In this document: positions 1 to 64,000 of the stretch, one piece after another
How the letters are laid out: each line of letters starts with the position of its first letter
How positions within the stretch are numbered: the stretch's first letter is position 1
Assembly: GCA_965368335.1 (NCBI GenBank)
Contig: CBDUMN010000005.1
Span: 105-64,104 of the forward strand
Length of the DNA: 64,000 nucleotides
DNA from: an uncultured Rhodospirillales bacterium
GTDB taxonomy: Bacteria; Pseudomonadota; Alphaproteobacteria; Rhodospirillales; JAPHRK01
Direction of reading: 5' to 3'
Program-made: the position numbers and the translations under genes
The notes under the pieces: generated by a model
What the model was told of the DNA's origin: nothing
Seen by the model: the letters and a program-made list of their open reading frames with translations, nothing else
Databases searched by the model: none

Positions 1-616
1 CCTTGGGCAGTCCGCGCTCCTCAAACAGGCGCAGGAAGGCCGTGAAGGCGGTGGCCTCCTTGGTTGTTTCCATGGCTTCGCACATGAGCAGGAAGCGTGA
101 AGCCTGGTCGATGACGGTCAGGGGGTAACAATACCGCCGGTTACCGAGCTTGAATTCACCCTTGAAATCGGCGCACCACAGCTCGTTCGGGGCGCCTCCC
201 TTTGAAAGCTCGGTGCCTTGCGCCTTATTGCGCCGTCTATTGCGGCCACGCTTGACCAGACCGTGGCGATCGAGCACGGCATGGACAGTGCTGGTCGCCG
301 GAATCCGGACATCGCCAGCCAACCGCCGGACCAGTAGTTCACGGACCTTGCGCGCGCCCCAATGGGGCTTCTCCTTCTTGAGGGTCACGATCATTCGCTC
401 AATCTGATCGGGCAATTGGTTAGCGTAACGCACCGGGCGACGGGACCGGTCGCACAAGGCCTCCAGGCCGTGCTCCTTATAGCGGTTGAAGATTTTATAG
501 CCGGTCTTCCGGGATATCCCGAAAGACCGGCAAACCTCGCTCATACCCTCGCCTTCCAACAAACGGGCGACAAATCGTAGACGTTCTTCCATAACCGAAC
601 TCTCTTTCCACGGCAT
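1..616 (-). CDS. IS481-family transposase (HTH plus rve/DDE integrase core); C-terminal part cut off by the window edge
   Basis: Reverse-strand translation from the ATG at 614-616 reads MPWKESSVMEERLRFVARLLEGEGMSEVCRSFGISRKTGYKIFNRYKEHGLEALCDRSRRPVRYANQLPDQIERMIVTLKKEKPHWGARKVRELL...ELWCADFKGEFKLGNRRYCYPLTVIDQASRFLL and stays open to position 1. It is absent from the ORF track because it has no stop in the window. The N-terminal pattern is typical of IS481-family transposases. Confidence 0.85.
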   Translation of the reverse strand, partial: MPWKESSVMEERLRFVARLLEGEGMSEVCRSFGISRKTGYKIFNRYKEHGLEALCDRSRRPVRYANQLPDQIERMIVTLKKEKPHWGARKVRELLVRRLAGDVRIPATSTVHAVLDRHGLVKRGRNRRRNKAQGTELSKGGAPNELWCADFKGEFKLGNRRYCYPLTVIDQASRFLLMCEAMETTKEATAFTAFLRLFEERGLPK

Positions 617-723
617 CAACACCCCCAGCCAAATAGCCAAAAGTGTTACCCATGTGTCCGGTACAAAGCGTCACCTATCTCTCAGGTCGGGCACATGCAG
701 ATGCCTCTGCAGCTGGTGACTGG
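1..723 (-). mobile_element. IS481-family insertion sequence (partial in window); outer boundary near 645-723 is not resolved
   Basis: Contains the transposase above plus its upstream leader. Sequence similarity to the neighbouring IS fragment resumes at about 726, which suggests this copy interrupted the other one. Confidence 0.6.
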
Positions 724-726
724 TTC

Positions 727-870
727 CTCCTTATGGCGGTTGAAGATTTTGTAGCTGCTCTTCCGAGATAGCCTGAAAGACCGACAAACCTTGCTTATCC
801 CTTCGCCTTCCAACGAACGGGCGACAAATCGAAGACGCTCTTCCATAATTGAACTCTCTTTCCACGGCAT
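727..870 (-). pseudogene. Remnant of a second, related IS481-family transposase (N-terminal ~48 codons only)
   Basis: From the ATG at 868-870 the reverse strand reads MPWKESSIMEERLRFVARSLEGEGISKVCRSFRLSRKSSYKIFNRHKEE, colinear with the first 48 residues of the transposase at 1-616. The nucleotide alignment 476-616 versus 729-870 is visibly about 80 percent identical. The reading frame then runs into unrelated sequence and stops. The shared upstream string ccccagccaaatagccaaaa occurs at 625-644 and 877-896. Confidence 0.8.
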
Positions 871-968
871 AAATATCCCCAGCCAAATAGCCAAAAATAT
901 ATACCCCCAAGTCATTAGGTGAGTACGTCTCGCGTACTGTTGCCGGATCAGTTATGTTCATATTGTAT

Positions 969-1073
969 CTAGGGTCAGGACCCATTAATCTGATGCAATT
1001 CTGTTCATTCTATTTAGCCGAGGGCAAGGAGACAGGACGCAGAATGGATCAAGTTAATGGGTCCTGGCCCTAG
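969..1073. mobile_element. MITE-like element: ~20-bp terminal inverted repeats, 65-bp core, CTAG at both ends
   Basis: ctagggtcaggacccattaa (969-988) matches the reverse complement of ttaatgggtcctggccctag (1054-1073) at 19 of 20 positions. No ORF lies inside. It sits directly beside the IS debris. Confidence 0.4.
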
Positions 1074-1131
1074 GTATTGAGGCCGTCTGGCAGGTGTTTT
1101 TGTCAGTAGATTAAGATGGTAGGCCGTGTTT

Positions 1132-2199
1132 ATGACTGCTTTGTTCCTGTATTTGCTTCTCGCAATTGGCGTCTCTTTTATCTGTTCGATTTCTGAAGCG
1201 GTCTTGCTGTCAATACGTCCTTCATATATTGCAGCTATGGATCAAAAATCCCAGACAGCCTTTCTTTTGAGAAAGCTTCGAAATAATCTGGATCGCCCGT
1301 TGGCGGCAATTTTAACTGCAAATACGATCGCTCATACTGTCGGGGCCGCCGGAGTTGGAGCACAATCCGCCCAGGTCTTTGGGAATGCATATATAGGCCT
1401 TACTTCCGCTGTCCTGACGCTGTTAATTTTGGTTTTCTCGGAGATCATTCCGAAAACCCTGGGCGCTGTTCACTGGCAGTCTTTAGCGCCCTTATTCGGA
1501 AGAATTATCCACTGGATGACAATTGGTCTGTTTCCATTGGTCTGGTGTTCCGAAAGATTGACAAAACTTTTTTCCCGCTCAGGGGAAAGCGCGTTTACCT
1601 ATAGCCGTGATGAAATGCAGGCGGTAATCGAGATAGGTAAAGAAGAAGGCGTTCTGGACCGTCACGAACATACCATTGCTGCAAATCTGATGATGCTGCG
1701 CCAACTGAGCGTTCGAGATATTATGACACCCAGGCCGGTTGTGTTCTCGGTGCAAGAAGATGCGACGGTCGAGGAGTTTTTCTTGGCTCATGCGCAATCC
1801 CCTTTCTCGCGAGTTCCGATTTATGGAAAACGGTCGGACGATATCACCGGTTGGGTGCTCAAAACCGATCTACTGACCTCTCAGGCGCGGGATGAATTCA
1901 GTCGCCGATTGCATGAGTTTCGGCGCGATTTTGTAGTCTTGCCTGATACTCTGACCGCCTCTAAGTGCTACGACCGGTTGATGCGTGAAAAAGTGCAGAT
2001 TGTTCTGCTCGTTGATGAATATGGCACCATGCAGGGATTGGTGACTCTTGAGGATGTCGTTGAAACACTGATTGGTCTGGAAATAATGGATGAGATGGAT
2101 CTGGTCGAGGATATGCAAGCTTTGGCGCGTAAACGTTGGCGCCAACGGATGCAATCTATGGGTATCAATCCGGAAGGAATAGAGGCGCCGGAGGCTTGA
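1132..2199 (+). CDS. CNNM/DUF21 membrane protein with a CBS-domain pair (HlyC/CorC-type transporter family, lacking the C-terminal CorC_HlyC domain)
   Basis: N-terminal TM helices with SEAVLLS...LAAILTANTIAHTVGAAG...EIIPKTLG (DUF21 pattern), followed by a CBS pair (VRDIMTPR..., VPIYGKRSDDITGWV..., VLLVDEYGTMQGLVTLEDVVETLIG). The ATG at 1132 is preferred over the GTG at 1126. Confidence 0.8.
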   Translation: MTALFLYLLLAIGVSFICSISEAVLLSIRPSYIAAMDQKSQTAFLLRKLRNNLDRPLAAILTANTIAHTVGAAGVGAQSAQVFGNAYIGLTSAVLTLLILVFSEIIPKTLGAVHWQSLAPLFGRIIHWMTIGLFPLVWCSERLTKLFSRSGESAFTYSRDEMQAVIEIGKEEGVLDRHEHTIAANLMMLRQLSVRDIMTPRPVVFSVQEDATVEEFFLAHAQSPFSRVPIYGKRSDDITGWVLKTDLLTSQARDEFSRRLHEFRRDFVVLPDTLTASKCYDRLMREKVQIVLLVDEYGTMQGLVTLEDVVETLIGLEIMDEMDLVEDMQALARKRWRQRMQSMGINPEGIEAPEA

Positions 2200-2254
2200 G
2201 CCCGTTCTAAACCTTGTTTTCCCAATGCTGCTTCATTGAGGCTTCGCTGAGACG

Positions 2255-3409
2255 TTAGTAATTTCCATTTGGCAATAAACTTTCCCACCCTTTCAAGAAT
2301 GTCCGCCCCATACGGCTTGAAACGCCGTTACGTTCGAACTCTTCGGATAGGGCGGTAATTTGGGCTTGCCTGGCTTCGTCTTCTTTGGTGAGGCTGAGTC
2401 GCCCATTTAGTTCGTCAAGCATCTCAATAACCAATCCATTGATTTCATCGGCGGTATTATCTCTGATGGGCCCGACATCGGAGTAGCGGTTGCGGTAAGG
2501 CGGTCGCATGGCTTCATCGAAGGAAATCGGCTTGTCGAGGCCGTCCAAGTGGAGCTTGGAGATATAGATGTCCCTTTTTGAGAAAGGCCGTTCGGAGAAA
2601 GGCGTGTTGTTGGCTTGGGCGACGGGAACGCCGAAAAGATCGGCGACGATCCAGGGGCCTGAGGTCGTGCCGAGGAAAAACCGGGCCGCAGCCATGAGGT
2701 AGATATCCAGCCAGTCGCTTCGGTCGTCGCTATGGGCGTAATCGATAACCTGAGGCATGGTCGGCAGAGGTGGCATTTGCGGGTGTCCTAGTCGGACAAT
2801 CCAGCCCCCGGCATTCGTAATGGTCTCTATCCCTTTGTAAAAGCTTTCAATCTCGGCGTTTCTGAAATCGTTAGCCGAATCGTCGATGGAAACATCATTT
2901 TCGAAAAAACGCTGATCTCTTACATGCAAGGCGACAAACCACGCATCACCCGGCAGACCGAGCTTTTTTAATGCTTTCTCACCCTTTTTCCGGTGCTCCT
3001 TTGTTAAGCTGAGAAGCGGCCCTCTTCCCTCATCTTCCCAAAGTTTGAAGAGGGCCACGGCGGCGCGGTCTTCATGGAGAATATTGCCGTCTGGAAAGCG
3101 GATATCCGATGCGTTGAAGGATGGCAGCTCCAAGGGATCTGCCTTTCGGGCGATTTCGATCCAGGGCTTGAAGTAACCAAGCAGGGTTTCGTTGGCGACC
3201 TCACCTTCGGGAGCCAGGACGACGCCTTTAAACGGTTCGGGGAACATACCCATTTCGGTCATCATGGCGAAAATACCCAACTGAAGGGCCGTTTCGCCAA
3301 TTCGTGTGACGAGAAAATTGGGTCGAAAGACGCGGTACTGAGTGGGAAGTTGCGGCAAGTCCTGCCCTTTGCTGTCTTGAATGGTTGTCAAGTTGCCTGG
3401 ATTTTTCAC
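2255..3409 (-). CDS. Hypothetical protein resembling the TIGR04372-type putative glycosyltransferase family
   Basis: Clean 384-codon ORF with a GTG start. The block ALHVRDQRFF...FRNAEIESFYKGIETITNAGGWIVRLG...VIDYAHSDDRSDWLDIYLMAAARFFLGTTSGP...FGVP matches my recollection of the TIGR04372 family pattern. This has not been verified by an HMM search. Confidence 0.5.
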   Translation of the reverse strand: MKNPGNLTTIQDSKGQDLPQLPTQYRVFRPNFLVTRIGETALQLGIFAMMTEMGMFPEPFKGVVLAPEGEVANETLLGYFKPWIEIARKADPLELPSFNASDIRFPDGNILHEDRAAVALFKLWEDEGRGPLLSLTKEHRKKGEKALKKLGLPGDAWFVALHVRDQRFFENDVSIDDSANDFRNAEIESFYKGIETITNAGGWIVRLGHPQMPPLPTMPQVIDYAHSDDRSDWLDIYLMAAARFFLGTTSGPWIVADLFGVPVAQANNTPFSERPFSKRDIYISKLHLDGLDKPISFDEAMRPPYRNRYSDVGPIRDNTADEINGLVIEMLDELNGRLSLTKEDEARQAQITALSEEFERNGVSSRMGRTFLKGWESLLPNGNY

Positions 3410-3482
3410 GGTTTTTATAGAAAAAACAACGCAGAAAGCTTAGTGTGTTAATGAATCGTTAATTTTGCGGGCTGGGTCTTCA

Positions 3483-4040
3483 ATGGCGCTGGTAAACCAA
3501 TCCGGGTCCTATCTCTCCTATCTTTCAAGCTCCTATCTGCTTGGGAGAGAGGAGCAATTGGATGGAAGCATTAACCAGACGCCTGCTGCCGATTCTCCTT
3601 TCGTGGTCCAAGATGTAATTACGATCTCCTCAGATGCTCAGAGCTTTCTGGAGGCCCAGGCAAAGGCGCAAGACCTGACTCCTGCGGCCGACCTTATCGC
3701 CGATCTGAAGTCGCATGGGAATTTGATATCAGCTTCTTTTGTCGGCAAAAACCTCCAAGGGATCGACCTGACCGGAGCTTTTCTCTACAAAGCTGATTTC
3801 AGTTCCGCCACGCTTGATTATTCCGTTTTGAAAGATGCTTGGCTTTCCGGTGCTGATTTTACCGGGGCAACGCTTATCGGCGCCGATTTGCGGGGCGCCA
3901 ATCTTAGCGGGGCGACAGGCTTGACCTCGGATGCCTTGCGTCATGCGCGTGTCGATACATCGACCTCGCTGCCCATTGGCGTTGTTTTGAAATCCACCGA
4001 GGACATCACCGAAGTCCGCCATCTGGACGTGGTCGCATAA
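3483..4040 (+). CDS. Pentapeptide-repeat protein
   Basis: The C-terminal half is consecutive A(D/N)LXX-type pentapeptides: NLQGIDLTGAFLYKADFSSATLDYSVLKDAWLSGADFTGATLIGADLRGANLSGATGL. The ATG at 3483 is preferred to the TTG at 3465. No signal peptide is seen. Confidence 0.8.
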   Translation: MALVNQSGSYLSYLSSSYLLGREEQLDGSINQTPAADSPFVVQDVITISSDAQSFLEAQAKAQDLTPAADLIADLKSHGNLISASFVGKNLQGIDLTGAFLYKADFSSATLDYSVLKDAWLSGADFTGATLIGADLRGANLSGATGLTSDALRHARVDTSTSLPIGVVLKSTEDITEVRHLDVVA

Positions 4041-4059
4041 ACATTCACCCAAAGCCTAT

Positions 4060-4752
4060 TTATTTAGGCTTATGCCGCCACCAATATTCTTCATTGATCG
4101 AGAATACGGGAGCGTAATGCCGGATTGTTCTGGCTTCGACGACCTGTTTGATCTGGTTATCTAAGATGTAGGGGGTGTCGTTCAGATAGACCGCAAGAAT
4201 GGCGTGGCCGACCTTGAGGTTCATATCCTTTACTGCGACAATCCTCAGATCTTTGTCGGTGAAACCCAACAGCTTTAGGGAAACAAATTTGGAGATTGAA
4301 TAGTCTTCGCAATCTCCGAATTTGGCCATGAATTCGCCCGGTGTCGCCCAGTAGTCTTTTTGCCCCCAATTGACCTGATCGGTGATGTATCGCGCCTTGT
4401 TCATAAAGGCGTTAACCTCTTTCACCTGGGTGAGTTTATCCTTGCCTTCCAAGCTTTTGAGAAAAGTCATCCATTTGTCGTAGTGGCATTTGTTGAACTT
4501 TTTTTCCTTGCAATCGCCCGCTTTGATGCTGGCCTGTTCCTTGGAATAACGTTCAATGGCTCCCGTCCATTTCTTGAAAGGCTTAAAATTGCGGGAGCGG
4601 ATTTCTTTGGTATTGAAAAGCCCGTCTGGGTTGACCTTTTTAGCCTCTGCCCAGTTCTGAGGATGGACTGTGAACAAAAGGGCCAGAACGCCCAATAAAA
4701 GAGCCGTTTTTGCAGTACGTATTCTTTTGTTTCTTTGGTTTGCCTGTTTCAT
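4060..4752 (-). CDS. Periplasmic transglutaminase-like cysteine protease (BTLCP / Peptidase_C93, LapG-like)
   Basis: The start at M57 of the track ORF gives a Sec signal peptide (MKQANQRNKRIRTAKTALLLGVLALLFTVHPQNWAEA). The Cys-His-Asp catalytic constellation sits in its typical context: DYWATPGEFMAKFGDCEDYSISKF ... KVGHAILAV ... YILDN. The acidic DCED context matches the Ca-binding site of LapG-type enzymes. Confidence 0.85.
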   Translation of the reverse strand: MKQANQRNKRIRTAKTALLLGVLALLFTVHPQNWAEAKKVNPDGLFNTKEIRSRNFKPFKKWTGAIERYSKEQASIKAGDCKEKKFNKCHYDKWMTFLKSLEGKDKLTQVKEVNAFMNKARYITDQVNWGQKDYWATPGEFMAKFGDCEDYSISKFVSLKLLGFTDKDLRIVAVKDMNLKVGHAILAVYLNDTPYILDNQIKQVVEARTIRHYAPVFSINEEYWWRHKPK

Positions 4753-4960
4753 CCGGCTGCATGTTCCATTGGATCGTTTGACCAATGATATTGAGCCGCC
4801 TTGATTACGACAAGTATGGAAATCACAGTTCAAGCCGATTTGAAGCAGCGTGAGTTCAGCATCTATGGGGAGAATCATGTCGACTGTATTTCTCCCTTTA
4901 AGTCTTATGGGTGATAACATACGATGCTCAATCTAAAGGACTTTTTCCGGGGAGGCTCCA

Positions 4961-7096
4961 ATGGTGAACGAGGAAAAACAACAACCTCAAGAACAAGAGC
5001 CCAAAATCAAACGGGCGGTCAACTTCAAGGTTGCCGGAACCGTTGTTGCATTAGTGGCTATTGTCGCCGCCGGGGTTTTCTATGCTTTTAGTTTTGTCGA
5101 GGAAGAACGGCAAAGAGATCTGCAGGATTGGCAGATCAGATTGGGGATTGTCGCCGATAGCCGGGTAGCTGCCGTTTCCGATTGGGTCGATAAAAACTTT
5201 GCTTCCCTCCGTGAACTGGCGGAAAACGCCTCCCTGCAGCTTTATATGACCGAAATTCTGTTTGCCGAGGAAGAGGGCGGAGAGGCTATGGCCGAAGCCC
5301 AGGCGCAGGCGGGTTATTTGCGCAATCTATTGGTGGCGACGGCTGATCGGACCGGTTTCAGCGCCCCGCCGCCGAGCGGTGAAATCGCGGCCAACGTGGA
5401 GCGTGTCGGCGTTGCCGGAATCGCCCTATTGAATAAGGATGGGAAGCTCCTCGTCGCTTCGCCCGGCACCCCGCCCCCCTCGCCGGATATTAGGGCGGCT
5501 GTGGCGAAAGCTCTCGGCGGGAAACCGGTCTTGATCGATCTCTACAAAGGAGCGAGCGACGAAACGACCGTTGGTTTCGCCCTGCCCGTCTATGCCTTGC
5601 AAGGTGATGAAACGGAAGGCATTGGCGTCGTTTTGGGGATTAAGCTGATCGGTAAGGATTTCGTCAAAACTCTTGAGCAACCGGGAGAGATTCAAAAAAC
5701 CGCAGAGACCTATCTCGCCCGGAAAAATAATGGCGTGATTGAATATCTGACGCCTTTAGCCGATGGGACGCCGCCGCTTGAGAGAACGTTTGCCGCCGAT
5801 ACTCCCGATTTGGCTGCCGCTTTTGCCGTTGAAAAACCGGGCGGCTTTGGTATTCGCCGAGATTATACCGGAACGGAAGTTCTGGTGACTTCGCGCCCCA
5901 TTGCAGGAACCCCCTGGGTATTGGCGCGGAAAGTAGCGACATCCGAGGCTCTGGCTGAAACCGATACCCGCCTGCGGACGATTCTCGTGGTCTTCCTGCT
6001 GATTATCGGTGGGGTCAGTGTCACGATGGTTGCCGTTTGGCGTCATGGAACGTCGCTTCGCGCCGCCAAGGCCGCCGAACAATTTAAGCTGCAAATGGAG
6101 CGCTTTCAGAACCTTTCGAAGTTCCTCAATGTGGTCACAAACAGCCATCCCGCACATATTTTAGCGGTAACGGGGGAAGGCAATATCACTTTCGCCAATA
6201 AGCGGGCCGCCGACAGTGTGGATATGGAAGTCGACGACATGCTGGGCAAAAACATGTTCAATGTGATCGGCCCGATCCAAGCCAAGGCCTATCACGAAAT
6301 TAACAAAGAAGTGATTGAGAAGTTTGAGCCGCACAACGCCGTGCATCGGTTTGAAGAGGCGGATGGCGATTTGGTGATTAAATCCGATCATGTACCCTTG
6401 CGGGGCGACCGCGATTATCCTCCCTCCTCTCTGATGATTTTAGACGATATCACCGAATTGACCCGAGAGCGGGAGCGTCGGGAGCGGGTGATGCGACAGC
6501 TTGTTGAAACGCTGGTCAGCGTGGTTGACCGGCGCGACCCCTACTCCGCCAACCATTCGGCGCGTGTGGCTGAAGTTTCCCACGCTATTGGTCAGGAGAT
6601 GGGATTGGGCGAGTTGGAACAGCGGACGGTCGATATCGCCGGTAGCGTGATGAATCTCGGTAAGATCTTCATTCCGCCCGAATTGCTGACGAAAACCGGC
6701 AAGCTAACCGATGACGAGCGTGAGCAACTCAGCCGCAGTTTCGTCGTCAGCGCCGATCTGTTGAGCGGTGTTGAGTTTGACGGACCCGTGGTTGATACCG
6801 TGCGCCAGATTGGCGAGAGTTGGGATGGTGCGGGACCGCTTGGCATGAAGGGCGACGAAATTCTCGTCACCGCCCGAATTGTCGCTGTTGCCAACGTCTT
6901 TGTCGGTATGGTCAGCCCCCGAGCTTATCGCGACGCCATGACCTTCGAAAAGGTCGCGGCGATTCTTATGGAGGAAGCGGAAAAGAAGTTCGACCGCAAG
7001 GCCGTTGTCGCTCTGATCAACTATATCGAAAACCGGGGTGGCCGTCAGAAATGGGCCCATTATCGGGAAACGCCGCTCGATCAAGGAACGAGCTGA
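4961..7096 (+). CDS. Membrane receptor: TM, ~290-aa periplasmic Cache-like domain, TM, PAS, catalytically degenerate HD-GYP domain
   Basis: GGAGG lies 6 nt before the ATG. TM helices are at about aa 24-46 and 341-360. A PAS-like segment spans about aa 383-500. The HD-GYP fold signature is retained (DPYSANHSARV..., ..LGKIFIPPELLTKTGKLT.., ..WDGAGPLGMKGDEI..ARIVAVANVF) but the catalytic residues are substituted: HD->NL (aa 565-566), HHE->IGE (617-619), GYP->GPL (624-626), AD->AN (645). Confidence 0.85.
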   Translation: MVNEEKQQPQEQEPKIKRAVNFKVAGTVVALVAIVAAGVFYAFSFVEEERQRDLQDWQIRLGIVADSRVAAVSDWVDKNFASLRELAENASLQLYMTEILFAEEEGGEAMAEAQAQAGYLRNLLVATADRTGFSAPPPSGEIAANVERVGVAGIALLNKDGKLLVASPGTPPPSPDIRAAVAKALGGKPVLIDLYKGASDETTVGFALPVYALQGDETEGIGVVLGIKLIGKDFVKTLEQPGEIQKTAETYLARKNNGVIEYLTPLADGTPPLERTFAADTPDLAAAFAVEKPGGFGIRRDYTGTEVLVTSRPIAGTPWVLARKVATSEALAETDTRLRTILVVFLLIIGGVSVTMVAVWRHGTSLRAAKAAEQFKLQMERFQNLSKFLNVVTNSHPAHILAVTGEGNITFANKRAADSVDMEVDDMLGKNMFNVIGPIQAKAYHEINKEVIEKFEPHNAVHRFEEADGDLVIKSDHVPLRGDRDYPPSSLMILDDITELTRERERRERVMRQLVETLVSVVDRRDPYSANHSARVAEVSHAIGQEMGLGELEQRTVDIAGSVMNLGKIFIPPELLTKTGKLTDDEREQLSRSFVVSADLLSGVEFDGPVVDTVRQIGESWDGAGPLGMKGDEILVTARIVAVANVFVGMVSPRAYRDAMTFEKVAAILMEEAEKKFDRKAVVALINYIENRGGRQKWAHYRETPLDQGTS

Positions 7097-7118
7097 CCCG
7101 AAACGGAAAGCTGGCCAA

Positions 7119-7152
7119 AATGAAACGGGAGCCGAAAAGCTCCCGTTTCATT
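7119..7152. terminator. Bidirectional hairpin terminator between the convergent receptor and adhesin genes
   Basis: Perfect 14-bp stem aatgaaacgggagc / gctcccgtttcatt with the 6-nt loop cgaaaa. On the minus strand it is followed by a short U-rich tail (cauuuugg). It lies in the 75-bp gap between the two stop codons. Confidence 0.6.
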
Positions 7153-7171
7153 GTATCTATGGGCGAACCCT

Positions 7172-10100
7172 TTAGGTGGTTTCGTCCAGATTGAAGGTGA
7201 TGCTGGTATCGCCGTCGCTGTCGGCCACCTGATAACCGTCGCCATCGGCAGCGGTAAAGGTAAAGCTGTCGTTCTGGATATCCTGATCAGGACCGTCGAA
7301 GGTAACCGAGAACTTGACGTCATCGAAGTCGTTGTCGTTCTGGTGGTAGTAGTCGTTTTCAGCCCGATTGGCATCCAGATCCTCAAACCCGATGTGCAGT
7401 TCACCATCATCACCGATGCCGGATTTGACGTGAACCATGCCGTCGTCGTTGGTCGATGCATCGCCGGAATGGAAGTTGTCTCGTGAATCGACGGTAAGCG
7501 ACGGTTTGCCGGGAGCGACAATTCTCAAGTCGCCGCTGGAGTCGAACTCAAGATAGCGCTGGTCGTTATTCAGCAGAGACTCGAGGTTATCGTAATCCCC
7601 TCCGTCGTCGTAGGAATTTCTACTCACCTTGTCATCGGCGTTCTGAATGATGAAGAAACCGATTTCTTCGCCCGGGCTCAGGTTGTTGAAGGTTACTGAG
7701 CTGCCATCGACCACGAGATCGCCGCCGCTGCCCACTTGCGAGGCATTGTGCCAGATGATGTCCGGGTCACTGTAAGTTTGCTCGCCGGTTTGTGGATCGG
7801 TGGTGATCTTGTACCAACCAACAGCATTCTTATAGCCCGCCTCTTCACCCTGGAAGGTCACGGTCATGGAGTCCGCGCCGTCAGGAACCTTGAGGTTGTT
7901 GGAGTCGACGCCAATGGTCGCATTGTCCCAACTGGGTGTTGAGTTTTCCCATTGGAAGCTGAAGTCGTTGCTCGTTTGCTGATACTGGATAGTTCCGCTG
8001 TTGATATCTGCTTGAGTGAAGGTGTCGTTTACATCAAGCGGAATTTGCGCTCCGTTGGCATCGACCCTGTAGAGTGCGCCGAAGTCAGGAGCATCGGTTA
8101 GCGTAAAGGTAATGTCGTTTGCGCCGGATTCGGCGTCGGTGACAGTGATTTCACTGGCATCCAGTGTCATGGCCTGACCATCGGTGAAGTAGCCTTGCAG
8201 GTCGGTGGTCAATTGAGGCGTATCGTTGACGTTGGTGAAGTTGACCTGGGCAGCGACCGGGTCGCTGTAGGTCTGCCCATCGTCGCTGGCGGAAACGCTA
8301 AAGCTCGGTGCATCTTCGCCGCCGTCATGGGTGAAGCTCACCTTGCCCGCGGCCACGTCGGCCAGGGTGAAGGAAGAAGCTTCCACACCGTCCAGGGTGA
8401 ATGAGCCGTTGGCCACATTGCTTACCTGGATGGTGACCCCTGCATCTGCAGTATCCACGTCGGAGACGCCAAGGTCTGCGACGCCGACCCCCACGGTTGC
8501 GCCTTCCGAAACTACGAGGCTCGGAGCCGAGACCGTTGCTGCATCGTTGATCGCAGCCACATCGACCTTAACGGTAGCCGTTGTTGAACTGCCCTGCTTG
8601 TCGCTGATGGTGACGGTAAATTCGTCCTCGCCGGTGTAATCGTCAGTCGGCGTATAGGTGAAGGCGCCATCGGCCCCGAATGTCACCTCGCCATGCGCCG
8701 GGCCATCGGTTTCGCTGGCGAAGCTGTAGGTCAGTTCATCGCCGGTATCGCCGTCGGAGGCTTCGAGGATCGCGCTGAAGGTATCGTCCTCGCTCATGCC
8801 GACAAGATTGTCTTCATCGATTGTTCCATTGACGACCAGACCGTCGAAAACCGGCCCGTCGTTGGAGCCCTCGACTGTTACCGTCGCCGTGGCGGTATTG
8901 GTCTTGTAGCCGTCGCTCACTTCATAAGTGATGGTGACGGTTGCATTATCGCCTTCCGCCAGGCTGTCGAAATCAGTGCCCGGATCGAAAGTAATCGTGC
9001 CATCGCCATTAACCGAGACCTTGCCGCCGCCATCGACCGAAGCGTTGGAAACGCTCAGGGTGTCGCCGTCAGCGTCAGTATCATTTTCAAGTACATTGAT
9101 GGTGAGCGTTTCGTTCTCTCCACCAAACAATCCCGTATCAGCAACCGCATCCGGCGCTTCATTAACATCGGTCACAACCGGGTTCGGATCGCCTTCGTAA
9201 GATTCGTCATAGTTCCGGCTACCCGGTGTCGAGCTGACTTCGTCCCAATTGCCATAGACCGGATCAAGAACTGTGCCGTCTTCCGTGGTTTCCACCGTGA
9301 CGGTACGCTGATAGCCCGTGGTCAGGGTGGGCTGGACGAAGGTTTCGGTCACGATCGTATCGTAAGTGGTGATCGTATCGCCGGTTTCCAGATCGATGCT
9401 TTCAACGCCAGAGTTTTCGACATTATTGGTGACGCGGCTTGCCAGCGCGGGATCGCCAATGTCTTGGGTAACGGAATTTGTTTCGTAGGAGGTTACGAAA
9501 GTTGAATCCGCATTGTCGTTCGGCATGGTGACCGAAACTGTTCCGGTGCTTTCCTTAAAGTGGTCGGAAACGGTGTAGGTCAAGTCGAACGAACCATTCC
9601 AATTATCGTTAGGCGTAAAGGTCCACTCGCCTTCACCGGTTTTCTCTAATGTACCGTTGAGGTTTTCGCCGCTGACATTGGTGACGGACAGAGTGTCGCC
9701 GTCCGCATCCGTTGCGCTCTTCAACAGTTGCTCTTCGGTGATGACCAGGGCCGTATCTTCCGCCCCCGTCAGTTCGGCAAGACCCGCATCCGGCGCTTCA
9801 TTAACGTTGACTTCAACGTGATCAGGACCGGCTTCGGTCTTGTTTTCACTGTCTACGTCATTATCGACTGTCGTGTTGGCCCAATCGCCGTATTCCGTGT
9901 CGGTTTCGCCGCCAATGTATTCAGTGGTCGTCACGGTCCGTTCGGAAAGCACCATGTCGTATGGTGTTTCGTAGGTATTAACGACCGTGGTGTCATAGGT
10001 CGTGGTGACATCGCCGGTTTCCTGATCGGTTACCGATTCACCGCTTTCGCGATTGATGGTCGGTTCGCTGGTGTTGACCAAGCTGGTTTCGCCAGACACC

Positions 10101-13075
10101 TTGTTCGGCCCGTCGGACTCGGTGCTTTGGGTAACCTTGGCGAATGTCTCGCCATTCCACTCGAAGGAGCCGTTATCGAAGGTCAGGGTTTCAATATTGG
10201 AAACCATATCCGTACCATCGATGCCGACAACCGAGAAGGAGCCGTCTTCATTGGGGATCAGGTTGTAATCGGCTGAATTGCCGCTAAAGATGGCCGTGTC
10301 GGCACCTTCGCCGCCATCGAGAATGTCATCGCCTTCACCGCCGTCGAGAATATCATCTCCGGTTCCGGCATAAAGTGCGTTAACCTGGGCATCGCCAGTA
10401 ATATCGTCGTTACCGGGCGAGCCAACCACGTTTTCGATGTTGGTCAGCACATCGTCGCCGATGTAGTACGTATCGGTTGCGTCGGTTGCCGTGCCTTCTT
10501 CAAGGTTGACGTTGACGCCGTTCTCAGCACTTTCGAATTTGATCGTGTCGATTCCGTCACCGCCATCATAGGTGTCGTTGCCGCCGCCATGAGCCGCAAC
10601 GATGGTGTCGTTGCCTTCTCCGCCTTGGACGATGTCGTTGCCGTCGCTGGCTGTAATCGTGTCGTCGCCCGCACCGCCATCAATGGTGTCGTTGTCATCA
10701 CCACCGACAATCACGTCGTCGCCGTCGCTGCCGACAATCACGTCGTCGCCTGCGCCGCCATCGATATTATCGGCTCCATCCCCGCCGGTCAGGATGTCGT
10801 TACCGTCGGTGCCGGTGATCTGGTCGTCACCTTCGCCGCCGTCGATGGTGTCGTCTCCATCCCCGCCGCTCAAGGTATCGTCGCCAGTCGTGCCCTGAAT
10901 TTGGTCGTTGCCGCCGCCGCCATCGATCTGGTCATCGCCCGCGCCGCCGTCAATGACATCATCATCATCGCCACCAACGACTTCAATGCTTGTTGCTGCA
11001 AACTCACCAGTCGCAACGTCATAGGTCCCATCGGCAAATTCGATGGTTTCAATGCCGATCAGGGTATCGGTTCCGTCTCGGTCAGCAACAGAGTCGGCCA
11101 CCTGAAGGTTGTCGTCGACTTCCGAAATGGCATAGTCGGCATAGTTGCCGGAGAAGACCGCCGTATCCATACCGCCTTCACCGCCGTCGAGGGTGTCGTT
11201 GCCACCACGTCCTTCAAGGATATCGTCGCCATCCACGCCATCGGCACGATTGACGTCACTGCCGCCGCTTAAGACGTTGTCGCCGTCATCGCCGCGAATT
11301 TCGTCATTGCCGTCGCCGCCGATAACATTTTCGATTTCGCTCAAAGTGTCGCTGTTGATGTAGGGATCGACGCCTTCGGCGTCAGTCGCCGTGCCTTCTT
11401 CAAGGTCAACCAGCACACCTTGCGTGGAACTATCGAAATCAATGGTGTCGATGCCGTCGCCGCCGTCGTAGGTATCGTTTCCGCCGCCGTGGGCAGCATC
11501 GATACTGTCGTTGCCTGCGCCCGCATCCACGATGTCATCGCCGTCGCCTGAGGAAATAGAGTCGTCGCCCGAACCCGTCGTAATGTTATCGTTCCCGGAC
11601 CCGGTCGTCACTTGGTTGTCGCCATCGCCAGCGTTGATGGTGTTGTTGCCGTTTCCGGCGTTGATAATGTCATTGCCCGAACCGGTGGTGATGTTGTCAT
11701 CGCCAGAGCCGGTCGTGATATCGAGGTTGTTCGTATTATCCGATTCGTCCATGTTGATGGGCACGTCAGAATTCGGATCGGAGAAGCTGGTTACGCCCTC
11801 TCCTAAGCCAACATGCCGTACGCCGTCGTCACCGATATAGTCGAAAGAGCCTTCTGGGGTATTGCTACCCGTACCGGTTTCAGGACCGCCGTTTAATGGA
11901 TCTGCACCCTCATCAGCACCAATGGTCGTCGGTTGATTGCCAACACCGAGTCCATTGGTGGGGTTGCTGTCCGCACCGCCGTCAAAGCCTTCGATTTGAT
12001 TCGTGTCGGTATCGTTGATTGCGACAGTGCTGGAATTGGTTGTTTGCGAGGTGTCGGGAGTTTCATCAGAACCCGGAATGAGTTCTTCATTGCCGCCTGC
12101 CGCCGTGGCGAAATCATCAAAATTCCCGACGTTCTGCATGCCGTAATCGTTGCCGGTACCGACTTCAGTAGGCAGATATTCAAAAGTCGTGCCGTAGATA
12201 TTGATCAGTTGATCTTCGGAAACTTCAAAAATTTCAACTGGAGGCAGATCGAAACCTTTTACGATGGTGCCGAAACCGGCCATGTTGATGATTTTGGTGC
12301 CGCCTTCGTTCCAGACGACGATTTCACCAACGAAGCCGTCGGATTCTTCCATCAGAACCACTTGCAAGTCTTCACCGTTGGCAAAGTCGACCCCGACCTG
12401 GGTGCCGCGAATACCGATGGTCGCCACCGGGGTTTCGATGGTCATGGCGTCCGGGTCGGTCTTGGCGACCTGGCCGGAAACGAAGGTGAACACGCCCTTT
12501 ACAACCGAGAAATTCATGCTGCCCGCGTCGGTGCCCGGGTCGTAGACCATTTCATCAAGGACCATGGAGCCGTTTTCGGCCATGGAGAAGGTCGTCTGGT
12601 CAGCCAAAATAATCCCGACCGCACCTTCGGGACCGGTTTCAAGAGCGTCGCCCTGATAAACCGGATCGCCAACATCGAGTTGGACCTTGGTGCCGTCGTT
12701 TCGGATAACGTAGACATCACCATCCATCTGATCGACGTGGCCGATAGGTTCGCCCGCTTGAGGGCCGCCCGCTTGAGCGTATTCGCCCGGGTTCATCGGC
12801 CCAGCCAGCTTGGTAACCAACTCACCGGTAAGGCGGCCACCGGTTTCGGTCATCAATGTGGCTTGAGGCTCTGAGGCGAAATAGTCCTCAACGACGGTTG
12901 TCGAGCCGTCGTTTTGCGTAATGACAAGATCTTGCCCGTCCCGCTCAAAAGCGTCGCTACCAACGGTTACCCCCGCAGGAAGCTGAACTGTGTTGTCGGG
13001 AGAGATTTGAACGACCGATGCGTCTGAGGTGTCAGTTACGTCGGTGCCTTCTGTGTTGTCATTATCCAGGGCCAT
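7172..13075 (-). CDS. Giant (~1,967 aa) repeat adhesin: N-terminal retention/FecR-like region, TAAG motif, RTX Ca-binding repeats, cadherin-like/VCBS-type domains, C-terminal DUF4114-like domain
   Basis: Single open frame. GGAGG lies 5 nt upstream of the ATG at 13073-13075 (M7 of the track ORF). Many GGxGxD nonapeptides are present (GSGDDNITTGSGNDIINAGNGNNTINAGDGDN...). Repeated V(N/D)EAPDA...DADGDTLSV...GT..F.P modules are present. The C-terminal block is GFFIIQNAD...DDGMVHV...HIGFEDL...NDNDFDDVKFSV. Confidence 0.9.
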   Translation of the reverse strand: MALDNDNTEGTDVTDTSDASVVQISPDNTVQLPAGVTVGSDAFERDGQDLVITQNDGSTTVVEDYFASEPQATLMTETGGRLTGELVTKLAGPMNPGEYAQAGGPQAGEPIGHVDQMDGDVYVIRNDGTKVQLDVGDPVYQGDALETGPEGAVGIILADQTTFSMAENGSMVLDEMVYDPGTDAGSMNFSVVKGVFTFVSGQVAKTDPDAMTIETPVATIGIRGTQVGVDFANGEDLQVVLMEESDGFVGEIVVWNEGGTKIINMAGFGTIVKGFDLPPVEIFEVSEDQLINIYGTTFEYLPTEVGTGNDYGMQNVGNFDDFATAAGGNEELIPGSDETPDTSQTTNSSTVAINDTDTNQIEGFDGGADSNPTNGLGVGNQPTTIGADEGADPLNGGPETGTGSNTPEGSFDYIGDDGVRHVGLGEGVTSFSDPNSDVPINMDESDNTNNLDITTGSGDDNITTGSGNDIINAGNGNNTINAGDGDNQVTTGSGNDNITTGSGDDSISSGDGDDIVDAGAGNDSIDAAHGGGNDTYDGGDGIDTIDFDSSTQGVLVDLEEGTATDAEGVDPYINSDTLSEIENVIGGDGNDEIRGDDGDNVLSGGSDVNRADGVDGDDILEGRGGNDTLDGGEGGMDTAVFSGNYADYAISEVDDNLQVADSVADRDGTDTLIGIETIEFADGTYDVATGEFAATSIEVVGGDDDDVIDGGAGDDQIDGGGGNDQIQGTTGDDTLSGGDGDDTIDGGEGDDQITGTDGNDILTGGDGADNIDGGAGDDVIVGSDGDDVIVGGDDNDTIDGGAGDDTITASDGNDIVQGGEGNDTIVAAHGGGNDTYDGGDGIDTIKFESAENGVNVNLEEGTATDATDTYYIGDDVLTNIENVVGSPGNDDITGDAQVNALYAGTGDDILDGGEGDDILDGGEGADTAIFSGNSADYNLIPNEDGSFSVVGIDGTDMVSNIETLTFDNGSFEWNGETFAKVTQSTESDGPNKVSGETSLVNTSEPTINRESGESVTDQETGDVTTTYDTTVVNTYETPYDMVLSERTVTTTEYIGGETDTEYGDWANTTVDNDVDSENKTEAGPDHVEVNVNEAPDAGLAELTGAEDTALVITEEQLLKSATDADGDTLSVTNVSGENLNGTLEKTGEGEWTFTPNDNWNGSFDLTYTVSDHFKESTGTVSVTMPNDNADSTFVTSYETNSVTQDIGDPALASRVTNNVENSGVESIDLETGDTITTYDTIVTETFVQPTLTTGYQRTVTVETTEDGTVLDPVYGNWDEVSSTPGSRNYDESYEGDPNPVVTDVNEAPDAVADTGLFGGENETLTINVLENDTDADGDTLSVSNASVDGGGKVSVNGDGTITFDPGTDFDSLAEGDNATVTITYEVSDGYKTNTATATVTVEGSNDGPVFDGLVVNGTIDEDNLVGMSEDDTFSAILEASDGDTGDELTYSFASETDGPAHGEVTFGADGAFTYTPTDDYTGEDEFTVTISDKQGSSTTATVKVDVAAINDAATVSAPSLVVSEGATVGVGVADLGVSDVDTADAGVTIQVSNVANGSFTLDGVEASSFTLADVAAGKVSFTHDGGEDAPSFSVSASDDGQTYSDPVAAQVNFTNVNDTPQLTTDLQGYFTDGQAMTLDASEITVTDAESGANDITFTLTDAPDFGALYRVDANGAQIPLDVNDTFTQADINSGTIQYQQTSNDFSFQWENSTPSWDNATIGVDSNNLKVPDGADSMTVTFQGEEAGYKNAVGWYKITTDPQTGEQTYSDPDIIWHNASQVGSGGDLVVDGSSVTFNNLSPGEEIGFFIIQNADDKVSRNSYDDGGDYDNLESLLNNDQRYLEFDSSGDLRIVAPGKPSLTVDSRDNFHSGDASTNDDGMVHVKSGIGDDGELHIGFEDLDANRAENDYYHQNDNDFDDVKFSVTFDGPDQDIQNDSFTFTAADGDGYQVADSDGDTSITFNLDETT
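10289..11728 (-). repeat. Coding region for RTX (hemolysin-type Ca-binding) nonapeptide repeats, organised as two ~300-aa duplicated super-modules
   Basis: ORF residues about 456-935. The blocks AAHGGGNDTYDGGDGIDTI(D/K)F...LEEGTATDA...IENV.G..GND...DTA.FSGN.ADY occur twice, exactly 300 codons apart (nt 11129-11497 and 10244-10597). Confidence 0.85.
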
Positions 13076-13119
13076 TTCCGCCTCCATTAGCACCCGAATT
13101 TAATAAATCGCTCTTCGGC

Positions 13120-13165
13120 ATTTAGTTCGCATTCGCTTTCGGGAAAAGCGGAAATGCGACTAAAT
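13120..13165 (-). promoter_or_regulatory. Imperfect long hairpin in the probable 5' leader of the adhesin gene
   Basis: atttagttcgcattcgc (13120-13136) pairs with gcggaaatgcgactaaat (13148-13165), with two bulges and an 11-nt loop. It lies 45-90 nt upstream of the adhesin start codon. Its function is unknown. Confidence 0.25.
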
Positions 13166-13451
13166 CTTGGTGTCTTCTTTTTTATGTGTGAAAGTCGTGT
13201 GCACACTTTCAGATAATCCTATTAAGCGCCCCAACCCCTTGAAAGTCCAGTCAACTCATCTCTCCGTTCATTTGTATGAACGAACACGCCCAATAAAGCA
13301 CATAAAAACAATGGTAAACTTTAAGTGCATTTGTCTCAAATGTCGTTACTACCAAACGATGTGATTGGTTTGAGGGCTTACAGCGACTTCTAAATATGGC
13401 AAGGTGTGATACTCTTCAGACTAATGGCATGACTGTGGGGCAATGGTGTAA

Positions 13452-14120
13452 TTGACTGGTATTACAATAGATTTGGTATTCGATACCGTTTGTCCGTGGT
13501 GCTATATCGGAAAACGCCGACTTGATGAGGCGTTGGAAATGCGTCCGGATATAAATGTCGCCCTGCGTTGGCGGCCCTTCTTGCTCAACCCCAATATGCC
13601 GAAAGAAGGCATATCTCATGAAACCTATATGACACGTCGATTCGGCGGTCCCAGGAGAGCGCAGAAGGCCTATAACGCTGTCGAAGATGTCGGATTGTCG
13701 GCAGAAATCGATTTTTCTTTCGACAATATCAGCCGCACACCCAGCTCGATTGATTCTCACCGTCTGGTTCTCTACGCCGAAGAGCAAGGAATGGCGCAGT
13801 CCGCCGTGGAGGCCCTTTTTTACAATTACTTCGTCAATGGGAAGGATATTGGCGACCTTGCAGTGCTTGTTTCCATCGCTGAAAAACTTGGGCTTGATTC
13901 TGCCGATGTGGAGACTTTTTTAAGCAGTGATGAGGGCCTGGATGCCGTTCATGAAAGCAGCCAGCACGCTCATTCTCAAGGGATCAACGGGGTTCCGGCT
14001 TTTATCTTCAACGAAAAACTCGTGCTCTCGGGCGGCTATCCCTCAGGCATTCTGGCCCGGATGATCGATACGGCTCACCAGGATGAAATGCTTGGCCGGG
14101 AAATGGCCGCTACGCATTAA
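13452..14120 (+). CDS. DsbA-family thiol oxidoreductase (FrnE / 2-hydroxychromene-2-carboxylate isomerase-like)
   Basis: The N-terminus ITIDLVFDTVCPWCYIGKRRLDEAL carries the CPWC active site, and the C-terminal GINGVPAFIF motif is present. A TTG start is the only in-frame option. Confidence 0.8.
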   Translation: MTGITIDLVFDTVCPWCYIGKRRLDEALEMRPDINVALRWRPFLLNPNMPKEGISHETYMTRRFGGPRRAQKAYNAVEDVGLSAEIDFSFDNISRTPSSIDSHRLVLYAEEQGMAQSAVEALFYNYFVNGKDIGDLAVLVSIAEKLGLDSADVETFLSSDEGLDAVHESSQHAHSQGINGVPAFIFNEKLVLSGGYPSGILARMIDTAHQDEMLGREMAATH

Positions 14121-17100
14121 GCGCGGCCAGATCGGCGGCAAGCCGCTTCGTTCCGGCGATGCGAAAATCCGTCCGTTCCCAATTGCGCATGAGAACCAGT
14201 TTGTGATCCGGTTTCAACTTGGCCGTTCCGCTCTGGCTGGTGATGAACTCCACCAAACCCTGTGGGTTTTCGACCGTATTGTTTCGGAAGGTCACCGTGC
14301 CCCCTTTGGGGCCTGCGTCGATTTTTTCGATCCCGGCCTTTTTGCAAAGCAGCTTAATCGAAAGGATTTGTAGCAGGTTCTCCACTTCGCCCGGTAAACT
14401 GCCGAAACGATCGACCAGCTCTGCGGCGAAAGAATCGATGTCCCCCTGCTCCACCATTTCGCCGAGCCGCCTGTAAAGGCCCAGACGGACGCCGAGATCG
14501 GCCACGTAGGTTTCGGGGATAAGAACCGGCATACCCAGGTTGATCTGCGGGCTCCATTGTTCTGCCGAGGCTTCTTCGTCGCCCACCCCCTTGGCTTCGG
14601 CCACCGCTTCTTCGAGCATTTTCTGGTAAAGCTCGATCCCGACTTCCCGGATATGCCCCGATTGCTCCTCACCAAGCAGATTGCCGGCTCCCCTGATGTC
14701 GAGATCGTGGCTCGCCAGGGTAAAGCCGGCCCCCAGCGTGTCGAGAGTTTGCATGACTTCGAGGCGCTTTTCGGCCGATGCGGTGACCTTTTGGCGCGGC
14801 GGCAGGGTCAAATAAGCGTAGGCTCGTGTTTTTGAGCGCCCGACCCGTCCTCTGATTTGGTAGAGCTGAGCCAGCCCGAACATATCGGCGCGGTGAACGA
14901 TCAGGGTATTGGCCGTCGGCATATCGAGGCCTGACTCGATGATGTTGGTGCAGAGCAAAATATCGAGCTTTTGCTCTGAAAAGGCGTTCATCACGTCTTC
15001 CAATTCGGAGACCTTCATGCGGCCGTGTGCGATCCCCACCTTGGCGTCCGGTACGAGGCTTTCAAGCTCCTGGGCCACCTTGTCGATATCGGCGATTCGC
15101 GGGCAGACGTAGAAAACCTGCCCTCCCCGGTATCTTTCCCGCTGAATGGCTTCACGGATCACCACGGGATCAAAAGGTAAAACGAAGGTTCGCACGGCCA
15201 AGCGATCAACCGGAGGCGTGGCGATCAGGCTCATTTCCTTCACCCCAGCCAGCGCCATTTGCAGGGTTCTGGGAATCGGTGTCGCCGTAAGGGTGAGAAC
15301 GTGGATATCGGCTTTCAGTTGCTTGAGTTTTTCTTTGTGGGAAACGCCGAAATGCTGTTCTTCGTCGATGATCAGGAGCCCCAATCGGTCGAAATCGATT
15401 CCTTTAGCCAGCAAGGCGTGGGTTCCGACCACGATATCCACCGTGCCGTCGGCCAGCCCTTCCTTGGTTTTCTTGATTTGCGCGGGCGTCACCATGCGGG
15501 AAATTTGCTCGACCCGAATGGGATAGCCGTTGAACCGTTCCGAGAAATTTTTGAAATGCTGACGGCACAGCAAAGTGGTTGGGACGACAACGGCGATTTG
15601 CTTTCCCGCCATGGCCGCGACGAAGGCGGCGCGTAAGGCGACTTCCGTTTTGCCGAACCCTACATCGCCGCAAACGAGACGATCCATGGAGCGGCCGGAA
15701 GCCAAGTCTTCCAAAGTGTCGGCAATGGCGTTGAGTTGCCCATCGGTTTCCGAATAGGGGAAACGGGCGCAAAACTCATCGAACAGCCCTTCTGGCATCG
15801 GAAGGGTTTCGCCTTTGCGCAATTCCCGCTGGGCTGCAACGGCGATGAGTTTATCCGCGATGTCTTTGACCCGTTGTTTAAGCTTGGCCTTCCGGGCTTG
15901 CCAGGCGACGCCGCCCAGTTTGTCGAGCTGCGCCGCCCCTTGGTCGGTGCCGTAGCGGGATAGAACCTCAATATTTTCGACGGGAACGAAAAGCTTGTCG
16001 TCGCCCGCATAGACGACTCTCAGGCAATCATGGGGAGCGCCGGAAACGGTGAGTGTTTCCAGTCCCTTATAAATTCCAATCCCATGCTCCACATGAACGA
16101 CGAGATCGTCCTCGTTGAGCGCCGAGGCTTCGGAGATAAAGTTTTCGGCCCGCATACGGCGCTGTGCCGGGCGGGCGATGCGGTCACCCAGGATGTCCTG
16201 TTCGGTAATGACGGCCAGATCGTCGGATTCGAAGCCGTTCTCCATGCCAAGGACCGCGAGCCCGAGGGCATTAGAGGAATTTCCCTCGAAATCCTTCCAG
16301 TCTTTGATTTTTGCAATCGCATCGAGACCATGCTCTTTCAAGACGTTGGAAAGTCGATCACGCGACCCTTCCGTCCAGGCGGCCAGCAGAACTCTTTTCG
16401 ATTGTCCTGCAAGGCTGGCGAGATGTTCGCTTAAGGAATCGAAAACGTTGATGTTGGGGTTGGCGCGCGCCTCTGCGAAGTCTTTTCCCTTACGGCCTGC
16501 GAAATCCCTGCAAACCCCAGGCCTTTCAGGCTCGGAAAACGGTGTGAGGCTCCCTGTCGGGCGGTTGTCTAACGTGTCCGACCAAGCGGCTTCGCTGAGA
16601 TAGAGCGTTTCTGGAGGGATTGGGTGGTAGGGTGCTTCCTGGCTGCCCGCCCCGGCGAAGCTTTTACGGGCTTCATAGTATTCGTCGATCTGCTCCAGCC
16701 TGAGATTCAAGACTTCATCGACCTGATGATCGAGAAGGATCGAGGCGTCGGGAGCATAGTCGAACAGGGTTTCGAGGGCGTCGTAGAACAGGGGAAGCCA
16801 ATGCTCCATGCCGCCATGCCGCCGTCCTTCCGAAATTGCCGCATAGAGCGGGTCGTCCTGCCCTACATTGCCGAAAAGCGCCCGGTAGCCGTTACGGAAA
16901 CATTCGATATTTTCATCATCGAGAAAAATCTCGGATACCGGAATAACCGAAAACGACTCTTTAGTTTCTTGGCTCCGTTGGCTCATAGGGTCGAACGAGC
17001 GAATGCTTTCCAACTCGTCGCCGAAAAAATCGAGCCGGACCGGTTCTTCGAATCCGCCGGGGAAAACATCGAGTATCCCGCCGCGAACGGCGAACTCTCC

Positions 17101-17601
17101 CGTTTCCATGACCTTGTCTGTGCGCAGATAACCGTTTGAGGATAAAGCGCTTATCAGATCGTTCATCGGCAGTCTGTCGCCGATATGGGCAGTAACCGCT
17201 TTGCCTTCAAAAGCCTGCCTGGGCGGGACTTTTTGCTGGATGGCGGAAACCGTGGTGACGATCAAACGGGGCTTATTTGCCGGGCGCAGCAAGCGACTTA
17301 GAGCTTCGATGCGCTGGGAGACGATTTCACCTTTCGGCGAAACCCGGTCGTAGGGTAGACAATCCCAGGCGGGAAAACCGATGGGATCGAGGTTGGGCGC
17401 GAAAAATCTAAGGGCATCGAGGGTTTTAGCCATGCGGCCATCATCACGGGCGACAAAGATCAGATCGCCCTGCCCCTGCGCGGCTTCGGCAAGGAGTTTG
17501 GAGTCCAGGCCTTCCGGCACGCCGGAGAAGATAAACTTTCCACGCGCCCCCTTTAGATAATCTTTTATTATCGGCACGTTATAGCTGCTTCTTAATATCA
17601 C
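14110..17601 (-). CDS. mfd: Transcription-repair coupling factor
   Basis: 1,163 aa. UvrB-homology N-terminus, CarD-like segment (VHVEHGIGIYKGL), SF2 helicase motifs (CGDVGFGKTEVALRAAF, LIIDEEQHFGV, TLTATPIPRTL, QLYQIRGRVGRS) and the TRCF C-terminal domain. Confidence 0.95.
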   Translation of the reverse strand: MILRSSYNVPIIKDYLKGARGKFIFSGVPEGLDSKLLAEAAQGQGDLIFVARDDGRMAKTLDALRFFAPNLDPIGFPAWDCLPYDRVSPKGEIVSQRIEALSRLLRPANKPRLIVTTVSAIQQKVPPRQAFEGKAVTAHIGDRLPMNDLISALSSNGYLRTDKVMETGEFAVRGGILDVFPGGFEEPVRLDFFGDELESIRSFDPMSQRSQETKESFSVIPVSEIFLDDENIECFRNGYRALFGNVGQDDPLYAAISEGRRHGGMEHWLPLFYDALETLFDYAPDASILLDHQVDEVLNLRLEQIDEYYEARKSFAGAGSQEAPYHPIPPETLYLSEAAWSDTLDNRPTGSLTPFSEPERPGVCRDFAGRKGKDFAEARANPNINVFDSLSEHLASLAGQSKRVLLAAWTEGSRDRLSNVLKEHGLDAIAKIKDWKDFEGNSSNALGLAVLGMENGFESDDLAVITEQDILGDRIARPAQRRMRAENFISEASALNEDDLVVHVEHGIGIYKGLETLTVSGAPHDCLRVVYAGDDKLFVPVENIEVLSRYGTDQGAAQLDKLGGVAWQARKAKLKQRVKDIADKLIAVAAQRELRKGETLPMPEGLFDEFCARFPYSETDGQLNAIADTLEDLASGRSMDRLVCGDVGFGKTEVALRAAFVAAMAGKQIAVVVPTTLLCRQHFKNFSERFNGYPIRVEQISRMVTPAQIKKTKEGLADGTVDIVVGTHALLAKGIDFDRLGLLIIDEEQHFGVSHKEKLKQLKADIHVLTLTATPIPRTLQMALAGVKEMSLIATPPVDRLAVRTFVLPFDPVVIREAIQRERYRGGQVFYVCPRIADIDKVAQELESLVPDAKVGIAHGRMKVSELEDVMNAFSEQKLDILLCTNIIESGLDMPTANTLIVHRADMFGLAQLYQIRGRVGRSKTRAYAYLTLPPRQKVTASAEKRLEVMQTLDTLGAGFTLASHDLDIRGAGNLLGEEQSGHIREVGIELYQKMLEEAVAEAKGVGDEEASAEQWSPQINLGMPVLIPETYVADLGVRLGLYRRLGEMVEQGDIDSFAAELVDRFGSLPGEVENLLQILSIKLLCKKAGIEKIDAGPKGGTVTFRNNTVENPQGLVEFITSQSGTAKLKPDHKLVLMRNWERTDFRIAGTKRLAADLAALNA

Positions 17602-17845
17602 GCACCATCGTCAGGATTTCCGTATCGAATTCCTTTGGCGGTTCGACCTGACCAAGAACCCACTTCAATAAATCAACGTCGTTTTGTTCGATTAGTTTTT
17701 CCAGAGTGGCAAGCTGATCGTCGCTGAAGCTGGCGATATGCCGGTCGGCAAGGGTGCCGAACAGAATATCGTTTTCCTGCATTCCCATGTGGTGACAGCG
17801 AAACCAAACACGTTTTCGGGCGGGATCGAGGCTATTAGGGTCCAT
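17579..17845 (-). CDS. sdhE: Succinate dehydrogenase flavinylation/assembly factor (SdhE/Sdh5, DUF339)
   Basis: 88 aa with RKRVWFRCHHMGMQENDILFG...DDQLATLEKLIEQNDVDLLKWVLG, the typical SdhE pattern. It overlaps the mfd start by 23 nt. Confidence 0.8.
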   Translation of the reverse strand: MDPNSLDPARKRVWFRCHHMGMQENDILFGTLADRHIASFSDDQLATLEKLIEQNDVDLLKWVLGQVEPPKEFDTEILTMVRDIKKQL

Positions 17846-17917
17846 GAAACTTCAACGTCTGTTATAGATTAGGTAAAAGAGGATATAGAGCCTTCAAACC
17901 TTTCTGTCAGCCATCCT

Positions 17918-19999
17918 ATGCGCCCACAAATTCTTTTTCCGTTGTTTGCCAGTTGTAAAACGCTCCCCGGCGTCGGCCCGAAAGTGGCCGAACATATGGA
18001 ACGTTTGGCCGGGCCGCATGTGCTGGACCTTTTGTGGCACCTCCCCTCCGGGCTGGTTGATCGGCGCTTTTCGCCAAAAATTGAAGATGCGCCTTCCGGC
18101 AGTATCGTCACTTTGGACGTTCGGGTGGAAAAACATGTGCCGTCGCAAAACAGGCGGCAGCCTTACAAGGTCCTCTGCGCCGATGAGACCGGCTATATCA
18201 CTTTGGTCTTCTTCCATGCCCGCGGTGATTATTTGGCTAAGCTGTTGCCCGAAGGTGAAGAGCGGGTGGTGAGCGGCAAGATTGAGCGGTTCGGCACGGA
18301 AGTTCAGATGGTTCATCCCGATCATGTGGTTCCTCCGGCTGAAAAGGAAACCGTATGCCGGGTTGAACCCACTTACCCCATGACTGGCGGACTGGCGGCT
18401 AAAACCCTGCGAAAAGCCATTCTAGCGGCGATGACGCAGGTTCCCGAACTGCCTGAATGGAACGACGAAACCTTGCTGAAAAGAGAGGCTTGGCCAAGCT
18501 GGGAAACCGCCGTCTGCGCCGTCCATGAGCCGCAAGGGCCGGAAGACATCGAGGGAGCTTCTCCGGCAAGGCGACGCCTCGCTTATGACGAACTGCTGGC
18601 CAACCAGCTAGCCCTCGCTCTCGTCCGCCTGAATATGCGCAAAACCAAAGGCCGCGCCATCTCAGGGAGCGGCGCTCTCAGGGCCAAGATCATCGAAGCC
18701 CTCCCCTTTGCGCTGACCGGAGCCCAGCAGACCGCTCTGGACGAAATCTCAGCCGATATGGCTTCTTCCTCTCGTATGCTTCGCCTGCTTCATGGCGATG
18801 TTGGCAGCGGCAAAACCGTGGTTGCCTTGCTTTCCATGCTGATTGCCGTTGAACAAGGCTCCCAGGCCGCCCTCATGGCCCCTACTGAGGTTTTGGCCCG
18901 GCAGCATATGGAAACGATAGCTCCTTTGGTCGAGGCGGTCGGTCTAAAAGTGTCTCTTCTGACGGGGCGCGAAAAAGGCAAGACGCGCCGGGAGATTTTA
19001 GAGACGCTGCAAGATGGGACCATTCACCTGATTGTCGGAACCCACGCTTTGTTCCAGGAAGATGTGGTTTTCAACGATCTGGCTTTGGCGGTGATTGATG
19101 AGCAACACCGTTTTGGCGTCCACCAGCGCTTGACCCTTGCTTCCAAAGGCGAAGCGGTCGATATGCTGGTGATGACGGCCACGCCGATCCCGCGCACGCT
19201 CATGCTGACGGCCTATGGCGATATGGACGTTTCGCGCCTTACCGAGAAACCGGCGGGCCGCAAACCGATCAAAACGGTCACAATTCCTGCGGGGCGACTG
19301 GAAGAAGTGGTTTCGGCGGCCTCGCGCGCCATGGAGGATGGACGGAAAATCTATTGGATCTGTCCGCTGGTAGAGGAATCGGAAAAGCTTGATGCCGCTG
19401 CGGCGGAAGAACGTTTCCGCCACCTTCAGGGTATTTTCGGCGCTAAGGTCGGCTTGGTGCATGGCCGGATGAAAGGCCCTGATAAAGACGCCGCCATGGA
19501 AGCCTTTTCCCAAGGCGATGTCGATCTTCTTGTCGCCACGACGGTTGTCGAGGTTGGCGTGGACGTGCCGCAAGCCTCGGTCATGGTTATTGAGCATGCC
19601 GAGAGGTTCGGTCTGGCGCAACTGCATCAATTGAGGGGCCGTATCGGTCGGGGTGAAGCTGAATCGTCCTGTTTGCTGCTCTATTCGGGCCCTCTGGGCG
19701 AAACGGCGAAAGAGCGCCTGAAAGTAATGCGGGAAACGAATGATGGCTTTGTTATTGCCGAAAAAGACCTGAAGCTACGCGGCGCCGGGGAACTGTTGGG
19801 AACTCGCCAAAGCGGTTTGCCTGAATTCAGGCTCGCCGATTTGGCTCTACATGATGAGTTGCTTCCCATGGCGCGAGACGACGCCAGTCTGATTTTGGCG
19901 AACGACCCTTCTTTGGAAGGCGAACGCGGTCAGGCCTTAAGGACCCTTCTCTACTTATTTGAAAGAGATGCCGCTATCCGTTTTCTAAGGTCCGGCTAA
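17918..19999 (+). CDS. recG: ATP-dependent DNA helicase RecG
   Basis: 693 aa. Wedge/OB N-terminus and helicase motifs (LLHGDVGSGKTVVA, VIDEQHRFGV, MTATPIPRTL, LHQLRGRIGRG), then RGAGELLGTRQSG. Confidence 0.95.
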   Translation: MRPQILFPLFASCKTLPGVGPKVAEHMERLAGPHVLDLLWHLPSGLVDRRFSPKIEDAPSGSIVTLDVRVEKHVPSQNRRQPYKVLCADETGYITLVFFHARGDYLAKLLPEGEERVVSGKIERFGTEVQMVHPDHVVPPAEKETVCRVEPTYPMTGGLAAKTLRKAILAAMTQVPELPEWNDETLLKREAWPSWETAVCAVHEPQGPEDIEGASPARRRLAYDELLANQLALALVRLNMRKTKGRAISGSGALRAKIIEALPFALTGAQQTALDEISADMASSSRMLRLLHGDVGSGKTVVALLSMLIAVEQGSQAALMAPTEVLARQHMETIAPLVEAVGLKVSLLTGREKGKTRREILETLQDGTIHLIVGTHALFQEDVVFNDLALAVIDEQHRFGVHQRLTLASKGEAVDMLVMTATPIPRTLMLTAYGDMDVSRLTEKPAGRKPIKTVTIPAGRLEEVVSAASRAMEDGRKIYWICPLVEESEKLDAAAAEERFRHLQGIFGAKVGLVHGRMKGPDKDAAMEAFSQGDVDLLVATTVVEVGVDVPQASVMVIEHAERFGLAQLHQLRGRIGRGEAESSCLLLYSGPLGETAKERLKVMRETNDGFVIAEKDLKLRGAGELLGTRQSGLPEFRLADLALHDELLPMARDDASLILANDPSLEGERGQALRTLLYLFERDAAIRFLRSG

Positions 20000-20892
20000 G
20001 CTTTATCGTCTTTTGCCAGCCCCTCTTCCAGATCGTCTTCATATTCTTCATCTTCTGCATAGGCAAGAGGCTCTTTCTTGGCATCCGCTCCCGCTGGAAC
20101 TTTTTTGGCAACGAGAAGTGGCGTCCTTTCGGACTCACGCAATAGGTCGATATCTTCGTAAGTTGCTGCGGATACGACGGGGGTGGCTTTCTCTTTTGCC
20201 GTGCGACGGTCAGGTGGGGTGACAATACCACCGGAAATGACCATTTTTACGGCTTCCTCAACACTCATGGACAGCGGCACCAACTCTTTTTTGGGAACGA
20301 AGAGCAGAAAACCTGAGGTCGGATTGGGCGTCGTGGGCAGGAAGATATTGATGCATTCTTCCTCGGTGATGTTCTGAACCTCTCCTTCCGTGCGTCCGGT
20401 GATGAAGGCGATAGCCCAAATCCCGCGCCGGGGATATTCGACCAAAACGGCTTCGCGAAATGCCTGTGATTGCTGGGCGAGAACCGTTTCGAGAATTTGT
20501 TTGGTTGCCCCATAGACGCTTCGGACGACCGGAAGTTTGGCCAATATTCCTTCCCATAGTTTGATCAGGAAACGCCCGAGGAAACCGGCCGTCAACATGC
20601 CGACGGTGGTGAGGAAAATGAAGACAATGACGAGACCCAGACCTGGGATGCTGAACGGAAGATAAGTTTCCGGGTGGTACTGGACGGGAATCAGTGGGGT
20701 GACCTTTTCATCGACGAAAGTGATGAAAAGCCAGGCTAGATATATGGTGATCGAGATTGGCGCCGTGACCAGAATACCGGTCAGAAAATAGGCGCGAATG
20801 GATCCGCCGAGGCTAATGGGGGGGGGCTCGATTTTTTTCTTTCTTTTCTTGCGGCCCGTTGGCTTCGCTTCATTAGGCTGGTCGTTCGCCAT
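19996..20892 (-). CDS. DUF502-family membrane protein with a long acidic C-terminal tail
   Basis: N-terminal basic stretch, two TM helices (YFLTGILVTAPISITIYLAWLFITFVD; PGLGLVIVFIFLTTVGML), the conserved ...IPVVRSVYGATKQI...V.VEYPR.G.W...F.T pattern, then the tail ...AEDEEYEDDLEEGLAKDDKA. Confidence 0.8.
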   Translation of the reverse strand: MANDQPNEAKPTGRKKRKKKIEPPPISLGGSIRAYFLTGILVTAPISITIYLAWLFITFVDEKVTPLIPVQYHPETYLPFSIPGLGLVIVFIFLTTVGMLTAGFLGRFLIKLWEGILAKLPVVRSVYGATKQILETVLAQQSQAFREAVLVEYPRRGIWAIAFITGRTEGEVQNITEEECINIFLPTTPNPTSGFLLFVPKKELVPLSMSVEEAVKMVISGGIVTPPDRRTAKEKATPVVSAATYEDIDLLRESERTPLLVAKKVPAGADAKKEPLAYAEDEEYEDDLEEGLAKDDKA

Positions 20893-21289
20893 TACTGTCC
20901 CCTATCCCCGACTGGTCGCCTGCCTGGGCCCTGATTTGCTTGCTCATGGCCCGGATATTTTTGGCGAAAATATTAAGCAGTCCTCGCACGAAAGGATCTG
21001 CGGTTTTTAGTTTGGCGTGAAAAACCGAACTGGTGACGATCATTAAAGTGGATTGCTTAGCGGCTTTGGCCGTAGCCATTCTCGGAGAATTGTCGATCAG
21101 CGCCATTTCACCGAAGATACTGCCCTTGCCAACGGTTCCAAGCACGGCTTTTTCGCCGTTATCGTCACGGGAAATCTCAATGATTCCTTCCTGAACGATA
21201 TAGGCGCACTCGCCGGGGTCTCCTTCGCGGAAAATCGTATCTCCCGCATAATAGACGCGCCGTTCGACAAATCTGGTCGCTCCAGCCAT
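20873..21289 (-). CDS. Stand-alone cyclic-nucleotide-binding (cNMP/Crp-type effector) domain protein
   Basis: GDTIFREGDPGECAYIVQEGIIEISRDDNGEKAVLGTVGKGSIFGEMALIDNSPRMATAKA is a classic cNMP-binding beta-barrel with the FGE..L...PR.A phosphate-binding cassette. No DNA-binding domain follows. The ATG at 21287-21289 is preferred. The 3' end overlaps the DUF502 start by 20 nt. Confidence 0.8.
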   Translation of the reverse strand: MAGATRFVERRVYYAGDTIFREGDPGECAYIVQEGIIEISRDDNGEKAVLGTVGKGSIFGEMALIDNSPRMATAKAAKQSTLMIVTSSVFHAKLKTADPFVRGLLNIFAKNIRAMSKQIRAQAGDQSGIGDSNGERPA

Positions 21290-21450
21290 CACACTCCCCA
21301 ATCAACTGATAATCCTTTCCCGGAACAACGCTTCCGAAGTTTTCGAAGTATCGCGGACATTGGAAAAAAATAAAACCATTGATGAAGGTTGGATTGGAAT
21401 TATGTAACTTTTTCCTCCGTTCACCATCTTTACCCGGGTCCGCTTTGCCT

Positions 21451-21870
21451 ATGCGCGAATATCCAGATAAACCTGTGGTCGCCGTTGGCGCAGTCGTTTT
21501 AAAGAAAAATTCTGTCCTCCTGATAAAAAGAGCCAAAGAGCCTAACAAGGGAAGCTGGAGTCTTCCCGGAGGACGGCAGGAATTGGGGGAAAGCATCGGT
21601 CAAACAGCCGAGCGAGAAGTCTTGGAGGAAACCGGCGTCCGGGTTTCCTCTTCCGCATTGGTCGATATTGTCGATTCCATCACGAGAGACGATCAAGACA
21701 GGATTGTCTATCACTATACCCTTGTGGAAATGCTTTGCATTTGGCTTTCTGGAGAACCGCATGCCGACGACGACGCCCTGGAGGCCCGATGGGTTGATTT
21801 ACAAGAAATTGAAAATATTGGTCTTTGGGATGAAACGGTTCGGATCATCCAGAAAGCCGTTAAGTTGTGA
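21451..21870 (+). CDS. NUDIX hydrolase
   Basis: Nudix box GGRQELGESIGQTAEREVLEETGV. The ATG at 21451 (MREYPDKPVVAVGAVV) is preferred over the upstream start of the track ORF. Confidence 0.85.
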   Translation: MREYPDKPVVAVGAVVLKKNSVLLIKRAKEPNKGSWSLPGGRQELGESIGQTAEREVLEETGVRVSSSALVDIVDSITRDDQDRIVYHYTLVEMLCIWLSGEPHADDDALEARWVDLQEIENIGLWDETVRIIQKAVKL

Positions 21871-21913
21871 GACGCGGATTAAGGAGCTTGGAATAGCTCT
21901 TGACCTTCAGTAA

Positions 21914-21928
21914 GAACTAAAGTAGAAC
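21914..21928. promoter_or_regulatory. Alphaproteobacterial-type SOS (LexA) box, GAAC-N7-GAAC
   Basis: GAACTAAAGTAGAAC ends 58 nt upstream of the lexA ATG. A second, imperfect, oppositely oriented copy GTTTCTATTTTGTTC lies at 21939-21953. Confidence 0.7.
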
Positions 21929-21985
21929 ATTTTTCAACGTTTCTATTTTGTTCCCTGGCGGTGTAACCGTTTTCCGGAGGGCCCA

Positions 21986-22708
21986 ATGCTTACCAAAAAG
22001 CAGCATGAACTTTTGATTTTCATCCATGAAAGACTTCAAAAAACAGGGGTCGCTCCGTCCTTCGATGAAATGAAAGATGCTCTTGATCTCAAGTCAAAAT
22101 CGGGAATTCACCGGCTGATTTCGGCTCTTGAGGAGCGCGGATTCTTACGCCGCTTGGCCCATCGAGCCCGAGCCCTTGAGGTGGTTAAGTTGCCTGAAAA
22201 CCTGGAAGCGACCGCATCGATTCCACAATCCCCGTCGGAAGAAAAAAGTTTCTCGCCGAATGTTATCAAGGGTGAGTTCAATTTGACGGGCGCTTTATCG
22301 TCAAAAGAGGAAACGGGAGCTTCGGAAGTCGCCCACCTGCCGCTTTATGGTCGTATCGCAGCCGGAACGCCTATTGAGGCGCTGCAAGACCCCTCGAGTT
22401 TTGTCGATGTTCCCCCTGGCTTGATTGGCAGTGGCAATCACTATGCCCTTGAAGTGGACGGCGACTCAATGATTGAGGCGGGCATTAACGATGGCGATAC
22501 GGTGATTATTCAGGAATGCGCCAACGCGGAAAACGGCGCCATTGTCGTTGCCTTGGTGGATAATGAGGAAGCAACCTTAAAAAGATTACGCCGTAAGGGG
22601 GAATCTGTGGCCTTGGAGCCTGCCAACGTTGCTTATGAAACCCGAATCTTCCCTCAGGATAGGGTGCGCGTTCAGGGACGTCTTGTCGGTCTTTATCGGC
22701 GTTATTGA
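21986..22708 (+). CDS. lexA: LexA repressor
   Basis: Winged-helix N-terminus ([32 protein letters not shown]), an extended linker as in alphaproteobacteria, an Ala-Gly cleavage context ([11 protein letters not shown]), and the S24 peptidase Ser/Lys motifs ([11 protein letters not shown] ... ATLKRL). Confidence 0.95.
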
Positions 22709-24810
22709 GAATTTTGCGGGTCGTTATAGAGAACCCAGGGGCGTTTGCCTCGGTAAGACCTGTCGCTCAGAACTCTGACTGTTGTTCCATCTTTATAAAG
22801 GGCGTGTGCGCCGTCTCGCCATAGGTCAAACCGGTCAATAACCACTTTCGGAGTTGGACATTTGCGCCTGATCGGCACGGCGCTGATGAGGATATCGACC
22901 CCATGGCATTCTTCGAGCAGGGCTGCTTCGTCAAACACGTAGGCAACGGTTATGCCTTCGGTCTGGGCAACACAGGCAACCCTGTCACAGCGAACCATGT
23001 TTTCTTCTTCTCCCGGTTTTTCCATAAGGCGATACCCTGCTCTTTTGAGCCAGGCCCTGCCTGAACGCGAAGAAAAGCTTTTCCCGGAAACAAGCTGTGG
23101 GTTTGCCTGATCGAGTAAAAAAGCGGTGTGTTTGCCGGTGTTTTCAATCAAAAGAAACGGTTGGGGGGCCAGATACGTTAACACTAGGGCGCAGGCGATT
23201 GTTCCCATTCCAGCTTTCCGGCCCAGAGTGTTGCCCAAGCAAATGAGTAGTCCTCCCAACACCAAAACCGCCAAAGCCGATGGCGGGAAAACCGAAAGAG
23301 TGACCATTGCGTTTGGTAAAGCGCCGACATAGGCGGCGATTATCTGCAATAACTCCAACCCTAGGCTCATCAGCGCGAGGACTGGTCCTTCCAGGCCAAT
23401 CGGCATGAGTAAAATAGAGATAACCGCCCAGGGCATGATCCAGAAGGCGGCAAGGGGCACGGCGAGTAAATTGGCCAAAATCCCAAAGGTTGCAACCTGA
23501 CCGAAGTGATAAAGCGCAAAAGGCGCCGTTGCGAAACTGGCGATCAGCGTTGTGGCGACGACACCTGAAAAATAGAAAGCGAGTTTAGCCAATATCCCCT
23601 TCTCTCCACCTTTTGGCCCGTATTGTATGCGTCGCTCACGCCAGAATTGATAAAATGTCACCAGCGCCGTGACCGCTGCAAACGACATCTGGAAGCTGGG
23701 ACCGAGGATGGATTCAGGGTGGATCGCCAAAATTGCTAAAGCAACCCAGGCCAAGGTGCGCAAGGAAATAGTTTCACGATCAATCAGCACCCCAAGCAGA
23801 GCGATACCCGTCATGAGAAATGCTCGCTGTGTTGGGATTGAGGCTCCTGCAAGCAAAGCGTATCCCAAAGCCCCCATGATTGCTCCGATGGCGGCCCATT
23901 TCTTGATGGGCCATCTCAAGGCAAGAGCGGGAATAAGCGAGGCCCCTCCCCGGATGGCGACGAAAAGCCCTCCCGCCACCAGGCCGATATGGAGGCCGGA
24001 AATCGCTAAAAGATGGGCCAGCCCGGCCTTTCTTATATTTTCTAATGTTTCCTCATTGAGGCCGGAGCGATCTCCCGTGATGAGGGCAACGGCAATGGCC
24101 CCGGTTTGATCAGGCTGTCGGAACATAATTTTTACCGCTACCGTAGCTCTTAACTGTTCCAGCCAAAGGGCCAATGAGAAGGCGTTGTTTTTGGCTGCTT
24201 TGATGGTTTTTGGCGCTCCCATGCCATAGCCGATGGCCCCGATGCCTTCGAAAAACAACTTTCTTTGAAAGTCGAAGCTGCCGGGGGCCGCCGGTGCGGG
24301 GGGCGGCATTAAAACGGCTTTGGTGCGTATCCAGGCCCCAACCTCAACGGAAACCTGCTTTCCTCGGATGCGTATTCTAATTTTATCTGGTGTCGCCGTG
24401 CCCTGGAGGCCCGAAATTCTCGGATGATCGAGGAGAAGACGGACGCCGTCTTCAAATCTTTCAAGCTTAATCACCCGTCCTTCAAGAGAAGTTGGGCCAA
24501 TCCGTTTTTCAAGGACCATGCCGATTGAAGAAACGGTTCTAAGCTGTGCCGATCCAAAACCAAGCGTTGCGACAAGCAGGATTCCGAACAAAAAAAACGG
24601 TAAATCCCACTTCTGCGCCATTGAAAATAACGCAAAAAGAGTAAGTGAAGACAGAAAAGCAATCCAGAGATGCGGTTCTGCCGGAAGGGCAAAATAGAGC
24701 GTTACACCCGCACCAAAAACAACGGGAAGCCAGGGGATCCAGCGGTCGGTGTCGGTCCGTAAATCTTCCGATAAATGGCGGAATTCCGCGATTTTGGTAT
24801 TACCTTTCAT
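22702..24810 (-). CDS. comEC: ComEC/Rec2-family DNA internalisation-related membrane protein
   Basis: 702 aa, polytopic. The conserved competence-domain block is [15 protein letters not shown]...RAFLM.... A DUF4131-like N-terminus is present. Confidence 0.85.
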
Positions 24811-24915
24811 GTCATTTTTCCGAAAAATAGCCCTTCATGAAAGGTTTTACTGCACATGCTAAAACTATGTGCTAAACCACACCCGCCTGACCAATAAAAA
24901 GAGTATTACCGCCTA

Positions 24916-26319
24916 ATGACTGTTGTTACGCGCTTTGCCCCCTCTCCTACTGGCTTCCTGCATATTGGCGGGGCGCGCACGGCTCTTTTTAATTGGCTTT
25001 TCGCCAAACATCATGGCGGACAATTTCTTTTAAGAATTGAGGATACGGATCGAAAGCGCTCAAGCCAAGAGGCGGTCGATGCCATTTTTGAAGGGCTGAA
25101 ATGGCTGGGCCTCGAGTGGGATGGCGATGCGGTGTCCCAGTTCTCGCGCATTGAGCGACATACGGAAGTCGCCAACAAGCTATTGGCAGAAGGAAAAGCC
25201 TACCACTGCTACTGCTCGCCAGACGAACTTGCCGAGATGCGAGAGTTGGCCAAACAGGAAAAACGCCCCATTCGCTATGATGGCCGTTGGCGCGACCGTG
25301 ACCCTGCTGAAGCTCCTGAAGGAGTGGCTCCGGTCGTACGGCTTAAAGCGCCGCAGGAAGGCGAAACGGTGATAGACGATCTGGTTCAGGGGAAAGTCAC
25401 GGTTTCCAATCGGCAATTGGACGATATGATTCTGCTTCGCGCCGACGGAACGCCGACCTATATGCTTGCCGTTGTCGTCGATGATCACGATATGGGGGTC
25501 ACCCATGCAATTCGTGGCGACGATCACTTGAACAACGCCTTCCGCCAAAAGCAGATTTATCAAGCCATGGGCTGGGAAACTCCGGCTTTTGCGCATATTC
25601 CGCTTATTCACGGCTCTGATGGAGCGAAACTCTCCAAGCGCCACGGAGCGCTCGGGGTTGAGGCTTATCGCGATATGGGCTTCTTGCCTGAAGCGGTTTG
25701 CAATTATCTGCTGAAGCTGGGTTGGGGCCATGGCGATGATGAAATCATCTCTACCGAACAGGCCATTGAATGGTTCGACGTCGGCGGCATCGGCAAGGCC
25801 GCGGCGCGTTTCGATACAGATAAACTGACCGCTCTAAACGGTCACTATATCCGCACGGCCGACAATCAACGCCTCGCAGGACTGGTTATTCAGAACCTTA
25901 AAACTACTTTAGGCGATGCCTTTGATGAAAATGGCGAAGATCGCCTGGTTGCTGGTATGGAAGGCTTGAAAGAACGGGCTAAAACCATAAATGAACTGGC
26001 GGAAAGTGCGGAGTTTTATGTAAGGAAACTCCCCCTGCCAATGACTGAAAAAGCGGCAAAACTACTTGATGCAGAGGGACTTGACGTTTTGCAGCGTCTC
26101 GAACCGAAGCTTTCCGCAATCGCAGATTGGACCGAAGCGGAGATTGAGAGTACAATTCGGGCCTTTTCAGAAGAAGAAGATTTAAAGTTTGGCAAAGTTG
26201 CCCAACCTTTGCGGTCCGTTTTGACCGGAACGACGAAATCACCAGGTATTTTCGAGGTGCTTCTCGTATTGGGCAAGGAAGAGTCTCTCTTGAGACTCAA
26301 GGAGGCTCTGCCGAAATAG
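24916..26319 (+). CDS. gltX: Glutamate--tRNA ligase
   Basis: [21 protein letters not shown] (HIGH motif), KLSKRHG (KMSKS motif), and a typical anticodon-binding C-terminus. Confidence 0.95.
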
Positions 26320-26431
26320 CAAAGAACTTAAATTCAATTTTTAAACGCATAAATTTCCGCGTTTAATTTTTCTCGATCAACCAGGATTCGCCGAACCGCG
26401 GCGCATCCACATCGACGGGGGATATACTGGC

Positions 26432-27727
26432 ATGTCGAATAAAACCTTTACGTTGACGGATAACGCTACGGGAAAATCTTACGAACTTCCCGTGATGTCC
26501 GGCTCCACCGGACCCAATGTTATCGACGTCCGTAAGCTGTACGCCGAAACCGACCACTTTACCTACGACCCTGGTTTTACTTCCACGGGTTCGTGCGAGT
26601 CGAAAATCACCTTCATTGACGGCGATAAAGGCATCCTGATGCACCGCGGCTATTCCATCGAGGAACTGGCCGTTCACTCGGATTTTATGGAAGTTTGCTA
26701 CCTGCTGCTTTACGGGGAGCTTCCGACGGCTGAACAAAAGGAAAACTTCGAGTTCAAAATCACGCATCACACCATGTTGCATGAGCAGTTGAACCATTTC
26801 TACCAGGGCTTCCGCCGCGATTCCCACCCCATGGCCATTATGTGTGGCGTTGTTGGCGCTCTGTCGGCCTTCTATCACGACAGCCTTGATATCAGCGATC
26901 CCTGGCACCGTATGGTTGCTTCCTATCGTTTGATCGCCAAGATGCCGACGATTGCCGCCAACGCCTTCAAATATTCGCAAGGTCAGCCGTTTATCTATCC
27001 GCGCAACGACCTGGGCTATTCCGAGAACTTCCTCCATATGATGTTCGCTACGCCCTGCGATGAATACAAGGTAAACCCCGTTCTCGCCCGCGCTATGGAT
27101 CGCATCTTGATCCTCCATGCCGATCATGAGCAAAATGCATCGACCTCGACGGTCCGCCTTTCCGGTTCTTCCGGGGCCAACCCGTTTGCTTGTATCGCCG
27201 CTGGTATCGCTTGCCTCTGGGGCCCTGCTCACGGCGGCGCCAACGAAGCTGTTTTGAATATGCTGGAAGAAATCGGCAGCAAAGATCGTATCCCCGAGTT
27301 CATTAAGCGGGCGAAGGACAAAGACGATCCCTTCCGCCTTATGGGCTTTGGGCACCGGGTTTACAAAAACTACGATCCACGCGCTAAGGTCATGCAGCAG
27401 ACTTGCCACGAAGTTCTCGATGAACTGGGCGTTAAGGATGAGCCGCTTCTCGAGTTGGCGATGGAACTGGAGCGCATCGCGCTTGAAGACGATTACTTCG
27501 TCAAGAAGAAGCTGTTCCCGAATGTCGATTTCTACTCGGGCATTATCTTCCGCGCCATGGGCATTCCGGTTTCCATGTTTACCGTGCTCTTCGCCATGGC
27601 CCGTACGGTTGGCTGGGTTGCTCAGTGGAACGAGATGATTGAAGATCCCTCGCAGAAAATCGGTCGTCCGCGTCAGCTCTACACCGGCGAAACGGTGCGT
27701 CAGTATGTTCCGCTGCACCAGCGTTAA
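26432..27727 (+). CDS. gltA: Citrate synthase (type II)
   Basis: 431 aa with [28 protein letters not shown] and [14 protein letters not shown] catalytic motifs. Confidence 0.95.
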
Positions 27728-27746
27728 GTGACGTTCAAGCAATAAG

Positions 27747-27783
27747 AAAGGCGCGGCTTCCAATGGGCCGCGCCTTTTTTCTT
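27747..27783. terminator. Bidirectional rho-independent terminator shared by gltA (+) and gloA (-)
   Basis: Perfect 11-bp stem aaaggcgcggc / gccgcgccttt with a 9-nt loop, flanked by an A-run on one side and a T-run (tttttt) on the other. Confidence 0.8.
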
Positions 27784-27798
27784 TTTGGGCCGTTAGCC

Positions 27799-28194
27799 CT
27801 ATTTTCGTTCAATTAGTTCGATTTTGTAGCCGTCCGGATCTTCGATAAAGGCGATGACGGTTGAGCCGTGTTTCATTGGTCCTGGCGGCCGTGGAATATT
27901 GACGCCTTCTTTCTCCAGGGCTTCACATGTTCCGTAGATATCGCTGACACCGAGCGCTAAGTGACCAAATCCATTACCCAGTTCATAGGGCTCCTCCTGG
28001 TCCCAGTTGTGTGTCAACTCGACAACCGTCTGCTCGCTCTCTTCGCCGTATCCAACGAACGCCAGCGTAAACTTTCCTTCGGGATAATCGCTTTTGCGCA
28101 AAACCTTCATGCCGAGGTGTCGGGTGTAGAAATCCAAGGATTTATCGAGGTCTTTCACGCGGATCATCGTATGGAGAAAACGGAACTGAGACAT
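27799..28194 (-). CDS. gloA: Lactoylglutathione lyase (glyoxalase I)
   Basis: 131 aa VOC-fold protein: FLHTMIRVKDLDKSLDFYT..., ELTHNW..., GFGHLALGV..., IAFIEDPDGYKIELIE. Confidence 0.9.
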   Translation of the reverse strand: MSQFRFLHTMIRVKDLDKSLDFYTRHLGMKVLRKSDYPEGKFTLAFVGYGEESEQTVVELTHNWDQEEPYELGNGFGHLALGVSDIYGTCEALEKEGVNIPRPPGPMKHGSTVIAFIEDPDGYKIELIERK

Positions 28195-29372
28195 CAGGTT
28201 TCCCTTTCAATTACTTTCAATAAGGCGTTGGCGGCGGCTTCGCTGGGCAAAACGCCGTTCTGAGGTTGGAGTTTCTCAAGCGCCTCTTTATAGCCAAATA
28301 ACTGGTCGGTTCTTTCGGTTTCATCGGTAAGAAGACCAAGCAGTTTTGGAGCAATGAGGTGGGTTCGGCAATTCTCTAGTAAAAACTCCGGAACGACTTC
28401 CCGGTCCGTCAGAATATTAACAAGGCTGACATATTTTAGACGGACAAGTTTTTTTGCAATCCAAGCGCTTATCGGACTTACTTTATAGGCGATCACAGCA
28501 GGTGTTTTCGCCATAGCGAGTTCCAATGAGACCGTTCCAGATGCGGCAAGAGCTGCGTCAGCAGCGGCGAAAGAATCAAATTTCTCATCACTATCGGTTA
28601 GGATGATAGCCCTGAATGTTGAGTTCGCCATTTCCTTATCTATCTGCCGTGAAAGACTTTGAACTGCCGGAATGACAACTACAAGATCATTAATTTTCTG
28701 GGATAGGTGTTGGCAGGTCTCTTTAAAAATTGGCAGTAAACGATCCGTCTCGCTTTTTCGACTCCCGGGCAACATGCACAAAACTTTTTGATCAGTAGAG
28801 ATTCCGTATTTATCCCTGAATGGCCCTCCCTTTCCTTTGTTTGCTCCGGACTCGAGGACAGGGTGCCCCACGAAGCTTGCCGAAAGACCTTCTTTTTCAA
28901 AATAAGGGGGTTCGAACGGTAGGAGGGTTAGCAAGTGATCGAGAAAACCAGCGACCTTCTTTGCGCGCCATGGCTTCCAGGCCCAAACGGACGGAGCGAC
29001 AAAGTGAACGAGCGGAATGCCCTTTCCTTTCAATCGTTTGGCAACCCTGAAAGAAAAGGCTGGGGTGTCGATTGTCAGGACGGCGGCTGGACGCTCGGCA
29101 AGAATATGCTCGACGGTTTTTGAGATCCGGCCTAGCAGTTTGGGGATATGGGGAAGAATTTCAGAAAAACCCATAATGGAAAGCTCTTCCATGGGAAAAA
29201 GGCTTTCAAGCCCCTGCTCTTTCATCCTTGGTCCGCCAATTCCGATAAAGTCGACGTTTCCTGCTGTTTGCTTTTTTATAGCCGCCATAAGGCGGGCACC
29301 TAGATTATCGCCGGATGGTTCACCGGCGATTAGGTAGATCAACGGCTTGGCGTCACCTTTTAAGTTGCTCAC
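28194..29372 (-). CDS. lpxB: Lipid-A-disaccharide synthase
   Basis: IYLIAGEPSGDNLGARLM N-terminus, GT19 family pattern, and position in the lpx cluster. Confidence 0.9.
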   Translation of the reverse strand: MSNLKGDAKPLIYLIAGEPSGDNLGARLMAAIKKQTAGNVDFIGIGGPRMKEQGLESLFPMEELSIMGFSEILPHIPKLLGRISKTVEHILAERPAAVLTIDTPAFSFRVAKRLKGKGIPLVHFVAPSVWAWKPWRAKKVAGFLDHLLTLLPFEPPYFEKEGLSASFVGHPVLESGANKGKGGPFRDKYGISTDQKVLCMLPGSRKSETDRLLPIFKETCQHLSQKINDLVVVIPAVQSLSRQIDKEMANSTFRAIILTDSDEKFDSFAAADAALAASGTVSLELAMAKTPAVIAYKVSPISAWIAKKLVRLKYVSLVNILTDREVVPEFLLENCRTHLIAPKLLGLLTDETERTDQLFGYKEALEKLQPQNGVLPSEAAANALLKVIERET

Positions 29373-30202
29373 TTGGCAGGAATGCTCCCTTTGGCGTATC
29401 CGATCAGGAAAATGCCTAAACGATCAGCGAGTGCGGCAGTTTGATCGGGGTCGACAATGAGGGCGCCGCCTGCTTCGACGGCGATGCCCCGAAGTCCGGC
29501 TTCGGCAGCTTGCTTAACGGTTTCCGAACCAACGGTTGGAAGGTCGGCGCGTTTTTCTTGGTTAGGCTTTTTTGCTTTGACCAGCACACCGCCAGGCCCC
29601 TCTCTGGCGACATCCGGGATACGCGCCACCATCTTTTCCGTCCCTTCAATCGCCTCAACGGCGAGGACGAGCCCTTGTTGCACAACCGCGGCCTGTCCAA
29701 CATCGGCCTGCCCCAATATCCAGGCGACATCAAATCCCTTTTCGATATCCTCAAGGGCCGCTTTATCCGGTTCAATCTTGCCGTAAATTTTTGCTTCAGC
29801 AAGAAAATCGCGCAGGATGTCATCTACGCCAATAACTCGCAGTCCCTCATTCTCAAGCTCATTGACGATCGCCGAAAGAAGACCGTTATCACCCAATGAA
29901 CCAGCTCCGGCTTTCGCCAGGAGTTTCAGGGCCCAAGAGTCGGGGCGCATTGCAGCAAGGGAGGGCCTCTTAATCGGCCCAGCCATAACGATTTCTTCTA
30001 CGTCATTTTTTTTGAGAAGCTCTAAGGCTTTTCCGGCAGCCCCCAACCGCACCCATTCATGAGGAGCATCTGTGATGGCCTGAGGTTCGGTTTGTCCTTT
30101 AAAGGCGACGACAAAGCAATCCCTACCCTGCGCACGACAGGTCTCGATAAGGCGCGCGGGAAGAACTCCGCCACCGGCTAGGATGCCAAGCTTAGGAGGC
30201 AT
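29369..30202 (-). CDS. lpxI: UDP-2,3-diacylglucosamine pyrophosphatase LpxI (DUF1009)
   Basis: KLGILAGGGVLPARL N-terminus, ...DVGQAAVVQQGLVLAVEAIEGTEKM.... It sits between lpxA and lpxB, as in alphaproteobacteria that lack lpxH. Confidence 0.85.
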   Translation of the reverse strand: MPPKLGILAGGGVLPARLIETCRAQGRDCFVVAFKGQTEPQAITDAPHEWVRLGAAGKALELLKKNDVEEIVMAGPIKRPSLAAMRPDSWALKLLAKAGAGSLGDNGLLSAIVNELENEGLRVIGVDDILRDFLAEAKIYGKIEPDKAALEDIEKGFDVAWILGQADVGQAAVVQQGLVLAVEAIEGTEKMVARIPDVAREGPGGVLVKAKKPNQEKRADLPTVGSETVKQAAEAGLRGIAVEAGGALIVDPDQTAALADRLGIFLIGYAKGSIPAK

Positions 30203-30992
30203 CTCCGGCCTTAGGCTGGCAAATGCCGCGTGAAGAATCGGCTTTGATAAAGCTGAGAATGTCCATGACGGGCTCGTTTTCGTGCATCATCTCCTCAACA
30301 TCAGCAACCCGCTCACTCATCGTTCCCTCTTGAGCAAAAAGGAGACGGTAGGCATTGCGGAGGGCATGTATGGTTTCCCGGTCGAAGCCACGGCGCTTAA
30401 GCCCAATAAGGTTAAGCCCGTTCAGCATGGCGCGGTTTCCATAAACCGACCCATACGGAATAACGTCATTTTCAACCCCAGACATCCCGCCAATCATTGC
30501 ATGTTTACCAATTCTGACGAATTGATGGACCGCAGAAAGACCGCCTAGAATGGCCCATTCGTCGACTTCTACATGACCGGCCAGGGTTGCGTTATTGACA
30601 AGGATGACATTGTTGGCGATTTGGCAATCGTGGCCGACATGCGCACCGACCATCAACAGACAATTGTTTCCAACCCGCGTTATCATTCCGCCGCCTTCGG
30701 TCCCGGGATTTAGGGTAACGTGCTCACGAATAACGGTGTTTTCTCCGATGGATAATTCCGACGGTTCTCCACCATATTTAAGATCTTGAGGCTGATGACC
30801 GACAGAGGCGAAAGGATAAACAGTTGTTTCCTTGCCAATTTTTGTCCGCCCTTCCACAACGACATGAGAAATGAGTTTCACCCCATCTTCCACCGCCACA
30901 TCAGGGCCGACGACACAATAGGGCCCGATAGATGCCGTTTCGGCAATTTCCGCTTTCGGGTCGATGATCGCCGTGGGGTGAATATCAGTCAT
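30192..30992 (-). CDS. lpxA: Acyl-ACP--UDP-N-acetylglucosamine O-acyltransferase
   Basis: IHPTAIIDPKAEI..., left-handed beta-helix hexapeptides, and the GGLSAVHQFVRIG.. / LNLIGLKRRGF motifs. Confidence 0.95.
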   Translation of the reverse strand: MTDIHPTAIIDPKAEIAETASIGPYCVVGPDVAVEDGVKLISHVVVEGRTKIGKETTVYPFASVGHQPQDLKYGGEPSELSIGENTVIREHVTLNPGTEGGGMITRVGNNCLLMVGAHVGHDCQIANNVILVNNATLAGHVEVDEWAILGGLSAVHQFVRIGKHAMIGGMSGVENDVIPYGSVYGNRAMLNGLNLIGLKRRGFDRETIHALRNAYRLLFAQEGTMSERVADVEEMMHENEPVMDILSFIKADSSRGICQPKAGDAS

Positions 30993-31441
30993 TAGGCATC
31001 CCTTATCATCGCGGTAAATGTCGCTTCGGCGGCAACGGCGCCGTCAACTTTTGCTTGACCTTCGAACTTCCAAACGGCGCCCCGGTTCTGCTTTTTAGTG
31101 ACGTGCAGCTCGAGGCGGTCACCGGGGACCACGGGCTTTCTAAACTTGGCGTTTTCGACCGCCATGAAATAAACCAGCTTGCCTTCGACGTCTTCACCCA
31201 TGGCGTCGACAACAACAATCGCCGCCGTTTGGGCCATTGCCTCAATGATGAGAACGCCGGGCATGACGGGATGGCCGGGAAAATGGCCGGGAAAATGCGG
31301 CTCGTTAACCGTTACATTCTTTATACCGACAGCGCTTTCCGATGCGACCACCCTTTCAACCCGATCAATCAGCAAAAAGGGATAGCGGTGCGGGATCATT
31401 TCCATAATACGGCTGATATCGTAGGTTTTTTCTTCTGACAT
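30992..31441 (-). CDS. fabZ: 3-hydroxyacyl-ACP dehydratase
   Basis: [13 protein letters not shown]..., [19 protein letters not shown]. Confidence 0.95.
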
Positions 31442-31464
31442 TCTCTGAAATCCTAAGCTTTACG

Positions 31465-32490
31465 TTACTTGGACTGTCCTTTTTTGAGCATTCTGGACAA
31501 AAGTGCTGTCTGCTTAGCCCAATCCTTAATGGGAATAGCGGGAAAGCCTCCCATGGTCGAGCCTGCATCAATATTTTTCGTTACGCCTGAGCGAGCGGCA
31601 AGCGTTACCCCCGCTCCAATTTTTAAATGGCCCGCCACACCGACCTGACCGGCCAGCACGGAAAAATCGCCGATTTCGGTGCTTCCGGATATGCCGACTT
31701 GACTGACAAGAACGCAACACCGGCCAATCTTAACGTTGTGGCCAATCTGAACCAAATTATCGATTTTTGTGCCTGCTCCAATGACGGTATCGGGACCAGC
31801 GCCACGATCAATGGTCGTGTTTGCGCCGATATCCACATCGTCTTCAATGATAACGCGGCCCAGTTGAGGAACACGTTCATGCCCCTGAGGCCCCATAGCA
31901 AATCCAAATCCATCTTGCCCGATAGAAGCTCCACTGTGGATTGTTGCTCGGTCCCCGACAATGCTGTTTAAGATCGTTACGTTTCCAGCGATATAGCAGT
32001 CTGCCCCGATCTGAACGCCAGGACCGAGAATGGTATTAGGTCCTATCCAGCTTCCCTCGCCAACCTCAGCTCGAGCGTCAATGAACGCGCCAGCTTCTAA
32101 ACGACAGGTTTTGGCGATCCGTGCCGTTTTATGAATAGTCGCCCTCTCGGATATTTCAGGAGACGGTCTTGGACGTGGATGGAAAACCTGCGCGATCTTT
32201 GCGTAAGACCGGTAAGGATCTTTGGAAATAAGAAGCGCAAGCCCATCGGGAGCGTCTGCAACGACCTCAGGACTTACGACACAAGCGCCGGCCTTGGTTT
32301 TTAAGAAGTCTTTCAGATATTTTTTATTGTCGAGAAAACTGATGTGTTCGGGGCAAGCCACATTTAAAGGTGCAACATCCTGCAGCATTAAGTCTTGTTG
32401 GGCGTTATGATGAAATTCGGCCCCTGAAACATCGGCAAGGTATTGGAGGGTAAACGGGCCTTCCGCCGGGAAAAAACGCGGATCCGCCAT
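31465..32490 (-). CDS. lpxD: UDP-3-O-acylglucosamine N-acyltransferase
   Basis: 341 aa. N-terminal uridine-binding domain followed by hexapeptide repeats (IGANTTIDRGA..DTVIGAGTKIDNLVQIGHNV). Confidence 0.95.
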   Translation of the reverse strand: MADPRFFPAEGPFTLQYLADVSGAEFHHNAQQDLMLQDVAPLNVACPEHISFLDNKKYLKDFLKTKAGACVVSPEVVADAPDGLALLISKDPYRSYAKIAQVFHPRPRPSPEISERATIHKTARIAKTCRLEAGAFIDARAEVGEGSWIGPNTILGPGVQIGADCYIAGNVTILNSIVGDRATIHSGASIGQDGFGFAMGPQGHERVPQLGRVIIEDDVDIGANTTIDRGAGPDTVIGAGTKIDNLVQIGHNVKIGRCCVLVSQVGISGSTEIGDFSVLAGQVGVAGHLKIGAGVTLAARSGVTKNIDAGSTMGGFPAIPIKDWAKQTALLSRMLKKGQSK

Positions 32491-32493
32491 TGT

Positions 32494-33072
32494 CTATTTC
32501 TTGGCCCCTTCCTTCGTAAAGACTTTTACGCTGGGCAAGAGTTTATCCAACTCGGTGACGACGAAGTCTGTAATAACGAGACGTTTATCGGAAAAAACCG
32601 TCTGCTCTTTTCTCAGCAGCAAGGTAATGCCATGTTCTTTCACAAGTTTGGTAATGACCGTTTTTAAGGCGTCTCCAACCTTTTCCATGGCCTCGGCGCG
32701 AGCTCGGTCCAAGGTAAGCTTGCGTTCCTGCATTTTGCGCTGAGCAGCAACGAATCGCTCTTCGAATTTACGTCGTTCTTCTTTAAAGGCTTCTGGCGAC
32801 ATGATTGTCCGCTGACGGGCCAGTTCCTGATTGCCTTCGCGAAGCTCTTTCTCTTCTTTCTGAATTTCAGCCTGAAAAACTTTACGCTTCTCGTTGATTT
32901 GGGCGTGGATTGATTGGGGAGCCTTAGCTGTCGCCATGATCTGATTCATATCGACAACCGCAACACGGAATGCTGCCGGGTCATTTTTTTCCTGCGCAAA
33001 GCTAGGTCCGGAAAAAACCGTAAATACGAGTGCTAAGACAAAAACGCTTGAAACTAGAGACTTAAAAGACAT
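32494..33072 (-). CDS. skp: OmpH/Skp-family periplasmic chaperone
   Basis: Signal peptide, Lys/Glu/Gln-rich coiled region, and position between bamA and lpxD. Confidence 0.85.
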   Translation of the reverse strand: MSFKSLVSSVFVLALVFTVFSGPSFAQEKNDPAAFRVAVVDMNQIMATAKAPQSIHAQINEKRKVFQAEIQKEEKELREGNQELARQRTIMSPEAFKEERRKFEERFVAAQRKMQERKLTLDRARAEAMEKVGDALKTVITKLVKEHGITLLLRKEQTVFSDKRLVITDFVVTELDKLLPSVKVFTKEGAKK

Positions 33073-35360
33073 TAGAACCTCGTACCAAAATTCACACGGA
33101 ATGTTTCCGTCTTATCAAAATTTTCTTTAGCGACTGGAAAGCCGAAGTCAACACCAATAGGTCCGAATGGAGATTCCCAGTTGATACCTGTGCCCAATGC
33201 CGCTCTCAAGGCCCCCGTGTCCAGAACGGTCGAATCATCGGGATGAATAGTCATAAGACTTCCAAGGTCGGCAAAAACCTTTCCCGTAACCTTAAGCTCA
33301 TCGGGGAAGCCAAGCGGGAAACGCAACTCTGCGGTACCCCGATAACGGATTTCACCCCCAAGCGAATCTTCTCCATTGGATGAGCGTGGACCAGCGCCCG
33401 CCGTTTCAAAGCCTCTTAAATCATCCCCACCTAAGAAAAACCGTTCGGAGATGATCACATCTTTCCCCAGCCCGGTTATATGGCCTAATTCACCAGATAA
33501 TTTCAGCACCCAATCATCTGTCACAGAATAATAATAGGAGCCGTTAAGTTTATCGCGAATAAATCGGTGCGTTCCGCCTAGACCGGCCAACTCATTGGAA
33601 AAGCTGACAATATAACCTTCTGTGGGAGATATTGCATTATCCCGTTTGTCATAAACCAACGAGTGAGAAACAAGAGAGAGAGTTTGTTTACCTTCCTGGC
33701 CTTTTATGATCGCAGAGGCATCCGAATCAATATTTTTGATGTTGGTGAACTGCAGTTTGTATCCCCAGGCTTGGCGAAGTTTTTCGGTAATGGGGTAACT
33801 GATTCGAACGCCCCCTCCGGTTTCTTCCGATTCGTAGGAAGACGTATCGGATAAGTCTTTCGTCGTGTGAAAAACATCAAAGCCGGCTGCCAAGTCGCGA
33901 TCAAGGAAAGAGGGTTCGGTGACGTTCAGGTTAAGGTGGCTCTGCTCACCGGCAATTCGCGCATTGAGTTTTAGGCGCTGTCCCTTGCCAAGCAGGTTGC
34001 TTTCTTGAATACCAAAGTCGGCCAGGGGACCAAGGGTTGTCGAATAACCGGCCCCAATGGATACGGAGCCCGTCGATTGCTCTTCAACCTCGACGGCAAT
34101 AACCGTTTTATCGGGAGCGCTTCCCGGAATTTGCTCAACCGAAACTTTGGAGAAATATTGAAGGCCTTCAATTCTCTGTCTTGATCGACGCAATTTAGCG
34201 GAACTAAATCCATCCCCTTCGACAAGCTTGAATTCACGACGAATGACTTCGTCTTCTGTGCGTGCATTGCCTTTAATGTCAATGCGTTCGACGAAAACCC
34301 GTGGCCCTTCGGAAATATCGAAAACGATATCGATTTTCTTTTCTTCACGGTTACGGTTAACGCGAGGGCGGACATCAATAAAGGTGTAGCCGAGCTCACT
34401 TACTGCATCGGCGAGGTCTTCGACGGTGTCATCGACAAGTTTATTGTCATACCAGTCGCCCGTTTCAATTTCGATGAAATCGGTGACATATTCCTTTTCC
34501 AGGTTTCGCAGCCCTGGAATAACATCAATATCGCCAAATTCGTAACGAGGGCCTTCATCAACGACGAAAGTAATAAAGAAAGCGGTTTTGTCGGGCTGTA
34601 ACTCGGCAACGGAAGAGACAACATTAAAATCGGCATAACCTTCGCTGAGGTAAAACCGACGTAACAGTTCTCTATCAAACGCCAAACGGTCAGGATCATA
34701 ATTATCATCGCTGCTGAAAACGCGGTACCACCGGCTTTCCTTCGTTTGGATATTTTCTTTGAGCTTGCCGTCGCTGAATTCCTTGTTACCGATAAAGCGA
34801 ATGCTGGCAATTTCGGTTAACGGACCTTCGTTTATTTCAAATACCAGGTCGACGCGGTTGTCTTTCAGACGAATGACCTTTGGCTCAACGGTTGCTGCGA
34901 AACGGCCTGAGCGCCGGTAAAGCGTCAATATTCTCTGTACGTCGTTTTGAACTTTGGTGCGAGTGTAGATAACGCGGGGACGCAAGGTTACTTCAGTTTC
35001 CAGTGCGTCATCTTCGAGCTTCCGGTTTCCTTCAAAGGCAATTTGGTTGATGACCGGGTTCTCAACGACTGAAACGATAAGGTCTGCGCCGCGCATTTCT
35101 ATAGAGACATCGGCAAAAAGACCTGTCGAAAAAAGATTTTTCAATGATCGGTTGACGCGGGAAGGCTCGAAAGAATCGCCGGGCTGAATGCGTAGGTATG
35201 AACGAACGGTTTCCGGTTCTATCCGCTGGGCGCCTTCAACAACGACTTCTTTAATCAGTCCGCCCTGCGCCCGAGCATAATCCACCTGGAAAGCAAAGCC
35301 CCCCAGAATCAGTAAACTCAATATGAGTCGAGATAAAATCCTCACCACTCCCCCGGACAT
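33072..35360 (-). CDS. bamA: Outer-membrane protein assembly factor BamA
   Basis: 762 aa. Signal peptide, five POTRA-like repeats beginning IKEVVVEGAQRIE, and a C-terminal beta-barrel ending ...FRVNFGTRF. Confidence 0.95.
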   Translation of the reverse strand: MSGGVVRILSRLILSLLILGGFAFQVDYARAQGGLIKEVVVEGAQRIEPETVRSYLRIQPGDSFEPSRVNRSLKNLFSTGLFADVSIEMRGADLIVSVVENPVINQIAFEGNRKLEDDALETEVTLRPRVIYTRTKVQNDVQRILTLYRRSGRFAATVEPKVIRLKDNRVDLVFEINEGPLTEIASIRFIGNKEFSDGKLKENIQTKESRWYRVFSSDDNYDPDRLAFDRELLRRFYLSEGYADFNVVSSVAELQPDKTAFFITFVVDEGPRYEFGDIDVIPGLRNLEKEYVTDFIEIETGDWYDNKLVDDTVEDLADAVSELGYTFIDVRPRVNRNREEKKIDIVFDISEGPRVFVERIDIKGNARTEDEVIRREFKLVEGDGFSSAKLRRSRQRIEGLQYFSKVSVEQIPGSAPDKTVIAVEVEEQSTGSVSIGAGYSTTLGPLADFGIQESNLLGKGQRLKLNARIAGEQSHLNLNVTEPSFLDRDLAAGFDVFHTTKDLSDTSSYESEETGGGVRISYPITEKLRQAWGYKLQFTNIKNIDSDASAIIKGQEGKQTLSLVSHSLVYDKRDNAISPTEGYIVSFSNELAGLGGTHRFIRDKLNGSYYYSVTDDWVLKLSGELGHITGLGKDVIISERFFLGGDDLRGFETAGAGPRSSNGEDSLGGEIRYRGTAELRFPLGFPDELKVTGKVFADLGSLMTIHPDDSTVLDTGALRAALGTGINWESPFGPIGVDFGFPVAKENFDKTETFRVNFGTRF

Positions 35361-35384
35361 TGATTCGTAATCTCTCGCTGCCGA

Positions 35385-36488
35385 TCAAAAATCAAAAATC
35401 TTGAAATGAGTCAAATCGTTAAATGTTGCAAACACCATCAATGCCAATACCAGAATCAGCCCGAAACGGAAACTGTATTCTTGAGCTTTTTCACCTAGCG
35501 GCCTCCCGAGAAGCGCCTCGAAAGCATAGAATACTAGGTGTCCGCCATCCAGTACCGGTATGGGAAAAAGATTGATAAGGCAAAGATTGATCGAAAAAAC
35601 GGCAATAAACGACAATAATTGGGCCATGCCGAGTTGCGCAATTTGTCCGGACATTTGAGCGATACGGAGGGGCCCGCCCAATTCCTCACTTCCCCGGTCA
35701 CCGGTAAAAATTTCACCGATTGCTCCAAGAATTTGCCCCATGATGGAAAAAGAGTGGCTTACCGCTTTAAGGCTTGCCTCTGCGATGCCGATCTCCTCAA
35801 CCTCAAACTTTTCTGGATCAGGAGCAACGCCCAAGCGACCTTGAGGTGGGTTTTCGCCAATTATCCGTGGCGTGACGGAAATTTTCATTGGTTGGCCATC
35901 TCGCAGAATCGAAAAGGTCAACGCCTGGCCTGGGCTAACAAGGACAATATCGCGAAGTTCCGTAAAATAATGAACTTCACGGCCACTAATGGCCTCTACC
36001 GTGTCGCCGCTTTTAAAGCCGGCCTGCTCGGCTGCACTCCCCTCTTGAATCTCACCAATCGCAGCTAAGGGAATTTGAGTCGGTAAAAATGCGAACAGAC
36101 CGGCAAAAACGATAATGGCAAAGATGAAATTTGCTGCCGGACCGGCAAAAACAATAGCCGCCCGTTGCCCTAAGCGTTTATGGGCAAATGAAACGGCAGC
36201 GTCCTCCTGGGGCATGGGGATGGCGTTTCCGTCTTCGTCCAAAACCTCCCCGCCTTCGCCAAACATCTTGACGTATCCCCCCATGGGAATTGCGCTAAAT
36301 TTCCAGCGGGTCCCGTTTTTGTCATTCCAGCCGAACACTTCTGGTCCAAACCCAATGGAAAAGACCTCAACTCTTACGCCGTTGCGTCGGGCAATCCAGT
36401 AGTGCCCCAGTTCATGAACGAATACGAGAACCGTTAGGACGAAAATAAAGGGGATAATGTAATCCCAGAGCAGCGTGACCAAATCCAT
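35385..36488 (-). CDS. rseP: RIP site-2 zinc metalloprotease RseP
   Basis: HELGHYWIAR motif, a PDZ segment, and the C-terminal ...NLFPIPVLDGGHL motif. Confidence 0.95.
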   Translation of the reverse strand: MDLVTLLWDYIIPFIFVLTVLVFVHELGHYWIARRNGVRVEVFSIGFGPEVFGWNDKNGTRWKFSAIPMGGYVKMFGEGGEVLDEDGNAIPMPQEDAAVSFAHKRLGQRAAIVFAGPAANFIFAIIVFAGLFAFLPTQIPLAAIGEIQEGSAAEQAGFKSGDTVEAISGREVHYFTELRDIVLVSPGQALTFSILRDGQPMKISVTPRIIGENPPQGRLGVAPDPEKFEVEEIGIAEASLKAVSHSFSIMGQILGAIGEIFTGDRGSEELGGPLRIAQMSGQIAQLGMAQLLSFIAVFSINLCLINLFPIPVLDGGHLVFYAFEALLGRPLGEKAQEYSFRFGLILVLALMVFATFNDLTHFKIFDF

Positions 36489-36505
36489 TGGAATCTAAGG
36501 GGTCC

Positions 36506-37669
36506 TTAAGAGAGGGAATGGGCTTGACCGACGATTTCGTCGGCAAGTCGGCGAGCCTGCTCATCCAGCGCAAAAACGTCTTCCAGAGCTTCTAAAGGTT
36601 TATCGCCAATCCGTTCAAGGGTTTTCTCAACAATAGTAATGATATCAAGAAAGCCAATTTTTTCATTGAGGAAACATCCGACGGCCACTTCATTAGCCGC
36701 ATTCAATACAGTAGGCGCGCCCCCACCTTTTTTCAAGGCGTCGCGAGCTAAGCGCAAGGCCGGAAAACGCCCAAAGTCTGGAGCTTCAAACGTCAGGTTT
36801 CCAATTTTCGGTAGGCAAAGAGGGGGGCCTCCGGTCGCCATGCGCTCGGGCCATGCCAGCGCATAGGAAATCGGGGTGCGCATATCCGGTGTTCCCATTT
36901 GCGCCAGAACCGAGCCATCAACGTAAGAAACCATGCTGTGGACAACGGATTGCGGATGCACGACAATATCGATCTGCGCCTCTTCCACCGGGAAAAGATG
37001 AAAGGCTTCAATTAGTTCAAGCCCTTTATTCATCATGGTTGCCGAATCAACTGAAATTTTGGCGCCCATATCCCAGTTTGGGTGGGCAACGGCTTGAGCT
37101 GGCGTCACCGATTTCATGTATTCAAGAGGATGCTCCCTAAACGGGCCTCCCGAAGCCGTCAGAATGACTTTCTCCACATGATGGGCGTCCTTAAAATCGA
37201 ACACCTGAAAAATAGCATTATGCTCTGAATCGACAGGAATAATGCGCGCCCCGCTCTTTTGGACCTCGTCAGTCATTAAGTCCCCGGCGCAGACGAGACT
37301 TTCCTTATTGGCCAATCCAATCGTCGCACCGCGCCGTGCCGCCGCCAACGTTGGCTCCAGAGCTGCCGCTCCAACAATTCCTGCGATAACAACATCGGCG
37401 CTACGTTCTGCCGCCTCGGTAACGGCCTGGCTTCCTGCAGCGACTTCAATGGGGTGTGACCCAATTAAATCTTTCAGTTTTTTGTAGCCAGCCTCGTCTG
37501 CCGTAACGACCAATTCAGCTTTTAAAGCAATGGCTTGTTCGGCGAGTAAGTCAATATTCCGGTTGCCTGTCAGGGCAACTATCTTGAAGTTTTCTTGGGG
37601 GTTTGCGACTAGATCGACTGTGTTGACGCCAATGGATCCGGTCGATCCGAGGATGGTTACCGATTTCAT
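36506..37669 (-). CDS. dxr: 1-deoxy-D-xylulose 5-phosphate reductoisomerase
   Basis: MKSVTILGSTGSIG start (the ATG at 37669 overlaps the cdsA stop in ATGA), ...LANKESLV..., PVDSEHNAIFQ, HPNWDMG. Confidence 0.95.
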   Translation of the reverse strand: MKSVTILGSTGSIGVNTVDLVANPQENFKIVALTGNRNIDLLAEQAIALKAELVVTADEAGYKKLKDLIGSHPIEVAAGSQAVTEAAERSADVVIAGIVGAAALEPTLAAARRGATIGLANKESLVCAGDLMTDEVQKSGARIIPVDSEHNAIFQVFDFKDAHHVEKVILTASGGPFREHPLEYMKSVTPAQAVAHPNWDMGAKISVDSATMMNKGLELIEAFHLFPVEEAQIDIVVHPQSVVHSMVSYVDGSVLAQMGTPDMRTPISYALAWPERMATGGPPLCLPKIGNLTFEAPDFGRFPALRLARDALKKGGGAPTVLNAANEVAVGCFLNEKIGFLDIITIVEKTLERIGDKPLEALEDVFALDEQARRLADEIVGQAHSLS

Positions 37670-38487
37670 GCGCCCACCCCGCCGATCAATTTCAACGACA
37701 AGATGGCCCAAAGTGCAACGGCAACTGTTAGGACACCATCGACACGATCCAGAACGCCGCCGTGTCCGGGAATAAGATTGCTGGCGTCTTTTACGTTGAA
37801 GGTGCGCTTAACCCAGGATTCAAAGAAATCTCCCACCTGAGCAATAATTGCGAAAATAGCCCCGTAAAAAGCTAAAATTATCGGCGTGTCGAGATCGAAA
37901 AAAGAGCCGACGGTAGCGGCGACGATACCAGAACTTATCATGCCGCCAAAAAGTCCCGCCCAAGTTTTATTGGGGCTGATACGTGGAGCGATCTTCGGCC
38001 CGCCAATACCCTTGCCTGCAAAATAAGCTCCAATATCGGTTGCCCAGACAGCAAGAAGCAGCCAAACGATATAGGCCATGCCAAAGGGATCTATTTCTCT
38101 GATCCAGACCAGCGCCATCATGGGGAGCGTCACATAGGGCAAGCCAAAGGCATACCACACGGCTCGGTCAGCATAAAACCACCGTCCTAGCCCTAACATT
38201 ACCAACAAAAGGCCCCCGACAGCAGTCAGTCCGACAGTTACGCCCAATAAAATAGAAAAGGTCACGCAGGTCAGGCTTGAAAGGACAAAGACGACATTCC
38301 CTTTACCTGATCGGTCGGCAGTTACCAGCCCACACCACTCCCAAGCCATAAGCCCAGTGATTAGCAAAGCCAAGGCATCAAAAAAATACCCGCCTAGATA
38401 CAACGCCACCAAAACGGGAGGCGCCAGAATAACGGCGGATATCACCCGAGCTTTAAGCCCGCTAGATTTTTTTTCTATATCAGACAC
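37666..38487 (-). CDS. cdsA: Phosphatidate cytidylyltransferase
   Basis: Polytopic protein with the C-terminal signature ...SWVKRTFNVKDASNLIPGHGGVLDRVD. The GTG at 38487, 2 nt after the uppS stop, is preferred to the longer track ORF that would overlap uppS by 116 nt. Confidence 0.85.
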   Translation of the reverse strand: MSDIEKKSSGLKARVISAVILAPPVLVALYLGGYFFDALALLITGLMAWEWCGLVTADRSGKGNVVFVLSSLTCVTFSILLGVTVGLTAVGGLLLVMLGLGRWFYADRAVWYAFGLPYVTLPMMALVWIREIDPFGMAYIVWLLLAVWATDIGAYFAGKGIGGPKIAPRISPNKTWAGLFGGMISSGIVAATVGSFFDLDTPIILAFYGAIFAIIAQVGDFFESWVKRTFNVKDASNLIPGHGGVLDRVDGVLTVAVALWAILSLKLIGGVGA

Positions 38488-39214
38488 TTGTTGCGCCAAA
38501 GCGTCGTTCGCGTAGTTGATAAGCGTCAATGGCCTTAAGGAAGGCTTCGCGATTGAAGTCAGGCCACAAGGTTTCTTCGAAAAGAAACTCGGCATATGCA
38601 GATTGCCAGAGAAGGAAGTTGCTGATTCTTTGCTCTCCGCTGGTCCGAATAACGAGGTCGGGATCTGGGATTTTTCCCGTAGAGAGTTGGGAGGAAATCA
38701 TTTCTTCGGAAATTGCGCTCGGTTCAATTTTCCCCAAAGCAACCTTTTGGGCAATTTTCTGGACAGCCTGGGTGATATCGGCACGACCGCCATAACTAAG
38801 GGCGATGACCAAGGTAAGTCTGCCGCCGTTTGCCGTTTTTTCTTCCGATTCGGAAATGAGGGACCGGATGTCTGGCGGAAGAGTTTTCCGGTCACCGATA
38901 ATTTTTAGGCAAATGCCGTTTTTGGCTAAGCTGGCGACTTCCTTTTTTAAGTAAAGCCGCAACAACCCCATCAGATCGTTGACTTCCCCTGAAGGCCGTT
39001 TCCAATTTTCCGTCGAGAAACCGAAAAGCGTGAGATAGGAAACGCCAATTTCGGCCGCCGTTTCGACAATGGTACGAACGGCATCGACACCTTTCTTATG
39101 CCCAGCCGTGCGGGGAAGATTGCGGGCCTGCGCCCAGCGCCCATTGCCATCCATGATAATCGCTACATGGGTGGGGACGCTTTCTTCCTGAGGATTGGCG
39201 GCAACGGCTTTCAT
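38480..39214 (-). CDS. uppS: Undecaprenyl-diphosphate synthase (isoprenyl transferase)
   Basis: HVAIIMDGNGRWA, ...LTLFGFSTENWKRP..., RTSGEQRISNFLLWQSAYAE. Confidence 0.95.
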   Translation of the reverse strand: MKAVAANPQEESVPTHVAIIMDGNGRWAQARNLPRTAGHKKGVDAVRTIVETAAEIGVSYLTLFGFSTENWKRPSGEVNDLMGLLRLYLKKEVASLAKNGICLKIIGDRKTLPPDIRSLISESEEKTANGGRLTLVIALSYGGRADITQAVQKIAQKVALGKIEPSAISEEMISSQLSTGKIPDPDLVIRTSGEQRISNFLLWQSAYAEFLFEETLWPDFNREAFLKAIDAYQLRERRFGATSV

Positions 39215-39221
39215 CGTTTGG

Positions 39222-39791
39222 TTAAACCTGCATAATTTCTTCGTCTTTATGCTTCAGCGTCTCGTCGATTTCTTTGATTGCGGCATCGGTAATTTCTTGA
39301 ATTTCAACACCATAATCCCGGTGCTCATCCTCAGAAATATCGCCGTCTTTTTCAAATTTCTTGAGATCGTCCATGCCATGACGCCTGACATTCCGTACAG
39401 CAACACGAGCTTCTTCGGCGTAACGATGCGCCACTTTGGTCAACTCTTTCCGGCGTTCTTCATTAAGGGCCGGAATCGGAATGCGAACCAATTGGCCGTC
39501 GGTTGCCGGGTTGAGCCCGAGATCGGAATCCCTGATCGCTTTTTCAACTGATTTAACCAGGGACTTATCCCAAACCTGGACCGTCAGCATCCGGGGTTCG
39601 GGGACGCCAATGGTGCCAACTTGGTTCATCGGCATGGGGCTGCCGTAAGCGTCAACGGTAATCGGCTCGAGAAGGCTTGCCGAGGCGCGGCCCGTTCGCA
39701 GGCCTGAAAATTCTTTATGAAGAACCTCGATAGCCCCTTCCATGCGGCGCTTAAGGTCTTGCTTTTCCTTATTGAAATCGACATTTGACAT
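39222..39791 (-). CDS. frr: Ribosome recycling factor
   Basis: 189 aa with [13 protein letters not shown], ...NLGLNP..DG..IR..IP.L.EERR. Confidence 0.95.
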
Positions 39792-40520
39792 CTATCTCTC
39801 CCCCTTCTCGACAATCGTAAAGCGACCTTTGGCTTGAACGACATCGGCGAAAGCGCCTTCGTCACCGATAGAAAATACCAAGATCGGAATTTCGTTCTCA
39901 CGCGCCAGCGCGACGGCTGAAGCATCCATGACCTTGAGGTCGTTGGCAAGGACATCCCGGTAATTCAGTTTTTCATACCGTTTGGCATCCGGATTTTTCT
40001 TTGGATCCGAATCATAGACCCCATCGACCTGGGTCCCTTTAAGTAGGGCGTCACAGTTCATTTCAACGGCCCTGAGGGCGGCGGCGGTATCGGTCGTAAA
40101 AAACGGGTTCCCCGTCCCGGCGGCAAAAATAACGACACGCCCCTTCTCCATATGGCGGACCGCGCGTCGACGTATGAAGGGCTCGCAAACGGTGGGCATG
40201 GGAATAGCCGATTGCACCCGTGTATCAAGCCCCATACGCTCCAAAACACTTTGAACCGCCACGGCATTCATCACGGTCGCCAACATGCCCATATAGTCGG
40301 CGCTGGTCCTTTCGATTCCACTGGCGACACCTGAAATACCCCTAAAAATATTCCCGCCGCCTATGACCAGGCAAACCTGGACGCCAAGGTCGATGACCTT
40401 TTTGACTTCACGGCCCATCCGTTCAACGGTCGCCGGGTCGATCCCATATTCTCCCGAGCCCATAAGGCCTTCGCCGGAGAGTTTTAAGAGGACCCTTTTA
40501 TAACGGATCGTTTCGGACAT
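39792..40520 (-). CDS. pyrH: UMP kinase
   Basis: [41 protein letters not shown]. The ATG at 40520 is preceded by a G-rich SD. Confidence 0.95.
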
Positions 40521-40634
40521 GGTCCCCCCATTCAGGAATGACAAAAAACGGTTGGAGATTGATAGCAATAGGACCGCTGAAATACCAGAGTGTTTCGTGT
40601 GTTGGCCGAGGAAAAGATGCGGAAAATCAAAGGC

Positions 40635-40669
40635 AAAAAAAAGGCGCCCTGTTAAAAGAGCGCCTTTTT
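40635..40669 (-). terminator. Rho-independent terminator downstream of tsf
   Basis: On the minus strand: aaaaaggcgc-(12 nt loop)-gcgcc followed by U8. It lies 20 nt after the tsf stop. Confidence 0.6.
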
Positions 40670-40688
40670 GTAACTCAAACAGGAAGCA

Positions 40689-41615
40689 TTATCCACCGAC
40701 AGCGGCGGCGACTTCAGCAGCGAAGTCTTCTTCCTTTTTCTCAACGCCTTCACCAAGAGCAAGGCGGACGAAACCGGTCAGTTTAATTTCGCTGCCGGCA
40801 TCCTTGGAGGCCTCGTCAAGAACGGCCTGAATCGTCTTATCCGTATCCATGACGAACGCCTGCTCCAGCAGCACCACTTCTTCGTAGTACTTGCGCAGAC
40901 GGCCTTCGACCATTTTCTCAATGATGTTTTCAGGCTTGCCGGAAGCGCGGGCCTGATCGGCCAGAACGTTCTTTTCGCGTTCAAGTTCGGAGGCATCTAC
41001 GTCATTGCGGGTCACGGCTTGCGGGCTGGCGGCGGCAACGTGCATGGCGAGTTGCTTGCCGAGGGCTTCAAGAGCGCCCTGATCGGCATCGGACTCGAGT
41101 GCAACAAGAACGCCGATCTTACCCATGCCGGGCTTCATAGCGTTATGAATATAGGCGGAAACGAGGCCTTTGGAAACCGAGAGACCGGCGCTACGGCGCA
41201 GGTGCATGTTTTCGCCGATGGTGCCGACCATTTCTGCAACGTAGCCTTCGACATCCTTGTCGCTGCCAGGATAAGCAGCGGCTTTCGTTTTATCCAGGTC
41301 GCCACCGTTAGCCAGGGCGATATTGGCGATGGTTTCGGCCATGTCTTGGAACTGTTCGTTACGAGCCACAAAGTCGGTTTCGGCGTTGACTTCGACCACG
41401 GCGGCCGAGGTGCCGTCAACAGCGATGGCGACCAAGCCTTCTGAGGCGGCGCGACCGGCCTTTTTGGCAGCGGCGGCAAGACCTTTTTTGCGCAGCCAAT
41501 CAACGGCGGCTTCCATATCGCCATCATTTTCGGTTAGCGCCTTTTTGCAATCCATCATGCCTGCGCCGGTTTTTTCACGAAGCTCTTTTACGAGCCCAGC
41601 GGTAATCTGTGCCAT
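40689..41615 (-). CDS. tsf: Translation elongation factor Ts
   Basis: [27 protein letters not shown] (UBA-like N-terminus). The ATG at 41615 has a GGGGA SD; the ATG at 41627 does not. Confidence 0.95.
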
Positions 41616-41682
41616 GTCATTCCCCATGAGAGAAGAAAGTGAAATGAGAAAGGCCGGGCATCAGCGCCCGGCCCATATTCAG

Positions 41683-42507
41683 TTAAGCTTCAGCAGCAGC
41701 TTTTGCTTCTTCAGCCGGGGCCTCTTCGGCGGCGGGAGCTTCTTCAGCAGCCGCTTCGGCCGGAATTTCTTCGGCAGGAACTTCTTCCAGTTCGCCAACA
41801 TCGACGCCCGAAGCGCTCATCTCGGCCTGAATGCCGTCGAGCACGGAACCGGCAATCATTTCGCAGTAGAGATTGATTGCACGGATGGAATCGTCATTGC
41901 CGGGAATCGGGTGGTCAATGCCGTTGAGGTCGCTATTGCTGTCGAGGATAGCAATCACGGGAATGCCCAAATTGTTGGCTTCTTTGATAGCGATCTTTTC
42001 TTTGTTCGTATCGATGACGAAGATCACGTTGGGAAGGCCGCCCATGTCTTTGATGCCGCCCAGGGCGCGCTCGAGTTTTTCACGCTCACGGGTCAGGCCA
42101 AGCAGTTCTTTCTTGGTAAAACCTTCGGTTCCCCCATCCAATTTCTTTTCAAGGTCGCGCAGACGCTTGATAGAATTGGAGATGGTCTGCCAGTTGGTCA
42201 GCATGCCGCCGAGCCAACGATGGTTGACGAAGTACTGTCCGCAACGTCTGGCGGCTTCTGCAACCTGCTCTTGGGCCTGGCGTTTGGTGCCGACAAACAG
42301 AACGCGGCCGCCACCGGCGACGACATCGCGCACCTGGACCATTGCCTGGTGCAAAAGCGGAGCGGTCTGCTGCAGATCGAGAATGTGAATGCCGCCACGA
42401 ACGCCGAAGATGTACTGTTCCATCTTGGGGTTCCACCGGCGGGTGGTGTGTCCGAAATGAACGCCCGCTTCCAGGAGCTGGCGCATGGTAAAGGCCGGAA
42501 GTGCCAT
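41683..42507 (-). CDS. rpsB: 30S ribosomal protein S2
   Basis: [22 protein letters not shown]..., with an Ala/Glu-rich C-terminal extension. Confidence 0.95.
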
Positions 42508-42671
42508 AGTCTTATATCCTTTTCCGGTTGATCCTCCGCGGGACTGTTATCTGGAAAACCAGACACCGGAGCGATCGATCCAACGAATTTGCGTTGGGGA
42601 CCACAAAATCCCGCGTGTGAAGTAAGGCGCGGTATGTAACGCTAAAAACCGCCGGTTTCAAGGCTTTTCTG

Positions 42672-45600
42672 TCAGTTTTCCTGGATTTCGGTAATTCCGG
42701 GAATCGCTTTGACGGCCTGAAGAACCGCAGGGGAAATCTTGTATCGACTTTCTAAAAGGATATCGGCCTCTTTAACCATATCCATATTGACCGTAAAACG
42801 GACGATCCCACGCCCTTTTCCTTCACGTTCGAGCACCGCCTTGACGTGCTCGATTGGGCTGGAGTTGTCGATAAACACGGTCATGCCCGCATCCGTATCG
42901 GCTGCAACCACATCCAGAGACTTGATCGTGTTGGCGATAAAACGGACAGTTTCTCCCTCGAATTGGGCCGCGGCGGCGACGTAAATATTGTTGCCAACCT
43001 CCAAAAGCTCTCCTGCGGCGGCCAATTGTTCGGAGAAAACCGTGATTTCGTAGCCGCCCGTGGCGTCTGACATACTGACAAACGCGAATTTGTTGCCTTT
43101 TTGCGATGTCCTGACCTTTTTGCAGGTTACGGTTCCTGCAAGGTGAACCGGGCGCGACTCCCCTTCCCTCAAAATTTCAGAATAGGTCTCGACCTGAAGT
43201 CGCTTGAGACTCTTTCCGTATGCATCGAGAGGATGGGCCGAAAGATAGAAGCCGATGGCGTCGAATTCGTTTCTCAGCCGCTCCATTAAGGGCCAGTCGG
43301 GCCGGTCGGGGAGTTTGGCGGCAGCCTTCGTGGCGGCATCGTCCATGCCAAACATGCCAATCTGAGCATCGTTTCGCTCCCGCGTCGCCGTGGCCGCGTG
43401 ACGAAGAATGGTTTCCAGCCCATCGAAAGCCTTGGCCCGATTTCGCTCAATGCTATCGAAGCCTCCACCTTTAACGAGATTTTCAAGCTGGCGCTTGTTG
43501 ATGAGCTTGGTGTCGATGCGATTGGCGAAGTCGAAAGGTTCTTTGAAGGGGCCGTTAGCCTCTCGTTCGCTGACCACAGCCTCCATGGCTGCTTCACCGA
43601 CATTTTTGACCGCTGCCAAGGCATACCAGATGAAGCGATTGCCCTCCCCGTCTTTCGCCACCTTAAAAGTTACATCAGAATTGTTGATGTCGGGTGGCAT
43701 CAGTTTGACGGCCAAGCGGTCCAGCTCTTGGCGGAAAACATTCAGCTTGTCGGTATTGTTCATATCGAGCGTCATCGAGGCCGCCAGGAACTCAACCGGG
43801 TAGTTCGCTTTCAGGTAGGCGGTTTGATAAGCCACCAGGGCATAGGCCGCCGCATGGGACTTATTGAAGCCGTAGCCGGCGAACTTGTTGACCTGATCGA
43901 AAATATCCGACGCCTTTTGCCCCGGCACCCCACGCGCTTCGGCCCCATCGACGAACAACTTCCGTTGCTTATCCATCTCCTCCTTGATCTTTTTACCCAT
44001 GGCGCGGCGCAGAAGGTCGGCGCCGCCGAGCGTATAGCCCGAGAGTTCCTGGGCAATCTGCATCACCTGTTCCTGGTAAATCATGATCCCGTAGGTTTCT
44101 TCCAGGATGGGTTTCAAGGTCGGGTAGAGGTAGTCCGGTTCTTCTTCTCCGTGCTTACGGCGAATATAGCTTGGGATGTTGTCCATCGGGCCCGGACGAT
44201 AGAGAGCCACAACAGCAATAAGGTCTTCCAGGCTATCAGGCTTCATGTTGCGCAATACGTCACGCATCCCGGCCGATTCCAACTGGAATACGCCGGTTGT
44301 TTCACCGCGCGCCAGCATTTCAAACGTTGGCTGGTCGTCGAACGGTAGGTTGGAGAGATCAATCTCCTCGCCGGTCATCGCCTTTATGTTGTTCAGGGCG
44401 GTTGAGAGAACGGTTAGGGTTTTTAGGCCCAAAAAGTCGAATTTGATCAGGCCGGTGGACTCGACGTATTTCATATTGAACTGCGTCACCGGCATGTCCG
44501 AGCGTGGATCGCGGTAAAGCGGCACCAACTGATCAAGCGGACGGTCGCCAATCACCACACCGGCCGCATGGGTTGAGGCATGGCGGTAAAGCCCCTCGAG
44601 ACGTTTGGCGATAGAGAAGAGTTGAGCGACTTTCTCTTCCTCGGCAATCATCTCCCGAAGCTGAGGCTCCCCTTCAATCGCTTCGGTCAGCGTTACCGGA
44701 TTGGCCGGATTGGCCGGGATCAGTTTGGAGATGCGATCTACTTGCCCATAAGGCATTTCGAGCACCCGCCCGACGTCCCTTACGGCAGCTTTCGCCTGCA
44801 GCTTACCAAACGTGATGATTTGGGCGACATGGTCATAACCGTATTTGTCCTGTACGTACTTGATCACCTCTTCCCGCCGGTCCTGGCAGAAATCGATATC
44901 GAAGTCGGGCATGGACACACGTTCGGGATTGAGAAAACGTTCGAATAGAAGGCCGAAACGCAAGGGATCCAGATCGGTAATAGTCAATGCCCAGGCGACA
45001 CAGGACCCTGCTCCCGACCCACGGCCCGGCCCGACGGGAATATCGTTCTCCTTGGCCCAGGCGATAAAGTCGGCAACGATGAGAAAGTAGCCGGGAAAGC
45101 CCATCTGGACGATAATGTCCAATTCATAGTCGAGGCGCTCGAAATATGGCCGTCCGGCGGCTTGGCGCTCTTTATCGCTCATGTCTTCGGTGTAGACTTG
45201 GGCTTCTAGCCGGAGTTTTAGGCCTTCTTTGGATTGATGACGCAATTCATCTTCTTCCGTGCGCCCTTCTCCGCAGTCGTAAGGCGGCAAAAGCGGGTCG
45301 ACGTATTCATTCATGAAGGCGCAGCGCCGGGCAATAACCAAAGTGTTATCAATGGCTTCAGGCAAATCACTGAAAAGCTGAATCATTTCTTCGGCGGTCT
45401 TGAACCGATGATTGACCGTCAATCGGCGGCGTTCGTCCTGGCTGACGTAATTGCCACCTGCAATACAGAGCAATGCATCGTGAGCCTCATACATTTCCGA
45501 AGAAACAAAGAAGGCCTCGTTGGTGGCAACCAGTGGAATGTCGTGTTTAAAAGCGAGATCGATAAACTGCTTTTCGGTCTTGGCCTCGTCCGGAACCCCA

Positions 45601-46160
45601 TGGCGCATGATCTCCATATAGAGGCGGCCCGGAAAATACTCCGTCAACTTGAGCAGGATTTCTTCGGCTTGCTCGAAATGTTCTCGCACCAGCGCCTGGC
45701 CGATGCTGCCTTGCGGGCCGCCGGTCAGGGCAATCAGGCCATCGGTTAGGCCTTCAAGCGCCGCTAAGGGGATTTGCGGCTCCGCATTGTCCTCCGTTTC
45801 CAAGTAGGCCTTGCTCACCAGCTTCATGATGTTGGCGTAGCCGGTCTCGTTTTGGACGAGCAGAACCAGTTGTTCCGGCTCGGGCGGACGGCTCGATCGT
45901 TTGCTGAGTGCGCCCCCGTCTCCATCATCGACGGCCTGGGGAGTGATGCCAAGTTGACAGCCGAGAATGGGCTGGATGCCGCCGCCTTTCGCCGCACCGG
46001 AAAACTCGATGGCGCCGAACATATTGTTGGTATCGGTCACGGCCAGAGCGGGCATTTTCATGCCCTGGCACTGCTTAACGAGCTCTTTGACCTGTATTGC
46101 GCCTTCAGAAAGCGAATAGGCCGTATGAACCCTTAAATGAACGAAACCTGCATGCGACAT
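42672..46160 (-). CDS. dnaE: DNA polymerase III alpha subunit
   Basis: PHP domain start FVHLRVHTAYSLSEGA, then GFPGYFLIVADF, PGRGSGAGS, DFDIDF..., an OB fold and a C-terminal domain. The start is uncertain: the ATG at 46160 is chosen, and the GTG at 46211 is the longest-ORF alternative. Confidence 0.9.
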   Translation of the reverse strand: MSHAGFVHLRVHTAYSLSEGAIQVKELVKQCQGMKMPALAVTDTNNMFGAIEFSGAAKGGGIQPILGCQLGITPQAVDDGDGGALSKRSSRPPEPEQLVLLVQNETGYANIMKLVSKAYLETEDNAEPQIPLAALEGLTDGLIALTGGPQGSIGQALVREHFEQAEEILLKLTEYFPGRLYMEIMRHGVPDEAKTEKQFIDLAFKHDIPLVATNEAFFVSSEMYEAHDALLCIAGGNYVSQDERRRLTVNHRFKTAEEMIQLFSDLPEAIDNTLVIARRCAFMNEYVDPLLPPYDCGEGRTEEDELRHQSKEGLKLRLEAQVYTEDMSDKERQAAGRPYFERLDYELDIIVQMGFPGYFLIVADFIAWAKENDIPVGPGRGSGAGSCVAWALTITDLDPLRFGLLFERFLNPERVSMPDFDIDFCQDRREEVIKYVQDKYGYDHVAQIITFGKLQAKAAVRDVGRVLEMPYGQVDRISKLIPANPANPVTLTEAIEGEPQLREMIAEEEKVAQLFSIAKRLEGLYRHASTHAAGVVIGDRPLDQLVPLYRDPRSDMPVTQFNMKYVESTGLIKFDFLGLKTLTVLSTALNNIKAMTGEEIDLSNLPFDDQPTFEMLARGETTGVFQLESAGMRDVLRNMKPDSLEDLIAVVALYRPGPMDNIPSYIRRKHGEEEPDYLYPTLKPILEETYGIMIYQEQVMQIAQELSGYTLGGADLLRRAMGKKIKEEMDKQRKLFVDGAEARGVPGQKASDIFDQVNKFAGYGFNKSHAAAYALVAYQTAYLKANYPVEFLAASMTLDMNNTDKLNVFRQELDRLAVKLMPPDINNSDVTFKVAKDGEGNRFIWYALAAVKNVGEAAMEAVVSEREANGPFKEPFDFANRIDTKLINKRQLENLVKGGGFDSIERNRAKAFDGLETILRHAATATRERNDAQIGMFGMDDAATKAAAKLPDRPDWPLMERLRNEFDAIGFYLSAHPLDAYGKSLKRLQVETYSEILREGESRPVHLAGTVTCKKVRTSQKGNKFAFVSMSDATGGYEITVFSEQLAAAGELLEVGNNIYVAAAAQFEGETVRFIANTIKSLDVVAADTDAGMTVFIDNSSPIEHVKAVLEREGKGRGIVRFTVNMDMVKEADILLESRYKISPAVLQAVKAIPGITEIQEN

Positions 46161-46229
46161 GGCATTAGAAAAACATGGGCCGTCGAGAGGACCAACAAAA
46201 AGGTTTTCCACAGCTGTGGAAGGAACCGG

Positions 46230-46931
46230 TTAAAGTTCTTTAAGTGCCCCATCTTCAAGGGTTACGGCGCGATCCATGCGTTTTGCCAAATCGGGATTAT
46301 GCGTCGCGATCAGAGCGGCGAGGCCCGAGCCTTTAACCAGCTTAAGCAGCAGATTGAAAACCGATTCGGCGGTATGGGGATCGAGGTTGCCCGTCGGCTC
46401 GTCGGCCAGCAGGAGCCAGGGGGCATTGGCGAGCGCCCTGGCAATGGCGACGCGCTGCTGTTCCCCGCCCGAAAGCTGGCCCGGGCGATGTTCGGCGCGA
46501 TCACTCAACCCCATATAATCGAGAAGCTCCATGGCTCGGACGGCTGCTTCCGCTTTTCCAAGACCATTGATGATTTGGGGCAGAACGATATTTTCAAGCG
46601 CTGAAAACTCGGCCAAAAGATGGTGGTATTGGTATACGAAGCCGAGATTTTTGCGGCGGATTTCCGTGCGCTTGCCTTCCGGTAGATTTTTGCACTCCTG
46701 GCCGCAAAGCGTAATCTCCCCTTCCTGTGGGCGATCCAGCAAGCCCGCAACATGCAATAAGGTGGATTTGCCGGAACCCGAGGGGCCGACGAGTGCGACG
46801 ATTTCGCCCTTTTTGACCCGCAAGTCGGCTGAAGAGAGGATTTCGAGAATTTTGCCGCCCTGCTGATAGGTACGCCGGACGCCTTTCAGTTCCAAAGCGA
46901 CGTCGCCGTAGCTGAAGAGATCGTCACTCAT
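46230..46931 (-). CDS. lolD: Lipoprotein-releasing system ATP-binding protein
   Basis: Walker [10 protein letters not shown], signature [15 protein letters not shown], Walker [13 protein letters not shown]. It is paired with a LolC/E-type permease upstream. Confidence 0.85.
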
Positions 46932-48177
46932 AACGCAGCGCCTCCACAGGGTCCAAGCGGGCGGCCCGCCAAGACGGATAGAGGGTGGCGAGGAAGGAAA
47001 GCCCCAGTCCCATCAGAACGACAGAGACAACCTCGTTGAAATCGACAATGGCGGGGAGCTTGGAGAGGAAATAGATTTCCGCGGCGAAAAGCTCGGTGCC
47101 GGTAATGGCCTGAATTCCCTGGCGAATGCTTTCGATATTGCTGGCGAATGCCAACCCGAGAAGAGAGCCCGCAAGCGTTCCTATCACCCCGACGCTCGCC
47201 CCGCTGATCAGGAATATCCGCATGATCATGCCGCGCGATGCGCCCATGGTGCGCAGGATGGCGATATCTTGGCCCTTGTCTTTGACCAACATGATAAGGC
47301 TGGAAATAATATTGAAGGCCGCTACCACAATAATCAGGGTCAGGATGAGGAACATGACATTGCGCTCCACCTGAAGCGCATTGAAGAAACTGGCGTTGGT
47401 CTGTTGCCAATCCAAAACTCGAATGCCGCCGCCCACTTCATCATACAGCCGATCATAAAGCCCTAAAGACGTCCTGTAGGCGGTGTCCGGGTCTCTGACC
47501 ATAGCTTCCAGGTAGGAAACCTTGTTGGGCAAGCGGAAGTACTTTTGAGCGGCATCAAGAGGCATATAGACGAAGGATGAGTCGTATTCATGCATTCCCA
47601 CGTCAAACGTGCCGACAATGGTATACCCCGCCATGCGCGGCATGGTGCCAAAGGCCGTTACGTTCCCTTTTGGTGAAATGATCGTAATTTTTTCGCCAAG
47701 CTGCAGGCCGAGTTTACGCGCCAAACGGTATCCGACAACCACCGAATTGCCAGTGAAATCTTCAAGGCGACCTTCACGCATGTTGTCGACGACGATCTTG
47801 CGGGCCGCCAAGTCGGAAGGACGCAGGCCCCGCACCAAAGCACCGGAGGCGTTCCCCTTGCCACTGACCATCACCTGCCCTTCGATCATCGGGGTGACGT
47901 GTAAAACGTCTTCATCGCCCTTGATGACGGCAGCCAATCGGTCGTAGTCACCCAGCCCTTGAGCCGACCCGGCGACGGTGACATGACCATTCAGCCCTAA
48001 AATTCGCGTGAGAAGCTCCTGACGGAAGCCATTCATCACCGACATGACGATGATCAGCGTCGCCACGCCCAAAGCAATGCCGAGCAAGGAGAACCAGGCG
48101 ATAACGGAAATAAACCCCTCCCTGCGTCGGGCGCGCAGGTATCGTAGGGCGACCATCCATTCAAAGGGAGAAAACAA
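46924..48177 (-). CDS. lolE: Lipoprotein-releasing system permease (LolC/LolE family)
   Basis: [21 protein letters not shown]-terminus, MacB-like periplasmic domain and FtsX-type C-terminal TM bundle. It overlaps lolD by 8 nt. Confidence 0.85.
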
Positions 48178-48185
48178 AACCGGCG

Positions 48186-49505
48186 TTACTCCGTAAAGCG
48201 AGCGAGCGCGGATTCGAGGGAAACCTCTTCTTTTTCCCCCGTTGCCCGGTTTTTGATTTCCACCTTGCCTTCTTTAAGGCCGCGCGGCCCAACGATCATT
48301 TGCCAGGGAATGCCGATCAGGTCCATATCGGCAAATTTACCGCCCGCTCTTTCGTTGCGGTCGTCATAGAGTACATCGAGACCACAGGATTTCAGGGTGG
48401 CATTGATATCTTCGCAGGTGGCGTCACATTCTTCGTCGCCGGTACGCAAGTTGATCAAGCCCACTTGGAACGGGGCTACGGCTTCCGGCCAGATGATGCC
48501 GTTGTCGTCGTGTGACGCCTCTATGATCGCGCCGACCAGCCTTGAGACGCCAATACCATAAGAGCCCATTTCCACGGCGATTTCCTTGCCATCGGCGGTG
48601 TTCACAACGGCGTTTAACGGGTCGGAATACTTGGTGCCGAAGTTGAAAATATGGCCGACCTCAATGCCGCGGGCGGAAATCAGGTCGTCGCCCAATTCTT
48701 TTTCCTTAGCCGGATCGTGCATCTCATCGGTTGCGGCATAATGGCTGGTGAATTTGTCTACCGTAGCCTGGAGACCATCGTAGTTAGCGTAATCGACGGC
48801 GTTCTCTTCGATCTCCAAATCCATGTAAGCCTTATGGCAAAAGACCTGGGATTCGCCGGTTTCCGCAAGGATCAAAAACTCGTGGCTCATATCGCCGCCG
48901 ATGGGTCCGGTATCGGCTTGCATGGGAATCGCCTTAAGGCCCATACGCTGAAAAGTCTTCAAGTAAGCCACGAACATTTGATTGTAAGACTTTCTAGCCC
49001 CTTCTTTATCGAGATCGAAGGAGTAGCTGTCTTTCATCAGGAACTCACGGCCGCGCATAACCCCAAAACGAGGACGGACCTCGTCGCGGAACTTCCATTG
49101 AATATGATAAAGCAGCTTCGGCAAATCCTTGTAACTACGAATGTAGCTGCGGAAGATTTCCGTGATCATCTCTTCGTTGGTCGGGCCGAATAACATTTCG
49201 CGATCGTGACGATCGGTAATGCGAAGCATTTCTTTGCCGTAATCATCGTAGCGCCCACTCTCCCGCCAGATTTCGGCAGGCTGAATGGTCGGCATCAGCA
49301 ATTCCTGCGCTCCGGCTTTATCCTGCTCTTCCCGGACGATTTGCTCGACCTTTTTCAGCACTTTGAAACCCAGCGGCAGCCAGGAGTAAATACCGGCGCT
49401 CGACTGACGGATCATCCCGGCCCGCAGCATCAAACGATGAGAAACGATTTGGGCCTCGTTGGGGGTTTCCTTCAAGGTCGGTAGGAAGAAACTTGAGCGG
49501 CGCAT
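48186..49505 (-). CDS. proS: Proline--tRNA ligase (short form without the INS editing domain)
   Basis: 439 aa. Class II motifs (...FRDE.RPRFG..RGREF.MKD.YSF) and a C-terminal anticodon-binding domain. At 439 aa the protein is too short to contain the ~180-aa insertion found in E. coli-type ProRS. Confidence 0.9.
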
Positions 49506-49639
49506 GCAATCCTCGCAAACGGTCTTAAATCAAGACGAATCATCTGGTCGCGACTTTAGGGAAAGCAACCGGACAAAACAATGGGAGTCCGTTGGGATTG
49601 TCAAAAAATCGTGGCTTTTTTGGGGCTTATCACAAGCGA

Positions 49640-50929
49640 TCAGCGTTTCTTGTAAAATTCCCGGCAGGCGGCAGCGATTTCCGCTTCGTCTTCACGGCCC
49701 AGGAGTTCTCCATTGAGGTATAACCGTTTGTTGTTCAGGTTGAACCGTACTTTACCGACCTTAAAGGACCCGCTCGGTGTTTTAGCCGCTTTTTTATAGG
49801 TTGAAATAAGGTCGCTATTGGCTGTCGTGGCTTCGCTGGCGGCTTCTTCCGTCTCACTGGCGCTAGATGAGAGAGTTGATGCTGCAGACCGAAGGTCGCT
49901 AACCGTTGCCTCTTCTGCATAGCCAATGCCTTCGGCAGCAGAAACCGCTTCTTCGGCGGCTGTTTGAGCTGCCGCTCCGTCGCTATTGGCAACGGCTGTT
50001 TCTGCCGATGAGACAGCGGTCGTTACGGTCTCAACGGCCGTATTGGCTTCTTCCAAACTGTCGTAAGCGGTTTCCATGGCCGTTTTGAGGGCATCGTTAC
50101 TTTTATCGGCCTGATAAGCATCAACCGCAGCATCATAAGCCTCCCGAGCATCTTGCTGAAGGGACTCCGCCCCGCTTAAGGCTTCCTGTGCTGAATAGAG
50201 AGAGGCCTGAGCCGAGGCTTTCGAAGCCGACGATGCAGCGCTTGTCGCTTGGGAAGCTTTAGTATCCCCATCAATGGCTTCATCAGATGCCTCGGCGGAA
50301 GAATTTGCGGCGCTCGAACTTGATGAAACCTGGGTATAGACAGACTGAGCCTCGGATAGATCGGTTTCGGCGGTTTCAAGCGTCGCGATGGCGTCGTTCA
50401 AAGTATCTTTCAATGCATCTTTTGTCGCTGGCGTTCTATTTTCATAGGCCTCCAGGGCCGTTTCATAGTCTCCAAGCGCGGTATCGTAGGTTGATTGGGC
50501 GTTGTCATAGACTGCCTGGGCGGCCTCGGCTGTCGTTTCGGCTTCGCTTGCAGCAGAAAGAGCGGAACTGGCCGCCGCAACTGCTTTTGCCGACGCGGTT
50601 GCCGCCGCTTGGGCGGCTTTGGCTTTTTCCTCAGGTGCGCCCATATAGCGCCCTGCATCGATGGAAATATCGAAGGTGATTTCATCGGGCAGCTTGAAAT
50701 TCATCCCGCCTTGCAGATCTGCCGGAGCGACTTTTTTTCCGCGCACATCAACGCCTGGTCTGTATTCGACATCCGCCCGGGCTTGATGATTAACCAGCCG
50801 ATTGCAGATGCGTTTGGAGACCTTGATCTTTTGTTTGACCGGTTCGGTTGCCTGCTCTCCTCCTTCTTCAGCAAATGAATTTGGAGATAGGCCAAGCAAA
50901 ACCAGTGAAATCGGTAGCAGCCATTTCAT
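49640..50929 (-). CDS. Secreted hypothetical protein: small conserved-looking N- and C-terminal segments split by a ~280-aa Ala/Ser/Thr/Glu-rich low-complexity region
   Basis: Signal peptide MKWLLPISLVLLGLSPNSFA. N-terminal segment ...VEYRPGVDVRGKKVAPADLQGG.... Long helical-looking A/S/T/E region with recurring A.AYD.A...Y..AL motifs. C-terminal segment FKVGKVRFNLNNKRLYLNGELLG. Confidence 0.7.
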   Translation of the reverse strand: MKWLLPISLVLLGLSPNSFAEEGGEQATEPVKQKIKVSKRICNRLVNHQARADVEYRPGVDVRGKKVAPADLQGGMNFKLPDEITFDISIDAGRYMGAPEEKAKAAQAAATASAKAVAAASSALSAASEAETTAEAAQAVYDNAQSTYDTALGDYETALEAYENRTPATKDALKDTLNDAIATLETAETDLSEAQSVYTQVSSSSSAANSSAEASDEAIDGDTKASQATSAASSASKASAQASLYSAQEALSGAESLQQDAREAYDAAVDAYQADKSNDALKTAMETAYDSLEEANTAVETVTTAVSSAETAVANSDGAAAQTAAEEAVSAAEGIGYAEEATVSDLRSAASTLSSSASETEEAASEATTANSDLISTYKKAAKTPSGSFKVGKVRFNLNNKRLYLNGELLGREDEAEIAAACREFYKKR

Positions 50930-51026
50930 CTTGAGGACTCTACTCTTTGGCGCTTAACAAAGACCTAAAACCACGGTAGCGTGTTTTCGATTGGGAAGGA
51001 TAATTATTAATCCGGGGGCCGCCAAG

Positions 51027-52322
51027 ATGGATGCTTTCTTCAAGCTTCAAGACCATGGAACCGACATCAAAACCGAATTGATGGCGGGGCTGACGACTTT
51101 TCTGACCATGGCTTATATCGTTTTCGTCAATCCTTCCATACTGGCGCAAACGGGCATGGACCAGGGGGCGGTCTTTGTCGCCACTTGTTTGGCCGCGGCT
51201 ATCGGCACGGCAATTATGGGGCTTTGGGCTAATTATCCCGTCGCCCTCGCACCCGGCATGGGGCTGAACGCCTTTTTCACTTACGGCGTTGTGCTCGGCA
51301 TGGGCCATAGTTGGCAGATCGCCTTAGGTGCGGTTTTTCTTTCCGGGGTCATCTTTTTGGCCTTGAGCATTCTTCCGGTGCGCGAATGGATCATCAACAG
51401 TATCCCCCACTCTCTCAAGATGGCCATCGCCGCAGGGATCGGTCTTTTTCTTGCGATTATTGCACTTAAAAACGCCGGCATCGTCGTCGATCATCCGGCT
51501 ACATTGGTGACCATTGGCGACATCAAAAAGCCCGAGGCGCTTTTGGCCGTTTTCGGTTTTATCGTCATGGCGGCCCTTTACGCCCGGAAAGTTCCCGGCT
51601 CAATCGTTATCGCTATACTGCTCACCTCGGCCCTCGGGATCGTCTTTGGCGTTTCGACCTTTGGCGGCGTGGTATCCGCTCCTCCCAGCCTGACGCCAAC
51701 TTTGATGCAGATGGATATCATGGGAGCCATCGAAGCCGGATTGGTTGGCGTGGTTATCGCCTTTTTATTCGTCGATCTGTTCGATACGGCAGGAACCTTG
51801 GTCGCCGTTGCCCATCAGGGAAAGCTGTTAGATGAAAATGAACGTCTGCCCCGCTTGGGACGGGCTTTAATGGCCGACAGCACGGCTTCCATCGCCGGGT
51901 CCATGCTCGGCACTTCAACAACGACCAGCTACATCGAAAGCGCATCGGGCATCAATGCAGGCGGTCGCACCGGTTTAACCGCTGTCACCGTTGCCATACT
52001 GTTCCTTGCCTGTCTGTTCTTCTCGCCATTGGCAGGCAGCGTTCCGGCCTTTGCGACGGCCCCCGCCCTGCTCTTTGTCGCCTGCCTCATGGTGCGCGGA
52101 ATTACCCATATCGACTGGGACGACGTAACCGAAGTCGCGCCCGCAGTCGTTACCGCGGTTTGTATGCCCCTCACCTTCTCGATTGCGACCGGGATTGGCT
52201 GCGGTTTCATTGCATATGCCGCAATCAAGCTTCTGGCTGGTCGGCTTCAGGATTTAACTCCCGCCGTTTGCGTTTTAGCAGCCGCCTTTATCCTGAAGTT
52301 CTATTTTCTCGGGGCCGGTTAA
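51027..52322 (+). CDS. NCS2/AzgA-family purine (adenine/guanine/hypoxanthine) permease
   Basis: MDAFFKLQDHGTDIKTELMAGLTTFLTMAYIVFVNPSIL is the canonical N-terminus of this family, and the protein is polytopic throughout. The ATG at 51027 is preferred to the upstream TTG. Confidence 0.9.
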   Translation: MDAFFKLQDHGTDIKTELMAGLTTFLTMAYIVFVNPSILAQTGMDQGAVFVATCLAAAIGTAIMGLWANYPVALAPGMGLNAFFTYGVVLGMGHSWQIALGAVFLSGVIFLALSILPVREWIINSIPHSLKMAIAAGIGLFLAIIALKNAGIVVDHPATLVTIGDIKKPEALLAVFGFIVMAALYARKVPGSIVIAILLTSALGIVFGVSTFGGVVSAPPSLTPTLMQMDIMGAIEAGLVGVVIAFLFVDLFDTAGTLVAVAHQGKLLDENERLPRLGRALMADSTASIAGSMLGTSTTTSYIESASGINAGGRTGLTAVTVAILFLACLFFSPLAGSVPAFATAPALLFVACLMVRGITHIDWDDVTEVAPAVVTAVCMPLTFSIATGIGCGFIAYAAIKLLAGRLQDLTPAVCVLAAAFILKFYFLGAG

Positions 52323-52879
52323 TCTTCCCGGTAAAAATCTTCCCCGACCGACAACCAGGGAGGATTGAGCTTGGCGATTGCCGCATAGGTCGGGCAGTCA
52401 GGACTATGGACGCCCGGAAGGTAGCCGAGGCTCATTAAAAACTCACCGGTGATTTCTCCACCGGTGAACTTGAAGGTCTTTTTGAAAAGTTTCACCCATT
52501 GGCTTTTCTTCAGCGGATGGTTAGAGGCTATCCAGGCATCGAACGAGCCGTGTTCTTCTCTTAAGCTCTGAATACGTTTGGCGTTTTCGATTATCGCATC
52601 GATTTTCAGTCGATTGCGGATGATCCCCGTATCGTTTAACAAACGCTGCCGCTCATGCTCACCGTAGGCTGCGACTGTATTGAGCTGAAATCCCTCGAAG
52701 GCCTTAAAAATCGCCTCACGTTTTTTTAAGATGGTCAGCCAGGAAAGCCCGGCCTGAAAGATTTCAAGCGCCAGCCGTTCGAGCAAAACGTCATCGTCTT
52801 TCTGCGGAAAGCCGTATTCCCTATCGTGATATGGCTGATGATAAGGGTCACCCTTGGCGGCGTCACAATACCAATTCAT
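52319..52879 (-). CDS. tag: DNA-3-methyladenine glycosylase I
   Basis: YHDREYGFP..DD..LLERLALEIFQAGLSWLTILKKREAFKAF pattern. The ATG at 52879 overlaps the stop of the upstream DUF1467 gene (ATGA). Confidence 0.85.
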   Translation of the reverse strand: MNWYCDAAKGDPYHQPYHDREYGFPQKDDDVLLERLALEIFQAGLSWLTILKKREAIFKAFEGFQLNTVAAYGEHERQRLLNDTGIIRNRLKIDAIIENAKRIQSLREEHGSFDAWIASNHPLKKSQWVKLFKKTFKFTGGEITGEFLMSLGYLPGVHSPDCPTYAAIAKLNPPWLSVGEDFYRED

Positions 52880-53070
52880 GCATTCACCCTCACCAGATCG
52901 GAGGTAAAGACCAAGTAGAGAACGCCCCAAAGCACCGCAGCTAAAACCGTAGTGACGGCGAGGCGTTTCAATAGGTTGGGCTTGGGCTTGTCATCGGTTC
53001 TTCCCGCCGCCATAACGGCGAGGAAGACCAACCACCAAACGACCAGATAGGCAACGACTTCAACGAGCAA
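52876..53070 (-). CDS. Small membrane protein, DUF1467-like
   Basis: 64 aa with two TM helices (VVAYLVVWWLVFLAV..., ...LAVTTVLAAVLWGVLYLVF). It sits downstream of mce, the position occupied by DUF1467 genes in many alphaproteobacteria. The assignment is from memory of that family's pattern. Confidence 0.55.
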   Translation of the reverse strand: MLVEVVAYLVVWWLVFLAVMAAGRTDDKPKPNLLKRLAVTTVLAAVLWGVLYLVFTSDLVRVNA

Positions 53071-53076
53071 GGGAAC

Positions 53077-53481
53077 TTAAGCCTGTTCCAGCTCGGTCAA
53101 GGTGCCGCAGAAGTCTTTGGGATGGAGAAACAGGACGGGTTTGCCGTGGGCGCCGATTTTCGGTTCTCCATTGCCGATCACCCGTGCGCCGCTTTCTTTC
53201 AGCTTGTCGCGCGCGGCGATAATATCTTCCACTTCATAGCAGACATGGTGCATACCGCCTGCCGGGTTCTTATCGAGGAACGCCTGGATCGGTGAATTGT
53301 CACCCAATGGATAGAGCAGTTCGATTTTGGTGTTGGGGAGCTCGATAAACACCACGGTCACGCCGTGATCCGGCTCGTCCTGGGGCTCAGAGACTTTGGC
53401 GCCCAGGGTGTTACGGTAGGTTGCGGCAGCCGCTTCCAGGTCTGGCACTGCAATGGCCACATGATTGAGCCGTCCGATCAT
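53077..53481 (-). CDS. mce: Methylmalonyl-CoA epimerase (VOC family)
   Basis: MIGRLNHVAIAVPDLEAA..., ...GGMHHVCYEV.DI..., HPKDF.G.L.EL. The ATG at 53481 is preceded by GGAGA. Confidence 0.85.
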   Translation of the reverse strand: MIGRLNHVAIAVPDLEAAAATYRNTLGAKVSEPQDEPDHGVTVVFIELPNTKIELLYPLGDNSPIQAFLDKNPAGGMHHVCYEVEDIIAARDKLKESGARVIGNGEPKIGAHGKPVLFLHPKDFCGTLTELEQA

Positions 53482-53509
53482 GGTTCTTATCTCCAATTCG
53501 TCTTTAATT

Positions 53510-55180
53510 TCAAATCCTTAAAAGATGTACGGTGGTAACAGGTTTTTTGCCGAAGACTCTCCTGAACCCTCGGCGTGTCGCCAGTCTTACCTCTTCTTCC
53601 ACGACTTCATTGTCGCGCTTGTCCTTGCGTGAAAGCTTCTCCACGGCCGCATAGATGTCATCCACAATGCTATAGAGAACATCTAGGTCTTCATCGCCTT
53701 CCAGCAAACCTTGCTGAGTGATTTTCGGGCCTGAAACCATCTTTCCTTTTTCATCCAAAGCAAGGCTTACTACGGCGGAACCATTGAACAGGGCGCGTTT
53801 TCGGCCGCGTAAAAGGTCGCCATGGAGCGGAATAAGGCGCTTCCCTTCCCAGACGAGGCGACCGGTTTCCACTGTGTCGATCACTTCCACTGGTCCCGGA
53901 GCGAGCCTCAGCACCTCACCATTTTCAATAACGATGCTTTCCGGCACGTCGCAGTCGAGCGCCAGGTCGGCATTGGCGTTGAGATGGCGCAATTCGCCAT
54001 GCATGGGAACGGCTAAACTTGGCTTGACCAGTTCGTACATACGGGCAAGCTCATCCTTGGCCGGATGGCCGGAAACGTGAATAAAGGCTTCCTTATCCGT
54101 GACGACCTCGATTTCCCGCCTGATCAGCATGTTTTGCAGCTTGCCGATAGCCTTTTCGTTGCCGGGGATGGTGCGTGAGGAAAAAACCACCGTATCGCCT
54201 GCTTTAAGGGATACATTGGGATGGGTTCCCTCAGCAATCTTTGAAAGGGCCGCCTGAGGTTCCCCTTGGCTGCCAGTGCAGATAATCAGCAACTTATCGT
54301 CGGGAATATAGCCGGCTTCTTTTTCAGGCACAAATTGAGGAACATCGCGTAAGTATCCGGTTTCTCGGGCGACTTCATCCATCCTACGTAAGGATCGCCC
54401 CACCAAAACCACATCGCGTCCATTGGCCGAGGCGGCTTTATAGATGGTTTCGAGCCTTGCGATGTTGCTGGCGAAGCAGGTAACGGCAACCTTTTGTTCG
54501 CATCCTCTGATCACTTCGCTGAGACTATCAAGCAATGCGCCTTCGGATTGCGAGGCGCCGGGGGAAAAGACATTGGTCGAATCGCAAACCAGCGCCAAAA
54601 CCCCTTCATCGCCCAGTTCTTCAAGCCGCTCTTCGTCGGCTTCGTCACAAATCACCGGATCGGGATCGAATTTGAAGTCGCCGGAATGCACCACGGTTCC
54701 CGCCGGAGTTCGAATGACCAAAGCATTGGGTTCGGGGATGGAATGAGTCATAGAGACGAATTCCATATCGAAGGGGCCGACTGTAAAGGTTCCCCCCAAG
54801 GGGATTTCCTTGATCGGCACCATATTAACGATGTCGGTCTCCTTCAGCTTGCGCCGCAGGAACGAAGCGGCAAAAGGCGTGGCGTAGACCGGCGTACGGA
54901 AACGGTGCCAGAGAAAAGGGATTGCGCCCAGGTGATCTTCGTGAGCATGAGTCAGCACAATGCCCGATAAAGAGGCGGCTCTTTCTTCGATAAAGGTCGG
55001 GTCGGCCATCACCACATCGACACCGGGCATGGAATCATCGCCAAAGGTGATGCCGCAATCGACAATGATCCATTCCTGCTCCCCCGGCTTTCCATAGCCG
55101 TAGAGATAGAGGTTCATGCCGATTTCACCGGCTCCGCCCAAGGGGACGTAGAGCAACTCTTTGGAGGACGTCGCGTTCAT
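53510..55180 (-). CDS. rnj: Ribonuclease J (metallo-beta-lactamase / beta-CASP)
   Basis: VLTHAHEDHLGAIP, ...DSTN..., HVSGHP..., 556 aa. Confidence 0.85.
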   Translation of the reverse strand: MNATSSKELLYVPLGGAGEIGMNLYLYGYGKPGEQEWIIVDCGITFGDDSMPGVDVVMADPTFIEERAASLSGIVLTHAHEDHLGAIPFLWHRFRTPVYATPFAASFLRRKLKETDIVNMVPIKEIPLGGTFTVGPFDMEFVSMTHSIPEPNALVIRTPAGTVVHSGDFKFDPDPVICDEADEERLEELGDEGVLALVCDSTNVFSPGASQSEGALLDSLSEVIRGCEQKVAVTCFASNIARLETIYKAASANGRDVVLVGRSLRRMDEVARETGYLRDVPQFVPEKEAGYIPDDKLLIICTGSQGEPQAALSKIAEGTHPNVSLKAGDTVVFSSRTIPGNEKAIGKLQNMLIRREIEVVTDKEAFIHVSGHPAKDELARMYELVKPSLAVPMHGELRHLNANADLALDCDVPESIVIENGEVLRLAPGPVEVIDTVETGRLVWEGKRLIPLHGDLLRGRKRALFNGSAVVSLALDEKGKMVSGPKITQQGLLEGDEDLDVLYSIVDDIYAAVEKLSRKDKRDNEVVEEEVRLATRRGFRRVFGKKPVTTVHLLRI

Positions 55181-55953
55181 TAGTGTTTATTTCGCCTGTA
55201 AATGGCCAAAAGACCGTCCATGGTCAGATCGGCGTCGGTGAGTTCAATTTTTTCAGTGGCTTCGGCAAAAAGTGGGGCGAGCCCACCAGTTGCGATTACT
55301 TTCATCGGTTGACCGTATTCAGCCATGATCCGTGCGACCATCCCTTCGATCAGCCCGACATAACCCCAGAAAATACCCGATTGCATGGCTTCCGTCGTCG
55401 AGACGCCAATGGTCTTTTCCGGTTTGACGATCGCCACTCTTGGCAACTTGGCGGCGGCCATGTGCAAGGCTTCGATTGAAAGGTTGATGCCGGGAGAAAT
55501 TGCGCCGCCAATATAGCGCCCTTCCCCATCGATAACATCGAACGTCGTCGCCGTGCCAAAATCGATAACGATTAGCGGACCGCCATATTTCTGGGCGGCT
55601 GCAAAACCGTTGACCAGACGGTCGGCGCCAACTTCCTCAGGGCGCGGCAGGAGAACTTCAATGCCGAGATCAAGGGTTTTATCGCCAACCACAAGGGGAT
55701 CGCAACCAAAGTAGGTCCGGCAAAGGCTCTTGAGATTGAACACCATGGCCGGAACAACCGAAGCGATAATGGCGGCATCGATGTCTTTTGGAGAAAGACT
55801 TTTCATCGCCATCAGGGTTTCAAGCCAAACGATGAACTCATCGGCCGTTCGTTTGGGGTCGCTCGTGCTGCGCCACTCTCCCTTGAGTGCGCCATCATCG
55901 GTAAAAACGGCAAAAACCGTATTTGTGTTTCCTACATCAATTGCCAGCAGCAT
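55180..55953 (-). CDS. coaX: Type III pantothenate kinase
   Basis: MLLAIDVGNTNTVFAVF, ...VIDFGTATTFD..., ...GG.I.PG.... The start at 55953 overlaps the birA 3' end. Confidence 0.9.
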   Translation of the reverse strand: MLLAIDVGNTNTVFAVFTDDGALKGEWRSTSDPKRTADEFIVWLETLMAMKSLSPKDIDAAIIASVVPAMVFNLKSLCRTYFGCDPLVVGDKTLDLGIEVLLPRPEEVGADRLVNGFAAAQKYGGPLIVIDFGTATTFDVIDGEGRYIGGAISPGINLSIEALHMAAAKLPRVAIVKPEKTIGVSTTEAMQSGIFWGYVGLIEGMVARIMAEYGQPMKVIATGGLAPLFAEATEKIELTDADLTMDGLLAIYRRNKH

Positions 55954-56734
55954 GGCCGAGATCCTGTGGAAAGAAAATATCCGCTGCCGTAATGTGACGT
56001 CGATTGCCCTCAGTCTCAAGGATCAAAGCGCCTTCCTCGTCCATTCCGGCGAATTTTCCTTCAAGAGTTTCCTTGCCCAGGCGGGCAATTACCGTTCCCC
56101 CGATCCCTTTGGCATTGGCAAGCCAGGCATTGCGGATCGGTTCAAACCCCTGAACCGACCAACGGTCAAACCATGCCTCAAAATGTTGAGCAAATCCTTC
56201 CAGCACGCTTTCAACCGTCATACCGCTGGTGATACCGAAGGATGTGGCGGGAAACTCCGTTTCTTCCGGGTGATGAGAAACATTAACTCCGACCCCCAGG
56301 ACCAGCCAATCGAGCCCTGGATTGTGGTTTCCTTGTGATGCTTTCGCCTGACATTCCAGAAGGATACCGGCGACTTTCTTGCCGTTAAGCAGCACGTCGT
56401 TGGGCCATTTACAGGCTATTTCCGGCCGATCAAAGGGAGCCGAGGCCTCTCTCAAGGCCTCTGTAACGGCCAAAGATGCGGCAAAACTGAGTTGAGCAGC
56501 TTCTGCAACAGACTTTTCCGACCGCAAAATTAAAGAACAATAGAGATTACCCGGCTCGGAAACCCAGGTCCGCCCGCGCCTGCCCCGCCCGGCAGACTGG
56601 CTATGCGCCCAGATGAGCGTTCCATGGGCTGCGCCCTCAGCCGCCATACGGCGGGCCTGTTCATTGGTGCTATCCAGAGACTCAAAGGCCACCAGCTGAT
56701 AAGCCGGTGGCACTTTGGGAAGATTTCTGTCCAT
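55937..56734 (-). CDS. birA: Biotin--[acetyl-CoA-carboxylase] ligase (no N-terminal HTH)
   Basis: QSAGRGRRGRTWVS (GRGRxGR motif), KWPNDVLLNGKKVAGIL. Confidence 0.9.
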   Translation of the reverse strand: MDRNLPKVPPAYQLVAFESLDSTNEQARRMAAEGAAHGTLIWAHSQSAGRGRRGRTWVSEPGNLYCSLILRSEKSVAEAAQLSFAASLAVTEALREASAPFDRPEIACKWPNDVLLNGKKVAGILLECQAKASQGNHNPGLDWLVLGVGVNVSHHPEETEFPATSFGITSGMTVESVLEGFAQHFEAWFDRWSVQGFEPIRNAWLANAKGIGGTVIARLGKETLEGKFAGMDEEGALILETEGNRRHITAADIFFPQDLGHAAGN

Positions 56735-56758
56735 TAAGAGGCGAACCCCTATTCCTCC

Positions 56759-58219
56759 TTATCCGCCGCTGAACAACGATGCGGCAGCAGCGCTCGCGCT
56801 ATCGACAATCGGAGCCGGGAAGACGAAGAAGAAGAGAATGATGGCGGATGTTGCAATAAGGATGGCCGTCATTTCCCGCCCAATCGGCTTGTCGAAGGCA
56901 TCCAAAGCTTCATCGAAGTACATAATCTTGATGATGCGGATGTAATAGAACGCGCCGACAACGCTCGAAAGTACGCCGATGACCGCCAAGGCATAGAATT
57001 CAGCCTGAATGGCGGCCAGGAAGATGTACATCTTGCCAAAGAAACCGGCCAGCGGCGGAATACCCGCCATGGAGAACATGAACATCGCAAGGACGAAAGC
57101 CATGGCCGGATTGGTTTTACCAAGGCCCGCAAGATCATCAATGCCTTCGACCATACGCCCGCCCCGGCTCATGCAGAGAATGCAGGCAAAGGTGCCGACA
57201 TTCATGAACAGGTAGATGGCCATGTAGACCAGCACCGCCTGAACGCCCGCTTCATTGCCAACCGCAATACCGATCAGAGCATAACCAATGTGACCGATGG
57301 AGCTGTAAGCCATCAGTCGCTTGATGTTTTTCTGGACGATGGCGGCGAAAGCGCCGAGAACCATGGAGCCGATGGAGATCAGGATAATGATTTGCTGCCA
57401 CTGAGCGACCAGTTCGCCGAACGGGCCAGTCATAACCCGCATCAACAGCGCAATGGCGGCGATTTTCGGCGCAACGGCGAAGAAAGCCGTTACAGGCGTC
57501 GGAGCCCCTTCATAAACGTCGGGCGTCCACATATGGAAGGGTACGGCGGAAATCTTGAAAGCCAGACCGGCCAACAGGAATACCAGGCCGACAACGACGC
57601 CGGTGGAAATGTGTCCGTGGCTATTGTGGAAGACTTCGGCCAGTCCCTGGAAGCTCGTGGTGCCGGTGAAACCGTAGATCATCGAGCTGCCGTAGAGCAG
57701 CATGCCGGAAGCCAATGCGCCCAGAACGAAGTATTTAAGTCCGGCTTCGGAAGACCGTAGATCGTCCCGCTGGAAAGCGGCCATGACGTAGAGCGACAGG
57801 CTCTGCAGTTCCAGGCCGACGTAAAGCGACAGCAGGTTGTTGGCCGAGATCATCATCATCATGCCAAGCGTGGCGAGCAAAACGAGGATTGGGTACTCGA
57901 ACTTGGCTGAATTGGCCCGCTTCATGTAGCCGTAAGACATGATCAGCGTCAGGATCGATCCCAACAGCACCAAGGCTTTGGTAAAGCCCGCAAAGGTGTC
58001 GTTGATGAACATGCCGCTAAACGTGGTGACCTTTTCGAACGAGAAGGCCGAGAGCAGCAACAGCGCCAGAGCCATGGTCAAAACCGCCAGGAAGGTGATT
58101 GTTTTGGCCGCCCCTTTGTCTGTCTGGAACACGCCCAGGACCAGCAGCGCCATGGCGATACATGCGATGAACACTTCCGGCATGGCCGGAATGAGGTTCG
58201 GAAGTTCCGCAGTCGTCAT
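56759..58219 (-). CDS. nuoN: NADH-quinone oxidoreductase subunit N
   Basis: 486-aa polytopic antiporter-like subunit, last gene of the nuo block. Confidence 0.9.
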
Positions 58220-58232
58220 CGAACTCTACTCC

Positions 58233-59750
58233 TTAGCGCGCCGCAACGGCCGGGTTGTTGGCCGCGGCAACCGCCGCATTGAACTGCTCGATCAAGTTAT
58301 CGACCGAAACATGCATGGGATCGAGGAAGGACGACGGATAGACGCCCATCCAGAAAGTGATAATGATCAGAGGCGCAAACACCAGCCACTCCCGCGCCGA
58401 CATATCGGTGACAGACTTCAGGTTTTCCTTGGTCAAGGCCCCGAAAATCACCCGGCGATAGAGGTAAAGCATATAGGTCGCACCGAGAACCAAGCCTGAG
58501 GCGGCCAAAGCCGCAACGACCGTATTGGCTTGGAATGCGCCGAGCAGCACCATGAATTCACCGACGAACCCGCCAGTACCCGGAAGTCCGACTGACGCCA
58601 GCATGAAGACCATGAAGGTTAACGCATAGCCCGGCATGTTGTTGGCCAAACCGCCGTAAACGGCGATTTCACGACTGTGAATGCGGTCATAGACCACGCC
58701 GACGATTAGGAAGAGCGCGGCGGAAACTACGCCGTGGCTCAGCATCTGGTAGATCGCCCCTTCAATGCCGTGCGCCGTCAGGGTAAACGACCCAAGGGTC
58801 ACATAGCCCATGTGAGCGACGGAGGAATAAGCGATCAGCTTTTTCATGTCTTCCTGCGCCAGAGCAACCAGCGAGGTATAGACGATGGCGATGATACTCA
58901 GCGTATAGACCAGCGGAACGAAATCGACGGTCGCTAGCGGCAACATCGGAATGGAGAACCGCAGAAAACCGTAACCGCCCATCTTCAAGAGCACACCGGC
59001 CAGAATGACCGAACCGGCGGTCGGCGCTTCCACGTGAGCGTCCGGCAGCCAGGTGTGAACCGGCCACATGGGAACCTTCACCGCAAAGGATGCGAAGAAA
59101 GCCAGCCAGAGCCAAGTCTGCATACCTGCCGGGAAGCCGTAGGTCAGCAAGGTCGGGATATCGGTGGTGCCCGCTTCGAAATACATAGCGAACATGGCCA
59201 GCAGCATCAGGACAGAGCCGAACAGCGTATAGAGGAAGAACTTAAACGCCGAGTAGACGCGGCGCGGCCCGCCCCAGATCCCGATAATCAGGAACATGGG
59301 GATCAGCACGCCTTCGAAGAAGATGTAGAAGAGCACCATATCGAGGGCGCAGAACATACCGACCATCAAGGTTTCGAGAACCAGGAAGGCGACCATATAT
59401 TCGCGCACATGCTTTTTGACCGCTTCCCAGGCTGAGAGAATGCACAGCGGGGTTAAGAAGGTTGAGAGCATGACGAAGAACATGGAAATGCCGTCGACGC
59501 CCATATGGTAGGTGATTCCAAGAGCCGGGAACCATTCGGCCCGTTCTTCAAACTGGAAGGCTGCGGTGCCGTTATCGAAATTCGCCCAGATGAACAGGGA
59601 AATGACGAAGGTGGCGATTGACGTCCAGAGCGCGGTCGAGCGGGCATTGCTCGCGGCAACCTCGCTATCGCCCCGGATCAGCAGCAGGATGATGGCCGCC
59701 CCTACCAAGGGGAGGAAGGTCACCAACGAAAGAATGGGTAATTCAGTCAT
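58233..59750 (-). CDS. nuoM: NADH-quinone oxidoreductase subunit M
   Basis: 505 aa. [28 protein letters not shown] motif. Confidence 0.9.
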
Positions 59751-59768
59751 CGTTGCATCAACCTCTGC

Positions 59769-61712
59769 TTAATGTGACAGCATGTACCAGGAGACCAGCA
59801 CCATGACGCCGATCGCCATGGCAAATGCTCCGTGATACAGGTATCCGGTTTGAAGTCGGGCGGCCCGTTTGGCAGCGCCCACCGTAGCGGCGGCGATCCC
59901 GTCGGGACCCACACCGTCGATCAATTGGCCGTCGCCCGCTTTCCAGAAGCCGCGGCCCAGATAGAAAGCCGGACGGATGAAAAGCAGATCGTATAGCTCG
60001 TCGAAGTACCATTTCTTGTCGAGGAAACGGTAGATGCCCGGGAAAGTCGAGGCGAGCCCCTTGGGCAGGCTCGGAGCCATGCCATACATGACGATGGCGC
60101 CCAGGATGCCGACCACACCAACGACCAGCGGCGAATACTTGACCCATGCCGGAACATGATGAGCGGCGGCAATCGCGTCATGCGACTGAATGGCTGCTCC
60201 CCAGAATTCCGCGACATGGTGACCGCCGAAGTTTTCGTAGCCGAGGTAGCCAGCCAGGATTGCGCCAGCAGCCAAAGGCAGCAAAGGCAGCAACATAACA
60301 GGCGGGCTTTCATGAACGTGAGCCATGACCACTTCGTCGCCGCGCGGTTTGCCATGGAACGTCATGATCAACAGGCGGGTTGAGTAGAAGGCGGTGAGCA
60401 AGGCTGCGCCGACACCCATCCAGAAGGCGAAAGTGCCGACCGGGGAGTGCGCTGCGTAGGCCGCTTCGAGGATCAAGTCTTTCGAGAAGTAGCCAGCAAA
60501 CGGCGGCAGGCCGATCAAGGCCCAGGAACCGATAAACATCAGGGCGTAGGTCACCTTGATGTGTTTCCACAAGCCGCCCATACGGCGCATGTCCTGCTCG
60601 TCCGACATGGCGTGGATCACCGAGCCAGCGCCAAGGAAGAGCAAGGCTTTAAAGAAGCCGTGGGTCATCAGGTGGAAAATACCGGCGGAATAAGCCGACA
60701 CACCGAGTGCAAAGAACATGTAGCCGAGCTGCGAACAGGTCGAATAGGCGATGACGCGCTTAATGTCGTTTTGTACGCAGCCGACGGTCGCGGCGAAGAA
60801 GGCCGTACAAGCCCCGACGATGGTGACGACAGTGAGAGCCGTTTCGGAATATTCGAACAGCGGCGACATACGGGCCACCATGAACACCCCTGCCGTCACC
60901 ATGGTGGCGGCGTGGATCAAGGCGGAAACCGGCGTCGGACCTTCCATGGCGTCAGGCAACCAAGTGTGGAGCCCGAGCTGAGCCGATTTGCCCATCGCGC
61001 CGATGAACAGCAGCAGACAGGCTGCCGTTAGAGCGTGGAATTCACCGCCAAACAGGAAGAAGGTCATATCCTTTTTGGCTTCAACGGCGGCGAAAATCTG
61101 ATCGAACTGCACCGTACCGAAGATCACGTAGACGGCGAAGATGCCAAGCGCAAACCCGAAGTCGCCAACACGGTTGACCAAAAAGGCCTTGATGGCGGCC
61201 GAACAGGCCGAAGGCTTCTTATACCAGAACCCGATCAGCAAGTAGGACGCCAAGCCCACCCCTTCCCAACCGAAGAACAGTTGGACCAGGTTGGATGCCG
61301 TAATCAGCATCAGCATCATGAAGGTGAACAGGCTGAGATACGCCATGAACCGCGGCACCGACGGGTCGTGGTGCATGTAGCCGACGGCATAGACGTGCAC
61401 CATCGAGGAAACGCCGGTTACGACAATCATCATCACAGCGGTGAGCGTGTCGAACTTCAAGGCCCAGGACACATCGAAGGTGCCGGACGAAATCCAGGTC
61501 AGCAGGTGTACCGTGTGGGCGTTGCCGCCGCTCGGCACCTGGAAGAAAACCCAGATGGAAATGGCTGCCGATAGGAGCAGGCCGGTGCAGGTGACAATCT
61601 GCGCCGCCAGATCCCAGGAGTGTTTTTTCTCTTCTTCTTCCGGACGGAAGAACGCGATGAGTCCTGCAAGGAACGCACCGAGAAGCGGAAGAAAGATCGC
61701 TGCCGTATACAT
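59769..61712 (-). CDS. nuoL: NADH-quinone oxidoreductase subunit L
   Basis: 647 aa. WLPDAMEGPTPVSALIHAATMVTAGV motif, and a long C-terminal region consistent with the lateral helix. Confidence 0.9.
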   Translation of the reverse strand: MYTAAIFLPLLGAFLAGLIAFFRPEEEEKKHSWDLAAQIVTCTGLLLSAAISIWVFFQVPSGGNAHTVHLLTWISSGTFDVSWALKFDTLTAVMMIVVTGVSSMVHVYAVGYMHHDPSVPRFMAYLSLFTFMMLMLITASNLVQLFFGWEGVGLASYLLIGFWYKKPSACSAAIKAFLVNRVGDFGFALGIFAVYVIFGTVQFDQIFAAVEAKKDMTFFLFGGEFHALTAACLLLFIGAMGKSAQLGLHTWLPDAMEGPTPVSALIHAATMVTAGVFMVARMSPLFEYSETALTVVTIVGACTAFFAATVGCVQNDIKRVIAYSTCSQLGYMFFALGVSAYSAGIFHLMTHGFFKALLFLGAGSVIHAMSDEQDMRRMGGLWKHIKVTYALMFIGSWALIGLPPFAGYFSKDLILEAAYAAHSPVGTFAFWMGVGAALLTAFYSTRLLIMTFHGKPRGDEVVMAHVHESPPVMLLPLLPLAAGAILAGYLGYENFGGHHVAEFWGAAIQSHDAIAAAHHVPAWVKYSPLVVGVVGILGAIVMYGMAPSLPKGLASTFPGIYRFLDKKWYFDELYDLLFIRPAFYLGRGFWKAGDGQLIDGVGPDGIAAATVGAAKRAARLQTGYLYHGAFAMAIGVMVLVSWYMLSH

Positions 61713-61722
61713 GGTGACGCCC

Positions 61723-62034
61723 CTAACCCTTCATCGCGTTGATATCGTCAACCGCGATGGAGCCGCGGTTACGGAAGAAGACAACCAGGATCGCCAGACC
61801 AATGGCCGCTTCGGCGGCGGCAACGGTGAGAACGAACATGGTGAAGACCTGGCCGACCAGATCGCCGAGGAACGACGAAAAGGCCACGAAGTTGATGTTG
61901 ACCGAGAGAAGGATCAGCTCGATGGACATCAGGATAACGATCAGGTTCTTCCGGTTGAGGAAGATGCCGAACACCCCAAGGGTGAACAAGATAGCGGCGA
62001 CCGTCAGGTAATGGGAAAGACCGATTTCAAACAT
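61723..62034 (-). CDS. nuoK: NADH-quinone oxidoreductase subunit K
   Basis: 103 aa, three TM helices, ...[13 protein letters not shown]... motif. Confidence 0.9.
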
Positions 62035-62648
62035 CAGACGCCACTCCCCGTCGTAACTTTGTGAAGCTTGACCGTCTCATCGGCTTTGCGGGCCACCTGA
62101 TCGGCGACTTTCTGCGACCTGACGCCCGGACGGCGACGGTGGGTCAGCACGATTGCGCCAACCATGGCGACCAGAAGCACCAGACCGGCCGCCTGGAACA
62201 GGTAGATATAATCGGTATAGATCACCAGCCCGAGAGCCTGGGTGTTGGTGATGTTTCCGGCATTTTCTATGGGCACCTGAATGGCTGCCGTGGTTTCCGG
62301 CGTAATGTGCGATGCGCCGATGACCATAAGCAACTCAAGCACGATGATCAGGCCGACCAGACCGCCGAGCGGTAGGTACTGCAAAAAGCCCTGGCGCAGT
62401 TCGACGAAGTTGATGTCGAGCATCATCACGACGAAGAGGAACAACACCGCGACCGCACCCACGTAGACCACGACCAAGAGCATGGCGAGGAATTCGGCGC
62501 CCAGCAGAACGAACAGTCCGGCGGCGTTGAAGAAAGCGAGGATCAGGAACAACACCGAATGCACCGGGTTCTTGGCTGAAATAACCATCACCCCCGACGC
62601 CAGAGTGATCCCGGCGAATAAATAAAATGCCAATGCCTGAACGATCAT
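62034..62648 (-). CDS. nuoJ: NADH-quinone oxidoreductase subunit J
   Basis: 204 aa. [29 protein letters not shown] motif. Confidence 0.9.
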
Positions 62649-62722
62649 TTATGTCCCCCTTCGGACATCCGGTGTCCGCGGAAACTGGAAACTATAAGTC
62701 GTCATCAAATCCATCCCCTCGG

Positions 62723-63211
62723 TCACCGGTAAGGCGCGTCCGCCTCAAGACGGGCGGCAAGCTCCACTTCCCAACGCTCTCCGTTGGCCAGGAGTTTTTC
62801 CTTGTTATAGAAAAGCTCTTCGCGGTTTTCGGTCGAATATTCGAAGTTCGGCCCCTCGACAATGGCGTCGACAGGGCAGGCTTCCTGACAGAAACCGCAG
62901 TAAATGCACTTGGTCATGTCAATGTCATAGCGCGTCGTGCGGCGGCTACCGTCATCGCGGGGTTCCGCTTCGATTGTAATCGCCAACGCCGGACAGGCCG
63001 CCTCGCAAAGTTTACAGGCGATGCAGCGCTCTTCCCCGTTGGGATAGCGGCGCAATGCATGTTCCCCCCGGAAACGCGGGCTCAGAGGGCCCTTCTCGTG
63101 CGGGTAATCAATCGTCACCTTCGGCTTGAACATATACTTCAGCGTAATGCCCAGACCGACAAGCAGTTCGGTCATCAGGAAGGCGCGTGCTGTACGGTCG
63201 ATAAATGCCAT
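62723..63211 (-). CDS. nuoI: NADH-quinone oxidoreductase subunit I (2x[4Fe-4S])
   Basis: [12 protein letters not shown] and [12 protein letters not shown] ferredoxin motifs. Confidence 0.95.
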
Positions 63212-63220
63212 CTTTGCCTC

Positions 63221-64000
63221 CTAGACCTTCGGTGCGATATCGAGTGCGACGGCGAGGCCCGCATAGACCACGACGGCGACAAGGGTAAGCGGCAGGAAAA
63301 TTTTCCAGCCCAAGCGCATGACCTGATCGTAGCGGTAACGCGGATAGGATGCCCGAACCCAAAGGAAGAAGAACAACACAAAGGCCGTCTTCAGCGAAAA
63401 CCAGATCGGTCCCGGTATCCAATTGAACGGCGCAAAGTCGAAGAGCGGCAGCCAGCCTCCCAGGAACAGCGTCGTCAACATGCCCGACATAACGATCATG
63501 TTGGCATATTCACCGAGGAAGAACAGAGCGAAGGCCATGGCCGAATATTCGACGTTGTAGCCAGTCACCAATTCCGCTTCGCCTTCGGGAAGGTCAAACG
63601 GATGGCGCGCCGTTTCCGCGATGATGCAGATCAGGAAGACCACGGCCAGCGGGAACATCGGAATGACGTTCCACATTCCTTTTTGCGACATAACGATGCT
63701 GTTAAGGTTCATCGAACCAGACCAGAGCAGTACGCAGACCAGAATGAAGCCCATGGCCAGTTCGTAGGAAACCATCTGGGCCGCCTCTCGCAGTCCGCCA
63801 AGGAAGGCGTAGCGGTTGTTGGACGCCCAACCGGCCATCAGGATGCCGTAAACCCCCAGCGAAGAGATCGCCATCAGGTAAAGCAGACCTACGTTGATAT
63901 CGGCCAGAACCATCCCCTCGCCAAACGGAATGACCGCCCAGGCCACCATGGCGAGAATGAAAGTCAGCATCGGCGCGATGATAAACACGCCCCGGTTGGC
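63221..64000 (-). CDS. nuoH: NADH-quinone oxidoreductase subunit H, N-terminus beyond the window edge
   Basis: The reverse frame is open to position 64000. It contains ...AETNR.PFDL.E.E.ELV.G...EYS-type motifs ([27 protein letters not shown]). Confidence 0.9.

Follow-up and report, generated by a model that had tools for sequence, protein, structure and literature searches.

Two described systems are closest to the locus considered here, the Lap system of Pseudomonas fluorescens, with orthologues in Vibrio, Bordetella, Legionella and Shewanella, and the DvhD/DvhG/DvhA (BfsD/BfsG/BfsA) system of Desulfovibrio (Nitratidesulfovibrio) vulgaris Hildenborough (PMC10990149, PNAS 2024; PMC13090378, Nat Commun 2026). 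In the logic of the Lap system, which our locus appears to share, a periplasmic cysteine protease of the BTLCP type cuts an adhesin exported by a type 1 secretion system (T1SS) at a [T/A/P]AAG site after its retention module, and gating of the protease falls to a receptor of the inner membrane whose c-di-GMP-metabolising domain is degenerate. In the Desulfovibrio system, the receptor DvhD binds c-di-GMP with a Kd of ~0.1-0.3 uM without hydrolysing it, binds 3'3'-cGAMP with ~5-fold lower affinity, and has been shown experimentally to control the BTLCP DvhG in a way that depends on c-di-GMP (PMC10990149, PMC13090378). Crystal structures of DvhD have been published (9rc0, 9rbz and 9rc2; PMC10990149, PMC13090378), and how DvhD restrains DvhG is described by an AF3 model only, in which an interface at the dCache tip/alpha1' overlaps the path of the substrate. 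DvhG is 33% identical to LapG and carries its calcium and catalytic residues in the motif D316-C317-E318; signal peptides have been reported for most of its orthologues (PMC13090378). Such systems were described in 2024 as mainly restricted to the deltaproteobacteria (PMC10990149).

We analysed a single 64-kb stretch of DNA (64,000 nucleotides, hereafter the window) from an uncultured Rhodospirillales-like alphaproteobacterium, a host unlike Desulfovibrio. Its ORF map contains three genes at the positions and with the domain content that an initial annotation had proposed: a DvhG/LapG-like periplasmic cysteine protease (BTLCP, Peptidase_C93) of 230 aa with a predicted N-terminal signal peptide (4060..4752, minus strand); a DvhD-family inner-membrane receptor of 711 aa, composed of TM1, a periplasmic dCache domain, TM2, a PAS domain, a stalk and a degenerate HD-GYP domain (4961..7096, plus strand); and an RTX/cadherin-like adhesin of 1,967 aa, the presumed protease substrate (7172..13075, minus strand). 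The protease and receptor genes, which could be taken from that annotation to be co-oriented, are divergent and flank a 208-bp intergenic region (4753..4960) that presumably serves as a shared promoter region. The strands of the trio alternate, and a single operon is hence impossible. In a promoter and terminator scan of positions 4000-7300, sites were no more numerous than in shuffled sequence, and the one sigma-70-like match in the intergenic region (4813-4785, minus strand) does not rise above chance. The genes flanking the trio in the window are unrelated housekeeping genes. We consider it likely that this locus is an alphaproteobacterial orthologue of DvhD/DvhG/DvhA, that is, a switch in which c-di-GMP gates the proteolytic release of a type-1-secreted adhesin. 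Direct support comes from the domain identities, the similarity of the receptor to DvhD, the loss of its metal ligands, and the conservation of the key nucleotide contacts, the gene linkage and the cleavage motif.

The receptor has two hydrophobic segments (residues ~24-46 and ~338-361), which mark TM1 (nt 5030-5098) and TM2 (nt 5975-6043), and between them lies the periplasmic dCache domain (5093..5974, residues 45-338). A cytoplasmic PAS domain (6143..6463, residues 395-501) and the degenerate HD-GYP domain (6509..7000, residues 517-680), predicted to bind c-di-GMP and to be non-catalytic, follow on the same plus strand. Pfam, hydrophobicity and motif analyses agree in this respect with the earlier description of a two-TM protein with a PAS and a dead HD-GYP domain encoded between the protease and adhesin genes. 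The individual domain matches are HD_5 in Pfam (E 1.5e-30), PAS_4 (E 8.8e-6) and TIGR00229 (8e-9) for the PAS domain, which aligns to that of DvhD chain 9rc0, and dCache_1 (E 5e-11), the last with 42.9 bits, just under Pfam's 45-bit cut-off.

For every domain of the receptor, DvhD is the best match in the PDB. Residues 410-694 align with the DvhD PAS/HD-GYP chain 9rc0_A at E 5.7e-38 (5.8e-55 with a profile), and 9rbz is a further DvhD chain among the best sequence matches, whereas catalytically active HD-GYP proteins appear in this search only at ~1e-19 or weaker. The periplasmic domain, modelled with AF2 (pLDDT 90.6, pTM 0.86), retrieves 9rc2, "DvhD, periplasmic domain", as its best Foldseek match (E 7.9e-13, TM 0.67/0.78), with other dCache domains at 1e-8 or weaker, ~4 orders of magnitude behind. 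Fold comparison alone found this chain; single-sequence and profile searches of the PDB did not, which agrees with the remark of the DvhD authors that the dCache similarity is invisible at the sequence level. Residues 288-694 are also collinear with a DvhD-like fragment, P0123 (26% identity, E 6e-41), in an alignment that covers the end of the periplasmic domain, TM2, the PAS domain and the HD-GYP domain. A protein-database search with the DvhD PAS/HD-GYP sequence, as rebuilt from the PDB alignment, recovered fragments only (at most 490 aa and at most 59% identity) and not the D. vulgaris DvhD itself; P0123 and the structural match to 9rc2 therefore take the place of a full-length pairwise alignment with DvhD. 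The two receptors share the succession of TM, dCache, TM, PAS, stalk and HD-GYP with a dead metal site, and the homology to DvhD in all three domains supports the original proposal of a Lap-like release module in which a dCache-PAS-dead-HD-GYP protein takes the role of LapD. The receptor returned no match to LapD_MoxY_N, HAMP, GGDEF or EAL in Pfam or NCBIfam, and since no defining LapD domain is present, we reject its assignment to the LapD family: it would work like LapD yet is not related to it. It was also correctly stated that the window holds no GGDEF or EAL gene, inasmuch as there is no Pfam match among the 33 window ORFs scanned (all but about a dozen ORFs of <300 aa) and no GG[DE]EF motif in any frame. 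The genes for c-di-GMP enzymes normally lie elsewhere in the genome, and this absence is therefore uninformative.

The HD-GYP domain has lost the motifs of the catalytic members of its family. MN (SVMNLGK) stands where HD would be and IG where HH would be, and GYP is shortened to G-P by loss of its Tyr; the corresponding DvhD residues are SQ for HD and MN for HH. The MN in place of HD is seen in ~110 of 120 clade members, and the Tyr (a phosphate contact, Y621, in DvhD) is deleted in the window as well as in 119 of 120 close homologues. The receptor shares the HD_5 fold with the catalytic HD-GYPs PmGH (4mcw), V-cGAP3 (5z7c) and PA4781 (4r8z) (E 1e-18 to 1e-9), but unlike them it lacks the metal-binding HD and HH motifs, and with these lost no phosphodiesterase activity is expected. 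Most of the c-di-GMP contacts of DvhD are, however, common to both receptors: Y523/Y528, L577/L582, K582/R587, M646/M650, R650/R654, Y652/Y656 and P567/P572 (DvhD/window) are retained, as is E672 in the window, with R525 in place of a Lys. The contacts lost are Y621, through the deletion, and the bridging-site R569, which is now Glu; the base-specifying E668 position varies between E, D and Q across the clade. In DvhD, the mutations with the largest effect on c-di-GMP-dependent stabilisation are those of R650, Y652/R653 and P567 (PMC10990149, PMC13090378), and the equivalents of all of these are present in the window's receptor.

The Tyr deletion, the Glu at the R569 position and the variable E668 position nevertheless mean that affinity or ligand preference could differ. 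This raises the possibility, which we regard as improbable, that the same hardware answers to another input: the remodelled pocket might bind 3'3'-cGAMP, pGpG or nothing at all, or the dCache domain might sense a periplasmic small molecule, in which case control of the protease would come chiefly from outside or require both signals to coincide. The near-universal loss of the GYP Tyr and the drift at E668 would fit such a change, and DvhD itself discriminates only ~5-fold against 3'3'-cGAMP (PMC10990149, PMC13090378). Further, the periplasmic domain has a true dCache fold whose nearest non-DvhD neighbours in Foldseek are ligand-binding chemoreceptor domains; as judged by invariant columns its conservation equals that of the cytoplasmic part, and the DvhD authors were unable to exclude that the dCache domain has a ligand. 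Against this, a protease-docking surface explains the high periplasmic conservation equally well, there is no ligand density in the DvhD dCache structure, and precisely those residues that are most critical to the c-di-GMP response of DvhD are conserved here.

The protease matches Pfam Peptidase_C93 (PF06035, E 2.6e-19), and the solved structures closest to it are those of the Legionella LapG (4fgo, 4.7e-20) and the P. fluorescens LapG (4u65), both at ~1e-20. Its GDCED (calcium/Cys), GHAIL (His) and ILDN (Asp) motifs have aligned counterparts in 4fgo and 4u65, so that the Cys/His/Asp triad is indeed intact, as first noted, and the D-C-E calcium/catalytic motif is shared with the BTLCP that neighbours the receptor in the Dvh system. 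The N-terminus, MKQANQRNKRIRTAKTALLLGVLALLFTVHPQNWAEA/KK (cut at the bar), looks like a signal peptide; as read by eye from the translation it has a basic n-region, a hydrophobic core and the junction AEA/KK, and resembles a Sec signal. Export of the protease to the periplasm is predicted from this N-terminus. On related contigs the called genes of its homologues encode 222-232 aa, which favours the start at 4752 over a longer ORF extending to 4920. The protease would thus be a soluble, signal-peptide-exported protein as in LapG, and with its 230 aa it is devoid of the TM anchor and the roughly 180-residue linker of DvhG. Unlike LapG, it scores just 97.7 bits against the NCBIfam LapG equivalog model (NF045674), below the cut-off of 320, which fits a DvhG-like lineage better than gammaproteobacterial LapG.

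The adhesin combines, in Pfam, nine HemolysinCabind (RTX) stretches, Cadherin_3/4/5, Big_9, FecR and a weak BapA_N match (E 4.9e-5, under its cut-off). In an AF2 model of its N-terminus (pLDDT 88.6), residues ~19-80 (12836..13021, minus strand) form a putative retention ("plug") domain that Foldseek matches to 5ix9, a "cell surface anchoring domain" and the template for the published LapA retention-module model (TM (target) 0.79, rmsd 0.9 A, 32% identity, E 1.1e-3). A phmmer search of the first 110 residues against the PDB gave chance matches only, and it is the fold match together with the weak BapA_N match that points to a retention domain. A FecR-like beta domain (12260..12748, minus strand; residues ~110-272; Pfam E 3.7e-9), for which Foldseek retrieves the anti-sigma periplasmic domains 4m0n and 6ovk (~3e-5 to 7e-5), is predicted to give the adhesin another periplasmic domain ahead of the cleavage site. 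The latter is probably the TAAG di-alanine motif at 12095..12106 (minus strand; residues 324-327 counted from the Met at 13075), which occurs in the context NFDDFATAAGG and is the sole [T/A/P]AAG in the 1,973 residues of the adhesin ORF. Adhesins encoded beside homologous receptors at eight other loci have [L/F]-x-[D/E]-F-x-TAAG at the same place, and [T/A/P]AAG is found there in 32 of 59 sufficiently long database homologues, mostly in the same context; the homologous sequences diverge right after the motif. The 5ix9 fold match and the conserved motif thereby substantiate the retention-module-like N-terminus and TAAG that had been noticed in this ~1,967-aa protein.

RTX repeats and an N-terminal retention domain, followed by hydrophobic residues and then TAAG, are features that the adhesin has in common with DvhA. 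Its retention module differs in the additional FecR-like domain, which moves the TAAG to ~residue 325: the predicted cleavage site thus stands ~325 residues in, behind two domains, as opposed to ~100 residues in DvhA and LapA. The 'DP' turn that precedes the site in the Lap system is also missing (context DDFA-TAAG). Beyond the site lie the RTX calcium-binding repeats (approximately 10094..11731, minus strand; residues ~455-1000 with the ORF counted from 13093; HemolysinCabind and NCBIfam RTX models), cadherin-like and bacterial Ig repeats (approximately 7994..9805, minus strand; Cadherin_5, Cadherin_4, Big_9 and Cadherin_3) and a non-RTX C-terminal domain (7172-8170, minus strand) with which the downstream ORFs of other loci also end. 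The Pfam matches place the RTX repeats N-proximally and not beside the C-terminus, an arrangement atypical of T1SS substrates. A DUF4114 domain, which the initial annotation had raised, gave a weak match in the C-terminus (E 0.017) and was dropped.

The linkage of these genes extends well beyond the window. A BTLCP gene lies divergently upstream of the receptor gene in 65 of 70 related alphaproteobacterial genome loci (median gap 222 bp), so that the BTLCP/HD-GYP adjacency, on whose conservation the first proposal hinged, proves to be kept in relatives. In 44 of 52 loci the receptor is followed within 3 kb downstream by a convergent ORF of 600 aa or more, and the complete trio with Pfam labels is seen in five related loci (L081-L084 and L086). 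Complete MAG chromosomes such as OZ240674.1, OZ271842.1 and OZ253533.1 also carry the trio. The clade numbers at least 202 loci in genomes and at least 870 protein clusters homologous to the receptor; the nearest relative of the window's receptor in the genome collection is 66% identical, and across the linked loci the receptors are only 50-66% identical. A divergent pairing that persists at such distances is hard to explain without functional coupling. It speaks in particular against a canonical LapD, encoded outside the 64 kb of this genome seen here, controlling the protease while the neighbouring HD-GYP protein signals for something unrelated. We hold this to be very unlikely, as the protease falls far under the LapG equivalog cut-off and the homologous protease of D. 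vulgaris, where no lapD is present, has an occluded LapD-Trp pocket in an AF2 model. That protease, sensor and surface protein are unrelated and merely lie side by side, as their alternating strands and the housekeeping genes around them might suggest, is barely credible, being already contradicted by the conservation statistics, by the persistence of the trio in changing surroundings (L084-L086 versus the window), by the protease's own consensus motif at a conserved position of the adhesin and by the experimental reconstitution of the homologous DvhDG system, for which a P. fluorescens delta-lapD delta-lapG chassis served (PMC10990149, PMC13090378).

A dedicated T1SS (ABC, MFP and TolC-like components) is usually encoded adjacent to the genes of LapA-like adhesins. 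No T1SS genes were found among the ORFs scanned in the 64-kb window; of 86 related loci, 14 have T1SS ABC and MFP genes within 10 kb. Together with the divergent protease and receptor genes, the want of adjacent T1SS genes sets the window apart from the Desulfovibrio locus.

Under the preferred reading, a c-di-GMP-gated release switch of the DvhDG type, the adhesin would be exported by a T1SS, and a plug at its N-terminus, folded in the periplasm and consisting of the retention and FecR-like domains, would keep it in its outer-membrane channel. The exported BTLCP would cut the conserved F-x-T-A/A-G (cut at the bar) just after this plug, whereupon the adhesin would slip off the cell. By homology with DvhDG, the dead HD-GYP domain would sense cytoplasmic c-di-GMP by binding it, and binding would be relayed through the stalk, the PAS domain and the TM helices to the periplasmic dCache domain, which would interact with the protease. 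At high c-di-GMP the dCache domain would hold or inhibit the protease, and the cell would keep its surface adhesin and stay attached; with c-di-GMP low, the protease would be free and the adhesin shed.

The initial annotation had known of no such variant; the dead-HD-GYP design was, however, published in 2024 and 2026 (PMC10990149, PMC13090378), and its suggestion of an independently evolved switch holds for DvhD relative to LapD but not for the present locus relative to DvhD. A supplement even lists alphaproteobacterial DvhD/DvhG pairs, from Sneathiella, Kiloniella, Pelagibius, Fodinicurvata, Oceanibacterium and Denitrobaculum, with DvhD homologues chosen at ≥85% coverage of DvhD and E < 1e-50 (PMC13090378). 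These marine alphaproteobacteria with DvhD homologues are tabulated only, the main text dealing with the Desulfovibrionales. In Pelagibius marinus, the consecutive accessions WP_193370322 (DvhG-like), WP_193370323 (DvhD-like) and WP_193370324 ("FecR domain-containing protein") represent the same trio as in our window (PMC13090378). The locus is a new alphaproteobacterial example of an already published system and opens no new category. We think it unlikely, though worth stating, that the Rhodospirillales-type clade, with its Tyr-less MN/IG pocket, FecR-extended adhesins and divergent genes, constitutes a mechanistically distinct DvhDG sub-type; if it did, it could have another ligand preference (3'3'-cGAMP or none), a dCache-sensed signal or a protease docking that depends on the FecR domain.

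Irrespective of that, the locus shows that sulfate reducers are not alone in using the DvhDG solution, in which a dead HD-GYP domain is the c-di-GMP receptor that controls a LapG-like protease. Among the Rhodospirillales-like alphaproteobacteria of marine and groundwater habitats, which are for the most part uncultured, the arrangement is common and strongly conserved, and the variants of this clade (the Tyr-less GYP, the FecR-extended retention module and the soluble protease) offer points of comparison on how DvhD restrains DvhG. It also provides a ready functional annotation for hundreds of metagenomic proteins currently labelled 'PAS domain S-box', 'HD-GYP' or 'FecR domain-containing'.

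By every domain, the receptor encoded in the window is a homologue of DvhD, the receptor of the Desulfovibrio vulgaris system in which DvhG is the protease and DvhA the adhesin. The 711-aa product (4961-7096, plus strand) has two hydrophobic segments, residues 24-46 and 338-361, which enclose a periplasmic domain of 294 residues (dCache_1, E 5e-11, slightly below the Pfam cut-off) and are followed by a PAS domain and HD_5 (E 1.5e-30); the domain search found no HAMP, GGDEF, EAL or LapD_MoxY_N domain in it. Its top sequence matches in the PDB are the DvhD chains 9rc0 (PAS/HD-GYP, E 5.7e-38, or 5.8e-55 when the query is a 15-sequence profile) and 9rbz, with active HD-GYP enzymes ranking after them at about 1e-19 to 1e-22. 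Residues 288-694, spanning the last periplasmic strands, TM2, PAS, stalk and HD-GYP, are collinear (E 6e-41) with P0123, a DvhD-like database fragment 56% identical to DvhD that we used for this check. When residues 45-338 were modelled with AF2 (pLDDT 90.6, pTM 0.86), Foldseek ranked the periplasmic domain of DvhD first (9rc2, E 7.9e-13, TM 0.67/0.78), with generic dCache chemoreceptor domains at 1e-8 or weaker in the same search.

The initial annotation knew of no description of this arrangement; it is the same as the DvhDG system, whose architecture the O'Toole and Sondermann laboratories have set out in two papers (PNAS 2024, PMC10990149; Nat Commun 2026, PMC13090378). The cytoplasmic fragment of DvhD binds c-di-GMP with a Kd of 322 nM, and in a reconstituted P. 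fluorescens system DvhD makes DvhG-dependent adhesin release c-di-GMP-responsive (PMC10990149). Crystal structures cover the periplasmic domain (a dCache), PAS/HD-GYP and HD-GYP with c-di-GMP; SQ stands in place of HD and MN in place of HH, hydrolysis is absent, the stalk helices splay when the nucleotide binds, and an inside-out model was proposed (PMC13090378). That paper chose 78 DvhD homologues (at least 85% coverage, E <1e-50); the pairs tabulated in its supplement include ones from Sneathiella, Kiloniella, Pelagibius, Fodinicurvata, Oceanibacterium and Denitrobaculum, with three consecutive accessions for Pelagibius marinus, the third a 'FecR domain-containing protein' (PMC13090378). Hence, the kind is known and its alphaproteobacterial presence already tabulated; only the uncultured member and the description of the distinguishing features of its clade are new here.

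The ORF map and translations place all three genes of the module where they had first been reported. The protease gene (4060-4752, minus strand, 230 aa) lies on the strand opposite to the receptor, 208 bp from it, and specifies a BTLCP protein (Pfam Peptidase_C93, E 2.6e-19) for which the nearest solved structures in the PDB, each matching at about 1e-20, are those of Legionella LapG (4fgo) and P. fluorescens LapG (4u65). The catalytic Cys/His/Asp and the calcium site of LapG are matched in the alignment by GDCED, GHAIL and ILDN, and the translation begins with a signal-peptide-like segment. Gene calls of 222-232 aa on homologous contigs favour the start at 4752. A metagenomic protein of 449 aa, P0300, carries FecR (PF04773) and Peptidase_C93 (PF06035) in one chain, so that either the N-terminal module of the adhesin type may be fused to the protease here, or the gene was called wrongly.

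The BTLCP/HD-GYP adjacency, whose absence from relatives would have told against the initial annotation, is conserved: of the 70 loci that reach far enough upstream, 65 have a BTLCP gene directly upstream and divergent (median gap 222 bp). Database searching gives 870 homologues of the receptor; the best 120 are full-length and 55-95% identical, those named being mostly Rhodospirillales, Magnetovibrionaceae or 'Alphaproteobacteria' MAGs. A genome-collection scan with the receptor confirmed 202 loci, of which 80 were examined; nearly all of these are labelled alphaproteobacterial MAGs. Within 3 kb downstream of the receptor, 44 of 52 loci have a convergent ORF of 600 aa or more, many of these exceeding 3,000 aa and extending past the locus end, and on Pfam-labelled contigs the order is C93, dCache/HD_5, FecR+RTX. 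This order is kept at 95% (L081-83) and 60% identity (L084), despite different flanks. Five of the 70 loci (L029, L037, L038, L041 and L071) have the receptor without the upstream BTLCP gene, perhaps because the module has been rearranged or has decayed there; L071 retains a FecR-type adhesin downstream. In L085 (12287-22277) a CapK-like gene of the AMP-binding family separates the receptor from a giant ORF (4,296 aa) that continues beyond the end of the fetched locus and for which no Pfam match is on record.

The adhesin gene (7172-13075, minus strand, 1,967 aa), convergent with the receptor gene, encodes FecR, a weak BapA_N prefix, nine RTX stretches and cadherin/Big repeats, and has a sole [T/A/P]AAG motif at 12095-12106. 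Its first ~320 residues are 39-54% identical among adhesins adjoining homologous receptors, and similarity is lost directly after a common [L/F]-x-[D/E]-F-x-T-A-A-G motif; [T/A/P]AAG occupies the corresponding place in 32 of 59 sufficiently long database homologues, with the consensus (D/E)-L-x-(D/E)-F-(E/D)-TAAG. The motif resembles the targeting helix of DvhA, in which the conserved hydrophobic residues F95 and F99 precede TAAG. In an AF2 model covering residues 1-345 (pLDDT 88.6), a small β domain (residues ~19-80) superposes on 5ix9, a 'cell surface anchoring domain' that is the template for the LapA retention module (TM target 0.79, rmsd 0.9 Å, 32% identity), a FecR/PupR-like β domain matching 4m0n and 6ovk spans residues ~110-272, residues 287-299 form a helix, and TAAG is in a low-confidence segment. 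Thus, the periplasmic plug is modelled as two domains, not one, and the predicted cut site lies ~325 residues into the window adhesin rather than ~100. RTX repeats of T1SS substrates usually stand directly ahead of the C-terminal signal; their placement here is atypical. They occupy the N-proximal half (residues ~455-1000; 10094-11731, minus strand), and the last ~330 residues (7172-8170, minus strand) form a non-RTX domain, with DUF4114 only at E 0.017, which also ends giant ORFs downstream of homologous receptors. Residues ~530-570 and 880-920 (9900-11700, minus strand) are an internal duplication, with two near-identical blocks, AAHGGGNDTYDGGDGIDTI.F.S...GV.V.LEEGTATDA, and RTX repeats after each of them.

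No T1SS gene is found in the window, and only 14 of 86 loci have T1SS ABC and MFP genes less than 10 kb from the trio; therefore, linkage holds in some lineages only. These loci (L086, L059, L061, L062, L064-L066, L068-L070, L073, L074, L076 and L079) encode an AprE-type membrane-fusion protein together with one ABC transporter or two—in L086 two transporters and the fusion protein are a few kb from the trio (L086:1021-7200). As first noted, GGDEF is absent, with no GG[DE]EF motif in any frame of the window. The neighbourhood is alphaproteobacterial in type, the remaining genes being housekeeping ones (mfd, recG, lexA, comEC, gltX, gltA, lpxB/D, bamA, rseP, dxr, cdsA, tsf, dnaE, lolCDE, proS-like, RNase J, coaX, nuoLMN). 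Next to mfd, on the side of the adhesin start, is a DsbA-like thioredoxin gene (13452-14120, plus strand), and the DsbA-Mfd pair adjoins the adhesin in L081-L084 too, even where the other flank changes. Two sizeable ORFs are without Pfam match, of 384 aa (2255-3409, minus strand) and 429 aa (49640-50929, minus strand); the former and a pentapeptide-repeat protein (3465-4040, plus strand) are directly beside the protease gene, a pair kept in the 95%-identical relatives (L081-83) and not in more distant loci.

We mapped the nucleotide contacts of DvhD (PMC13090378) onto the window receptor and 120 close homologues. L577, K582, M646, R650 and Y652 correspond to L582, R587, M650, R654 and Y656 of the window receptor, each conserved in at least 90% of the homologues, the second as Arg. 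Y523 is matched by Y528 (Phe in 88 of 120) and the bridging P567 by P572 (Pro in 92 of 120), the bridging R569 is replaced by E574 (Glu/Asp among homologues), and E668 corresponds to E672, with E/D/Q variation. The mutations causing the strongest loss of c-di-GMP response in DvhD are at R650, Y652/R653 and P567 (PMC13090378); since the equivalents are all kept, the window receptor likely binds c-di-GMP.

Several features, which are those of the clade and not peculiarities of the window, set it apart from the D. vulgaris system. The former metal site reads MN/IG instead of SQ/MN, with MN at the HD motif in ~110 of 120 homologues, and the GYP tyrosine (Y621 of DvhD) is deleted, as in 119 of 120. 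The protease is short, with a predicted signal peptide and without the TM anchor and linker of D. vulgaris DvhG; most DvhG orthologues have signal peptides (PMC13090378). Unlike in D. vulgaris, the genes diverge instead of sharing one orientation, the T1SS is unlinked, the retention module is lengthened by the FecR-like domain, and the adhesin has its RTX repeats in the N-proximal half.

By homology to DvhD/DvhG, we infer nucleotide binding, protease docking and cleavage in the window system. At high c-di-GMP, the nucleotide would bind the dead HD-GYP dimer and rearrange the stalk, PAS and TM helices, upon which the dCache domain would restrain the protease and the adhesin would remain plugged in its channel; at low c-di-GMP, the protease would cleave A325|A326 and the adhesin would be shed. 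In a published AF3 model, DvhD restrains the protease via its membrane-distal α1' region (PMC13090378). The receptor segment RELAENASLQLYMTE hardly varies within the clade, which is consistent with a docking surface; in the modelled dCache it is located where the first helix breaks off and the second begins. It is unlikely that the altered pocket, dCache domain or FecR-extended plug of this clade reflects a change of input or of docking mechanism; if true, such a difference would deserve moderate interest.

Follow-up and report, generated by a model that had tools for sequence, protein, structure and literature searches.

What could an HD-GYP domain do once almost all of its catalytic residues have been replaced? 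The question is raised by an open reading frame (ORF) in a 64-kb window, the whole stretch of DNA analyzed, from an uncultured marine Rhodospirillales-like alphaproteobacterium. A reading made without database searches had recognized an HD-GYP domain in this ORF, described nearly all of its catalytic positions as altered, and suggested that the domain is kept for noncatalytic work, for instance sensing a ligand or docking a protein. The domain architecture, the pattern of residue loss and the neighboring genes make it probable that the protein is a catalytically dead, DvhD-type inner-membrane c-di-GMP receptor operating in a Lap-like adhesin-release switch.

Domain organization of the probable receptor

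The ORF encodes a 711-aa protein (hereafter the receptor) whose layout, as established by Pfam matches, a scan for transmembrane (TM) segments and an AF2 model (mean pLDDT 82.9), is TM, periplasmic dCache, TM, PAS, helical stalk and HD-GYP:

4961..7096, + strand: DvhD-like receptor gene, 711-aa ORF (Pfam, hydrophobic segments, AF2, Foldseek)
aa 24-46, + strand: TM1 (hydrophobic segment scan)
5099..5974, + strand: periplasmic dCache domain, aa 47-338 (Pfam dCache_1; Foldseek match to 9rc2)
aa 339-360, + strand: TM2 (hydrophobic segment scan)
6143..6463, + strand: cytoplasmic PAS domain, aa 395-501 (Pfam PAS_4, E 8.8e-6; TIGR00229, E 8e-9)
aa 498-525, + strand: stalk helix
6509..7000, + strand: degenerate HD-GYP domain, aa 517-680, the predicted c-di-GMP binding module (Pfam HD_5, E 1.5e-30)

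[quoted passage not shown] An alignment of 40 homologs contains 49 invariant columns in the dCache domain, which is presumed to be the output face of the receptor, turned towards a LapG-like protease that is encoded next to it.

Loss of the metal site

The receptor was aligned with HMMER to PmGH (4mcw), V-cGAP3 (5z7c) and DvhD (9rbz), and MAFFT alignments agree with the result. PmGH has eight metal ligands, E185, H189, H221, D222, H250, H276, H277 and D305 (PMC4159591). Seven of the eight are replaced in the receptor, and H532 alone is kept:

aa 528: Y528, in place of PmGH E185 (HMMER/MAFFT)
6554..6556, + strand: H532, the sole metal ligand kept, equivalent to PmGH H189 and DvhD H527 (alignments)
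6650..6655, + strand: M564-N565, in place of the HD dyad; PmGH H221-D222, DvhD S559-Q560 (HMMER, family signatures)
6737..6739, + strand: S593, in place of the third His ligand, PmGH H250 (alignments)
6809..6817, + strand: I617-G618-E619, in place of HHE; PmGH H276-H277-E278, DvhD M612-N613-E614 (alignments)
6833..6838, + strand: G625-P626, corresponding to GYP with the Tyr deleted (profile alignments)
6893..6895, + strand: N645, in place of the last Asp ligand, PmGH D305; also Asn in DvhD (N641) (alignments)

This pattern is largely the one described by the sequence-only reading, which had correctly reported the loss of the third His, the change of HHE to IGE at aa 617-619, Asn in place of the last Asp at aa 645, and H532 as the only remaining ligand. 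Two details differ. The HD dyad is indeed replaced, but by MN rather than by the NL read at nt 6653-6658, HDxGK aligning with M564-N565-L566-G567-K568. The GYP motif is likewise altered, but the GPL placed at aa 624-626 occupies aa 625-627 (nt 6833-6841), and the profile alignments indicate deletion of the Tyr rather than a change of YP to PL.

Beyond the ligands, the structural PmGH D308 corresponds to V648 in the receptor, and several non-ligand positions are retained, namely D526 (PmGH D183), K568 (K225), E619 (E278), R654 (R314) and R657 (K317). The presence of D526, K568, E619 and H532 might be taken to mean that the protein still acts as a phosphodiesterase, through a noncanonical or metal-independent mechanism or with metals held by other residues. 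Such an activity is barely credible. Single Ala mutants of six of the eight PmGH ligands are virtually inactive, and E185A and D305A are markedly reduced in activity (PMC4159591), while seven of the eight are missing here; furthermore, the comparably degenerate DvhD showed no hydrolysis with any metal (PMC13090378). A metal site placed elsewhere can also be rejected, since the HD-GYP domain contains just two His residues, H532 and the nonconserved H541, which leaves no way to build another His-based site. The earlier judgment that phosphodiesterase activity is very unlikely is thus supported both by the ligand losses and by the nonhydrolyzing behavior of DvhD, the closest characterized relative.

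The GYP Tyr is missing as well. DvhD Y621 and PmGH Y285 hydrogen-bond or contact a phosphodiester phosphate of c-di-GMP, and this Tyr is absent from all 120 close homologs of the receptor. Across 141 family representatives, the position holds Tyr in 18, is deleted in 57 and is occupied by another residue in the remainder. However, the activity of PmGH Y285A is not substantially reduced (PMC4159591), and the Tyr is therefore not essential for nucleotide binding. Its natural variation provides a ready test of which contacts matter for such binding.

Conservation and extent of the family

If the domain were a pseudo-enzyme decaying without maintained function, as the loss of so many catalytic residues might in itself suggest, the replacement residues would not be expected to persist. 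In a MAFFT alignment, the signature H-MN-K-[S/A]-[M/I/L]GE-G-P-N is present in essentially all 120 close homologs, and a chance or pseudogene effect is thereby excluded. The dead-site signature extends to more than 140 family representatives (34-59% identity), none of 141 having an intact HD or HHE. The replaced positions are themselves conserved (N565, G618, N645 and the G-P motif): Asn at the N565 position is nearly universal across the family, and 113 of 120 close homologs have S or A where the receptor has S593. As for retained residues, the H532 position is His in 117 of the 120, and E619 is invariant. In addition, the ORF is intact, and the HD-GYP domain, together with the preceding stalk, forms the best conserved part of the protein. 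The conservation data refute decay, and they answer the earlier question of whether orthologs share the degenerate positions, which they do.

The family is both large and ancient, comprising at least 770 representative clusters (50% identity) at E ≤ 1e-30, and all 141 members examined are catalytically degenerate. In uncultured marine Rhodospirillales-like alphaproteobacteria the family is abundant; a scan of genome contigs returned three loci, all in MAGs. A 2026 paper on DvhD analyzed 78 RefSeq homologs, a set much narrower than the family described here, and its supplement lists alphaproteobacterial DvhD/DvhG pairs in Kiloniella, Sneathiella, Pelagibius and Fodinicurvata. Within the family, a Tyr-less "G-P" subclade includes all 120 close alphaproteobacterial homologs and approximately 40% of the family representatives.

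Relationship to DvhD

In Desulfovibrio (Nitratidesulfovibrio) vulgaris Hildenborough, the Dvh adhesin system, which is Lap-like, perceives c-di-GMP through the receptor DvhD (DVU1020; PMC10990149; PMC13090378; PDB 9rbz, 9rc0, 9rc2). According to work of 2024-2026, DvhD binds c-di-GMP with a Kd of 99-322 nM, shows no hydrolysis with any added metal, and confers c-di-GMP-dependent control on DvhG, a LapG-like protease, in P. fluorescens (PMC10990149; PMC13090378). [quoted passage not shown]

DvhD structures are by far the best PDB sequence matches of the receptor (9rc0 and 9rbz; E 9e-39 with the single sequence). The HD-GYP domain matches that of DvhD with bound c-di-GMP (9rbz) at E 1.3e-37, and the family profile over aa 402-696 matches the DvhD PAS/HD-GYP structure (9rc0) at E 2.2e-56, as against 2.9e-25 for the best active HD-GYP enzyme in the PDB sequence search. 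Bit scores are 133-195 to DvhD versus 72-92 to active enzymes. The top Foldseek matches of the AF2 model are likewise the three DvhD structures 9rc0, 9rbz and 9rc2, the HD-GYP domain superimposing on 9rbz with a TM score of 0.87 (36% identity) and the dCache domain on the periplasmic domain in 9rc2 with a TM score of 0.78 (E 5.6e-10, 17% identity); the next dCache structure reaches 0.55. A phmmer search of the periplasmic and PAS part against the PDB gave no match, and the resemblance of the dCache domain to that of DvhD is visible by structure alone. The two proteins are only about 38% identical across HD-GYP and about 17% identical across dCache. On these grounds of sequence and structure, the receptor is a homolog of DvhD over all three domains.

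A simple neighbor-joining (NJ) analysis, subject to limited outgroup sampling and to possible attraction between fast-evolving dead domains, placed the query family and the DvhD clade apart from canonical HD-GYP domains in 45 of 50 bootstraps when the signature columns were removed and distances were capped. With the signature columns kept, a run in which distances for very divergent pairs were undefined, the split comprising the query family and DvhD appeared in 97 of 100. The canonical HD-GYP outgroup and the DvhD-clade fragments came from a DvhD HD-GYP search of a 5.8-billion-protein index (matches of ≤350 aa).

Both proteins share the order TM, dCache, TM, PAS, stalk and degenerate HD-GYP, and both lack HD, HHE and the last Asp, with Asn at the position of that Asp. 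The other replacement residues differ, being MN, S and IGE in the receptor and SQ, H and MNE in DvhD, and the GYP Tyr that is kept in DvhD (Y621) is deleted in the receptor. Their hosts also differ, DvhD occurring in a sulfate reducer and the receptor in an uncultured marine Rhodospirillales-like alphaproteobacterium.

Equivalents of the DvhD c-di-GMP contact residues

In the canonical site of DvhD, c-di-GMP is contacted by Y523, L577, K582, Y621, M646, R650, Y652 and E668 (PMC13090378). Six of these eight residues are identical in the receptor (Y528, L582, M650, R654, Y656 and E672, the equivalents of Y523, L577, M646, R650, Y652 and E668), one is conservatively changed (K582 to R587), and Y621 alone is missing. 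At the second, bridging site, K520 corresponds to R525, P567 to P572, and R569 to Glu. The DvhD mutations most damaging to c-di-GMP binding are those of R650, Y652/R653 and P567 (PMC13090378), and the family conserves the corresponding residues more strictly than most others: close homologs keep R654 in 118, R657 in 120, Y656 in 108 and P572 in 93 of 120 cases, and the P572 equivalent is kept in 126 of 141 family representatives. This conservation is compatible with c-di-GMP binding, although not proof of it.

The Glu that gives guanine specificity in DvhD, E668, is less constant, being E, D or Q across the family. Since this base-specifying residue varies and the bridging R569 is Glu in the receptor, affinity or specificity could differ from those of DvhD. 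It is therefore worth weighing whether a protein of the same architecture, with the same protease partner, might recognize a ligand other than c-di-GMP, such as 3'3'-cGAMP or pGpG, or bind with a different affinity or stoichiometry after loss of the GYP Tyr. The uniform deletion of this phosphodiester-contacting Tyr in the close homologs would fit such a change, as would the modest, roughly 5-fold preference of DvhD for c-di-GMP over 3'3'-cGAMP (PMC13090378). Nevertheless, with seven of the eight canonical contacts identical or conservatively changed, among them the Arg residues and the clamp residues L582, Y656 and M650, with E672 being Glu in the receptor itself, and with PmGH tolerating Y285A, this reading appears quite unlikely. 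For the Tyr-less "G-P" subclade as a whole, an altered nucleotide specificity or binding mode is conceivable, if still unlikely; these proteins might, for example, favor 3'3'-cGAMP or pGpG, might have lost the bridging site through the change of R569 to Glu, or might act as coincidence detectors that also respond to a periplasmic dCache ligand. If so, the subclade would be a functionally distinct class of receptor within a very large and mostly uncharacterized family.

A protease and a giant adhesin flank the receptor

The genes on either side of the receptor resemble components of Lap-like systems:

4060..4752, - strand: LapG/DvhG-like periplasmic cysteine protease (BTLCP, Peptidase_C93), about 230 aa, divergently upstream of the receptor
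7172..13093, - strand: giant LapA/DvhA-like adhesin, 1973 aa, convergently downstream of the receptor (Pfam, 5ix9_A)
12095..12106, - strand: T330-A331-A332-G333, the predicted LapG-type cleavage site behind the retention module (motif search)

The length of the protease, about 230 aa, is counted from Met57 of the ORF at 4060..4920 (- strand), orthologs being 213-234 aa long, and its N terminus is signal peptide-like. It matches Peptidase_C93 (E 6e-19) and the NCBIfam LapG model (E 5e-28, below the equivalog cutoff), as well as the LapG structures 4fgo and 4u65_E (about 5e-20), with the GDCED, VGH and ILD motifs aligned. The C-H-D triad and the adjacent calcium-binding D-x-E motif are intact (D-C-E, H, D). 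A Peptidase_C93 gene (36-60% identity) also adjoins the receptor homolog in all five other loci with sufficient flanking sequence (L007, L008, L010, L012 and L013).

The adhesin begins with an N-terminal prefix and a FecR-like, retention-type domain, followed by RTX repeats and by cadherin-like and Ig-like repeats (Pfam); its N terminus resembles the N-terminal domain of the M. primoryensis adhesin MpIBP (5ix9_A, E 2.4e-4). Adhesin genes of this type occupy the same position in L004, L006 and L008. TAAG is the only [T/A/P]AA[G/V] motif in the protein, and, given a chance expectation of 0.41 per shuffled protein, its single occurrence is not by itself rare. In the L008 ortholog, the F-x-TAAGG-N sequence around it is conserved in the same place and is then followed by an acidic low-complexity stretch.

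Like the receptor, DvhD adjoins a gene for a LapG-like BTLCP protease and is tied to a giant adhesin with a TAAG-type site. The protease beside the receptor has an apparent cleavable signal peptide, in contrast to the transmembrane helix and long linker of DvhG, although a signal peptide is common to most DvhG orthologs according to the DvhD/DvhG paper. Also unlike the DvhD locus, this one has its protease gene in divergent orientation and lacks type I secretion system (T1SS) genes nearby: no ABC transporter, membrane fusion protein or TolC-like protein is encoded among the ORFs of the window. The T1SS genes may lie elsewhere in the genome. Near the family member in L012 there is an OEP gene. 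The sequence-only reading had overlooked this role-defining context of protease, adhesin and DvhD family membership.

The identity of the neighbors bears on a further possibility, namely that the protein is an outside-in sensor, in which the dCache and/or PAS domain would sense an environmental ligand and the dead HD-GYP domain would serve not as a nucleotide receptor but as a docking or output surface for cytoplasmic partners such as GGDEF, EAL or PilZ proteins (compare RpfG, HnoD and PA2572). The dCache and PAS domains are typical input modules, the periplasmic domain is highly conserved, and degenerate HD-GYP proteins that act by protein contacts are known, as with HnoD, and with ECA3548 and its PilZ partner domain (bioRxiv 10.1101/2021.11.05.467447). 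In this case, however, conservation extends beyond the fold to the nucleotide-contact residues, and the conserved neighbor encodes a periplasmic protease rather than a cytoplasmic c-di-GMP enzyme, making a purely outside-in sensor distinctly improbable. The two modes are not mutually exclusive, and the protein could respond to both inputs together (coincidence detection), as LapD does.

Proposed mechanism

For the DvhD-type receptor considered probable here, we infer c-di-GMP binding, lack of hydrolysis, inside-out signaling and control of the protease from experiments on DvhD and LapD. The degenerate HD-GYP domain would bind c-di-GMP without metals in the cleft that once held the active site, and a dimer-bridging site would probably be occupied as well. 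The resulting change would be relayed through the PAS domain and the transmembrane helices to the periplasmic dCache domain, which would restrain the neighboring LapG-like cysteine protease. At high c-di-GMP, the protease would be inactive, the RTX/cadherin adhesin would stay plugged in its outer-membrane pore, and the cells would adhere; at low c-di-GMP, the protease could cut the adhesin at TAAG, behind the periplasmic retention module, and so release it.

Comparison with other receptors and enzymes

The job proposed for the receptor is that of LapD in Pseudomonas fluorescens, an inner-membrane c-di-GMP receptor derived from a degenerate c-di-GMP-metabolizing domain, which signals inside-out to a periplasmic domain controlling LapG and hence adhesin release. 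LapD is nevertheless built from a LapD/MoxY periplasmic domain, a HAMP domain and a degenerate GGDEF-EAL module, unrelated in fold and domains to the receptor. No LapD-type domain was matched in the receptor by Pfam or NCBIfam, and no LapD structure was among its PDB sequence or Foldseek matches; the resemblance is functional and not by sequence. The Trp-based mechanism of LapG docking is reported to be absent from DvhD-type systems.

Active HD-GYP phosphodiesterases, such as PmGH (4mcw), PA4781 (4r8z) and V-cGAP3 (5z7c), have the same fold as the receptor (TM score of 0.79 to PA4781) and share with it the nucleotide-binding Arg and Lys residues in the loop that follows helix alpha10. These enzymes, which hydrolyze cyclic dinucleotides, possess all seven or eight metal ligands, whereas the receptor keeps one. 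Bd1817, HnoD and ECA3548 have, like the receptor, lost catalytic residues and play regulatory, nonenzymatic roles, as does PA2572 (YN-GYP). These four are soluble proteins of the cytoplasm, mostly linked to REC or PilZ domains, rather than dCache/PAS membrane receptors and, unlike the receptor, are not paired with a LapG-like protease. By sequence, Bd1817 matches the receptor at E 0.077, far below the similarity to DvhD.

The mechanism has already been published for DvhD, and the present finding consequently adds breadth and not a new principle: sulfate reducers are not alone in reusing a dead HD-GYP domain to perceive c-di-GMP in a Lap-like adhesin switch. Automated annotation names members of the family [quoted passage not shown] or "HD domain-containing phosphohydrolase". 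These labels are almost certainly wrong, and relying on them would lead to overcounting of enzymes that degrade c-di-GMP in such genomes.

Domain architecture and homology to DvhD

Genes referred to in the text (window positions)
4060..4920, minus strand: Peptidase_C93 (BTLCP) protease ORF, divergently upstream of the receptor gene
4961..7096, plus strand: receptor ORF, 711 aa
7172..13093, minus strand: adhesin, 1973 aa, convergently downstream of the receptor gene
26432..27727, plus strand: citrate synthase (Citrate_synt, E = 5e-142)

In the receptor, Pfam places a sub-threshold dCache_1 domain at aa 65-322, PAS_4 at aa 395-501 and, at aa 517-680, HD_5 (E = 1.5e-30), which models HD-GYP-type domains; the only NCBIfam match is to an HD-GYP response-regulator model, partial and far below threshold. 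[quoted passage not shown] The AlphaFold2 model of the full-length protein has a mean pLDDT of 82.9.

The top PDB sequence matches, 9rc0 (E = 9e-39) and 9rbz (E = 1.3e-37), both titled ‘HD domain/sensory box protein’, are DvhD (DVU1020) of Desulfovibrio vulgaris (PMC13090378), and the best active HD-GYP enzymes follow at about 1e-20. A family profile spans the PAS domain, stalk and HD-GYP domain of 9rc0 (E = 2.2e-56). When the AlphaFold2 model is searched against the PDB, the DvhD PAS/HD-GYP structure (9rc0) ranks first, followed by four chains of the c-di-GMP-bound DvhD HD-GYP domain (9rbz; TM 0.85-0.87, 36% identity), and the best periplasmic match is the DvhD dCache domain (9rc2; E = 5.6e-10, TM 0.78), with generic dCache structures lower (3lif, TM 0.55). 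Since DvhD structures are the best match for the PAS/HD-GYP, HD-GYP and dCache regions alike, the homology spans all three modules. In neighbour-joining trees, the split of the window protein's family and the DvhD clade from canonical HD-GYP domains has a bootstrap support of 97/100, and 45/50 with the motif columns removed. Architecture, degenerate site, phylogeny and gene pairing assign the window protein to the DvhD family, from which its biochemical function may be predicted by analogy.

Three structures of DvhD have been solved (Font et al., 2026; PMC13090378), and the D. vulgaris system has been reconstituted in P. fluorescens (Karbelkar et al., 2024; PMC10990149). Alphaproteobacterial homologues and their neighbourhoods, from Pelagibius, Kiloniella, Fodinicurvata, Sneathiella, Denitrobaculum and Oceanibacterium, already appear in Supplementary Data 1 of the structural study (PMC13090378), and the window protein is thus a further case of a known type.

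The metal site

The HD-GYP domain was mapped by HMMER alignment to solved HD-GYP proteins and by MAFFT alignments that took in 120 homologues as well as DvhD and some 70 canonical HD-GYP domains.

The eight metal ligands of the active enzyme PmGH (PMC4159591) and their equivalents in the window protein
E185: Y528
H189: H532 (kept)
H221: M564
D222: N565
H250: S593
H276: I617
H277: G618
D305: N645

The structural D308 of PmGH aligns with V648, and the GYP motif with G625-(gap)-P626. The list of replaced residues in the sequence-only reading was therefore right in substance, with two adjustments. The HD pair is indeed replaced, though by MN (nt 6650-6655) rather than NL, as HDxGK aligns with M-N-L-G-K; the GYP motif is altered as claimed, but GPL had been misplaced (it occupies aa 625-627), and deletion of the Tyr describes the change better.

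In PmGH, single replacement of the ligands by Ala essentially abolishes activity for six of the eight, and E185A and D305A lower it markedly (PMC4159591). The window domain holds only two histidines, of which H541 is not conserved, so an alternative metal site is implausible; that the protein is a non-canonical enzyme is effectively excluded. DvhD likewise lacks metal ligands, with SQ for HD and MN for HH, is metal-free and hydrolyses no c-di-GMP with any cation (PMC13090378).

The candidate ligand site

DvhD numbering corresponds to the 9rbz position plus 490, as judged from the alignment and the residues named in PMC13090378.

The c-di-GMP sites of DvhD (PMC13090378) and their equivalents in the window protein
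Canonical site, Y523: Y528
Canonical site, L577: L582
Canonical site, K582: R587
Canonical site, Y621: deleted
Canonical site, M646: M650
Canonical site, R650: R654
Canonical site, Y652: Y656
Canonical site, E668: E672
Dimer-bridging site, K520: R525
Dimer-bridging site, P567: P572
Dimer-bridging site, R569: E574

The DvhD mutants most harmful to binding are R650A, Y652A/R653A and P567T (PMC13090378). The equivalents of these binding-critical residues are among the most conserved positions of the family: in the best 120 homologues, R654 is kept in 118, Y656 in 108, R657 in all and P572 in 93, and the P567 equivalent is retained in 126 of 141 cluster representatives. Nucleotide binding is therefore likely to be retained in the window protein.

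The main difference from the DvhD ligand site is the absent GYP Tyr (Y621). This loss, together with a variable Glu position, lends some room to an altered ligand specificity, which we regard as a minor alternative; in PmGH, Y285A causes no substantial drop in activity (PMC4159591).

Conservation and extent of the family

A search of 5.8 billion proteins returned 875 matches (E <= 1e-5), the best 120 of which are full-length, 55-95% identical and derived from alphaproteobacterial MAGs (Rhodospirillales, Magnetovibrionaceae, Thalassospiraceae). The replaced positions, which the sequence-only reading had proposed to compare among relatives, are themselves conserved in these 120: N565 is kept in 110, G618 in 108, E619 in 120 and N645 in 117, and none has a Tyr between the G and P of the GYP motif. 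Conservation within the protein is highest in the stalk and HD-GYP domain. With both patterns in view, decay of the domain is effectively excluded.

Of 1.84 billion cluster representatives searched exhaustively with HMMER, 770 score E <= 1e-30; almost all of the top 150 are full-length proteins, with identities of 34-59%. None of the 141 of these with a complete domain has an intact HD or HHE, and Asn is almost universal at the HD-Asp and last-Asp positions; the GYP Tyr position holds Y in 18, is deleted in 57 and carries another residue in the rest. The new elements here are the family's size, with no fewer than 770 clusters at 50% identity and every sampled member degenerate, its common signature ‘xN ... 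xxE ... G(x)P ... N’ and its large Tyr-less subclade. The database labels on family proteins, class II c-di-GMP phosphodiesterases or phosphohydrolases, are misleading.

The representative closest to DvhD, P0387 (signature H-AN-K-H-KQE-GYP-N), is encoded in a 2.96-Mb complete genome (CP128988.1; locus L010, 7348..10076). Its gene lies immediately downstream of a Peptidase_C93 gene and is co-directional with it, an order shared with the dvhG-dvhD operon; no adhesin was found within 8 kb.

Protease, adhesin and the proposed switch

The protease probably starts at Met57 (4060..4752, minus strand, 230 aa), which gives a signal-peptide-like N terminus; signal peptides in DvhG orthologues of this kind are noted in the published supplement (PMC13090378). 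The matches of the protease to the LapG structures 4fgo and 4u65_E (about 5e-20) align D-C-E, H and D; against the NCBIfam LapG model it scores under the equivalog cutoff. Receptor and protease are paired in every additional homologue locus with enough flank (L007, L008, L010, L012 and L013; 36-60% identity). In the metagenomic locus L012 (1..8680), the family member and its Peptidase_C93 gene are accompanied by a second PAS/HD_5 paralogue as well as an OEP (TolC-like) gene and a trypsin-like protease, which suggests duplicated receptors in some genomes.

The adhesin combines RTX, cadherin-like and Ig-like repeats with a FecR-type N-terminal domain, which matches its counterpart in the ice-binding adhesin from Marinomonas primoryensis (5ix9, E = 2.4e-4); the membrane-anchoring domain of that adhesin is cited as the archetype of such retention modules (PMC13090378). 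A single [T/A/P]AA[G/V] motif, T330-A331-A332-G333, directly follows this retention-type module and precedes an acidic low-complexity stretch, and F-x-TAAGG-N recurs at the equivalent position of the L008 adhesin, from a system only 60% identical. As 0.41 such motifs are expected by chance, the lone motif is not significant in itself; its weight lies in position and conservation.

Binding of c-di-GMP splays the stalk helices of DvhD, which suggests inside-out signalling to dCache (PMC13090378). By analogy, the dead HD-GYP dimer of the window receptor would bind c-di-GMP, its stalk would then rearrange, and the signal would pass through the PAS domain and TM helices to the dCache domain, which would restrain the LapG-like protease so that the adhesin is retained; at low c-di-GMP, the protease would cut at A331-A332 and release the adhesin. 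Homology of sequence, structure and context supports such a DvhD-type switch; ligand binding, non-hydrolysis and protease control are predictions carried over from DvhD and from LapD, which may work alike, yet is unrelated to the window protein. The earlier view of a non-catalytic sensing or docking domain gains support from the homology to DvhD and the gene context, and becomes more specific. An outside-in sensor, in which the dead domain serves for docking only, is a further minor alternative; both it and altered specificity are partly compatible with the DvhD-type model.

The C-terminal ~250 aa of the adhesin (7172..7900, minus strand) have by eye a DUF4114-type look (GFFIIQNA ... HIGFEDL ... 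DFDDVKF), and its RTX repeats lie mid-protein (aa ~450-1000). LapA-like adhesins usually end in an RTX block and secretion signal. No T1SS genes were found within the 64-kb window.

Other features of the window

Directly beside the LapG-like gene lie a pentapeptide-repeat protein (3465..4040, plus strand) and a TIGR04372-family glycosyltransferase (2255..3409, minus strand; E = 8e-52), an arrangement that recurs in L004-L006, which are near-identical contigs. The published neighbourhood table (PMC13090378) likewise has glycosyltransferases close to some of the alphaproteobacterial DvhDG loci, and a link to adhesin glycosylation is possible.

The remaining genes are housekeeping (mfd, recG, lexA, gltX, citrate synthase, lpx genes, bamA, dnaE, nuo and others). 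A 466-aa ORF (26363..27763, minus strand) was rejected as a gene, having no family match and being an antisense shadow of citrate synthase. A 429-aa ORF (49640..50929, minus strand) between prolyl-tRNA synthetase-like and permease genes matches no Pfam family at E <= 1e-3. The strong positive AT skew of the plus strand at 56000..64000 (+0.19 to +0.21) coincides with minus-strand nuo (NADH dehydrogenase) membrane-subunit genes, and is thus a coding-composition effect rather than an anomaly.
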